The position numbers and the translations under genes are program-made. The notes below the pieces were generated by a model, which was not told where the DNA came from, did no database searches, and saw nothing but the letters and a program-made list of their open reading frames with translations. A DNA stretch of 64,000 bases from Paraspadella gotoi (lineage: Eukaryota; Animalia; Chaetognatha), in contig CM119266.1 in NCBI GenBank assembly GCA_051294375.1, positions 15,403,859 through 15,467,858 of the forward strand, read 5' to 3'. Positions 1-64,000 of the stretch are shown piece after piece (the first letter of the stretch is position 1; the number at the start of each line of letters is the position of its first letter).

Positions 1-3000
1 AACGCCATCTACGGCGCCGTGAAAAACGCTCACGATAAGGTCGTCGCCGCGCTGTTCAAATGCGAAGGTGCGTGGATGAAGGAAAATGGCTCATGGACCC
101 ACATTGCACTAATACAATTTAGTCTTATTTTTTTTTTTATTTTAGGTATTGTTTCATCTGTCTCACGGATCGAATGTTAGATATTAGGCCGAGGTTTCCA
201 ACACAATCATTGTAAGCCCTGCGCTTGTCGTGAAGTTTGATATTATATCTGCTTAAGTTTATTACTTTTTCTTTCATTTAATATTTACTTAATTCATTCC
301 TAGGTTTCGACATCAACTCCGTGGACGCGGATGGCGACTCGATCCTTCATCTCGCGCTTCGACGTCGAGATCGAGTTGCCCCGGCGGCCGACGAGATCAA
401 TCAAGTCTTCGCTAGGGTCGGTTGGTCGGTTGGTCGGTTGGTCGGTTGGTCGGTTGGTCGGTTGGTCGGTTGGTCGGTTGGTCGGTTGGTCGGTTAGCCA
501 GTTGGTTGGTTGGTTGGTTGCTCGGTTAGTCTGTTATTCTCTCGGAATGACTTGTGATGGATTTTTTTTCTCTCTCCGTGCATATTCATGATAAAAAATG
601 TCATCAAAATATAAACTACTATGCACGAGAAAAATTTTCACCTTCTTAACGTCAATATTTTTAAAATCTATATTTCAACGGTCTTCAAAAGGTAACGCAT
701 AAATTCAAACTGAATAAAATTTCGTTTCTCTCGCATATTTTTCTTTTTCTTTCGAAATATAATTCCATTTCTTTCTTCTTCTTTTTTTTTGAAAACCTTC
801 TTTCCTTCGTCGCGCTACGTTCTTCTCGAATTCCGCTCGACGCTCGCAAATCTCCAGAGTTGTTTTTTTTTTTTTTTTTTTCATTTTATTCGCGAAATAA
901 TATTGAAGAAAAAATCTCCGCCGCCGCCGTCTGCGAAATTCTCGATCGTGTTCACGAGTCATAAAAACGGCGAAATTAACGCCTGGGCAAAATCCGGCAA
1001 TATTACTTACCCCCCCCCCCCACAAAAAAAAGAAAAGAAAAAAAAAAGAAACAAGAAATAATCTGTAGGGCATCGACCGGAGAATAATTTTCTTTTTAGT
1101 TCTTTTTTTTTTATTTCTTTATTTATTCCGCTGTAAGCCGCGCGAAATCCCAAGTATTGAATGGGGAAGGCCTATTAATTTTCCTCGCCCCAACACGCTT
1201 TTGCATCCTTCTCCGTTTAGCCAATGTTCCCCTCTCTCTTTTACTTTTTTTTTTCTATCTCTCTCCACCTCTCTCCCTTTCACTCACTATCCTCCTTTCT
1301 TTTCTTTTTTTTATCTTAGGCTAAAGCGCGAGCGGCCGAAGAGCGAGAGAGGAAGGAGGCGGAGGAAAGAAAGGAGAGGAAAGAGAAGGAAGAACGAGAG
1401 AAAGAAAAGAAAGAATCTAAAGAGGAGGAAGAAACCGTCGAGGAAGATGACGAAAAGAAAAGAGAGGAAAGGAAAGAGAAAAGAAAGAAAAAACCCGGGG
1501 TACCGACCGAAGTAGAAGACGCCGACGACGACGATAAAATCGACGAGAATCTCATCCCGGAAGAGAAGGTGGGACGCCTTTGTTTTTTTGGCCCCGAGGT
1601 TTTAGTTGTTTGTCTGTTTTGAGTTCTGCGGGGTTTTTTTTTTTCTCATTTCGTGCGTGTGCGTGCGATAGTGAGTGATATGCGTGCGAGATTTGTTGCG
1701 CGTGTCCGTACGTGTTTGTTTATTTTCTGTATTTTTTTTTTTTTGAGAAACGTGACCGAAAAAAAAGTTATACTTATACGAAAAAAAAAAGTTTTACTGT
1801 GTTTATCGGACGCAACCAAATTTGAAAGAGGAAACGAGCTCGGATTGTTATGCAGAGGAACCGTTACTGAGTTTATTTATGTCATAAAGTGGTTTCGCCA
1901 GCGGAGCCCGACGCAGGGTGAAAATTGCCTTTCTAGAAAATAAGAGAGAGAGAGATTATCTATTTCCTAATATCGTGACCACAACTTCCACCCCCATTAA
2001 CCACCATCTCCCAAGGAAGAGGACCAGCTCTTGGTGGAGTCGACCTCCGTTCTGGACGAGACCGACGCCCGCGACAACCGGCGTCTCTTTAACTGGACCG
2101 ACGGCGCCGAGAACGCCGAGCAACGCCTCGCCTTTATGCGTCGACTGATGGCGCTCGGCGCGCGTGCCGACATTCGCAACCGGAAAGGGTGGGTAGAGGA
2201 AACGCTTTACTCGCAATGATAAAAGTAAAAAGACAAAAAAGCGACCAGGTATTATGCCTCTGATCGAAATAAGATGCAAGAAAAATGCATGATTATTTAG
2301 TATATACTATACCTACGACTCATTTACAATTACTTTGCCTCAACTACTTAACTACTTACTATATATTTGTAATTCTTTTGGTACTCCAAACAGAGAGACA
2401 TGCGCGGACGTCGCGTTGCAATGCTGCAACTGGCCTTGCCTTCGCCTCGTGGCGTTGGCAGGATGTCCCCTTTCCGCCGATCATCATCGCGCGTTGATGC
2501 AAGTGGCGGCCAACGAAGATTGGTGGTGGGATGGTTGGCGACCTGACGCCAACGACGCTCTCCAGACGGCAAGGGCGGAAGCACACAAAGAGGTCTTCAG
2601 GTGAAAGAGGGAATGATTGAAAAATGAAAGAGCCACCAAAATAAAATTTATAACATGGTAAATCCGACCTTAAAACCGGCAAAACAATTTCAATTTGTTA
2701 TTGTTTTGTTTTGTTTGGTTTGGCGCTTTAATCCATTTAGTCATTTGTCTTTGTTTGTTATCCGACGTTGTTTTTGCCCTCCCATCCTTTTCAACCCCTC
2801 GTCCGCAGGTCAGTCCAGGAACTCCGCTTCCACTCTTCGTCTTTGAAGCAGCTTCTTAGAGTCTTCATCCGCCGCCGACTCGGGAACAACCTGCCCGTCA
2901 TCTGCCCGGCGATGTCAACGGCGAGCGTCGTTGTCTCCAACGGCAAAGTCAACGTCGTAACCCACTTTGACAACGACACCAACGGCAACACCACCTCCAA

Positions 3001-3070
3001 CGACCGCGGTTTAGATTCCTTGGGAGGAATTCCTTTTTATCTCCGAGATTATTTATTGATGAAGGCTTGA
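1..3070 (+). CDS. Ankyrin-repeat and SOCS-box (ASB-like) protein, 3' part of a spliced gene (5' end outside window)
   Basis: Phase-compatible GT-AG exons: 1-67, 304-416, 1320-1568, 2016-2188, 2394-2600, 2809-3070. Ankyrin-type segments ([59 protein letters not shown]) and a C-terminal SOCS box ([14 protein letters not shown]...[10 protein letters not shown]). Confidence 0.8.
417..528. repeat. (GGTCGGTT)n / (GGTT)n microsatellite at the start of an ASB intron
   Basis: Tandem 8-bp units visible directly after the splice donor at 417; explains spurious ORF 331..591. Confidence 0.95.
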
Positions 3071-4946
3071 TTTTTATTTTTGTTCCTTTCGCCGCTTGAT
3101 TTTTTATCATTATTTTTTTTTATGAATGAAGGCTTGGGTTTTATTCAATTTTTTTTCTCGGCTCAGTCCCGATGTTATTGTTTTCTTTGTTTCAATTTGT
3201 CGTTGTTAACTTGTTTATTATTGTTCAACGCTTCTTAATTGAAAGGTTTTGTGTTTTGTCACACGCGTTTATATTTTGATTTTTTTTTGTTTCTACAACT
3301 TTTTGTTTCCCAACGTTACACATTTCGCGACTTTATTCATAGGTCGCCATTCATAATACCCCGACCTGATCTCCGGTAAATTGCTTGCTTTCAGTCCAAA
3401 CTTGTTTTTTTCTGCCAGTATTATTATATGATTAAATAACAAGTTGAATTTAAAAAAATGTTTATTTTCTTCATTCGATAAAAGCTCGCAAATGTATATA
3501 TATATACTTTCTTCTAATCTTTCCCCGTGGAATAATTTACGCCAACTTTTTTTTTTATTTTTCATTGTTTCCAACTGAAAAAAAAAAGTTACTCTCGTCA
3601 CGCGTATCATGGGGCGTTGAGCGGTGGCCACCGGAAATCTATGGCCGCATAAACAAACAGAGGGGACAGAATGAGGGGAACCAAGAAGGAGGAGGAAGAG
3701 GAGGAGGAGGAGGAAGAAGAAGAGGAGGAGGAAACCGGGTGGCGTTTTGAACCGGAAGTAGAATAACGGTTGAGTGGGGAAGACGCAAGCATTCCTATTG
3801 CGCTTGGTTGATTTGTATGATTATCGACTGTCCACTAAATCGAAAATATAATTATAAATTAGATTCATAAAACACGATGTTCATATTGATACGTTGTACG
3901 TTTAACCATGTAACTTGTTCCCACGCGTACCAACGCGTATGTGTGAATTCGAAAGTCTTATTCATATAATTCTTAACATGCTAAACAGAAATCGCTGTTT
4001 GTACAAATGAATATTTATCGACACCTCACTGCACTTCCGGTCATCGTTTTCTTCATTCCGCGTGACGAGCGTCGTCGTTACAAAGACGAAGAATCCTCGA
4101 TTCGAACCCCACAGGCGTCGTTACGAAATGTAGTTCAGTTCGTTCGACATTGAGGAAGAAACTGTACTCTGACGTTGAGCGAGTTCCCTGTGAAAACAAA
4201 ATCACCAAGACAAAAGTAGTTTGAACAGCGTTGGTCTGAATTCGTGTTAAATAAGTTGTTTTAAGAAAATATTTAGTATGTAATTGGTCAAGTATTCCGA
4301 TGTGGAAAAATTCCAAACACTCTTGCAAATAAACCGATTTTTTTTTAATTTTAGAGTTACCGTTGGCACAATCACGATATTTAGAAAATATGGAAAAAAA
4401 ATTCAACCATGTGCGCTTGAATTAAAAAAAGGAAACTGCATTCAGTGTACTTTAAAGTTAGAATACTGCCGATTCAAACCAGTTGTTATTGTCATATTAG
4501 GACGATGCAGCTACCAGGTTTTCTCATCTTCCTTTGGTACGCCCACCTAGTTGTCCTACAATCCTTTATTTTCTTCCTACCTGCTGGCCCCGCCACGGCG
4601 CCCGCCCGCTCGTCCCGTATGCACGACACGTCGCCCCCGGATGTAATCGAGCGGAGGGTGAAAGCTTCGGGGTCAACGCAGACAGGATGCGAGGCGGGGT
4701 AAGACGTCGCCGAATGAAAGCCGTAGAATGAAGCAGAGAGAGAGAGAGATGGAGAGAGGGGAAGAGAGAGAGAGACAGAGGGAGAATGAGAGAGAAAGAC
4801 GAGAGGAGAAGAGGAGAGAGACCCGTGGAATGAGCGGGAAAGAGAAACGGAAAGGAATATTGAAGCTGAGAAGAAAAGAAAGGGAAGAATAGAAGGCGGG
4901 CGACAGAGGCGGAGCGAGAGAGAGAGACAGGAGAGGAGAGAGAGAG

Positions 4947-4982
<36 letters not shown>

Positions 4983-5260
4983 AGGGAAAGAAGGAAAGAA
5001 AGAAAAGAAAGGGAGATCTGCATGAAAACAGAATTAAGGTTAATATCGGAAATTGTTTCGCAATCATCGTCTCTCACGATCGCCCATTATTACGGATAAA
5101 GAAAAGGAGGAAAAACCGAAAAAAAAAGGAAAGGAAAGGAAACCGGAAGAGCAAAGAAAATAGAAAGAAAGGGGGAAAAAAAGGCAGGAAGGAAAAAAGA
5201 AAGATGTAGTCGGGCATTGCCTTAGTTTCACCCGTCCTATAAGCCATGACTCTTTCAGTT

Positions 5261-5860
5261 GTGACCCGGTGGCTCATTGAGTAAAGCCATCAAGCTCATG
5301 ACCACTAGGTACGGAGGTTCAATCCCAACCTGTACCTACCCTGCGGCGAAGAGTGAGGACGGCCGTAAGCCGCCTTGCGGCGTGGCAAACCCTCAAGCCT
5401 GGTGCCAAGCCCAGGGACCCGTTCCATGTCTGCTAGAGGGGTTATAAAGTTACGGATAGTCAATCTTTCTGCCCACTTAGCGCCTTATCCCACACAAAGG
5501 AGGGAAGAAACTTTCAAAAGGAAGGCATCAAGAAATAAGAGCTTGTGGCGAATCCTAAATTCGCTTCCCGTATAGCTTGGTGAATCTCAGCTCGTCCCAT
5601 TGGCTTGGACAGCTAAGTACTAACCGTGAGTTCCAGGTTGAGTCCCCTCACGGTCACGCTGGATGAAGTGTCATGATGTCGGCATAAACACGCCAGTGGC
5701 ATGGGGTGGTCACTGCAGATCCAATTCCTTGAGCGCCAGCTGTCGGGAGATGCCTCACACCCCGGGCATCACACAGTCTCCCCGTTGCCATAAGCTCGCA
5801 AATACAGTCGGCTTTAGGGTAGAATTAACGTTCTTGTAAGCTTATCTCTGGATTAAAGCT
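5261..5860 (+). mobile_element. tRNA-derived SINE-like or structured Pol III element (or structured 5' end of a non-LTR element)
   Basis: A-box-like TGGCTCATTGAG (~5270) and B-box GGTTCAATCCC (~5316) at tRNA-like spacing; second degenerate B-box GGTTGAGTCCC (~5636); several hairpins; balanced-GC complex sequence unlike the low-complexity flanks. Confidence 0.5.
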
Positions 5861-6798
5861 TTTTATAGGGCATTAATAAAAAGAGGGATTAATGGATTTG
5901 AAATGGGAAGACGGATCTTCCTTTCTCCGCGAATCAGCTGGAGATCGGGCGGAGACTGGAGAGGATCGTGGTAGGGACTGAGGTAAGTCACGAATTGAAG
6001 GTGAGGAGGGGAAAACGCTTTCGGAATCGGGATTTAGATTTGAGCGAGGGAGAGGATAAGTAAAATCGGGATATTTTGATAACCCGGGTTCTCCGAGGTA
6101 AACGCAAAGGACCAAGCTGCAGTTGTGCGGCGGATATATCGAACATGCGGATCGCTTATGGAACGAAGGGTTACCTGGAGTGAAACGTGAGGAGAATGAG
6201 ACTCGAGTATAAAAGGAAACGCTAGAGAGAGGACGAGGGAGAGAAGAGGTAAGGCTTAAGGGGCGCCGCTCATTAAAACCAGTTCGCGTCGAGAGAGAGA
6301 GAACAAACGCGGATGGAACTGATAGAGGAAACGCGAGTGCGATTTCAATGGGAGGAGGAAGATGGAAGAACTGGCGAACTGGAAAAAACAAGGGGAGTTC
6401 GTCCCGGGGAAGTAGGGAGCGAGGGGAAGAGGAAAGGAGTTGGAGTTTTCGCACCAGCGGCAGCCGTGGCGCCTCGTCGGTCGCCGCGGCAGCAGCGGAA
6501 AAAAGATCCGCCTCCGCCGCAGCCAAGTCGTTTCGCGCGCGAGGTCGGTTGCGCGCGCGCGTGCGTCGGAGAGAGAGAGTGAAAAGAGCCTGAGCGCGTG
6601 GCGGCGTGCGAACTGCGTGCGCGGGGAGTGGAAATTTCGTGCGCCGCGTTCGCGAACCAAAAACCTCGCAGCGAAACACTAGAGAGAAACACAGACCCAT
6701 AGTTCAACCTCGTCGCCCGCGAATGTCGACCAGTTTCTTTCTTGATTCTCTTTCTTTTTATTTCTTTTCTCGTAGGAGGATCTTCTTTCTTTTTTCCG

Positions 6799-6838
6799 TT
6801 CCATTTCCATTTATCTCGCTCTCTGTCTCTGTCTCTGT

Positions 6839-6887
<49 letters not shown>

Positions 6888-6917
6888 CTCTCTCCTCTCT
6901 CTTCTCTCTCTCCTCTC

Positions 6918-6948
<31 letters not shown>
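6799..6948. repeat. (CT)n microsatellite, representative of many (AG/CT)n tracts (e.g. 7328-7418, 8808-8898, 10544-10640, 14173-14262, 17128-17228, 24031-24165, 40554-40720, 46431-46545)
   Basis: Directly visible dinucleotide runs; they generate the poly-SL and poly-RE ORFs in the track. Confidence 0.97.
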
Positions 6949-7330
6949 GATAATACTTAAAACAAAAAAGCGGGAAAAAAATGGCGCCGGAGGATCAAAA
7001 GAGCGACGCCCACGTTTTCGCGTTCTCGTCTTTCTCGTCTCTTTGTCTCTTTCTCTTTCTTTCTCGTTTCTTTTTTTTCGAGGCACTTGAAAACTTCAGT
7101 ACTTCCTTTACTGAGACTTAAACAAAAAATAAAAGTAAAAACCGAGAAAAAACATTCGAACAAATTATCAAATAAAAACCAACGGAAAAAAAAATCCGGG
7201 GAAAATCTGTTTCGCGAGATTTGTTTCAACTCGTCCGACGATTACCGAGGCAACGTTGTCGAACTTAGTTTGGAAAAACGAGCCGCAGAGAGAGTTGATA
7301 GCTGTATGGTCGTTTGTGTGTGTGCGTGAG

Positions 7331-7422
<92 letters not shown>

Positions 7423-8805
7423 TTAATCTCAATTCCACCAGACGCGTTCGTCCTGCGCCGTTTTATAATTTTGATTTGTTCATCCCCGCTCAATTTTTTT
7501 CATCAATACAATGGAAAAGCCGTTGCTTTCTCGTTTATCATCTAAGGGCAAAACCATACATAGTTTCCTATAGTTTCTCATTCTTTAATTCGATGTCAAT
7601 GACAATGACATCCTTCCCTCGTTTTTTTTCATCCATCTACATTGATTCTAATTTTTCATTATTTTTTTTCAGATTTCAATACCAGAAATTCATCTTTGAG
7701 GTCAGCAGCTGGTTTCCTCGACTTAGTCACAGATTGTTAACAATTGCCAAGTTTGGCCCAAACTTTGGGTCATGATTTGTCGCTTTAATAAAACCCTTCT
7801 TCGTAAAAATCCGTAAAAGCACTGATCCGCTCTTGTAGTTTGTTCAAAAAAGTCTCAAAGAATATCTTATATTTTCTACATATATTTACATATTTCTTCG
7901 GTTGCGAAGGGCATTTTGCTTTTTATTTGGATCTATTGCTCATAACACTGGAACAGACGGACCAAATTCGCTCTCTCCCTTTCTCTCTCTTCCTTATCAT
8001 ATTTTGTTTGACAATTCGTCGTTTCCATTGGTCGATTGCCCTTTCGTTCATGTCGAGCCGGGGGCGCTCGCAAGTATTTCTTATATTGTCCGCGTTTACT
8101 GGTGCGATCGTAAATCGGTTTCAGCAGTCTGCTCGGAGCATTGAGCTTTATTTCTTTTTAATTTTTAACTCGCTCATGAGAAAGTTTTGCATTAGTTAAT
8201 ATCTTCCTTTGATTCCTATTTATTTTTAGATACTAATTCAGCTTTTAAGTTAATTTTTTATGTTGCTTAGTATGTCGCAGTGCAAGATAAAAGCTAAAAG
8301 CGAGTTTCACCCTACTTTTGCATGAATTTGTTCATCTCGGAGCCAACTCCTTCAGGTCGGCTGAAATCAATAATTATTTTTTTCGCCCCAGTGAAACTCC
8401 TTTTTGCGATAGGCATAGCGATATTGCGTACAGTGCACAACAATTTATATGACAAAATATGACACGATGAAAAATCATGTAACAATTCATAAATGAAATG
8501 TCGTTATTGGATTTGTTAATTTTGTCTCTCTTAATTTTTTCATACTTTTCCAGCATCTTTCTAGTACTACCTTTTTTCGTTTTTTATTCTGAAAAAAATG
8601 TAGCAACCTCGCACTCAATGATATACGTACGTTAGTCTATCGCTATGTAATATTCAGTCCAGTATAAAAATGTCGGCCATATTGAATACCAAAATGAAAG
8701 CCAAGAGCGAGAGTTAATCCTTCCTCCTCCGGAGAAAGCCATGATTAAACGCTAAACCCGTGGGAGTTTTTTTTTTTTTTTTGAGTAGAGAGAAAGAAGA
8801 GTAGA

Positions 8806-8902
<97 letters not shown>

Positions 8903-10551
8903 GAAGAAGACGATATTATGCGAGTCACTCAACGGTGAAGTAATATTGAAAGCAATCACTTTGAGAGGGAAAAAGGAAAGGGTGCGGAACTTGGCGAAAA
9001 ATTGCTTCTTCGCTCTTGACATTTACTGGTCCTGCCGGCAGTTGTTTATTCTCTTTTTTTTTATGGGTGCACCATTACGGAAATTATAAAAGGAACGGCC
9101 GCTTAAAAATATATTTCATACATTTCGAAATATTTAAATTTAGGTACTACGTTTTGAATCGTCGCCGCGTTACTTACGACGCCCATAAAAATATACAAAA
9201 CGCGCTTCGCTTCACTTAAAAGTTTTCGCTTCTCGAGCTTAACTCACTTGGCTTTCCTCACTTTTTAGCATCTTGTTTAAGCTTCGTGAAAATTTATCGG
9301 CTATTTTCTCCTCGCTCTTCAGGTAACGTTGGCCAAAGGTAAGTAGGTAGGTTTTTTTTAGAGCAAATGTCTTCGGGGACTCTCGAAAAAAAAAACCGTG
9401 AAGCCATCGCGGTTATGGTCCTCGTTTTCTTCGTTGTTATTTTTCGCTTCCGTTGTTGCGACGGCTGACGAGGAAACCCCTTGCTTCGGGACTCACCGTC
9501 TGGGGCAGAACTGAGGTTCGTAATCGGTTCAAACACTCTCGTGGTCGATTCTACATTCATCGGGATTCTTAAGAATTAATAAGGTCGATGACGAGAGCCG
9601 AGGGAAACTTAACTTACTTTTCCATTTTCCATTCCGTTTGCGATATATCTTGGCGTCTGAGACTCTCATTTTCCTTCCCGTATCCACCGCAGTCCGTCCT
9701 CAGCCTCATCTCAATGGTTGAGCGGGCTAGTTCATCTCGTCCCGGGCTTAAGCCCCGGTTATCCCGGTTCTGGCTTAAATGTGACGGGACCGGTTTAAAT
9801 ATGCTAGTTCCGAGTGTAGGTCACAATACCCCGTGCCCCTGGTATCACAGGGAATTCAATAGTTTCCATAACATCCACATTTCTGGCATTCGACCTCGCG
9901 GCTTCAAAGTCGATGAGAAGAAACGATCGCCGTCGCCAATTTACAATTAGGTCAAGAGTTTCGTGACTCCATCTCTTCCGCAGTTTTGTTCTTCCTCTCG
10001 AATTCTAACAACGCCTCCCGCGGAGCGCAGCCGCGCTCAAACTACGGACAGCGGAGCGCGTTTTTTTGGAAATGCTCCGCGCCGCTAAATCACCCCTCGT
10101 CGGGGGTCGAAACTTCTGGGGCGAAAACACAATTTTTTTTCCTAGAGAGAGAGAGAGAGACTCGTCCCGACTCGACCCGCGCGAGAGGCCGAAAAAATAA
10201 ACTCGCGCGCCTGGGCATCGCCTCTCGCTTTACAAGCTGCTTGACGCCGGACGCTTGTTCGTGATTACAGTCTATTCACGATATATGTTTGGATGAAGGA
10301 TTTTAATTTTTCAGAAAGAAAGATAAAAATTGAGAAAGAAAAAGAGTAAGAAACAGAGTGAAGGTTTTTGTTCATCAAAACAAATTAATTTATTCATGAG
10401 TTTGATATTTTTTGAAGCTGAAAAAATTGGAAAGAGCGATGAAGGTGAAGGCGCCGTTTATTTATCTGAAGAATAAAGATTCATTTTGGAGATTTTTTTA
10501 GCGAGGCCTGAGATTCCTTCCAGAGATATATATTTTAGGTGATTCTCTCTC

Positions 10552-10646
<95 letters not shown>

Positions 10647-10722
10647 TAAGCAACCTCAAACACGCTCACTTTCTCCACTTTTTCCGGTCTTCATTATGGG
10701 TCGTCCTCTCGTCGTCGTCTCT

Positions 10723-10755
<33 letters not shown>

Positions 10756-12494
10756 CTCCATTCGCTGACCTCGTTAAAAGAAACTCCCTTTTCTTGGTGC
10801 GGCCTTCACACTTTGCACAGTCGTCCTACATAGAATATCACACTCTCGTTTTTATGGGAAAAGAACAAAGAGAAAATCGATCGGAAGACAAATCGTCGAA
10901 TTCACAACAAACTCGAGGTCGCCGTAAACAATAATTCACGAGTCGGTGAAGACGGTCGTCTTCAAAAATGCTTTGCACTTTTTTTTTACTTTTTACAAAA
11001 ATGACATCTTTTAAATTTTAAAAATATTTCTAGTCGCTTTCTAGGAAAATCTTTTTACTACGATGATTACTCGATGAATATTTAGCGCAGCTTCGCGTAA
11101 ACTCCCCGTCAATCGATCCCCCCCTTCCCGCTGATTTTTAATTATCTCATTTTCATCTTTACTTTTGTTTTGCTGCGATCGTCACCTGCATTTTCTCACC
11201 GTCACATCCTTTTTCCGTTCCCTTCCCCCAGTCTTTTTATTTTCTTCATTCGATTTAAAAATGAAGTTCGAAATTTATTCGATTATAATTTTTTTTTCTC
11301 TAACTACGGCGGTTTTCAGAGTTTGAAATTTTTTTTATTTCGACAAAACAGTTTCTTCATTTTATTTCATGTTTGCGTCAATCCGCAAATATTTTTTTTT
11401 CCTAATTTTATTTCGCACTATTCGGTGAATCTTGTCTAGCCTCTCCAAGCGCTTCGGGTTACGACACCCCGATGTTGCACTCCGCGAACGACAATTCAAC
11501 ATTTATGTTTTGTTTTAGTATGAAACAATTCACTAAATAGACCTATTCTGCAATGTTTTGGAGAGTGTAGACTGGATTGTGGACAGTATCAAACTGTTCC
11601 GGGCATCACGCCGTCTTTGTCGCGAAAGAAATTTATGCCGGTCCCTCCTTTTAAAAATTATATCTGCTCTGATTACAAAAAACATGCCTTGAAAACTCTG
11701 GCAAGTTTTTCTCCTTTCGTTTTAATTCTCAATGTCTTTAAACAAGCAAACTGATAGAAGATTGACATTGAACTAAACAATTAATAAAATTTATATTAGT
11801 CCCATTACTTTATTTAATTATAACAAATGTAAGTGTTTTCAAAAACAGAGAACGACTCATAAACTGACGGACAGAAAGACATACAGACAGACATCGCTCA
11901 GACTGTTATCTCCATTACAAATCGTCGAATAACGAGAGATAGAGATCCCGAGAGATACCCAGTGAATCACCGAGACACAATTATCAAGTCGATGCATATA
12001 TCCGACTCGGGCTCGATATAATCAAATTAAAAGGGTTTTTTTTTCTCTCCCTCTTTTCGCAATCGAAAAAAAAAAAATAAAAAGACGGGGAAATTAATCA
12101 TTCGTCTCGGAAGGAAAGAGGCGCGTCTGTAGGAAGACGCAAGCAGGTGTAAATGTGGAAACAGATGCCACGACGCCTCAGGCGTTGGCCTCGAAAGCGC
12201 GCGCTCTTTCAACGAAACGGGTTGAATGATGGGAGAGCATTTGGTTGGTGATCAGAACAGAAATGTTGTTTGAATTTGAAGCGAAGGGAAGGAAAGGGCG
12301 TTGCCCGAAAGGAAAGTCACAAATATCATCGCGACATTGAAATTTGAAGTTGTATAATTAGGATGAATTCAATAAAGTTTGAAAGATATTTTACATTGCG
12401 AAAAATGTAGATTATCAAATTTAAACATAACTTATGTATTTGAGGGAGAGGGTCTTGCTTTCTAATATTTTTGATAAGTGACGATCAATGCTGA

Positions 12495-12531
<37 letters not shown>

Positions 12532-14171
12532 CGCCACGACGACATTTTTTTTTATCGACGCGGCGGGAGGGGGCGGGAATATCGCAAGCGACAACGGGAA
12601 CCGACGCATGATAAACGCCACGAGGAGAATTCACGCGTACGCGATTACACGGACTCTATTGTTCGTCGCATAAAATGCGAGCGAGCGCGAGGATTCGTCC
12701 GCGTCAGACCTCGACATTCGATTAAGCAGTCACGAAAGTAGAAGGCGCCCGCCCACGTGATTGTGATGACGATTGCGTAACGAAGCGAGCGAGAGGAAAA
12801 GAGTTCACTCGGATTTTTCTTCTTTGCCGTTTTCTAATCTGATCTAGATGGCGCGGCGCTCCTTCTTTTTCTTGCACGCATTTTCCTCTTCGGATCCAAG
12901 TTGGCTAATTTTACCTTTTAGTCTTGCGAATCTGGAGAAGCAAAAAAAAAATCCTAAATTTGGACATCTATATTCTAACATTTCATTTTAAAGCCAATCT
13001 CCACCATAACATTAAACATTTAAGATAAACAAAATTTGATAAATTCAGTTATAGTTGATTTTTAACTGCTGAGATTTTTATTTCTCTTCTACTAAAAAAA
13101 AAATTTGGAAGAAAAGAAAGGAAGTAAGAAAGAGAGAATGTTGGCATGGTGACAATATCACCATAAAAATGTCCCTGGAGATTCCCGATTCTTTCTCTTA
13201 GAGAGCAAAGAGATAAAAAGAGGGTTGTTTAAAAAAAAAAAAAAGAAGAAAAGACAAAAAACTTGAAAAAAGCAGAAAAAGGAGGATTATAGAATAAGAA
13301 GATAAATTTAGTTTAATGAATTCATATCTATATAAATATAACCGAAACCGTCCCAAAATGCTAAAGAGTTAATCGACCTGTTTCAAAAAATTTAAAAACT
13401 ATAAGAATGTCCGTTCTCCATTAAGCCCCGGGATGTGAGGTTAAGGCAACTTGATACATCAATTTTGTTCCAAAGCCGGGGGCTTCCATCGGATCACCAC
13501 TAAAACTGAATGTTTCGCTTGTCGCTTCTTCTTCGTCGCTGGAGAGAGAGAGGATTTCGAATTAAGACTGAGAGAGAGAGAGATCAACTGTTGGCTAGAA
13601 ACAATATCGACGTCCAGACTGAGCCGCCTGATTTAAAAAAAATAAATGATTATACTAGTTCAGTTTACTCGAGTGGTAAAGGAAATTTTGGTTTCTTTCA
13701 GCAGTTGTTTTTAGATTCAAGTAAAAATTGTATTAGTGTTTTCACCTTCAATTTTTTAAGTTACAAATAATTCATTACTCATTCAAAAAATTCCCTATTT
13801 GAATATGTTTATTACTTTCGAATGTAAAATAAATTCCTTAAATCCACCAATGAAATTCCAGAAAAATATTTAGATTACTATAATATAAAGGCTTAACATT
13901 TTTAGAACCAAATTAACGCTGACCCGTGTTTTTGAACCGGAAAGAAATATCGGGTGTCTTGTTTTCGTTTGATCTTGCACCACGAACGCGACCAAAGTCT
14001 CGGCTTTAACGAAGACGCATTCTTGCGGCATCGATTTTCGATTCGCAGCCGCAAATTCACCTCAAGGACGAAGAAAGCGATAGATGGAACTGATGAAAAC
14101 GACCCGTTTCAAGGAGAGGGTAATGAAACGTAGATCCCGAAGCAATAAGTCAACGTGACAGCAGAAACTGT

Positions 14172-14265
<94 letters not shown>

Positions 14266-14904
14266 GTTCCAAACGGCGGAGAAAAATTAATGTGAGATAG
14301 GGAGGGGGAAAAATAGTCCGTGTATGGAAAAATTAGAATTACGTAAAACAGATGTCAGTGTTTGAGCGAATTTAATTAATCAAAAAGGAAAAAGGATTTT
14401 TTTCTTCTTTTGAGACAAAGAAAGTTATAATGTGGCAAAAAAAAAGTCTGCGGTTAAAGAAGGAAAATTCATGAAATTAACTTTTCGATTTTTCCTCCGA
14501 GGCAAATAAACTCATGTTCATTTTCTTTCTCTTCTCATTATCAGCTGTTGCTTGGTGAATTTTGAGCGATTCTTTGTAATCTTTCCACCTTCGTTACAAC
14601 GCGTTGTTCCAGAAGCTTTGTTATTACGTTGGAAAGGAAAAGGAAGTGAAATATGCAAATGAGTAAAGAAATCCTACACTTCGAATTAAAGAACCATAAA
14701 AAAAGTCTTTTAAGGAACATAAACCATCGTGAAAGAAAAGGAAAAGTCGAACGAGGAAAGAAAAAAAAAAGAAAGTTTTTATTGGAGTTCCCGTATCCAT
14801 TGAGCCTTTTCATGATTTAATTACCTCCCCTCGCGTTTTCAGAGATTTCGGAGATAGTAATCTCGTTTTCGCTCCCAACTTCTGTATTGGGAAGATATTT
14901 TGTT

Positions 14905-15888
14905 TATATTTCGGTTAAGAAAGTGACAACATTTGTAGCTAAACCTTTACTTTGTTCAGATTATGAAAATGTTTTATAAAATAAATGTGACCAAATTTTC
15001 GTTTTATATCGTCCCTCACGTGATTTATCTAATAACGGAAATATAATTTTCGGCCAATAAATTTCCTCCGGCCGACAAGACGTCTTCCTCAAAGTAGGAA
15101 GGAAGAGGAATTGGTCTAATTGCCTTATCTTCTTGTTTCGACTCTCTTTCCGAATTTCCCCTCTTTACTTTCTCCCTTACCACGTTCTCCTTTTTTTAAA
15201 CCCTCCCGTCTCTCACGTTACGCCTATTCGGTCCCGTTCGCTCATTGGCTGTGAGAATCTCGATGTAGTTCTCCTCGTTGATTGGCGGAATAAAACGTTA
15301 CGACCCATGACGTTGTCGACCCAAAAACGAGACGGCTCATTGCGAAAATTACAGCGAGTTCGCTCCTCATTGGCGAAACTGTTCCGCCAGGCGTATGCTT
15401 GTACGACGACCGTCCGGCGATTGGACGATTTTGCCCGAAATGCCTCGTCATCGGTCGGAGCCTCGACGCTCGAGGGCGCCGGATACTCAATAAGCCGATT
15501 CTCGTTGGTCCGAGGCTCGAGGATCTTCGCCCTGATTGGTCAAAATTGCTGCCCACGCCGTCAACGACCAGGAGAGAGTGAGTATTCTCTCCAACTGTTA
15601 TTCGTGTACTAAGCAAAGGGTGGATATTAAGCTCGCGGATATTTCTGCTCGCGCCAAATCGTTGTTTATTTGGATAAAAATCACGATAAAAAACAGGAAA
15701 AACAAAAATAAAAAAAATTAAAAAACGAAATGTAAAATCGAGAATCGGAAAATAAATTAACCCGACCTAATGAAAAACCTCACGAATCGAAAAGTGAAAA
15801 AACAGATTTCAAGACTCAAATTTATTTCCTCCCTTCATCGGTCTGTACGCCTTGCGTTAATGAGATTACGAGAATGAGAAAAAAAAGT

Positions 15889-15978
<90 letters not shown>

Positions 15979-17139
15979 TAGTTTTCACTTTTTGACAAAT
16001 TTCATCGTCTTTTTTTAAACGTTCGATCGTTTGACCTTAAAACTACTACTTTCTTCTTTTGGTTGTCTTCCTCGAGACCTAGACTGGAAGGAACCGTCGT
16101 CTGCTGTTATCGTTGTCTCTCCCCTAATTGTTCCTGCCCCGGACATTCCAAATCTTGTCAGTGAGAGTCTTTACGAGCCAATCAAAGGAGAGATGAGGAT
16201 GCAGAGAAAGAAGAGAGAGAGAGAGAGAGAGAGCAAAAAAACCTGTTCGGTGAGTCTTCGATTCGCCTTACCTACGCGAAGACAACTTTAATTCTCTCGT
16301 GCAGACGAATTAGAGATTTTTTCTCTCTTTTTTTTTCAGTTCAAAAAAATGCTGCTCTCGTGATTCATCCCTTCATTCTCCCGTCTCCCCTTCGAACAGC
16401 AATTGCATTGTGCTAAACGACAACTACGACCACAATAACTTTAAAAAAAAAAAATCCCACAAAAAAACCTCATCCTTTCGACGCGGCGAAACTAGAATTT
16501 TTTTTCCCCGGAGAAACAGCAAAACTGACAACACGGATTTAAGATCGTCGCCCGTTGGCCACAGAGAAAAAAAAAACAAAAAAAAACAGGTAATAAAAAA
16601 AAAATTGCGTGACGTTTGTATTATCGTAAAATTAGGCGAAATGTACGTAAAATTTAATAAGCGTTATACTTCATCACATCCTAATCGTTGATTGTCTGAT
16701 TGGTACATTCTCTGGTGAATGATTGGCTAAACTGTTCAAGTAAAGGCCGCCGGGAAGATGATAGTAGACCGATAAGCTTCGACTCTGTTTTTACTTTTCA
16801 ACCGGACTACATCAAAGATGAGAATGAACTCTAATCTAAACGGTGCCTCATTTGTTTTTTATCTTCGTCGGATTTTTTTTTTAATGGCGTTTTTTACTAT
16901 CTCTTTATTTTTTGGGATTTCTCCATTTTTNNNNNNNNNNNNNNNNNNNNNNNNNCATTTTCCGTTAGTATTTTTCACCAATTGTTTCTCTTATGATGCG
17001 ATATAAAAGTTGATACGAAAAAAAAGCTCTATTTTACTCTAGGTTATCTTCTCCGGCTCTGGGAAATAGAATATATGCATGAATTATATGAAATAAGTTG
17101 CTTTTACTTCCCTTTACCAATTTAACGCTCTCTCTCTCT

Positions 17140-17231
<92 letters not shown>

Positions 17232-17692
17232 TCAATCTGGGTCATAACCCAGAAGTACTTGGTCAAAGACTTTGACGCGACTATCTTACGACATTTCTCT
17301 CTCGACTTCCGTTCACCTCCCAGCTGGGCTTCCCTGATTTTTTCCTCGTTCTTCGCATTCCAGGTTCACGCTTTGTCAAGCCTATGAGAGACGTGAACTT
17401 CTCTGGCTTCTCTCTTTCTCTCTCCGTTCTTCTCTACCTCTCTCTCTCTCTCTTCTCTTCTCTCTCTATCTACCTATCTCCTTTGTCTCTTTTCTTTTTT
17501 CTGTTTCTTTCTTTCTCTTTCGCGTCTCTCCTTCTTCTCTCTCTCGTCTCTTCTCTCTCTCTACTCCTCTCTCTCTCATCTCTCTCTCTCTTCTCTCTCT
17601 CTTCCTCTCTCTCCACTCCCTCCCTATCTCCTTTTCTCTTTTTCTTTTTTTCTGTTTCTTTTCTATCTTTTCTGTTTCTTTCTTTCTCTTCC

Positions 17693-17746
<54 letters not shown>

Positions 17747-20700
17747 CTCTCTCTCCTTGGCGTTTGCCTTCAACAATGGCGTCCTATGGCGCGGGAATGT
17801 TTTCGTCGGCGGCGTTATGAGCACATTAATGACTCGTGAAGGAAAATGACTTGCGTCGCCTAAGAAAGCGAAACGTGAGAGAGAAAAGAAAGCAAAGAAA
17901 CCAGAGCGTGCGACAAGGCGCAACTTTTCTCTGCCGCTGTGGACCCGACTGCCTGTGGTTGTTGTTGCCTTTCCTTCCTCGGACGCCCCTCTGGCGTTGT
18001 TTGCTTGTTTTCGTCGACATGCTATCAGATAGCCATTGAAAAGTTGGATTTTTAAAAAAGAAAGTTTTTTGAGGCGCGATCCGTACCTGACGGAGTGAAT
18101 GGCACTGAACTCCAAGGAATCGCAACGGACGGCAAGGACAGACCGTTCGAACTGACGGACGGACGGCGCTTCGCCATATTCTAAGGAAAATGCCGTTTGG
18201 TTTTTTTCTCTTTTCCCACGCACGACAATAACGTCCAAGTGTTTTCGCCCATTTGATCGGCGTAGTCGTCGCCACACGACAAAGATCTTCTCTTTTTTTT
18301 TTCACGTGTCGAAGCCATGAGAGACGTGAACTTCTCTGAGCTTCTCTCTTTCTCTCTCCGTCTCTCTACCTCTCTCTCTCTCTTTCTCTTTCTCTCTCTA
18401 TCNNNNNNNNNNNNNNNNNNNNNNNNNTATATTTCCGGTATTAAAGAAAGTTGACAACATTTTGTAGGCTAAACCTTTAACTTTTGTTCAGAATTTAATG
18501 AAAAGCATGTTTTAATAAAATAAATGTGACCAGAAAATTTTTCGTTTATTCGTCCCTCACTGATTTATCTAATAACGGAGAAACTATATTATTCTCGGTC
18601 CAATAAAATTTCCTCCGGCCGACGCGAGACGTCTTCCCTCAAAGTAGGAAGGAGAGGAAATGGTTCTAATCTGCCCTATCTTCTTGTTTCGACTTCTCTT
18701 TCCGTAATTTCCCCTTCTCTTTAATTTCTTCCCTTACCTGACGTTCTCCTTCTTTTTAAACCCTCACCGTCTCTCACGTTTACGCTAATTAGTCCCGTGT
18801 CGCCCTTCATTGGCTGTGAGAATTCTCGAATGATAGTTCTCCTCGGTCTTGATTGGCGAAATAAACAACGTTTACGACGCACATGACGTTGTCCCGAACC
18901 CAAAAACGAGGACGGCTCTCATTGCGGAAAATACAGCGAAGCTTCGCCCTCATTGGCCGAAACTGTTCCGCCAAGTGGCTAGTATGACTTGTACGCGACC
19001 CGTTCCAGAGCGCATTGGCACGATTTGCCCGACAATGCCCTCGTCATACGGGTCGGACCTCGACGCTGAGGGGCGCGCGGCATGCGCGACTCAATAAGCC
19101 GATTCTCGTTGGGTCCGAGCGCTCGAGATCTTTCGCCGCTGATTTGGTCAAAATTGCTGCCCACGCCGCTCAACGACCAGGGAGAGATGATGAGTATATT
19201 CTCTCCAAGACCCACTGTATTTTGTACTTAACGCAAAAGGCGCTGGAAAGTGGGAATAATACTACAACGAGACTATATCATTCGGTTATTGAATATTTCT
19301 GCTCGCGCCAAATCGCTTGTCTGTATCATTTGGAAGGATGATAAAAATCACGATAAAAACAAGAAAAACAAAAATAAAAACAATAACAAAAAAACGAAAT
19401 GTAAAATCGGAGGCAATGGAACCCCTGGTATATAATAAAATTATAACCGACTCCATGCCTAAATAAGAAACCCTCACAATTCGGAAAAATGAAAAGAAAT
19501 AAGAAAAAACAGATTTTCGAAGCACTCAATTTATTTCCCTCCTTCCATCTGATGGCTGTACCGTGTCGCGTGGTCTCCATGGTCTTTGGGCGTTAAATGA
19601 GATTACGAGAATGAGAAAAAAAGTTGGGGTTGAGACAAATTGTGAGAGAGGAGAGAGAGAGAGAGATAGAGAGATGGGAAGAGAAGGAGAGAGTCGAGAG
19701 AGAGGAGAGAGGAAGAGAGAGAGAATGTAAGTTTTCACTTTTTGGACAATATTTCATCGTCCTTTTTTTTAAACGTGTCGGATCGTTCTTTGACCTTCTT
19801 TTAAACTACTATCTTTCTTCTTTTGGTTGGGTCTCCTCGAGGAGAGGAGAGAGAAGACTCGAGAGAGAGGGAGAGATGAGAGAGAGAGGTAGAGAGCAGA
19901 TGAGGAGAGGGAGAGAGAAGAGAAGAGGGGAGGAAGGAGAGACAAAAAACCTGTTCGGTGGAGTCTTTCGATTCCGCCTTACCTACGCGAAGACAACTTT
20001 CCTTTAATTTCTCTCGTGCAGACGAAAAATTAGAGAGATTTCTCTTTCTTTTTCAGTTTTTCAAAAAAATGACTGCTCTGCTCTCGTGATTCATTCCCTC
20101 ATCTCTCCCGTCTCCCCTATTCGAAACAGGCAATTGCATTAGTGCTAAACGACAACTACGATCCACAATTAACTTTTATTAAAAAAAAAAAGATCCCACA
20201 AAAAAAAACCTTCTCCTTCGACGCGGAGCCGCCGCGAGAAACTAAAATTTTTTTTCCCGAGAGCCGGAGAAGAAACAGCAACTGAGCAACACGGATCATT
20301 TAAGATCGTCTCGCCCGTGGCCACAGAGAAAAAAAAAACACCAAAAAAAAAAAAAAACAGGGCGGCTAATAAAAAAAAAAATTTTCGTTGACAGTTTGTA
20401 TTATCGTTAAAATTAGTCGCGAAATAGTACGTACAAATTTAATAAGCGTCTATACCTTCATCACATCCTAATCGTTGATTGTCTGATTGGTACATTCTCT
20501 GGTTTGAACTGATTGGCCTAAACTGTTCAAGTAAATGGCCGCCTGGCGAAGGATGATAGCTAGACCTGATAAGCTTTCGACTCTGTTTTTACTTTTCCAA
20601 ACCGGATCTACATCAAAGATGCAGACATGAACTCTAAACTCTAAAACGGTCTGCCTCATTTGTTTTTTATCTTCGTCGGATTTTTTTTTTAATTGGCGTT

Positions 20701-20923
20701 TCTTTACTATCTCTTTATTTTTGGGATTTCTCCATTTTTCATTTTCCGTTAGTATTTTTCACCAATTGTTTCTCTTATGATGCGATATAAAAGTTGATAC
20801 GAAAAAAAAGCTCTATTTTACTCTAGGTTATCTTCTCCGGCTCTGGGAAATAGAATATATGCATGAATTATATGAAATAAGTTGCTTTTACTTCCCTTTA
20901 CCAATTTAACGCTCTCTCTCTCT

Positions 20924-21015
<92 letters not shown>

Positions 21016-21503
21016 TCAATCTGGGTCATAACCCAGAAGTACTTGGTCAAAGACTTTGACGCGACTATCTTACGACATTTCTCTCTCGACTTCCGTTCAC
21101 CTCCCAGCTGGGCTTCCCTGATTTTTTCCTCGTTCTTCGCATTCCAGGTTCACGCTTTGTCAAGCCTATGAGAGACGTGAACTTCTCTGGCTTCTCTCTT
21201 TCTCTCTCCGTTCTTCTCTACCTCTCTCTCTCTCTCTTCTCTTCTCTCTCTATCTACCTATCTCCTTTGTCTCTTTTCTTTTTTCTGTTTCTTTCTTTCT
21301 CTTTCGCGTCTCTCTCTCTCTCTATCTCTCTTGCTCTCTCTGCTAGCTCCTACTGCATCTCTCTGCTCTCTCTCTCTTCGGTCTCTCTCTCTCTCTCTCT
21401 CACCTCCCTCCGCCTATCTCCTTTGGTCTCTTTTTCTTTTTTCTGTTATCTTTCTATCTTTTCTGTTTCTTTCTTTCTTCTCTTCTACGTTTCTCTTACT
21501 TCT

Positions 21504-21553
<50 letters not shown>

Positions 21554-22032
21554 TGGCGTTTGCCTTCAACAATGGCGTCCTTGGCGGGGAATGTTCGTCG
21601 GCGGGTTATGAGACATTTAATGACTCGTTGAAGGAAAGACTGCGTCGCCTAAGAAAGGAAACGTGAGAGAGAAAAGAAAGAAAGAAACCAGAGCGTGCGA
21701 AAGGCGCAACTTCTCTGCGCGTGACCGACTGCTGTGGTTGTTGTTGTCCTTTCCTTCCTCGGACGCCCTCTGGTTGTTTGCTTGTTTCGTCGACATGCGA
21801 CGATAGCATTGAAAGAGTGGATTTTTAAAAAAAGTTTTGGAGGCGGACGTACTGAGGGAGTGAATGGACTGAACTAAGGAATCGAACGGACGGAAGGACA
21901 GACCGTCGGACTGACGGACGGACGGCGTCGATATTCTAAGAAAATGCGTTGGTTTTTTCTTTCGCGACGACAATAACGTCCAAGTGGTTTTCCGCCCATT
22001 TTGATCGGCGTAGTCGTCGCCAACGACCAAAG
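14905..22032. repeat. ~3.4-kb tandem duplication (14905-~18283 and 18428-~22032) around two 25-N gaps; probable gap-filling/assembly artefact
   Basis: Copies align throughout. 16956-~17530 appears identical to ~20740-21310, while the remainder differs mostly by dense 1-2 nt indels. Third partial copy at 18312-18402. N runs at 16931-16955 and 18403-18427. Confidence 0.85.
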
Positions 22033-22532
22033 TCGAATCCCATGAAAAGAAAATAATATCTTTCCGGTTTTTCTTTGACGTTAGCGATTCTCCGCCCCCC
22101 ACAATCACGACCCCCGCTCCCTGTCAAAGAATTTGGGGCAATCCACGAGAAAAGTGGAACAATCGAATATCGTTATTCAGAAAATAATGATGTTGTGAGC
22201 GGCATTGCAGAAAGAGAGAGAGAGAGAGAAAAGAGAGAAGGAGGGGGAAGAAAGATAGAGAGAAAGTGAGAGACTAAGTCAAGGGCGAGGTCGTACCAGA
22301 AACATTCGCGACGAAAGAAATCAGATTTTTTTCATCCGTCCTCTCTCTCTCTCTCTCTCTCTTCTCTCTATCTCTCTCTCTCTCCTCTCTCTCTCCTCGA
22401 TGATCCGATTTCGTCTACAGAAAATAGAAAAGAAAACAGAACGAGTCGAAAGGATCACATAAGAAAGAGAATCACGGTTGACCTCCAAAGCACTCATTTT
22501 TTCCCTTCTTTTTCCCTTTTTCTCTCAACCCC

Positions 22533-22617
<85 letters not shown>

Positions 22618-24027
22618 GTCTTTATCGTGCTCGTTTTTTTTTTTATTTTTTTGTTCTGATTTCTTTCACTCAGTGACTCTCTCTATATATCTCTCCCTCC
22701 CATCCGCCGGAATAGCCTGGCTTAAAATGCTATTTTGTGGGAATTATATGGGGGAATGGTCGCTTTATCCTGATTGATTCTTAGAGAACGACGATAACGT
22801 TTGTTCGTTTGTATTAAAAACTTTCGACGGGGAGAAATGCGTCCGTTTTTAAAAAAATAAATGAGGCTAATCTTAACCCGATTAAGTCAAAACACCTGCG
22901 ATTACTATAAAACGAGAAAAAAAAAACAACGGCTTTTCAGTTATATGGAACAACCGCGCGGATACAAGTGGAAAATTTCTTCTTTTTTGTGTGTATGTAT
23001 GAAAGTGACGTGTGTGGAAACCTCAAAAGGCTGAAAAAAGGAGGTTGACGGTTAGTTTGAATATTCAAAAACTGGCGATGAAAAAAAGGGAAGGAGCCCC
23101 GGTTACAATAACCTTTACCAGGTTCTCCTTTGGGAATTTCTCTCTTTATATAATCTCTCTCTCTTTCTTTCTCTTTCTTTCTGCGTGCCAATCAAACCGT
23201 TTACTTTTTTTCAAAAAAGTTAAAACGTCTCAGAGAAAGACTTAGTAGTTAGTACGGTAATCCGCTTCGAGGTAAAATATATTTTGAGTAAACTTCTATA
23301 AAACTAATTAATCTAACGGTTTTTTTCCCGGTCGCTGCGAATTTAAGCTAGAAAGAGGCAATAAAGCAAAGGACTCGGTAATGAGCAATTGAGAATTCTG
23401 CGAGACATTCATCTCTTTCTGCTTCACCCTCTACTCTCACACTCCGCTCCCTTTCTACCCTCTATCTTTCCACATTCTCTCGACATTTTTCATTATACTT
23501 TCTATCTCTTCCTCCTCATTATCTCTATCATCACTCCTTCGCCTTCATCACTTCCTCTCCTCACTTTTTCCCATTACATCCTTCCCTACATCAATTCTTC
23601 TTTTTCCCCTTTGCTCTAAACCAGCTCTTCGCCATTTTATCCCCAGCGCTTCTCTTCCGCGTTTTCACTCTAGAGAGTTCCCTCCCGTCTCTTGCGGATC
23701 CCTCGTCCAAAAAAAAACCTTTCGCTTTCTATTTTCTTTATTTCTGTACTTTCTGTCTCTCTTTCTGTCCTCATTTTTCTCATCTTCCGCTCGCTTGTCA
23801 TTTCTATCACTCTTCCGTTCTCTTCTCATCCTCCCCTTTTTCAATTCCCGACTCTTATTCTTTGTCTCTTCCCCTTTTTTCCATCAGCTTCTGGTAATTG
23901 CATTGCGAAGCTTCTTGTATTCTTCGTCCCTTTAATTCCTCCTTCCTCTTCACATTTTCCTCTATTTTCATTTTCTTCTCCCTTTTAGACGTAATTCTAG
24001 GCTAGCTTGCTTGCTTTCTTTTTTCTC

Positions 24028-24066
<39 letters not shown>

Positions 24067-24075
24067 TCTCTCTCT

Positions 24076-24167
<92 letters not shown>

Positions 24168-25039
24168 ACCTCTCCCTCTCCACTCTTCTCTCCATTCCAT
24201 TCCTTCCGCGTGAATAAAATCCCTATAAACATTTTATCCGCTGGCGACGGGAGCTTTTATTTTCGATTCGGCGCCTTTGAATTTAACCATCGATAGTTAT
24301 CCATCGACCGATTTCCTGTTCGACGCTCAACGTTCCAATTTTCCTCTTTTTCTCCGCGAATTATTTAATTTTTTTCCCTCTTTTCTCGTCGGACGCCTGC
24401 TTCACATTCATCATCGCCCGTTCGCCTTCCGCGCATTTTCCTCACCGACTCTCTCGCTATTTATTTGCTAGTTGCCACTCGTCTTTCGCTTTCTTTGCCA
24501 CAATCCTCTTTTCACCAAATGCGTTGTTTTTGTTGACATTCTCTCCGCTCGCCTTATCCTTCCTTTCCGCGCTATCGGTTCCATTTCGAATGGAGTCAAA
24601 CTCCCAGTGACACCGTTCATCCCATCCTTTCGCGTCATAAAGGGGAAATAGCGCGTCGTTGCCACCGTTTGCCAAACATTTGTCGGTAACGTGATCCGCC
24701 GGCGTCGCTACCGTCGAGTAGCGTGCACAGAGGCACCTATCGGGGACTCTATACACGATGTTATCCGTTTCTACCGATAACGTCGCAAATTTCATCGTCA
24801 TTTACGCTAGATTTTACTCCACATCTTGGACGACGCCGCGAATATCGTCTCTCATCGACACCGCCATTTTTATCGGGCGCCGTCGTCGTTGCTGGCTCCA
24901 TTTGCGTCGCACTCGATTCTCGACTTCACCGAATTACTTGATCGCGGCGTCATTGACGCCGATTTTCTTTCAACACTGATATCCGTCAAGTCGCCGAGCT
25001 GTTCTTCCTTTTTTCTCTGCTTTGTGCTCCCTTTTGACG

Positions 25040-25230
25040 CCACACTGTTATCCCGCTTTTCACGGTGCTGTTCTCACTCTAATCAAGGCGCTGTTCTCAC
25101 TCTTCTCACGGCGCTGTTCTCCTTCTATTCGCGGTGCGGTTATCCTTCTATTCGCGGCGCTGTTCTCCTTCCATTCGCGGTGCTGTTATCCTACTTTTCA
25201 CGGCGCTGCTCTCTATCTTTTCGCGCGCTG
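25040..25230. repeat. 23-bp minisatellite (~8 diverged units, consensus approx. CRCGGYGCTGTTMTCCTTCTATT)
   Basis: Units such as cacggtgctgttctcactctaat / cacggcgctgttctccttctatt / cgcggcgctgttctccttccatt. Confidence 0.9.
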
Positions 25231-26995
25231 TGAAAAATCGATGGTGAAAAAGCAGAATCAGGTGGCGCGAGAGACGAAGGCGACGATCAAACGTTTTTAA
25301 TACAAATTGTATGAATGAGATTTGATGACGTCCGAAAAACAACGAATAAAATAAATTTTATAGTTTTCAACGTAAAAAAATTAACGTTTTATTTTTGACA
25401 ACCTGAAAGAAAAATAACGTGTTTCTCTGACTGTGATATCTTCCGCTACTGTGTTGATTACAATAACAAAATCGAGACGGAGCACTTTAAGAAACCCCAG
25501 TACTTATCGATAACCAATGCCGGGTCAAGAGTGAAGAGCGTTTGGAGTGTTTTGGGTCATCCTCCTCCTCATCCTCCTTCGGTGGTCAGATCGTTGAAAA
25601 GCGAAAAAAAAACAACCTCGTTTCTCATCCACTTTGATCATTAGTCATTTAGTCGCCGGTCTCAATCGTTAACTCATTAAGCGTCGCTGATAAAGTTGAA
25701 CTTTATAAAAGACAATAAAATGATTCATTTACTTTGCATTGCAAGGATCGTTGGCTGCCCCTGTGACCTCGTGTGAGTCTAGCGGGTAGTTCTAATAGGC
25801 CCTGTAGGGAGGCGTAGAGAATTTATTGTTTTCAAAGCAAGTAGCAACGTCGAAAAAGTTTTATTTTATTCCATTGTATAAGAAAATGATTGAGGACGCG
25901 CTTTTTTATTTTTGATAAGGGCGCGCAAGCTTTATGCATTAAAAATGACGCGAGCGCCGACCGTTAGCGAAAATTCTTTCGACTGATCACGTGATTGACT
26001 CTTGTTTTCCAACATTCGCTATAACTTTTTCGTGCTTTGTATTATTTTCCGGTAGAAACCGCGGAACTGCGAAAGGTTGTCAAGAAATTGTCGGATGGAT
26101 TTCTGGGAAATGTTTTCGTCTGATTGGGAATTTAATATTGTTTTGGTTCCAGTCAGATTTGCGTCTTTTTTTCGAACAGATGGAGGGATTCGTTCGTGAC
26201 GAACTGTTTCTTTTTTTTGTTTTTAGAAAACAGAGGGCTCGTTTGTTTTGATCGCATGTGAATGCAAAGAAAATCTTCATCTCGCAAATTCCTCCCTTGT
26301 TTTTAATCATACCGTTTTGTTGTGGAAAACAAATCATTCCCTCGCCACTAATAAACATATTACCAAATGTGGCATCACTGTGGCCAGATCTTGAAAACGT
26401 CTTTTTTTCCCCGTCGGCCTCGAAAATGGAAGCGTCAAAATAAACCAGCTTTGAGATGTTGTATAGAAGCCCGAGACCCTCTTCTTTACTGATACTTACT
26501 TTGTAATATACAACTTGAGCTACCGATTTTGAGAGCCTCAAAATGAGACGGCTAAGTTTTTGTAATACTTTTCTGCAAAATTCATTCAAATGTTGACCAT
26601 TTGTTTACGTTTAGAACTAATCTACCAGCATCGTTTCTTTCCAACACAAAAAAAAAAAATCCAATTCATCGTACGCAAATTTTCACAACAGCAAGTTCTT
26701 CGCTTCTGGCAACACAACACTTAACCTAAACCACAACACTCGTTCTTTGTCTGCTTTTCGATGAGTTCCGATCCGCGTTCCACATTTTCCGTTTCAGCCA
26801 ATTCCGACTCGCCCCCGTCCCCTCCCCTTCTTTTTTTTTCCGGCCCAGAAAAAAAAAAGATTTAATTTCTTGGCATCGATTTTCCTTCTTTCTCTTTTGA
26901 TTTTTATGAGCTAATCTTTCCCTCCTTTTTTTTGTTGTCTTCTATCTCACTCTTCCCTCCGCATGAGCGGAATACAATGCGAAGTTACCCGTTTT

Positions 26996-27048
<53 letters not shown>

Positions 27049-27771
27049 CAATAGCTGACAGGGAGAAGAGAAAGACGCAGACAGATGTAATGTAATGTGA
27101 TAATATCACGATTTTTTTTTTATCATGTTTTTTTTCTGATCATCAGTTTTCTTCACTATATCATCTATTCATAGTTAAAAACATAGAAATTTTAAAAACA
27201 AAATCAAGAGTTGGTTAGGGTTCTTGGCCACAAAAAGAAAGTTTTATTCACGCTTGATCACTAACAGGCAAATCTCATCTGACTAGAAACAAATTTTAAT
27301 TATTTTACGCGTCGGCGTGGGATTAGATATTGGGTGCGCCTACGTAGTTCGCAGTAAAAATGGTAAAACTGGGTGTGAACCCTGTGTGAAGTCAAGGAAC
27401 CGAGAGATTCGTTTGAACGGGATTGGAAAAAAATGAGTTTCGCGGGTGAAGAGGCTGAATAATGGATCGATAGTGGATCAGAGTGGATCGAGAAATTCAC
27501 CGCCGTTCGAGGTCGCCCTTGAAATGGCTTTTTGCTGTCGTTGTTGTTCTCGTTTAGAAAATTCTAGTTTTAACGCAGATCCTGAGACGGGCGCCATACT
27601 TCGACAATGTGGAAGTGGTCGATCGACTCGCAGTCATCACACTCAAGCCAAAATTAATGTGTATTTGATGTAATTAGTTTGCACGGTTAGAATTTAATGA
27701 ATTCCATTAATCCAAAATCAGGTACTCTGGGAGTAAATAAACGAGACTATGAGAGAGTCTGTGTGAGTGAC

Positions 27772-27899
27772 CTGCTATATCATTATCTTGTAAGAGTGAT
27801 GGAGGCCTTAAACCACCAAAGCCTGTGCAAAGTCATGGCCAAGATAGCTTATTTATTAAAGAAATGAATAATTTTTATATTGGTTGTACCAATTTCATA
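27772..27899 (+). mobile_element. Short copy of the terminal region of the Naiad-like PLE family
   Basis: Aligns with 60815-60942 (ctgcta..tcatta..gatgga.gccttaaac.accaaa.cctgt.caaagtca...gatagcttatttattaaa...tattggttgtaccaatttcata), which is contiguous with the 60328-60802 copy of the PLE 3' region. Confidence 0.7.
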
Positions 27900-30272
27900 A
27901 TCTTGACGGAAAATATTATAAAAATAATATTGCTGAACAAAGCTGCTCGATGATATTTTTTAAGTTGGTCATTGACGTCATAGTACCCCCCCCCTTCACG
28001 CCCTTCATGTGTCAATCTCGCGCCAATTCTTCCCTCTCTCTCTCTCTCTCTCTCTCTTAGCGTCGACGGATCGAAGAGACGAACGAGATCGTCGTCCGCT
28101 TCAGAGATTGATCATCTCAATAACTAAAAAGACGAAGAATCTCGCGTCTCGCTCCCCCCCCCTCCCCCCTTCCGCCTCCCATTAAAAGACGCTTTCTCTT
28201 TCCCTCGGATCGATGAGTCGCGACGGCGAATTCCTCGTTTCCCCCGATCGGCTTTTTCGCGTTCAACCGCGAAACGGAACGAAAATTATGCGTCATCAAC
28301 GTCGACGCCGTTTTTTTTGTTTTGTTTTGTTTTTTGTTTTTATAATCGTTGACGTCGGAATCGATACATACTTTAGCGCCCTCGGTTTTTTTTTTCGTGG
28401 TTTGGTCGTCGGATGTCTTTCGTAGTCGTCCTTTGCCTCATCTTCGCGCGGTTATGATCGATGAGAGTTGAGATTATTTTTTTTTGGTTTGACCTCGTGT
28501 TGAGCTCGCAACAAAAATACATATATATCTTACGGTAATAACATATATCATCTTTCCGCGAAAGAATCAATAAACTCTTCTTTCTTCTCGAGAGATAAAT
28601 CACAATAATGAATCTGAGAACGAAATAGACAAATCAAAATGAAATGAGCATTTATCAAAAAGCGAAGTTAAATAGGTTTTTAAAAATGCTAAAAACATTT
28701 AGAAGGATTAATTAAATTTATCGATTGCAATTTCTTCTTGCTCAAAAACAACGCCATTGTGGAGGCCTTCTGCTTTCTCTATAAAAATGTATCACGCGAG
28801 ATCCTAATGTTATTTTGATGCAAGGCTTCTCCCCCTTCTTTCTCACTGCCTCACACACCATCATCCCCCGAACGCCGGCTATTTGTTACGCGAGCCGATG
28901 CCATAATCCCCGCTTCCCTTTGAAAAGCAGCCAAGTGATCCAAACCCCATTGGATGACGGGAAAGGCCCTGGGGAAGATAATGGTTCCTTTAGATTTTTC
29001 TTTCCGTCTCCCTCTCTCTCTAGATCTTCTGCTTTGATTAAAATGATTAAAAACTTTTAAAGCGTAAAAGTCGTGATCGATTCTCCCACTCACTGAGATT
29101 TTTTTTTCTTTTTCCCAACTGCGATAGTACAGCGATCGATATCAAGTTCCTTCTTGACAATTTTATCGAATGATTCAAAATGAAGTCTGGGTGATTGAGC
29201 GATCCAGAGCTATGACGAACTCTTTATCTGATAATGCAGTGATGCGATATTCCCTTTGAACGAGCTGAATCAGAACATGCAAATTCTTTCTCAGCGATTT
29301 TCTGGATTGATTGAAAAAAGTATCCGTTCGTTAAAATTACTATCGAGTGACTAGAGAAAGAGAATTCAAATTCACAAGTTGTGAACAAGATATCTATTTA
29401 AAACTATTCTTTTGACCAGCTTATATCCAGTGATTCTTCGCGAGCGAGTGATTCGGAATTTTTTTTAAACCGTTCTCATCCGACGACTTCAAAGTTCCTT
29501 CTCTCTCTTTCTCTATTTTCTCTTTATTTCTTTTCCGTCTTTATTTTTCTTCTCCTCGCCACGCCTCATTTGGCGCTCGGCTCCGCTCAGCTCCGCTCGG
29601 CTCCGCGTTCCTCGAGCCGCTTCATTTGGCGCGATGAATCACGAGTCTTCTCGTCGTCGACTACCGGCGAAGACTTTGCGTTACTGGCGGTTCTACTATG
29701 ACTCTGTCTCTGTCATTGTCTCTTTTGCGTAGAAGCATGAGCGCTGGTGACTGCCAGACCGTGGGGAATCTTAACGCGGTTGTATCAGACGACTGAACTG
29801 TTTATTACATACAAATATATTAAACATACGCTACATGAGATCGAATTATCTATCTCCACTTTTAGCACAAACAGTTGTACGTAATCCCAACTCTTGTCAA
29901 ACTTCTTGTCTGATTCTCCGTGAAAGCGGAAAAAAAGTTTTCTCGCGAATTTCTTGGTTTCTTTCGTCTCACGCCCTCGGTCACAATCGCGTCAAGGAAT
30001 AACAACAACTGATCCGTCGTGAAGGCAGAACTGAATGGAAACTCTTTCTTTCTTTCCTTTTTCTTCATCTGTGAAAGACGGTTTTCTTTTTCTGTTTTTT
30101 TTTTTCGCCGGTCGTCGACGTCGACACCGAACGCTGAGTGGGCCAACAAAAGGGGACGATAGTAAATAAATGTCTGTTATTGTATCTCGCCGCGTGACAC
30201 GAGTCCTGACAGAACTGCTGGCGTTTCGATTTCCCAGTCGTTCCTAACAAGCAACTACGAGAATGATAAATA

Positions 30273-30320
<48 letters not shown>

Positions 30321-32359
30321 AGAAGAGAGAGAGAGAGAGAGAAGTAAATCGTGAATGGATAATAAGTTTGCAAAAGCTAGTTTTTCATAGTTAATGTGAG
30401 AAAAAGGCAGATACAAAATGTTTAAAAATTATAGATGTTTTGGAGAAAATAACAGTAGGCGTCTGAACTAGAAAAAAGAGAGAAAGTTTGTTTTCCATTT
30501 TCGAAGAACGAAAACACATCGTTCCGACACAAGCAGATATTTCGTAATCGTGTGGTCGCGATTTTCTGCGCGCGATCGAAAAGAGAAAAGAAAAGAATAG
30601 AAAAGAAAGAAATTTTTGCACAAAACGGAGAAGAGATAAAAGAGACAGTCGCTCGTTTAGCTTCATTATTTCTCAATTTTGTTTTCGTCTTTTTTCTTTC
30701 GTATTTTTTTGGCTTTCATAAAAATTTTCGATATTTTTCTGTTTCGAGAAAAATAAAACTGAAACAAAAATAAACACGAAATTCTGTCGCTGCCGCTTCA
30801 CTCACTTTTTTATTCTCAAACTTGGCATCCATTTCTTTCTCGCTTCTCGCCATCTTCTCTCCATCTTTTCCAAATCTTTTCTTTATTCTCACATCGTCTC
30901 AACTTCCTTTTTGCCCATTTTAAAAAAAAAATGTTATTTTGCCTTGGAGCTTTACTCGGTATTTAATAATTAGTTTTCACGTACTTCTATATTCAACCTA
31001 AATCCCTGCTCCTACTAAGCTAGCGTTCCTACTGTTTCCCTCTTTACAACCGGTATTCTCATACTTCCCCTTTCATCTATGCTCCGCCTTCCTTATAATA
31101 TCCCCTATATATCTAACTTATATTCTTAGCTTATATTCCTCCCCTCTCCTGCCCTTTTTCGTTTTCTTCCCGCTCTTTGCTCCTTACTTCGTTTGGCTTC
31201 TTTTTTCTGCGTATTTCTACGTGTCTACTTTTTAAAAGCACCAAAAAAAAAAAAAAAAAAACCGTCAAAAAATAAAAACATTTTTACTTTTTTCTTTCCA
31301 TATTTTCCGCTTTTTCTCGACTCTTAAATTTATCGGGTGGCCTCGCGAAGACCGAAGTCTCATTTTTTTTTACCTTCCGAACCTAAAATTAAAATCGATT
31401 TTGCAGTCGATAGGGATCGACGTTTGGGAATTGGGATCGACGACTTCGGGAGAGATCGACCGGTGTTCTTTTTTTTTTTTGGGGGGGGGGGAAGACGCAA
31501 TCCACAACGTCGATTTTCGGGTATAAAAAGGCGATAAATTCCTTGTCTATTTCCCAGACTAAACGGACAATTTACGATCGTTTATTTAATCTTGGCGAGC
31601 GATCACTGATCAGCAATGACCCAACGACGTTACAGTACTTTTTTTTTCGGCTAGTCGCGCGAACTGTACATGCAAAATCCATCGAAAATTTTTTTTTTAT
31701 TTGCACTTTCCCAAAATTTATTACCCGAAAGAAATAAAGGTCGAATAATCTTCTTTTTTTAGATCTGAGAATGTATGTTTGCTCGGAGGGTTCCTCTTTT
31801 TTTTTTCCCTATATTTTTTTAAAACTTAACTTTTAAAGCAGAAAATTTCATTAAACTGCGTGACGTTGGCCGAGAGGGGGCGATTTCTTTTGTCTGGCAT
31901 ATTTCTCATATGCTGGCACCCCGTCGGAAAGATTAAGCGATAATTTCAGCGGCTCCGGGGACCGATAAAACATCATGGAAGCCGGTGAGGATGATGGATC
32001 TTTATTTATTCCTCCTTACCCTCCGCAAACCCCTTACCCACTCCCTCTCTGTATTGTTGCTCTCACCCTTTTATTTTCTTACTCTCCTCCGTGAAATCGT
32101 AGTGTTTCTGGTGCGCGTGAAGACGCCTTGCTTGTTTTTTTTTCTCTCTTCGTTGTCGTCGTTGTCGTTAGAGTTGTTGTCGCCTCGTCGTTAGGCTTCA
32201 TCAGTCAATTTTAGACAAACGCCATCGTCTCTGGTCGAGATGCAGAAGCAACGCGTAACAACTTTCTATTTCGGTGACTTATTTGTGGCAGTGACGATTT
32301 AGTCGGCTCGTTTAAGGAACTTTCTCGTCTTCTCTTCCTTCCTGCTCTCTCTCTTCTCT

Positions 32360-32411
<52 letters not shown>

Positions 32412-33266
32412 TTTTATTTATTTTATCGCCACTACTATCTACTTGTAACTTCGGAGGCCGTTGGCCATTTTAAAGTCTTCAATCCTTGGGTTATATCTTT
32501 TGTCTTACGTACTTAGCAGTTAGCAACCCTTATTTTATTTTCCTTAGCAGACTGTTCACTCTTGCAGAAGACGAAGAGAGAGAGAGACCGGTGGTAAGTC
32601 GCCTCACTCTGTTTATGTCTCGCGAAGTTTAATCACGGAGTTAAACGGTAGGTATCTGTTTGTTTCTCCAATTGGCTTAAAGTCTTCGACGGTTCGCCAC
32701 TCAGTCCCTTTCATTACAGTCCTGCTCTCCGTCTGCCCCTAGATCCGTTTGACAGGCAATCCGCTCCATTTTATTCTAGACGGATGTATTGGACTCTGTT
32801 TTTCGGCAACGAATTTCGCGCCGAGGCTTTCATCAACGCCGTATCCAATTAGCTCCGTTCTCGTCTGTGACTGACGCCGTCGACCGACTAATTTCTTTCT
32901 CGCTTAACCCGTCCCGGCGTCCTGCCCTCTCGACTTCCGTTTTTCTCGCTGTTCGTTTGTTTGTTTGTTTACTTTTTTTCGCTCGGTTTACCCACCGACC
33001 TTTTCTAAGTATCCCTCTTGATTGCTTGTATGTGGGAATATTTTTTTCTTTTTTGGTTGTTGCTTATTTGTACGAACGGTTTTTCCGTTTTCATTTGCAA
33101 CTTAATCATGTTTGTTTGTTAGTTTGTCGGTAAGCAAAATAAAAAAGTTTGATCCAATCCTGTTTCTCTCCTTTTTTTTTTCTTTCTTTCACTTTGCAGT
33201 TGAATGCCAAGAAAGAAAAAAAAGGTGAAGAGAGAAGATTCTCCCTCCACAAAAAGCCAAAGAGAC

Positions 33267-33297
<31 letters not shown>

Positions 33298-35370
33298 AGA
33301 GATGGAGAGAGAGAGATAGAAAATCTCTAAAAAAGTGATAAAAATAAAAGAGAAATAAAGGATCAGAGCAGCGACAAAAAACACCGAAACCGTCGCCACT
33401 GAAAAAAAAAAGTGAAAAAGGGGAAAAAAAATGATGGAAGAGGAAAAGACAGAGAAGGAGACGGAAATCGATAAAGTGGCACAAAATCCGCTCGCCCTCT
33501 ACCCCCTCCTCCCCCCTACCGGAGAAAAAAAGAAAACACTGTATACCGAAACAAAACAGCATGTTCGTCGATTTGGATATCTTCAACTAATCAAAAAAAT
33601 ATGTATAAAAATAGAAACGTTGCACCTTCTCTCTTTTTCTTTTTTTGTTCTCTCATTCTTCCATTTTGTTTCTTTCTTTTTCTTCTTTTTTCTCTCCACG
33701 TTTCCCTCTCCCTTCGGCGAGCACCTATTTCTGTTTTGGGATTTGAAGATTGAAGAAAATGTAGATTTAATCCAGAAACGCTCGCGGCCTAAAAAAAAAA
33801 CTCGGAGTGAAAGAGAGTAGAAGTCCTGAAAGAAAAAAAAGGGAAACAAAAAAGAAAAAAGTTTTTTTTTTCTTTCTTTTTTTTAATATAAATAATTCAA
33901 CGAGTGTCCTGCCCTTCCTTCTCTTTTTTATCTCTAGAAAAATAGATAACGAAAATAAAAAAGAGGCTTTAATAAAAGAAGAATCACGCCGTAACTGAGA
34001 AAAAAATATAAAAAGAAACGAAAAAAAAGAAAGAGGAGAGAGGAAAAGTTCAAATCGGTGATTTCGTGACAATCGATAGAGAACAGCAGCGAACAGTGAA
34101 CAGAGAAAATTTCGATATTTCGTTCTTCAGCCTAGACAACAAAATAAAAACTGTGGTTTTCGTGGCAAATGAGTGTTTTGAAAAAAAAAAAACTCTCTAA
34201 TATCTGAAAGAAGCTGTGGGTAGCGAGCGATCTTTGCCCAATCCAGGCTCAATATTTACTGTTGTCGTTCCTCAGGCGTTGGCCAAGTGGTTTTCTCCAG
34301 TTATTGATAATTTAAAAGATAACAGAAAAAAAAAGCTGCTTAATATTCGTAAAAAAAAAATTAGTCGACGCGGAAAGCAAAGCTGAGTGATAAAGCTCGC
34401 TAATTTGTTACCGTTTTTTAAAAAAGTATTAGTAAATTGACGAGACAATTCGATTTTTCTTTTCATTTCTCTTTTAAATTTTTCATTCCATCTCGAAGGA
34501 AAATTTACCCCCGGGAAGAACGCGGGGTCGAATAATAGATCATTTTTTTCCCTTTTTTCAAACGTCAAAAATGATTCATTTTTCCTTATTTTTTTTCGAT
34601 GAAGGAATAAAAAGAGGAAAATCCAGCGCCAAATATCCGCGACAAAAAAATTTAACTCCCCCGGACTGGTGACCCGAGCTTAAGTTCGAGAATGTTTGCG
34701 ACATGACATGACATGACATTCTGGTTTCCTCAGAGATAAGTACCTTTTCGCGGAGGCGCAGCGTGGTCTATCGTTGGACAAATACCCGAAACTAATTTCT
34801 GATAAAAGGTCTTTTTTTTGGCGAACTGCTCTTCTCGTATGTTTGTCTTCCACTTCTTTGGTTGAATTTTTTTTTTTTGGGGGGGGAGGAAACTGCCTGC
34901 TTTCTTATAGATCGAAAATGTTTTAACTGATTCTTTTATACGGCCCTTAAACAATATTGGATTTCAAATATTAGTCGCAATCATCGAGATTAAGTGGTGG
35001 AGAAAAACTGGTCGATTTCTTTCATAGTGAACAAAAGCAGAAAAACGAGGAAAGGATAAGTCAATAAGTCAATAAATGTCGAGTTAATTTATTTATCGAT
35101 TATCCGCTCAGGTTGACTGAGTTCATTTTCTGATCGCCAATGAAAACAACAAACCTATAAAAATTATTGAATGTTAAAGATTGTCCAAGTTTTTAATTGT
35201 AATCCTTTTATGAACAATGTTTAAAATAATTTTTTGTTGCTCAAAAGATTTTTCATTTTCAGAGCGATTTTCAATAGAGTAAAAAATATCATTAGATTAA
35301 AATGGTCCTAACCTATTCCGATTCTTTCCATTTCCAGACTTCCCTACCCTCTTGTCCCACATGACGCACT

Positions 35371-38300
35371 ATGCGCGACCGCCCCGATGACGTCGCCGTC
35401 GCCGCCGCATCCGCCTTCGACGCCGAAGCTGGCGTTCGAGTAAAGACCATGTCCAGTGGCGCCACTGGCGCCGGCCATAACTCGCTCGGGGTCCGCTCCG
35501 CCTCGGAGATCGCCTTCTCTTCGCCGCCAGCGTCGCAACTTCGCCGCCAAAAGACCGAGGTAGTCTCTTCCGTCGCCTCCCCATCGCCCCTCGTCTCCCC
35601 GCACGGCGCCGTCTCCGCGTCCCCGGCGTCTTCGTCCACGGTATCCCCGCTCTCCTCGACCCCGCAGTCCTCCTCCACCCCGGCGTTGCTCTTGCCCAAC
35701 TACGGGCGCCTTCCCGCGCCGCCTCCGGCGCTACCCACGGACGCTTACGGCGCCGCCATGGAGGCCGCCAAGGAGGCCGTCTCCCCGACCTCGCATCAAC
35801 GACTCGCCAACAACAATAACAATTCCTCCACGGCCGCGGCGGCAGCCGTCGCAGCGCCGCTGACCGTCGGCGAAAACGGCTGCGCGCGGTTCGCCCAGAG
35901 TCGGAAGCAGAGACTTCGCTACTACTACGTGACGCGGGAGCCGCGAAAAGTGGCGCTCGTCAAGGACGGACGCGGAAGTCTCGGATTTAACATCGTCGGC
36001 GGCGAAGACGGCGCCGAGGGCATCTTCATCTCCTTCATCCTCGCCGGCGGCGTCGCGGACTTGAGCGGGGAGTTGCGGCGCGGTGATCAGATCCTCTCCG
36101 TCAACGAGATCGACCTGCAGAGGGCGACTCACGAGGAGGCCGCCAGGGTGTTGAAGGTAGGGCTCTTGTTAATGTTAAATGTTAAATGTTTTAGGAGGTT
36201 TTGGCCTCATCGTGAGATTTGATTATTTCCTTTTATTAAAAAAAATATTCCCAAGAAAACCTCTCCCCAAGTTATTTCTTTGATTTCCCACCCATCTTTT
36301 ACTTTTCAGGGAACCGGCCAGAGAGTCGTACTCGTGGTGCAGTACAGACCCGAAGAGTACAATCAGTTCGAAGCCAAGATCCACGACTTGAGGGAGAACG
36401 TTCTAAACGCTAACACCGGAACCCTGCGCACAATACAGGTTTACAGAGTGCCTAGAATTTATTGGCTGGCATAGTTTGCAATGAGATCATGGTATATAGA
36501 CGGCTGGTTTTTCAACAAGAGTTGGAATCAGGGGGGGGGAAGAGTTCCACGTTCGAGTTCAATTTCGAGTAATTTTAAGGGGGAGAACATTAAAAACCAT
36601 TAATCTTTAAAAGTCGTCTGCTAGAAAGAAGAAAATAGACGGAGGGGGAACAAACTCAGAAAAAAAAAATGAAGGAAAGAAGAAACGCGAAAAGGAATAT
36701 GAAAAATTGAGAAAATGAAAAACGGAAGATGAAGAAATGAAAGGGAAAAGGAGCGGGACGAAGGAAGAACAAAAACAAACAAATAATTAACTGCTTTTTA
36801 TTTAAACGCTTTGCTTATTATTACATCCGTTATGGATAAGTGTTGTTGTAAAAAAAAAGTAGCGTGAAAGTAAAATCTTGCAAATTTGTGATATTTTTTA
36901 TGCTAAGCGCCCTGGGTTGGTGAGTTTGAAATTTAAAATATTTGATCCTCGTACTTCTTTTCCTTCTTTGAATCGAGGCTGAACTTTAGAATAATCGAGA
37001 AAGAATGTAGAAACTAAGACGGTCACGTCGAAAAATAATCCGAAATGTCCGAAAGCTTTTCGTCTCTTCAGCTTTAACACCCTCACCTCTCTTTCTCCAT
37101 CCCCACTTCCAGAAAAAGTCCCTCTACGTGCGCGCCTTCTTCGACTACGATCCTTCCAAGGACTGCGCCCTTCCGAGCCGCGGCCTCCGCTTTACCCACG
37201 GCGACATACTCCACGTCGTCAACGCCTCCGACGAAGAGTGGTGGCAGGCGCGTCGGGTGCTGGAGGACGGCGAGGAGGCGGGCCTGGCTATTATACCGTC
37301 CAAGCGGAGGGTCGAGAAAAAAGAGCGGCAGCGATTGAAAAAGGTAAGGTATAGAGGGCTTAGATTAACATATACAAAGATTACCCGAAAATGATACTGA
37401 TGAGGTTTGTTGATTTTGAGAGGGTCAAAATTCGGTGATTTTTAGATTAAAAGATTTTGTGCATAGATAAAAACGATTTTTTAAAAATGGCAAGAAACTT
37501 TTTAGATGGCTAAGTGAAGTTGGGAGGAAAAACTTGAACTTGGATTGAGGTGAGGCGCAAAGGGGAGAGACAAGAAATCTTCGAACGAGAAGTCGAGAAT
37601 ACGAGATGAGGCGACGATCACAAAGACGACGAGGAATGGGTGAGGTGGGTAAGGAAAGAAAAAAGATATGGGGGGAACACGAATTCCAAAATGGGGCAAT
37701 GATAGGAAGAGAAATTAAGGTAGGGGAAAAATGAGTTGGTGGGTTGTACGGTCAAAAGTAGTAAGTCCCTGTCGATCTTGTCCAGAAATCGAATTATTAA
37801 GCGATTAAATTTCCTATCAATAAGGAACATCGGCATAACGTTGCATAGCATAGCTTATCATATCATATTAAGACATCTTCATTGACGTTTTTTTTTAAAT
37901 ATTAATAACAAAAACGGTATCAAAATAATTGAATACTAACACTAGTAGCAGTGTTGATTTAAAAAAAAAAAGTAAACTGCAATATGTGAAACAAAACAAT
38001 TAAGCAAATAGCATATTTAATACAGATTTACATAGCCAGAGGAAATGTTTTTCATACTCTGTCCAATGCTGTAGATCGAAAAATCTTAAATTTTTTTCAC
38101 ATTTTGAATATCCAGATTGTTTGCTATATGCCAGATCATTTTTTTACTGGCAATCGGTCTGAAATTATGCCAGATCTGGCACACAGTATGCTAAGTTTTA
38201 ACCAGAGCAATTATCTAGCATTGATATTTTATTATTATTTATTAATAGCTTCTATTTATAGCTAAAACTTAAATCATCCCCGATGAGTCAAAGACTTCGT

Positions 38301-39752
38301 CGTCTTATACAGCTTCGAATAAAAAAATATCGCTGTATTTTAGTTATTGATCCTCATTTAAAAAAAATTGTTATTTTTTTTGGTATAAACTAAATTCTAG
38401 CAATCTAATAAACACTGTTATGAAGCTAATTTTATAATGTTACTACAATATGCAAATAAGATGAAAAACTAATTTGATCACGAAATTTAAATTTCTTGTT
38501 GCTTCTCCAATTTTATGACGGACAATAATTTAAACTAAACCTATTTTCACTACCTATCCATTCGTAGGTGAACTTCATCGGTAAAGAATCACCTCATCCC
38601 TCTTCGGACAAGAAGAAAAAGACTCTCGCCTTCTCGCGCAAGTTTCCCTTCATGAAGAGCAAAGAGCAGCTGATGAGCGAGGAGGCCGAAGTCGCCGCCG
38701 CAGAACCGCAGCATCATTTGCAGCAGCAACCGCCGCCGGAGGAGCAAATCGACTCGTACGAGGCAGTCATTCAGGAGGACATCGATTACGCGCGGCCCGT
38801 CGTCGTCCTCGGCGTCATGAAGGTCCGTGCTTGCTCTTGACGTCGTTATTGTTCGTTAAAGGGATAAGGGGGGATTATTTTGGGGGAGAGAACGTTCGCA
38901 AAAAGTACGTGTTGTATTTTAAAAATGAACTGAAGGATTTCGAGACAAAACAGATTACAGAAAAACCAAAGACGAATCTTTTTTCGCGCACATATTTTTG
39001 TTTATTCTTTACCTTAATCATTGAAGAAACTCCTATCTTAACTATGTAACTATTTCTTAAACCTAAAAATTAATTTAATTTCTAAATTGGGCTTTTCACT
39101 ACTAACTGCTATTTTAACTGCAATTAACTGCTATCAAAGATCTAACATCTTCCCTTTTCCTTCTCTAGTTTTAATCCCCACCCTCTCTTTCCTCAACCCC
39201 CCTTCCCAGGACCGCATCAACGACGATCTCATCGCCGAGGACCCCGACCGGTTCGGGTCCTGCGTTCCTCACACGACGCGGCCGCGACGGGACTACGAGA
39301 TCGACGGTCGCGACTATCACTTCGTCGATTCTCGGGCGCGAATGGAGACGGACATCCAGAACCACCTCTTCATCGAGGCCGGCCAGTACAACGACAACCT
39401 CTACGGGACCTCGGTCGTCTCGGTGCGCGAGGTGGCCGAGGCCGGCAAGCACTGCGTGCTCGACGTCAGCGCCAACGCCATCAAGCGGCTCCAGGCGGCC
39501 GACCTCCACCCCATCTCCGTCCTCATCAAGCCCGCCTCCGTCGACGCCATCATGGACATGAACAAACGCGTGACGGAGGAACAGGCGCTGAAGACGCTCG
39601 AACGGACGCTCAAGACGGAGCGTGAGTTCGGCGCCGCCTTCACCGCCGTCGTCGTCGGCGAGACGCTGGCGGAGATCTACGAGCGAGTCAAGGAGGTCAT
39701 CAGGAGGGAGAGCGGCTCCACCATCTGGGTCCCGGTGAGGGATCCCGTTTGA
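35371..39752 (+). CDS. dlg1: Discs large (DLG/MAGUK) protein: PDZ(3)-SH3-HOOK-guanylate kinase
   Basis: Exons 35371-36156, 36310-36438, 37113-37343, 38568-38822, 39210-39752. Motifs [23 protein letters not shown] (PDZ3), [18 protein letters not shown] (SH3), [10 protein letters not shown] (HOOK), [37 protein letters not shown] (GK). The start codon is uncertain. Confidence 0.93.
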
Positions 39753-40549
39753 GGACGTTTTGGAGAGTCCGGCTCGCCATGGGGGAACGATGGACCCCCT
39801 TTTTGATTCAAAACCATAAATTTTTCTCGCAGTGATAAGAAGTAATCGACTCGTTGATTTTTCCCGCGTCGTCCGCTAATGATAAAAAAAAACAAAAAAA
39901 CCCGTTGATCAAAAAGCAAAATGAACGCGTATGAAAAATAATAAATCTTGTAAACTCACTTCTGTGGTTTGCCCTCTTCCCGGGAACCCAAAGTCATAAT
40001 CTCCGCTTCCAGATTCGACAAATGTGTTTCGTTCTCTTCTACGGTTTTGATTTTTTTTTTTTCATTTTTTCCCTCCTCCCATTCCCCAACTGTTTTTCCG
40101 TCACTTATATCGTTCTCCCTCTTTTTCTTTTCTTATGGTATTACTGTTAAATAAGATTAATTTATTGTGTTTTCTTTTCTCCAGTTTATATCCTTTTTAT
40201 CATTTTTCACTACGTAATTGTACGTACTAGAGTCATTTAAAAAAAAACGAAACAAACGTAGCGAAAGTCACCATCGTCCTTTTTCTTTTAATATAATCAC
40301 CGCCGATTAAATCGAAATTAACGTAGATTTTACCAGATTTCGTTTTTCCGTCGGTAAATATCGGTCTTTTTCGTTTTCATCGAACCAAATCTAAGTCAAC
40401 ATTGATCGGGGAAGCGCGATGCTTGTTATGTGAAAACGACCTGAATCTGTGGATTCACCGTTTGTTATTTTGAGTCTTCAACTGGTCCTGATATTAAAAA
40501 AAACACGCACTCTGTATACTGGGGGAAAACTGCATGCCTTACCTGTTAA

Positions 40550-40720
<171 letters not shown>

Positions 40721-41969
40721 ACCGTTAGCGCCATCTACAAAAAAAAGTCCATGTACAAAAATTATCAGTTTGACGCATATGCGATACAATCATAGATTGG
40801 TTGATTCGTCCGTTCATTCCTTGTATAGATTAGTATATAGTGCGTGAATTTTAAATTAGTTCCCGTTGTATATGGAAATCTATTTATTGAAAAACGATAA
40901 ATTAAAAAAAAATCATGTTTGGGTCTACACGAAATATTGAACCATGAACGTACAATCAATCGTAAGTTATTCTTTAAGAATCATTCTCAAGATTTCTTCT
41001 TTGAGTTTTTTAACGAGCAGCCACGCTCCAATCATGCGCGCATTTTGAACCATAATTTGCAAATATTCACAGACGTCAATGGATGCGCGTTCAATACGCA
41101 TCATTAAAACGCAATTTATTTTCTTGAACATCACATTGTTTAATAATTTTTTCGTTCGCAGCGTCGTTTCTTTATCAGTGGCACTTATTAAAAAAAAATC
41201 ATTTTTTTACCATTAACTCACTAAATTCAAAAGAAAAGATTTTGTGATTTTTCTTTCTGGTTCTCACGCTCAGTCTGGCGAAGACAATGAAAAGGCAAAC
41301 ACGATGACGAGAGTTTGGAATCATGTTTTGTTGTAATAGAAATAATATCATATATTCTTTTAATGTATTTTTTATTTAAGAATTGAATTTGCTTTGCATA
41401 CTCCCGTGATTCTAAGCTCGTCAGTCATCTTGTCTGTCGATAACTATGCTGTGATGATGATAAATTGATAACTTTTTTCAATGATTAACCCAGTCGATCT
41501 TTTTAACATTCATGACGAATTAAATCTGAAGGCTTTATGATAATATCGAATGACGTATTCAAGAATGACAGACGGTGAGAAGGATGTATGGATTTTCAAC
41601 TAATGTTTGGGTTTTTACTTGTGTAATATATACTTTGGTGACTTAAACAAATCTTTCGTAGTTGTAGTATCTCTTCGTCCAGATTATCATTGATGGCTTT
41701 TTTTGTTAAATAAAAAAATGGATTATTCTGTGTAACATAAACCTTTACTACTCATCATTCTGTTATAAATAAACTGTTACGAAATACAAAAAAAAAACCG
41801 GACCTTTTTTCGGATTAAAAAAGGCAACGACTCATTGATTTTTTACCAATAGTTAACTACAAACTACCGCAATCTACTTTTCATTTTATTGCCAAAACTT
41901 TTTCTCGAAGATTTTTCGCTCGCCACTGTTTTCGTTTCTTTCAAATTCCCGGAAAAAAAAACAATTGGT

Positions 41970-43855
41970 TCACATTCGGTAAGTGACGTCTTCCTCGTGA
42001 GTGTCGATGCGCATCACGCTCTCGGACGGCTCCGTGTCCGGAGGCCGCTTCCACGCCTCCCTTGTAGTGACGAAGACGACGACGACGGCGAAGACGACGA
42101 GGACGATGCCGAAGAAGTTCACAATGTAGGCTGCGGGAGGCAATAGATGAGCGTGGTTTTCTCTGTCTCTCTCTCTTTGTCTCTCTCTCTCTATCCCATA
42201 GCTCTTTTGTTCTATTTTTCTCTTGCAGTTTTCCTGATTTACCTTCAGGTGGCCTCTTTGAGTAGGAACTGCCGAGACTGAACATCCCCTTTTCTAGGAT
42301 GCCAGTGAGCGCGGTCCCGATGCCGAGAGTGAAAATAGTCACACCGAAATATGTGTGAAGTGACAAGTAGGAACTTCGCAGCCATTCAGAGCGCCCTGTT
42401 AAATAAGGGTCGGATCGATACTTTTAGTTTAATAGTCTTCATGAGTAATACAAATATTTTATAAATTTACCATGACATCAAAACTTAATAGTGTCCGACC
42501 TGGAAGCAAAAAGATAAAAAACCCGCAGAGAAGTTGAAGGGAAAATAGAGCGACAGTCAAGATGCCCAGCCAAGAGTGCAGGCTGAAATAGTGACAAAAA
42601 ATATTCATGTGTTTTAACATTATAAAAAGTAACATTGTTCCGTAAAACATGAAGTTTCAATTATGTATAGTTGTATACGTGAAAATACCAAGCAAGAGCA
42701 GCCCAAAACAACGTCAGGAGTGAGGCGACTTACGATCGGTCTCCTGGCATTCCTCTCTAAACCTTCCTCTCTCCTTTTCCTTCGCGCCGGTCAATCTAGG
42801 GCAAGGTGACCGTTGGGATTGACCGGCGCGAAGGAAAAGAAGAGAGGAAGAGAGGGTTACGATCTTCAGTCGCCTCGTTCAACAAGTTTTGCCAAGTGTC
42901 TTTAACCATATATGTTAGGTTATGTTATAACATTGTTTTACCTATACAAGTTTGGAATGGGTGTTGCTGGAAGGTTGTGTGAATCGAAAACGGCCTAGGA
43001 ATCAAATGTATATTATATAAGTTATTCTGTTTCCTAAGTTTATTATTATTATTTTTATTGATTTAGAACACCTTGAGGGAAACGCCGACCAAAATAATGA
43101 CCAGTGCCTGTATCGCCGCATGGATGACTTTTACAGCAAACTTGGGCAAAAAGAAGAGAGCCCGGTAGACGATCATGGCTGTAATTGAGGAAAAAACTTG
43201 CACTGAACGCGGTATAAACTAGTAAGACGAATTTGAATTTTAAGCTGAGGCTACTTTTCTGGAAATCTCTTAAATGGCAAATTGTGAATTCATCGTTAAT
43301 TTTCCTACGCTCGGTGAGATGAAAGAGCTATCCTCCTTGGCATCCTATGTCCTGCTTTGCCCTACCTCCCACCTTGAGCAAAGAGGTAAATGAATCCCAC
43401 TGTCATGAGTATCGGGTGCCAGTTGAACTCGTGCTTGAGATCCTCAGTCCACGCCACGCCACCGCGGTAATCGATGAACCATATGAAGCAAAGCGCTATT
43501 ACCCCGGCCCCGAGGAGCTGTGGTCGGGGATGGCGAGAGGATTTTGAGAATTCTTGCGGATTTTACGATACGAGATTTGAAAAGGATATTGATATTTAAA
43601 CATTTAAATAACAACCACAGTGTTTTAGTGAGAAAAATTGAATTTGATAAATGAACATCGTACAACCAAAATTTACATTAGATTAAAACGTAAAACAAAA
43701 CAAGATTCTCAATCCTAACAGCACAAACAAAGGATTTGAAGCTGAAATTAATTCATTTTATTTTATTGTACTTTTATTTAACTTACCTGGATAAGAAGGA
43801 GGAATCCTCCGAATGTGAGCCATTCAAGCAATGACCAATTCGTTTTAGGATTCAT
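41970..43855 (-). CDS. Cytochrome b561 family transmembrane reductase
   Basis: Approximate exons 43787-43855, 43373-43517, 43072-43178, 42942-42994, 42500-42582, 42244-42395, 41970-42130. Motifs FNWHPILM, KVIHA, AVFDSHN..IPNLYSLHSWLG, SLHTYFG, ALTGILEK, WKRPP; four conserved heme-ligating His. Confidence 0.92.
42722..42876. repeat. Intronic foldback / MITE-like inverted repeat
   Basis: 42763-42796 pairs with 42817-42850 (33/34 bp, 20-nt loop); outer GAGGCGACT (42722) / AGTCGCCTC (42868-42876). Confidence 0.85.
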
Positions 43856-44657
43856 TTTTTTGCTCGTTCAATGCTCTCGCAGTTCTGAGTTCTAAAAGAA
43901 AAATATTTAATTTTATTTTAGAAAAAAACTTTCGAAACTGAAAAACTCGCTTCACGATAACTGAAAAAGTGAATCATTAAAAACATCGACGTCTGAAATC
44001 GAAGCCAATTTCTCTCGTTATTTTGTTGACATAAATCCGCCCTTTCTTGATAACCAGGTTTTAAATTGGAGGTCGAACTAATCAAATAATCATTAAATCA
44101 CATATCAGTGAGAGAGAAAGAACTCAAAATGTAACTAACCATGTAAATAATCAGATTCCTATTCTGATTCTTTTTTGCTATGACCTGTCTTTGGGATGAA
44201 GTTCAAAGTAATACAATTTCAGTGATAACATTTTAATCAGTTCATGAAGAAAAAAGAAATTGTAGAAAACTTTAAATGAGACAAATTAAAAAAAATTTCT
44301 CATTTATTTTTTATTCATGCTTATTTTTTGCTAGCTATTTGGGCTAACAAAAATAGTGGTGCTCAGTTAAATTGTGAAGTGAGAAGATTGGCAGTAACGT
44401 TTCAACTTTTTATGACGAAAATAAAAATTTTATATCAAAGCTGAAGAATGAAGATTCATAGTGGTATCAGAGATAAGCAAGCAGTTAAAGCGATCAAAAC
44501 TGTAAATTATAAAGAAGACTGGTGAATATATATAACATTTTAGGTTAACGATTGGACCTTTTGTCTTCAACTAACGTTTTTATAACTGCATTGTTTAACG
44601 ACGTCATTTTTAACAATCCTCGATGCAAATTCCTTTTGCAAGAAATCGAGCCTCTCC

Positions 44658-46261
44658 CTATCCACATGACGTTATTTCATTCCAGCCCTGTTTTTCCTCC
44701 TCTTCCACCATCCCTTCCCCCAACTTCTCCCCCTTGAATGACCCCAGAATCTCCACCGGAAGAGGAAAGACGATGGTTGAATTCTTTCTGGACGAAATCT
44801 GCGAGAGAGTCTGCAAGTAGCGAAGCTGCAACGCCGCCGCATTGGCGTCAATGACTTCGGCGGCCTGCTGAAGGGCGCGGGAGGCGCGCTGTTCGCCCTC
44901 GGCCGCAATGACCTTGGCTCGAGCCTCGCGCGCCGCCTCCGCCTCCGCCGCCATGGCACGCTGCAGCTGCGCCGGAAGCCTCACGTCCTTGACCTCCACC
45001 CGTTCCACCTGCCATGGGAAAGAATCGAGCACATTCGTCGCAAATGAATAACTTTTAAAAATACGGCATTTTCTTTTCATTTTTTGAAAAATTTCTTAGA
45101 AGATTAAATTATTGCACCACATAATTGCTCCTGCCGAAAGATATTACGTAGAATTATTCCGATTTTAATTCTGTTAATAAAGATATAAGCGGATCACTAA
45201 TTTTGTACCTTGACTCCCCAAGGGTCTGTCGCCAGGTCGAGACTCTCTTGCATGTTATGCGAAATGGTGTCGCGGTCCGACAGAACTTCCTCCAGCTTCT
45301 TGGTGCCCAGGACGGTTCTTGCACACGGAATATTTAATTTTATAAATTATTAGTATTGCTTTATCATCCGTGGTATCAACAAGAAAACTTACCTCAGCGT
45401 GGTAGCTGCCAATAGCCTCGTGGACCGAGGTGCGTCCACGACGTTGGTGACGCTCATCGTCGGGTTGAAGATACTCCAGTAGACGACGGCGTCGACGGCG
45501 ACCGTCACCGAGTCTTTCGTCAAAATCTCTTGCTGCGGAACGTCGAAAGTCACCTGGAGACGACAAGACGGTTAAAGTGTCGGGATGAACGAGGATGAGT
45601 AAAGTAATGATTATTTTGATGGTCCATCGAGTCCAATTAAAAATAATCAACTGACAAACAACACACCGTTCTGAGATCGACGCTGATAAAGTCGTCGACG
45701 CAAGGAAGAACAAAGAAGATTCCGGGTCCCTTGGCACGACCGCCTTTGAGTCGACCCAGTCTGCCAAAAATAAATCTGAACAGTGAACAAACTGAACATA
45801 GCTTTTCTATTCACGACTACAAGCGATCTTTAGTAGACCCTCATCGCCCTCACCCGTTGGCATGTAAGGTAGCGGGATCGCCAGATTTCTTTACTTCTAC
45901 AATCTACACCCTCCAAAGCCCTACCATTCCCCATTCCGAATCAAACCTTCCCTCTCTCCGAACCCCTCTCTTCATCCCTGCGGTCTCGCCCCCAAAAAAA
46001 CCTGAAGATGACGGCGCGTTCGTACTCTTGAACGACTTGGAGAGAAAAGCAAAGGGAGAGTGGGAAGAGTGCGACGACGAAGAGGAAGGAAACGATCGTC
46101 AGCGTCCATCCGAAGCACCCGATCTCGGCGCCGAGTCCAGCGTCATTCCCGCCGCTGTGGTCTCCTGACGCAGCGTCATCGGAACAGCCTCGCGCGCGAC
46201 GCTGGTCGGGACTCCATCCGTTCGGGATCATACTCTCCGCCGAAACGGATTTACTCGTCAT
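44658..46261 (-). CDS. Stomatin / band 7 (SPFH) protein, MEC-2-like
   Basis: Approximate exons 46002-46261, 45667-45760, 45393-45553, 45209-45317, 44658-45008. Motifs [107 protein letters not shown]. Confidence 0.95.
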
Positions 46262-46427
46262 GCAGTTTTGGGTTTTATTAGGGAGATTTGGGGGTTTTCG
46301 TTGTTGTATCTAATTAGGTTTTTTAAAAAAAACGAGATTTGTACTGTTCGTTGTCCGGCTTTTTCTTAATTTCTTTTCGATATTGTTGGGAGAGTAACGG
46401 AATTTAAATTGCGCCGTCATGAGCGGA

Positions 46428-46551
<124 letters not shown>

Positions 46552-47240
46552 CTCTTTGTGTTTTTCTTGACATGAAATCGGGGAAAAAATCATCGCCCGG
46601 CAAAGAGAAAGGATGAACGTGGCTTTTAAAGGAAAGGCAAAGGGGAAGGGGGTATAAGGGAGGCGGTCGTTGGTTTTCGAGGAATTAATTAATTAATTTG
46701 CCGAAATCCTAATAAAACAATTAGTTTTAGGAATTTATTAGAAAAGGGTTTCTGTTTGCTATCAATTCGAATTCCTAAATGGTAGCCTGTCCCATGTAAG
46801 AGCCTTTATTCCCCTGCTTCAGATTCCATGCTGGGTCCCGGCGACTTTAAAATCCTTGATTTGATTGATCGATCAATCTCGATACTGCGACTTTTTATTT
46901 AAGTTGCTGCGGTGTTGCGTATTAGTAGTTGACTTAATTTTATTTTTCGCTTGGCTACGTATTTACATTCTAAATTAATGCTGTTTAACCCAAAAAATTT
47001 TTTTTTTACATTTTATTCTTACAGTACAAGAATTGACGAATTTACATACGCGAACAAAGGACGACAAAATTTGAACGGTTGGCTCTTTGAACATTCTACA
47101 TCTAGCATATTGAAAACGTGTAATGAAAATTGAAAACTAGACGAAGACACATGAATAATGTTATTAATAATAATATGGTCGCGGCGCCGATGCGAATGAC
47201 TTTAGTGGCCTAGGATGATGTTGCGGCGACGCAGTAATAT

Positions 47241-47950
47241 TCAGTTGAAATAAAAATTATACTTGACGAGAACGAAGACGAAAAAATAGAATTGCAGAAA
47301 AGAGACTGGGGACGACAGCGTCAAACTATGGGCAGAAGAAGATTCGTCCGTTTCGTCGTCATCATCGTCTAGTCTTTTGTTCGGAATGATTCGGTCTCTC
47401 CCTTCGCACTTAGTCCACTGCGAGGACACCTGGTGACGGAATCCGGAAGTTTTTTAAAGTTTTTTTTTATTGAAAACGATTTTAAATATATTATAAATCT
47501 TAATATGTATAAATCAAAGAAAACAAAATTTTTACAATAATCTCTAGATAAAGTTATAAACTGGCTTCACCGTCAAAGGACCATCGATGACTTCTTTAAG
47601 CTGATTGCTGTAAACCCAGTAGTAACGTCCTTGGATAAAATATATGTTGTCGTCCGTCCCTGAGATGAATGAAAGTAATTTGTTTCAAGAAATGAACGAA
47701 AGAAATTTCTGTAGTACTCACCCTGTAGTACCGCGTCGAGCGGAAACGCCGGCACGCCTCTCCACTCCGCGACCGATTTGGGATAACCGTAGAACATTTT
47801 CCCGCGCACCTCGTCGAACTTCCAGTAGCTTTTTTCTGCCAAAGTCATTTAAAAAATTCGACAGAATAAAATTTTGAATTATGAAATATTGAATATACTG
47901 TTTTCTATACATTGTATGTAAAACATACTAAATATTATTATTATTCCCCC

Positions 47951-47998
<48 letters not shown>

Positions 47999-48670
47999 TC
48001 TCTTCTCTCTCTCTCTCTGCTCTCTCTCTCCTCTCTCTCTCTCAGCCACTTTTTCCGATGCAGATGACACACATGAAATTAGCATCATTAAAATCCTCCT
48101 TTTTTTTGACAAAAGTCACTTTTCTGAACTCATTAGTACAACAAAATTAAAACGACCGTGTTACTTTAACATCATTATCGATTGCACCCCAAAAAAAGTA
48201 TTAACTGTATATATTTTTGCGTAGAAAGCCAGTAAGATCCCCACTGGAGGCTCAAATTCAAGCGCGGTATGATTTCGAACTTACTTCGCGCCTCCGCGTG
48301 GGACTGGGATTAACCCAGTTCACAAGTAAACTACTAAGTCGATGATGAAGGTCACCTACCTCCTGAACGTAAAACCGTGAGGAGAAGTGAAATCTGAGGC
48401 ATTGACCCAAGTTGTTTTTCGTGTATTACCGAAATTTATTAAAGGCCTTTTAAGGCCTAATAAATTGTGTCTATGCCTTGACTGCCGTTGAAACTTCTGT
48501 TTTTTTTTTTCTCATCTGGGTCCTTCTCAGTTAACATTTAATTATGAAGGTCCCTCACTTTCTCCAAAGTTTATGACGAAACTAGACATCCTTCAGAGAC
48601 AGTTTTTTTTTCAGGTTTCTTGAGGCCTTGCTAAAATCAAATGTTATAAAAAAGTGGAACCAAAATAGCT

Positions 48671-48742
<72 letters not shown>

Positions 48743-51700
48743 TCTCTCTCTCACGGTCAAAGAAGTAGGTGTGTGTCTTGAACTGCCACACGAAGGCCGC
48801 GTCGATTTTCTCGAGTTGCGGTGGGAGGCCGAGGACGGTGAGACGGAGAGGCCCGCGGACGAGGGCCACGCCATCGAACTCGTAGAAATACTGACCTGGA
48901 GATATGGCATTGTTATAAGAACATAAAAATAAACAAACCAACAAACTTGACACGTGAATTATTTAACTAAGCCAATAAATCTCCCTCTTACTAAAGAATT
49001 ATCATAGTAAGGCGAATATATTGTAATAAAACTAAAATAGAAAGAGCGTAAATACTGAAATATACCCTTGAAGAACATGAGATTTCCGTTAGGCTTTTCG
49101 TAAACGGCGTCCACGGACTCCTCCGGGTACTGCGTCCAAAACGTCGCCAGTTTGAACGGACCATAAGTCATCGTCTCTTTTTGAACTCTCCAAAAGTATT
49201 TTCCTGTGAATATTAACGCGAATGGCGATGTTCCATTTGAATTTTTTTTATTAAAACATTAACTTACCCTTGAAAAAGAAGACTTCCCAAAACCTGACGA
49301 CGGAGGCGGCGTCGAAATTCGTGTCGCAGGTTTCAGGGACGTCGTCGTCCGGTGGCGTTGGTGTCGTCCATGTCGTTGGCGTCGTCTTTCTCGTCGTCGT
49401 TTTGGTGTGTCGTTGATCGAAGATTGAGTTGCCGTCTTCCGTATCACCTGAATTGGAAAAAGAACTTGTCGATTCCTGACCATAGAACAACAGTTGTCGA
49501 CGGTTTCCACTCACCATATCGTTTTTGTATCCCGTTAATATCGTCCGAATCTAATTTAAGATCTTCCTTGTAGCCCTAAATGTTGTTTTTGGAAAACCAG
49601 TAGAAATAATTTTTTTTAAAATTCAATATAATTTTAAATATTTTGTAGGATGCCAATTTTATTTATGTACCTTGTAATACGGCGTCATTATTGCTTCGGC
49701 AACAGGGGAATGACCAAGACCGAGAGAATGACCGATTTCGTGAACGGCGACGGTGAAGAATTCGTAACCTGAGAAATAAAATATATAGTATACGTATTTA
49801 AAATATTTACAATAATATGCCTTTAAGTCGTTCGACTTACGAGTAAAATATTTTTTGTGCGACGAAAATAAAGAAAATAAGACGACGAACGCCGAAATAA
49901 CATCCATTTTATGGCTCGACTTTTTTTTATTTCGAGCTGCTCTTTTATAATTTTATAATATTCCGCGCCCCTTGCTTTTATTTGATTTACGTGACCATCA
50001 ATTCTACGGACGAAACGACGAAGTAGAAACAAAAAAAAATTATCTTTTTTTTATTTCATCCTTTTATTTCTCTGGAAATCCCGGTGATCGAACTTTATGA
50101 AGGAAAAAGGAGGAAAAGAAAATCGGAGGAAAGGAAAAGAGGAAGAGGAGGAAAGAGAAGAAAAGAAGAGGAGGAGGAAAAGAAGAAAATAAGGTGTAGC
50201 TATCGTCTAGGGTCCAAAAAGTCGAAGGAAGCGTTCAAATTAAATGAATAGTTTTAATACTTTGTCCAGTGGCCATTATCACGAATAGTGAAAAACTATT
50301 TCAAATTTAGAATCTTTGAATTTGACAGTTGTCTTAAAAAACGTCAAGGAAACGAACCATAAATCTTTGACAATCTTTGAAACAATTTTCATCTTCGACA
50401 CAAATGATTTAGATTGACTAGCACTTTCCACGTTTTCTTTCCTGTCGCGTCACGCTTTTTGGCGCGCAAAGACTCACAGTCTCACACTCACTCGCGAAAC
50501 GCGGGAGTAAATAAGAATCACATGTGATGAATTCGCGATTTAGGGGTCATCCGGCCAAACGCTCGACGGTGCGACTGAAAGTTAGACGTTGCCCTTGGCA
50601 ATTTTGTATAAAGTTAGAATTAGACTTATTTAAAAGACTTATTTAAAAGACTTATTTAAAAGACTTATTTAAAAGATTTATACAATAATATAAAAAATCA
50701 AGAATATCACATGCATTATATTAGAACCTATCTTTGTGGTTTGCCACGAGGAAAATTATTAATTCTATACAATGAGAGTAGAAATTTGAATGATCATGAA
50801 TACAGAAATTTGCGAGATGGCATTATAATGATATCAGATATACGATTATTTAAACCAGTTTTAACGGAAAAAATTAGAGGGGGAGAATATTACCACATTA
50901 ACTTTATAGATAAAGGCTTAGACTATATTAATCTTGGTGGAATTTTAAATAGTAAAACCATACAAAACAAAATACCAGTGTATTTTGATTGCAGGGAACC
51001 CCCAATGGTGGGATATGGATATGGTGGGAGCATAGCTGGTTTAATGTTTAATTATAGAAGATGCTTGAAAAATGAGGATGTTAATAATATTGATATGGAT
51101 TTGATGGTCTGTGATTGCGAAAATTCTACATTTAAAGATCCATATCATTATCATATTATCACAGGTAATTTGAATATAATAGAAAATGAAAATTTAAAGA
51201 AAATTTTGAAAAAAGGGCCAAAATGTAGACTGCCTGGAAAGGTGGGTTGGATAAAGGGTATGGATAATATGGCAGACTTCATAGATGTATATGCTGGGGA
51301 TTGGATAGGGAGAGAAAATCAGGCCAATAAAGACACAAAAATAAATATCAATGTTTTAAATGTATGGAAGAAGGAGGTTTTAAATTTAGTTAAAAAACGG
51401 ATAGAATATTGCAAAAATAAAGTTAAAAATACTTTCCCATTAAATGTTGCGGGATCTTTAAAAACTGAACTAAATAGATTACAAGATAAATTTATAATAA
51501 CACCAGCAGACAGGGCTCAAGGCAATATTATTTTTACATGTAAAAAATTCTATTACAAAAGATTAAAAGAAGAATTAATAGACTCACAATCATATAACTT
51601 CACTAATGAAACCGCTGAAAGTATCAATAAAAGAATAGCTAAATTTGGTGAAGATTATGGAATTAAAGTAAAAGACGAAATGAAAGAAATTCCTATTATT

Positions 51701-54700
51701 TATTTTATTCCTAGGGTGCATAAAAGTCCTACAAAACAAAGATACATGGCGGGCTCTAAGGTATGTTCTCTCAAGGCAGTATCTAAACATTTTTCAAAAT
51801 GTTTAAAGCTAATGCTAAAACATCTTAAAGTATACTATCAAGTAGTTTTTCAAAGATCTGGAATAAAACATTATTGGATAGTTGATGATTCTTTGGAGTT
51901 TTTGGAAAAAATTTCTCAATTAAAAACAGATTTTCTAGAAACATATGATTTTTCAACATTATATCCATCACTTCCTCATTATGAAATCGGGAGTAGGCTA
52001 GAAATTTCATTCAGAACAATTTTTTCTAGGGAAAATAAAACATATATAAATGTAAATCATAATAAAGCTTATTTTTCAAATACTAAGAATAAGGGATATA
52101 TTTCTTTTACTGAGAAAGATTTGAGTGTTGTCCTCGACTTTATTTTAGATAATGTTTTTGTCAAATTTGGCTCCTTAATATACAAACAAACATTAGGAAT
52201 ACCAATTGGACTAGATTCTGGACAGGATGTTGCCAATGTGTTGTTATTTTATTTTGAATCAACATATATGGAAAATATGTCAAAAAATAATTTAGGAATC
52301 GCAAGACAATTTAAAAATTGCTCAAGATATATTGATGACCTTTTTTCGGCCGATTTTAGGGATTTTAAAATACATCTTGCCAACATATATCCAGCAGCAC
52401 TTACTGTAAATAAATCTAATAGCACAGATACAGATGTAGATTATTTAGACATTAACATTAAATCAGAAAACAAAAATCTTACTCTGTCTGTTTATGATAA
52501 AAGGGATTCCTTTTCTTTTGAAGTGGTTAATTACCCATATATGGACAGTTGTATTCCTAAAGGGGCAGCACTGGGTGTGTTTGTTGGCCAATTAATAAGA
52601 TATGCAAGAATATGTTCGACGTTTACAGATTTTTCATCAAGAGCTATAAATTTAAGCAAAAAACTACAAAGTCAGGGTTATATATTTAAGGACTTAGGGA
52701 AAATGGGAATTAAATTTTTTAATAATTATAAGGAGCTAATAAATAAATATAATGTTACTGATGTTAATCTATTTTCAAAAAAGATTATACATGATAGTTC
52801 CTAATAAAAATGACAGGAAAAAATAACAAAAATAAACCACTAAGTAATAATTATAATAACAACATCAACAATATTATTTAAATAACTTATTTAATTTATT
52901 TAACTTATTTAACTCTCTGATTTAATTTGTTTTTTAACTTTTACCAATTAACTTATTGTTAACTTTGCATTAACATACCCTTAATTATTAACTTATTATT
53001 AAACTAATTATTTAACTTATTTTATTTATTTACAAATTACAAATTATTATAAAACCTTAATAAAATTTCTCTAAAATTAATAATGCTGTGATGCCAGGGC
53101 TTTGGTCTGTTTCAGATAAACATTCAAGATATACCTTTAAAACATAAGATAAGCAACAATGAAGGATCACCATTTGGTGATGGCTCGCCTATACCTGGAT
53201 ATTGGGATTAAAGAGCCGAAATCCATGAAGGGTATAGGTTCCCAACTGATGACCTTCCCATTGTATAAAAATAAAAGATAAAAAATATTCAAAAAAGAAA
53301 TAATTAAAAAATAGGATAAAGAAAAAACAAAATTTTCATTAAAATATTTTAAAATTATATTCATGACATAAAGGTGCCCCTATAGACCTTTCCCCAGTGT
53401 GTATCCCTATCGGAGCATGCAGTTCTGCATGGTGGTCTTATCCCTATTGGTAAAAAAATCATATATAACGTTGGTCCCTCAAAAAATTATCCATTCCCAC
53501 CCCTTTCTGTTCGGCCTCTTAGATATTGTGATTTTTCATTAATGACTTTCTAACAGAAATGATGTGTGATATCTATTGGAAAACTAGGACAGATAGTAAT
53601 CTAACCTTGTGTTGTATAGATGCTCCCTCTATTTCCAGAAGACAACACTGACTTCCCCTTCCCAGGTTGTATTATTAGATAAATAAAACATTTTTAAAAA
53701 AGAAAGCAATATATGTTTGAATAAATAATATGGATTAAGTGATGAATCCTTCATAAAAATATTAAAATATTAAAATAGAAAAATGAAAAATAGTGAGACA
53801 AGTAATTTGCAAATTTTCATAAGAAACTGGAATTCACAAACGATCACAAGATCGTCCAAAATCGGAATTGTACATGGTTGATCTCTCAAAAGCATGAATG
53901 TCCCTCATCCGAGTGTGTTTTTACTTGAGCCAAAACAAAACAAATGAGAAATCAAAACAATCCCATACACCTCTAAGTCGACAGTCGGCATTTTGAAAAT
54001 ACCCAGGGCGAGAGCAACACTGAGCCAACAAATGAGAAATCAAAACAACCCCATACACCTTTTAGGTCCACAGTCGGCATTTTGAAAAAGCCCAGGGCGA
54101 GAGCAACACTGAACCAACGTTATTAACACCACCGACGACGACACGAAAAGGACCGTCCCAGAATTTTAGGCCCTTAAAGTCGAGTTTCGACGAATGTTGA
54201 TCGTCGTCACATCGTCGCTCTCAGCGTCGTCGAATATGGGGAAAAGTCACGAACTCCTTAATGGTCGCGTTTGTTTTCTATTTGGTCGTCGTTCTCGTTG
54301 TCGTTGTCGTCGTCAGTGTCGTTGTCGATGTCGTTGTCCGAAATCATAGAATACCATGGAGAGAAAGAAAGACTAAGAATTAAGAGAGAGAGAGAGAGAG
54401 AGAGACTCACTCTGATCGACGTTTACACCGACGACCCAGGATTCGTCGTCGTCGAAGTGAATGTCTCCCCCAACATCTTCTCCCGGCGCGAAGGCGTGGG
54501 CGAGCACGCGGTCTGAACAAGGGATGATATTAAATTAAATAAATATTAATTTATTAATTACCTTCAAAAATTTTTTTCACTATCTCACTAGGGCCGTCGA
54601 ACGGATAAATGTCTCCGTGATTCCATCCCCCGAAGTCGATCCTAATGTCGGCGCCGAAACATCCTTGCGTTCTGTTGAAACAGGCTCAACTACGTTGCTA

Positions 54701-55078
54701 TTTTGTCTAAATTTATTTTTAAAACCAACATATATCGTTTTAACAGACCTGATCATGTCGAATCTGAATGGGGAATTTTGAGACCAGAGGGCGAATGCTC
54801 GTCGGACGCTGGATTCTTGATCGGCCCAGTAGATACGACGACTGTGTTTCATGAAGCTGAAAGATGATCGTAATATTAATAGAAACCAATACGTGATTTT
54901 AGGGACGAGGAAAACGACTAACATTCGTTCATTTAGTAAATTAAAAACTCAACAACGCAATGGTTAAGTCATGACGCCTCATTGTTTGAATTACGAAGGG
55001 ACACTTGGGCCCACAAGATTAATCCCTTCATTTGCATTCTGCAATTTGCACCCGAAGCACACGAGAGAAATGCCCAGC

Positions 55079-55112
<34 letters not shown>

Positions 55113-56555
55113 AATCAAACTTATCCTCCCTTTTCGTGTAACCGAATGATTGGCCCATTGTCAAAATTCCCCTCGTCCTCCGTTGAAAACTGCGACGTTT
55201 TTCCTTCCGCATAAAATTATCAACGAGCAGGAAAAGGTCCCAACCTTGACAGTGTACTGCAAATTGAAGCCTATGATCTAATCCTTTCATTCTATTACAA
55301 CTAGTACTGCTATTTTATATCGTTTTATGCGGGAGGAGCCAATGAAGCCAAAATTCACCACTACGTACTAGCTATTTAGGAAAACTCACCAGTAAGTGAG
55401 ATGCTTTTTTCTCCACACATCTCCGTAGACCGTGAATCGTTTAGCACGTCTCCTATTCAATCCGGTTCCCCCTTCCTCGTACACGAGCTCCGCCGAAGCT
55501 GATCGTCGTCTCTCAACATCCGGGCGACCGCATCGAGGAGACCGCATTAAAGCTAGTGTAGCTTGGTCCAGTTCGCCGGTCTGACAGAAGATTTGATTTG
55601 ATTGATTGCAAGTTATGACACACCGATTGATCGATACATTGATCCATCGATTTTTTTCACATTACCTCCTCCACATTGCCAAACTTTTGCATGTTCTTGA
55701 TCGCACCCCTTACGCTTGTGTCAGACATCAGGGCTCTCATCCCGTCTTGGGATTCGAAGCTCGGCAAATAACCGTAGGATTCCAAGAATTTCTGTCAAAA
55801 TGTTTATTGGTTAAAAATGGAAAATATTTAAGGATTCCCCAACCTGAAAGTTACATTATTCAACTTATGAAACAAATCAATTTTCCGTTGTCTAACGTTT
55901 CCAGATGTATCGTGCTTTGTTTCTATCGCGTGATCTTTCGTGATCGACGAAAGCGCAAACAACTGAGTACAACGTAACATCTGGAAAGCGTAACCCGAAC
56001 GATCGTATCTCTACGTTCTAATCTTTTTCTTCCAAATTACTCGAATATTTTTAGCGTAAAATTTCTGCCTGGAAACGAGAGAAACGTACTGAAGATTAAA
56101 AAGTATCGATTTTCGGCGGGAATCTCCGAGGAATCGCGTTGTCTATCCCTCCGGTAAACTCTCTCTCTTTCTTGACGAGCCTTTTTCATCGGCAGACATT
56201 GAAGCTTCGTCAGTCAGTCAAAGCCTTTGATTAACGAGCAAAACGACCTCTTTCGACGCAACAATGTTTTTTCTCTTTGTCTCAGAATCCAGGTTTATCA
56301 CCTTTACTCATTCGGGTCTCGTGTCTCCTTTCTTCTTTCCGATTAGCTCTGTCCCGTCCGCTATCCTTCCCTCCCATATTTTGTTTCCTTTTGTTTTCTT
56401 TAGTTTTTAATTTCTCTTCGAAGGAAAATAAAAGAGAGAGAGAAAAAAAAAGTTTCAGGTTCTAAAACTTCTCCTTTTTTTATCCTTGCCTTTGCCGCGG
56501 TCACGCGTCTATCGATCGGCGCCCCAGGGGGACCAGGAAATTTTATGCTAATTCA

Positions 56556-56609
<54 letters not shown>

Positions 56610-59600
56610 TCGAGCGTGATCGCCCGGTAACAGTAAAGCCACTTCATCGACCATCAAAATACGAACCAAAAATGCATAGCACTGTTCCAATACCCCCCCT
56701 TTTTGCCTCTTTCTCTTTTTTCACTCGTTAACCCTAAAGGCCCAAAGTTCCCCTGGGGACGAAACCCCGTGGGGCAGAAGGTGAAACATAAACAAAAACA
56801 ATGAAAAGATCTGAGGCGATGAAAGCGATGAAAAGAAAGGGTTTTATACTTTCGACTCTTTTTTTTTTCATACTTCTTTTCTATTTTTATTTCTTTTTTT
56901 ACTTTCTTCTTTCTTCTCACCTAATTATTTTCAGATTCACAATACAATCTTCATTTTTTTTTCATTCCTTTTTCATTTTTCCATCTCAAATTCTATTAAA
57001 CGAAAATCACGGGGGAAGAGATCGAATTTAAATTTTCGCGCGACGGGAGGCGATAGATTTGGATGCACGTATGGAGTAGAGAGGATGAATAGACAGTGGA
57101 GAAAAGAGAGGTGGTGTTGAACGGGAGTTCGAGGGTGAAAGGGCTTCGGGAATTATCGCAGTAATTTGAAAAAATAAATTGAGAAATCTGGAGATGGTCT
57201 TTTCCAACGATCGAAACGCGTGCGTGATTTCGTCGATCAATGAATATTTCATCTCGACTTAAAACGATGACTATGAATTTCATTTAAAAATGATTTTTAA
57301 TTTACGAGTCAGTCGAATCATCGTGCCAGGCCGGGAGGGCAATAAACGTAAACCGTCGTTAAGCAAAAGAAAAATGAGAAGAATTAATTCGATGGTCGTT
57401 TGTGATTCGCTGAAAAACAAAAAGGGAAAGCCGTGAATCGAGACTCGTAAATCTTTTCACTGCTTCACTAATCTTTTGTCTTTCTTCCCATAGTCCAAAA
57501 AATGAATCACTCGCACCGAAAGAAAAACATATTAGTCAATCGTCAACTGACAAAATATGAATTTTCTCAAAGGAAATTTAATCTAACAAACAATCAAAAA
57601 ATAAAAGGAGTGGCTTCTTGGCCTGGATGACTTGACGAAAGATTGAAAAAAAATGTAGGGGGTTAACGAAATTAATAAAAAGTTGAAAAAATATTGACAT
57701 GATTGCTAGGGCAATTGTTCTTGGATATCGACCATGTTACAAGCTTTAACTTGACTAAAAAAAAACTAACTCAAGATTAAAATATTCTTTCGCTTTAATG
57801 CCTTGCAGACTTTTGACCAAAGAAGAAAAACATAAAAAAACTAAAGAAAAAAGAAAAAGAAAGTTTTAATGGCGACGACGCGTGTCTCGGTATAACGATG
57901 TTGACTCCTTTATTAATTCCTAGACAAAACATAAAATCCGACGAAAACGAGACAAGAAAACATCGAGGAATTTAAAACGACGTCGACGACGACGACGACG
58001 ACGATTTAACGACTTTAGACCCTTTTTTTTTCATCAAGTTTTCTTTTCTCGGCTAAAAGAAAACTCCCCGGAAACGTTCCCCCCTTCCCCATATGGAGCG
58101 AGATATCTGAGAAAAGGCATCGCCTAAAAACCGGCGACCTCCCGCTAATCGCTTCAATCGCCAGCGTCGAACCAACATCGCCTTTTTCTTTGTTTATTTG
58201 TCGCTCACGGGAGGTGATTGTGATAAAGAGGCGAGGTGATTGTGATAAAGAGTCGAGGTGATTGTGATAAAGAGGCGAGGTGATTGTGATAAAGAGTCGA
58301 GGTGATTGTGATAAAGAGGCGAGGAATGCGCTGACCTTCACAAGACGATGACGATTTCGCCACGGACCAGTTTTTTTATCGGGTCGATCTCGGCACAAAG
58401 TTAAAAAAAAAATCCTAAAAGGAGAGATCCCGTCGACACATTTTTCATAAGATACTTTTTTTATTGTTAAAGTTTTTTTACCACCTCATTAAAATTTATA
58501 AACGAGAGACGCCCTGTTATGGCTTGAGACCGAGCAAAATTTAAACAATCTCCGATTACCAGTTTCCCACCCACCCACCAAAGAAGAACCACCAACCCCT
58601 GCCCCCCTACCCCCTTAAATCCGACTCACCAAACCCTCAAAGATCTGAGATTTTGCTCCTTCATTTCCCCCGTCATTTCGGTCTCCTCCTCCTCCTCCTC
58701 CTCCTCCTCCTCCTCCTCCTCTTCCTCTTCTTGTTCCTCCTTCCTCCAGGATCTTTTCGTCTTCGCTCGATCTCTCGTTCCTCCTTCTTCCGACATCCGG
58801 CTTCCAGTTTATCGTTCGTCCGCCAGGATTCGATGACCAATCCGATAAGTTCGATTTCGCGACGGAGAGAAGCGGCTCGAAGGACGACGACGACGACGAC
58901 GATGAAAAAGACGAAAGTAAAGACGACACGGAGGAAATAGACGTCGCTGTTCTTTTGTTGACGTCGACGCCGATCCAGCGGCGAGAGGCGACCGGCAACG
59001 ACGCGGCGAGAGGAAACGCGAGAAGGCAAAGAAAGTAGAAAACGAGAACAGAGGAACGTCGGAAACTCGCTAGGAACGGACGGAAGGCTGGAGATTCGAA
59101 GGCGGAGGGGAAGACGTTGGAATGCGTCGTCATCTTGGAATGAGTCGAGTGTTTGAAGGAATTTGGAGAGGACGAGGTTGTTAAAGATAAGTTAGAGATT
59201 TTCCTCGAGAGGCCAACCTTTCTTTTGACAGGGCGAGGGACGTTCGTCATTTTTTCGGAAGAGGTTTTATAAGCGACGAGTCTCTCTACTTCGAAAAGGG
59301 AAAAGGGTCGCTGTCTTTTGGTTTCCTTTTCTATTCGATCGAAACGAGAATGGAGTTTTGCGGTTTTCGATTTAGATTTCAGTTTCGCGTCGAAAGGGCG
59401 AAGCCGCGACGAGGGGAAATCGTTTATATAACCATCGCCAACGGAGGACGAAAATTGGATTATAGGACAGACAGATGACGATGACGACGATGCTGATGAC
59501 GACGACGAAGAAGCCGACGACGGCGAGAGTGATGTCAACGAGGCTTCGATCGAAACGTCCGGTTGATTTTCCGTCGTGACCTTATTTGGAATCGCCTCCT

Positions 59601-59658
59601 TTAGTTCCGCTTCAGACGGAAGAAAATTGGTTTGTGCGTTGGCGTGGCGACACCTCAT
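47241..59658 (-). CDS. Matrix metalloproteinase (M10A) with hemopexin domain and hydrophobic C-terminus (membrane/GPI-type, Mmp2/MT-MMP-like)
   Basis: Approximate exons 58631-59658, 55666-55791, 55391-55579, 54749-54856, 54588-54671, 54411-54512, 49671-49768, 49514-49575, 49268-49447, 49066-49203, 48755-48895, 47722-47835, 47572-47659, 47241-47429. Cysteine switch PRCGRPD, furin site RRAKR, HGD.YPFDG, LAHAF.PG...[29 protein letters not shown], hemopexin repeats. The start ATG is uncertain. Confidence 0.93.
48338..48400 (+). ncRNA. Candidate box C/D snoRNA (antisense to the MMP intron)
   Basis: C box ATGATGA 48342-48348, D' CTGA 48363-48366, C' GTGAGGA 48377-48383, D CTGA 48394-48397, short terminal stem GTC/GGC. 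Confidence 0.4.
50620..50676. repeat. 13-bp tandem repeat (AGACTTATTTAAA)x4 at the PLE 5' junction
   Basis: Four perfect units directly upstream of the RT reading frame. Confidence 0.92.
50711..52804 (+). CDS. PLE reverse transcriptase (CxC linker + RT + thumb; N-terminal GIY-YIG endonuclease absent from this copy)
   Basis: 697-aa ORF with CDC....[14 protein letters not shown] (CxC/DxxHxH linker), [72 protein letters not shown]. The ORF ends after the thumb with no C-terminal EN, matching the described N-terminal-EN Naiad/Chlamys layout. Confidence 0.88.
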   Translation: MHYIRTYLCGLPRGKLLILYNESRNLNDHEYRNLRDGIIMISDIRLFKPVLTEKIRGGEYYHINFIDKGLDYINLGGILNSKTIQNKIPVYFDCREPPMVGYGYGGSIAGLMFNYRRCLKNEDVNNIDMDLMVCDCENSTFKDPYHYHIITGNLNIIENENLKKILKKGPKCRLPGKVGWIKGMDNMADFIDVYAGDWIGRENQANKDTKININVLNVWKKEVLNLVKKRIEYCKNKVKNTFPLNVAGSLKTELNRLQDKFIITPADRAQGNIIFTCKKFYYKRLKEELIDSQSYNFTNETAESINKRIAKFGEDYGIKVKDEMKEIPIIYFIPRVHKSPTKQRYMAGSKVCSLKAVSKHFSKCLKLMLKHLKVYYQVVFQRSGIKHYWIVDDSLEFLEKISQLKTDFLETYDFSTLYPSLPHYEIGSRLEISFRTIFSRENKTYINVNHNKAYFSNTKNKGYISFTEKDLSVVLDFILDNVFVKFGSLIYKQTLGIPIGLDSGQDVANVLLFYFESTYMENMSKNNLGIARQFKNCSRYIDDLFSADFRDFKIHLANIYPAALTVNKSNSTDTDVDYLDINIKSENKNLTLSVYDKRDSFSFEVVNYPYMDSCIPKGAALGVFVGQLIRYARICSTFTDFSSRAINLSKKLQSQGYIFKDLGKMGIKFFNNYKELINKYNVTDVNLFSKKIIHDSS
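53940..54118. repeat. Two tandem ~88-bp direct repeats downstream of the PLE
   Basis: caaatgagaaatcaaaacaa.cccatacacct.ta.gtc.acagtcggcattttgaaaa..cccagggcgagagcaacactga.ccaa occurs twice with ~7 mismatches. Confidence 0.9.
58211..58324. repeat. 22-bp minisatellite, 5 units with alternating G/T variant
   Basis: GAGGTGATTGTGATAAAGAG(G/T)C x5, order G,T,G,T,G. Confidence 0.95.
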
Positions 59659-59751
59659 GCTTCCGCCAATGCAAGGGATCGATTTTCAGGGACTGAAGTG
59701 ATTATCGCGCGAAAAAAAGCGTGATGAGGAAATGATGAGAAAATCTGTTTA

Positions 59752-61070
59752 CAGGGACTTCAATCTGGACCGATACGAAAAGGCTTTATGAAACTCGTAA
59801 TTCTTTCGCTGTATATTTTTTTTTTATAATATTTATTACTTGACGATTAAGTTGACCTAAAAAATGTTAAAATTTCTTAATAGTATAATCACAGTGGCTC
59901 CCAAGCACGGAGTCACTTTTCTTCATTTTTCTGATTGTGAAGTTATCTGATAGAAAAATTTTAAAAAATGGCGATAAAAAAATATTTTTTAATTTTTTAT
60001 GATAAAAATTTTTAATGTAAAACCTAACTTACTTATTATGGTAACTAATATTTATTAACAAAGTCGACTTTCATAATTTTTTTCCCCCTAAACCAAAATT
60101 TTTATTTTTAATAGATTTTAAAGGGAAAAAGTAATGATTATTATCAAGTATTATTCATATTATAAAAAAATTTGGTTCATGATACATATACTACAGTATC
60201 TAATTAATAAAAAAAAGATTTAAAAAAAATACAATTGTTATGAAGGATTGATAGCAAGATCTACTTTTAAAGTAAAAATTCTGCTTCTTCAGATATTTAC
60301 CCTCTGAGGTAAATGTTTATAACATTATAAAATTATATTCATGACATAAAGGTGCCCCTATAGACCTTTCCCCAGTATGTATCCCTATCAGAACATACAA
60401 TTCTACATGGTATTCTTATCCCTATTGGTAAAAAAAATTATATATAACGTTGGTCCCCCCTCAAAAAATTATCCATTCCCACCCCTTTCTGTTCAGCCTC
60501 TTAGATATTATGATTTTTCATTAATGACTTTCTAACAGAAATGATGTGTGATATCTATTAGAAAACTAGGACAGATAGTAATCTAACCTTGTGTTGTATA
60601 GATGCTCCCTCTATTTCCAGAAGACAACACTGACTTCCCCTTCCCGAATTGAATTATTAGATAAATAAAACATTTAAAAAAAAAAAAAAAAAAAAGAAAG
60701 AAAGCAATATATATTTGTTTAGATAATATAGATTAAATACTAAATCCTTCATAAAATATAAAAATAGAAAATAGTGAAACAAGTAATTTGCAAATTTTCA
60801 TATAAGATATAACACTGCTATGTCATTAGTTTCTAAGAAAGATGGAAGCCTTAAACTACCAAAACCTGTCCAAAGTCAGTGGCAGGATAGCTTATTTATT
60901 AAATGAATGGATAATTTTTGTATTGGTTGTACCAATTTCATAGCAGCTATCCTAGCTAGAATGTTACGAATCGGTAAATAATCGAATAAGAAAAAAATTT
61001 ACAACCTGATTGCTTTTAATTTCGATTATATTACAAGTTTTTTTTGTATCACTCCAGATTGAAGTCCCTG
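59752..61070. mobile_element. Non-autonomous TIR DNA transposon (CAGGG ends) with nested PLE fragment
   Basis: CAGGGACTTCAATCTGGA at 59752 and its reverse complement TCCAGATTGAAGTCCCTG at 61053-61070; imperfect match extends to ~30 bp. No clean TSD seen. Confidence 0.78.
60328..60942 (+). mobile_element. Solo 3'-region / pseudo-LTR fragment of the Naiad-like PLE
   Basis: 60328-60802 aligns with 53348-53821; 60815-60942 aligns with 27772-27899. Confidence 0.85.
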
Positions 61071-61428
61071 TCGTTGTTTTTTTTTCTTCGTTTTTGTATT
61101 AATTGTTGTCATCGAAAAACCGGAGCCGACGTCGACAAAGAGAGACGATTTAAGGCAGAAACTTCAATCGTGACGAGATTTTGACTTCGGGGCAAAAAAA
61201 TCGAGTGATTTAGTTGTTTTTCCCGTCGCTCGATCTTCACTCTGTTTTTTCACGACCAGGCCGACCGCGAGTCTCTATTGTGATTGGATTAAATTTTAAT
61301 TTCATTATGTTTTTCCGAGAGACTTCGTGGCGAGAGAGTGAGAGATTGAAGGGAAAAAAAGTAAATGGATGGATCGTTTTCTTTATTTGAAACAAGATCC
61401 GAGACGTTATCGTGGAGAGGGAGAGAGA

Positions 61429-61494
<66 letters not shown>

Positions 61495-61972
61495 TCGAAC
61501 GAGGGACCACCGAAAAAAGGGTTTAGGAAATTTAAAAAAAAAAAAACGAAAAAAATCAAAAAGAAAATAAATATAAATCGAAAAATGAAAACAAGAAAAT
61601 AAAAATAAGATAAGATTTTTCTTTCAGTCTTTTTGTTCAGAGATAGACATCGCTTCGGGAGTAAATCATTGAAATTGTGTTTCTAAAATGGAATAGAATA
61701 GAATATAATGACAATGTACTTAACCATAATCAAAATTCCTACTGTTATTGAGTTTATTTACAGTAATTTACGACACTCACACTAAGGATTCAGATTTAGA
61801 GGTTTTCCTGTTTTGTTTTTTTTCTCACTTATCCTGTAATCATAAATTTGATGGCAATGTTTTTTCTGATAAAAAAAACATATTCGTATATTTTTCTTTG
61901 GTTTGTCATAATTTTTTCGTCTGAGCTCAGTTGATATCTTACCAGGAAATCTTTCTTTTTCTTTTTTTTTTT

Positions 61973-62615
61973 AGTCGGATCTGCTTATCAGCAGATTCCG
62001 ACTCTATAATTCACTTTGTCGGTCCGTCGGTCCCACCCATAAATCTTGTCGGTAAATCATTTTTATCATATCAGAACATCATATTATGCTAAATTAAGCA
62101 ACAAAAAAAGATGTCCATCCGTCCGTCTGTCCATCTGTCCTCCCTCCTTAGCAAAAAACTCCAATTACTCATGATTGGAATGAAATTTTGTGTCTGGGAA
62201 GGAAAGTGTGTGATTGAGCTGGATATAAAGTTTTGATGGAATCGCGAGAGTGGAAATGAGTGTAAATGAAAAAAACAAAAGTCACATTAACTTAAATCTT
62301 TTTACTGATTTTAACCAATAATTACTCGAATTAATCATAATTGGATGGTTAGATTGAGATTAAATTTTGTATGTGGGTAGGAAAGTGTGTGATTGAGCAC
62401 GATATAAAGTAGTTAAAAATAATTATTTGTACTTTATTGGTAATTATTTCTACTATAGTATTTATTTATTCATTTGTTTGTTCATTCGTTCGTTCGTTTG
62501 TTTGTTCGTTCATTCATTAATTTATTTATCTATTTATTTATCTATTTATTTATTTATTTATTTAGCTGATTACCGCTTAATTATCGTGGGCAGATCCGAC
62601 ATTGTTTGCTCAAAC
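61973..62615 (+). mobile_element. DINE-1/HINE-like non-autonomous Helentron element
   Basis: 5' subTIR GTCGGATCTGC with adjacent partial inverted repeat, GTCY-type microsatellite (~62113-62140), two diverged internal repeats (aaattttgt...ggaaagtgtgtgattgagc..gatataaagt), 3' subTIR GCAGATCCGAC (62590-62600), short stem-loop GTTTG-CT-CAAAC, poly-T on both flanks. Confidence 0.8.
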
Positions 62616-63656
62616 TTTTTTTTTTTTTGCTTTTTGTTTGAAAAAGGATTGTTCGATTGTTTGTTTTCTTCGCTGAATTTTCAGACAATAGATAAAGTAT
62701 CGAGGGAGCAGTTTTCTTAGATTTTATCTGGGTGTGGAAAATTGTGGTATATCAAAGTAATGATTATGATTGCACCAAAACAAAATTAAAGATTTTCTCG
62801 ACTTTTTGATATATTTTCCTAAAAACGTATTTAAAATTTATTTACAGTTTTCAAAACCAAAATTTTCGATGTTAACCGTAGTTACATTTACCGGAATTCG
62901 AGTTTAAGACTGCAGTAACGCCACAGACAATTTTATTTTATTTTTTCACGGAGTTAATCTTATTACCCGCCATGAAGGGCTAATTAGTTTTTTTTCGGAA
63001 ATTTATTTCTCTCTTTAGAAATTCTTTTTGTTTGTCGTGTCAACCATGGAACAATGTTCCTTTCAGACCTAAAGCAGCACAAATCTTTTAGATTAGATTA
63101 GATAATATTTATTGGTATGGATTATTTGTTAAATAAATCACCAATTAAACCGAGGCAAGCGTAATTATACTATTTTACTATTTGTGCAGACTGCCGAGAA
63201 AATTGTCGAGCTAATTTTGTTTCTATTATAGATGTCGCTTTCGTCTTTGACTTCCAGTGACAAAACAACTTACAAACGGCGTCAAAGATTGACTCCTTTT
63301 TAAAAATTTTAGTATTTCAGTATTTTAGTATTTTCAGTATTTTCAGTATTTCAGCTCTCGTTTCGGTTGTTAATCATAATGATAATAAAATTATTAGTTA
63401 TTCTTCTGTTATTTAATCATTTTTGCTCTATTTTCTACAAATAAAAATTTGTAAGGAAGATAATCCACGAAAAAAAAACCTAAAATCTATTTTAGTAAGC
63501 AATTGTAAATAAATGTCACCCGATTTAGTGAAGCAAAGCGGAAAGCTTATAAGTTGCAGAACTAATCACATAATCTTGAAACAGCCTTGAACATTGAACA
63601 ATCACGATGATCGTTGTTGGTCCATGGTTACTTGAGATTTATTACGAAAGCTCAAA

Positions 63657-63895
63657 TCAGACCGCCGTCGTTTGAGTCCCATCTTTGCTTTGGGTCTGTA
63701 CGAATCGGAGCGTGTCCTACCAAGAGTCGATAGTTTGAATTTATTTTTTTTCAATAAAAAAAAATCGTTTCGTTGTGAATTCATTTCTTCCGTTGAGTTG
63801 AAGTCAACTTATTTCACCTGCAAATCCTTCGTCAATCCCTTGATTCTGCTCTTCATCGCATCCATTTTTGCGTCGACCGACGTGAAGTTTCCAAC
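63657..63895 (-). CDS. Probable last two coding exons of an unidentified gene (coiled-coil-like, C-terminus -TTAV)
   Basis: Exons 63818-63895 (VGNFTSVDAKMDAMKSRIKGLTKDLQ) and 63657-63716 (DTLRFVQTQSKDGTQTTAV*), joined in phase 0 by a GT-AG intron; exon-like GC content. Confidence 0.45.
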
Positions 63896-64000
63896 CTTGA
63901 AAAAATGTTACGTTGTGCGTAGAAATATTATCAGCGAAATTAAAAGGTTTACTAATAACAATTGCTGTAATGAATTCTAGCGAAGAGCGACATTATTCTC

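Follow-up and report, generated by a model that had tools for sequence, protein, structure and literature searches.

A sense-strand A-to-G hypermutated Naiad-type retrotransposon copy in a chaetognath genome, probably reverse-transcribed from ADAR-edited RNA

The window analyzed here (the whole stretch of 64,000 nucleotides from Paraspadella gotoi) holds two copies of the 3' end of one retroelement, which differ mainly by G in the one where the other has A. The locus raises the question of which copy has changed and by what agent. The two stretches are as follows.

53348..53821, + strand: 3' untranslated end of the element in the 53-kb copy; 17 to 18 A-to-G sites among about 184 As, including a tract at 53399-53434 in which 7 of 13 As are changed.
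60317..60802, + strand: sibling of 486 nt, unedited, consisting of the 3' end of the element only; the sole other element match in the window, with the family A at the tested sites.

A first-pass annotation, made by eye, had described about 18 sites with G in the 53-kb copy and A in the 60.3-kb copy, and 1 or 2 in the opposite direction. The global alignment of 53348-53835 with 60328-60810 gave just this picture: the 31 mismatches comprised 18 G/A sites (53-kb copy first), 2 A/G, 2 C/T, 0 T/C, and 9 transversions, with a binomial P of 4e-4 for 18 versus 2. Alignment of the same two copies by BLAST gave 32 mismatches, including 18 G/A, 2 A/G, 1 C/T, and 1 T/C. The 5' neighbor of the 18 sites was T at 10, A at 6, C at 2, and G at none, in agreement with the reported order of T, then A or C, and almost never G, and CpG accounted for 2 of the 18 sites, again as reported. 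In the 3' stretch alone, the depletion of 5' G (0/18 versus 23/167) had a P value of 0.13, and it became significant once the whole element was counted. The claim that the changes are clustered held for dense tracts across the element, while clustering within 53348-53821 alone was only modest (7 sites in 36 nt, equalled in 511 of 20,000 shuffles). Position 53797, which is among the 18 sites, probably represents a variant common to other copies and not an edit.

The other duplicated pairs of at least 100 nt within the window were used as controls, and each was unbiased. The pair 16191-18283/19898-22030 had 5 G/A, 11 A/G, 6 C/T, and 5 T/C differences, the pair 14905-16076/18428-19841 had 11, 8, 6, and 4, and the pair 27772-27899/60815-60942 had 3, 5, 2, and 0, respectively.

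The complete 53-kb copy and its parts were delimited as follows.

50622..53822, + strand: Naiad-type Penelope-like retrotransposon copy, 5'-truncated, about 3.2 kb, defined by contig depth, open reading frame, and homologues; sense-strand A-to-G hypermutated throughout.
50622..50676, + strand: 5' junction, where the 13 nt that begin the retained element are present four times head-to-tail (copies at 50622, 50635, 50648, and 50661).
50660..52804, + strand: open frame of 714 codons, with linker, CxC region, reverse transcriptase (RT), and thumb; the N-terminal GIY-YIG endonuclease is lost through truncation.
53155..53265, + strand: rod-like hairpin (z = -3.8 versus 200 shuffles), with no edit cluster listed inside.

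The element had correctly been called Penelope-like in the first-pass annotation. More exactly, motifs and homologues, rather than a tree against named Naiads, identify it as a 5'-truncated Naiad-type copy. The Naiad clade is diagnosed by an N-terminal GIY-YIG domain and by the CxC, DKA, and GxKF/Y motifs (PMC8557442). The 53-kb copy has in common with this clade an RT with CxC, DKA-type, and GxKF/Y motifs, the 5' truncation, and the lack of a canonical hammerhead, and its closest full-length relatives carry the N-terminal GIY-YIG domain; the assignment follows from these motifs and from the GIY-YIG domain of the relatives. The CxC motif of the copy is C151-D-C153, upstream of the RT and aligned with the CxC of the relatives shown. 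In the DKA motif, column 285 is K in 100% of relatives and R in the 53-kb copy, and in the GxKF/Y motif, column 189 is Y in 89% of relatives and C in the copy; both are A>G-type changes.

The open frame had 53 homologues at E <= 1e-10, the best of which were 46-60% identical across the whole length. Full-length homologues have about 910 residues with GIY-YIG at the N terminus (three relatives were scanned, one of which scored below the curated cut-off). The protein of the 53-kb copy is 59% identical to residues 195-902 of P0176, its closest full-length relative; GIY-YIG occupies residues 52-103 of P0176, and the protein of the copy starts at the match to residue 195. A Pfam search of the 50660-52804 frame matched no family.

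At the upstream boundary (about 50660), the contig depth of the family rose from about 17 to hundreds, and it came back down after about 53830. A flank contig from run X1 matched without difference up to 50651, that is, into the 13-nt array. The array could be due to telomerase-like stutter, in which the cDNA end is realigned on the template, or to later slippage. The 13-nt unit at 50622-50676 also carries a short terminal redundancy. The longest repeat between the two junctions was 6 nt, which is not meaningful as a target-site duplication. A partial-tandem pLTR or an inverted 5' copy is frequent in Naiads and not obligatory (PMC8557442). The 53-kb copy differs in this respect, as no second element match adjoins the insertion. 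In 50000-62000, no Rfam hammerhead family was matched at E up to 5. Inspection by eye showed core words resembling those of hammerheads near 53180-53255, in an order that is not canonical. Rfam gave no credible match, and the hairpin at 53155-53265 had none at E up to 5.

The hairpin sits at the 5' edge of a 3' region that is far more abundant than the open frame; the summed contig depth of the family 3' part is hundreds to thousands of times the flank depth. This high-copy 3' region is probably a non-autonomous derivative family. The sibling at 60317-60802 is a member of this much more abundant non-autonomous or truncated class.

We then asked which copy had changed. The family evidence came from Logan contigs of nine runs of one organism, of which eight were compared; such contigs drop rare variants. 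Four runs from three studies were compared over 50300-54000, and places were counted from a 5% share, so that family polymorphism is included in the following counts. Places with G in the window and A in the family numbered 84, 87, 83, and 90 in the four runs. The mirror class, with C in the window and T in the family, numbered 17, 15, 15, and 19, which is 4.7 to 5.8 times rarer (binomial P below 1e-11 in each run), and T-to-C changes are thus not as frequent as A-to-G changes. Places with A in the window and G in the family numbered 24, 20, 20, and 17, and those with T in the window and C in the family 9, 13, 11, and 10. Among the best 40 of 267 difference rows, chosen by support, 31 had G in the window and A in the family. 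These 40 rows included 7 of the 18 pairwise sites, at which the family A made up 98-100% of the depth in each of the four runs, and loose contig ends gave the family A at several more of the 18. Four further runs, compared over 50940-51470 at a 40% share threshold, had G in the window and A in the family at 16/25, 14/21, 14/20, and 13/20 of the differences, and the mirror class at 0 to 1.

The bias spans about 50800 to 53800 and is densest within the open frame. The annotated span of 53348-53821 thus carries a real bias and accounts for just the final 15% of the affected element. By a rough estimate, 100-110 sites with G in the window and A in the family lie among about 1300 As, of which 15-20 would be ordinary divergence.

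The protein relatives gave the same polarity independently. In 234 columns that are 90% conserved in 42 relatives, the 53-kb copy departs 33 times; A>G explains 16 of the departures and T>C explains 2. In a leave-one-out control, A>G-type departures per 100 columns were 6.8 in the copy, whereas the 42 relatives had a median of 0.4 and reached at most 2.1. Since the family contigs of eight runs read A and the relatives agree, the 53-kb copy is identified by both comparisons as the derived one, and the change as A-to-G on the sense strand across the whole insertion. The earlier statement that the 3' contexts do not suit G-to-A mutation of the other copy by APOBEC is in line with the family A at the sites.

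In the contig pieces listed for eight runs, none spans a dense tract without differences. Depth was 0 at 51246-51299 in the four runs compared over 50940-51470, and the family form joins across this gap in X2 and X8. The best runs contain 0.62-0.64 of the sampled words of 49000-55000, or about 0.28-0.32 of the element interior if the flanks are fully present. Private letters of other classes in the copy are missing as well: at positions 50838, 51068, 51149, and 51415, every listed run differs from the copy at 100% of depth. Because contigs drop rare variants and these other private letters are also missing, the absence of the dense tracts from the contigs is no evidence that they are absent from the DNA. 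As a counterpoint, some low-depth variant arms from other copies survived in the contigs. Both junctions are present without difference in the X1 DNA contigs, and the insertion therefore exists at this site in the X1 sample. A protein search found no fragments identical to the 53-kb copy.

The dense tracts outside the 3' end are the following.

51008..51046, + strand: dense tract, G at 8 of 17 positions with a family A (contig difference tables).
51241..51312, + strand: densest tract, G at 16 of 30 positions with a family A within the 54 comparable nt (loose contig ends, by eye).
52562..52586, + strand: 6 clustered sites within the thumb region, at which the family A makes up 100% of the depth in four runs.

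In the densest tract, the family contigs no longer align, all 16 differences in the 54 letters are G for A, and the count splits into 8/14 and 8/16 As. The fraction of As changed in four tracts was therefore 8/14, 8/16, 8/17, and 7/13, compared with a few percent elsewhere.

The neighbor context was analyzed on mapped sites. The difference tables (best 40 of 267 rows), the loose ends, and the pairwise alignment gave 76 sites, which are a subset. Five of them (50991, 51028, 51376, 52525, and 53797) were dropped as polymorphic or shared in the family, leaving 71, and the results for 76 sites agree. Only 1 of the 71 sites was preceded by G, compared with 179 of the 1244 unedited As (P = 5e-4), which extends the ADAR neighbor rule beyond the original 18 sites; in the fully compared stretches, the numbers were 1/52 versus 54/363 (P = 0.007). 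The change rate in the fully compared stretches was 0.20 after U, 0.13 after A, 0.04 after C, and 0.02 after G. A 5' C was likewise rare (2/71). A 3' G was enriched (19/71 versus 146/1244; 11/52 versus 38/363 in the fully compared stretches), and 3' A was neutral. Some of the 3' Gs may themselves be unlisted edits, which would inflate this enrichment.

In the 76-site list, 32 of the 42 codons with listed sites change the residue, and near-invariant motif residues are among them. The frame nevertheless stayed open over 714 codons, since an A-to-G change cannot create a stop codon. Depletion of an upstream G is an ADAR motif common across Metazoa, and invertebrate ADARs were reported to favor a 3' A (PMC5625713).

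We consider it probable that RNA of the element was edited by ADAR and then reverse-transcribed into the germline, with ADAR named from the signature in this single copy. The first-pass annotation had proposed reverse transcription from an ADAR-hyper-edited RNA, and the polarity, the strand bias, and the avoidance of 5' G all support it, the agent again being read from the signature. The event is placed at the RNA stage because the sense-strand bias requires that the sense strand be present by itself when the change occurs.

In this reading, a sense Naiad transcript would pair with antisense RNA of the element and become partly double-stranded. Possible sources of the antisense RNA are an inverted copy next to the donor and intronic copies in antisense orientation, of which the 53-kb copy is one. 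Such RNA is plausible because Naiads are commonly accompanied by inverted 5' copies and the family 3' part is highly abundant. The partner would lie outside the copy, since the retained 3.2 kb are without a long hairpin. ADAR would convert A to inosine within the paired patches. Reverse transcriptase reads inosine as G, so that the RT of the element, copying the edited RNA, would turn each inosine into G. The RT of Penelope-like elements (PLEs) copies RNA at nicked AT-rich DNA (PMC11167929). Target-primed reverse transcription would have stopped short of the endonuclease region, and the product would have been fixed in a germline intron. The copy is predicted to have been dead on arrival, as it has no endonuclease and most of the mapped in-frame edits alter residues. 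For this reason, the mobilizing protein would have come from unedited RNA or have been made before editing.

We searched the retained sequence for a double-stranded substrate. No long inverted repeat was present in or beside the element, pairing of the five dense tracts with other parts of the element did not exceed that of shuffles, and the sibling folded no better than shuffles (z = 0.41). Predicted pairing at the As of the sibling that match the sites was 0.60 versus 0.38 at other As (P = 0.009). This excess was set aside because A-rich loops confound it and the region folds no better than shuffles.

Several observations were counted against ADAR editing. These were the 3' G enrichment, the low 5' C, and the failure to find a substrate in the retained sequence. 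Two 25-N gaps in the window, flanked by indel-rich duplicates, were also counted, since they are blemishes of the assembly. A further point against it is that no editing was detectable when ADAR1 restricted L1 in a cell assay (PMC5224506).

The leading alternative is an assembly artefact, in which the Gs came from RNA-derived or error-prone sequence and are not genomic. The Gs are known here from the assembly and receive no DNA support from the Logan contigs, and N gaps with indel-rich duplicates are what gap filling with noisy reads would leave. A-to-G clusters have been ascribed to RNA-derived traces before (PMC2873906). Against such an origin, the flanks match DNA contigs at 0 to 1 differences, the other duplicates in the window are unbiased, and the 714 codons run without a frameshift. 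The systematic error known from sequence traces turns G into A in AGA/AGG motifs (PMC2873906), which differs from A-to-G changes that avoid a 5' G. The orientation of the host gene also bears on this point.

49662..54534, - strand: host matrix-metalloproteinase gene (PF00413), with the element antisense in the intron between two matrixin-domain exons.

Positions 71-106 of the PF00413 profile were matched in frame 54376-54534 and positions 102-138 in 49662-49952, both on the minus strand, and hemopexin exons follow further down the gene. Because the element is antisense to the host gene, local host transcripts and their editing would yield the opposite bias, T-to-C on the + strand. We regard the artefact as unlikely.

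Polymerase error is less likely still. Here, the RT of the element or a second-strand polymerase would have placed C opposite A or G opposite T under skewed dNTP pools, a misincorporation mechanism that comes from work on retroviral hypermutagenesis. Many of the sites do lie in A runs, and the 51 groups include 6 triplets, 5 doublets, and 1 quadruplet; however, A runs are also expected from the 5' A/U preference of ADAR. The sites avoid 5' G and favor 5' U over A, and patches changed at 50% stand beside long stretches changed at a few percent, neither of which fits such an error.

An even smaller chance is given to DNA deamination at the locus, in which minus-strand host pre-mRNA hybridizes with the + strand and ADAR or another deaminase edits dA after insertion. 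This predicts the strand observed, and ADARs can deaminate dA in DNA:RNA hybrids of model substrates; the substrates in question, however, had A-C mismatches, and the enzymes were mutants (PMC12925331). About 90 events would be needed in one young copy, and there is no reason for the changes to end at the element.

Opposite polarity, with the 60.3-kb copy and the family mutated from G to A by an APOBEC-, RIP-, or CpG-like process and the 53-kb copy ancestral, is hardly credible: 10 of the 18 sites in the pairwise alignment have TG opposite TA, a pattern that by itself is RIP-like, but opposite polarity is refuted by the family contigs (the whole family in eight runs has A) and by the protein relatives (at 46-60% identity, they carry the A-coded residue at near-invariant columns), the host is an animal, and 2/18 sites are CpG.

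Probable ADAR editing of the element RNA has precedents. RNA editing is normally not inherited, and the idea that ADAR-edited element copies become fixed in genomes has been proposed in reviews. A-to-G hypermutation of the ADAR type is known in Rous-associated virus, avian leukosis virus, HTLV-2, and STLV-3 (PMC12925331). As in the 53-kb copy, the changes there are clustered A-to-G on one strand, reach up to about half of the As, and are attributed to RNA editing by ADAR followed by reverse transcription; the cases are exogenous vertebrate viruses with inverted-repeat or LTR substrates (PMC12925331). In contrast, the 53-kb copy is a cellular non-viral retrotransposon in the assembled genome of an invertebrate, with no substrate hairpin in the copy. 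APOBEC editing of LTR retrotransposons is similar in that hypermutated copies are fixed and can be recognized from their strand bias, clustering, motif, and polarity relative to a consensus, but the change is sense-strand G-to-A through cDNA, whereas that in the 53-kb copy is A-to-G and appears to date from the RNA stage (PMC4866542). The genome-wide screen for edited retroelements used a G-to-A filter on LTR elements and found invertebrates devoid of them; ADAR is unmentioned in its main text and in the supplementary text searched (PMC4866542). Hyper-editing of repeat RNA in Metazoa likewise has A-to-G clusters in repeats and a strong upstream-G depletion, but it is seen in RNA reads against an unedited genome, whereas the present pattern is in genomic sequence (PMC5625713). 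The 3' G enrichment of the 53-kb copy resembles the mammal/reptile group, not the invertebrate group, of that study (PMC5625713).

In the main text of the Naiad paper, the string "hypermutat" is absent and "editing" occurs once (PMC8557442), and the text of a preprint on retrozymes and PLEs leaves ADAR unmentioned (10.64898/2026.07.22.740005). Within the open literature searched, which excludes subscription papers, we found no description of Penelope-like or other non-LTR element copies that were edited by ADAR and fixed in a genome.

The 53-kb copy, although single, would extend the ADAR-type pattern to a new clade and a new host, in an animal group for which the published screen of edited retroelements sought G-to-A only and found none. 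If the Gs hold in reads, A-to-I editing has been written back to germline DNA by a Naiad element. It would follow that the RT of a PLE accepts heavily inosine-substituted templates and that the element RNA encounters ADAR in cells whose DNA is passed on. A cheap test, by genome sequence only, would then be available for restriction of retrotransposons by ADAR through mutagenesis, which went undetected in the L1 cell assays. We tentatively propose, as a possibility against which the balance still leans, that germline ADAR acts as a mutagenic counterpart of APOBEC in invertebrates, where APOBEC editing of retroelements is lacking. It would edit PLE RNA, a telomerase-related RT would copy the half-inosine tracts, and the crippled products would be inherited, so that the specificity of germline ADAR and past double-stranded RNA could be read from the genome alone.

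Other features of the window were also recorded. At 14905-22030, two indel-rich duplications flank 25-N gaps at 16931 and 18403, and they look like gap-filling artefacts. The pair 27772-27899/60815-60942 is a second short repeat, 86% identical, which adjoins the 3' end of the 60.3-kb copy. Just 3' of the 53-kb element, at 53939-54118, a unit of about 90 nt occurs twice in tandem (91% identical) and is present in DNA contigs. Host genes at 35365-39752 (+ strand), 41944-46309 (- strand), and 47547-55794 (- strand) include Discs large (PDZ and guanylate kinase), cytochrome b561, stomatin/band 7, and the matrix metalloproteinase. Discs large, stomatin, and the metalloproteinase point to an invertebrate animal as the host. 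Named matches were 70-74% to arthropod Discs large and 62-71% to vertebrates.
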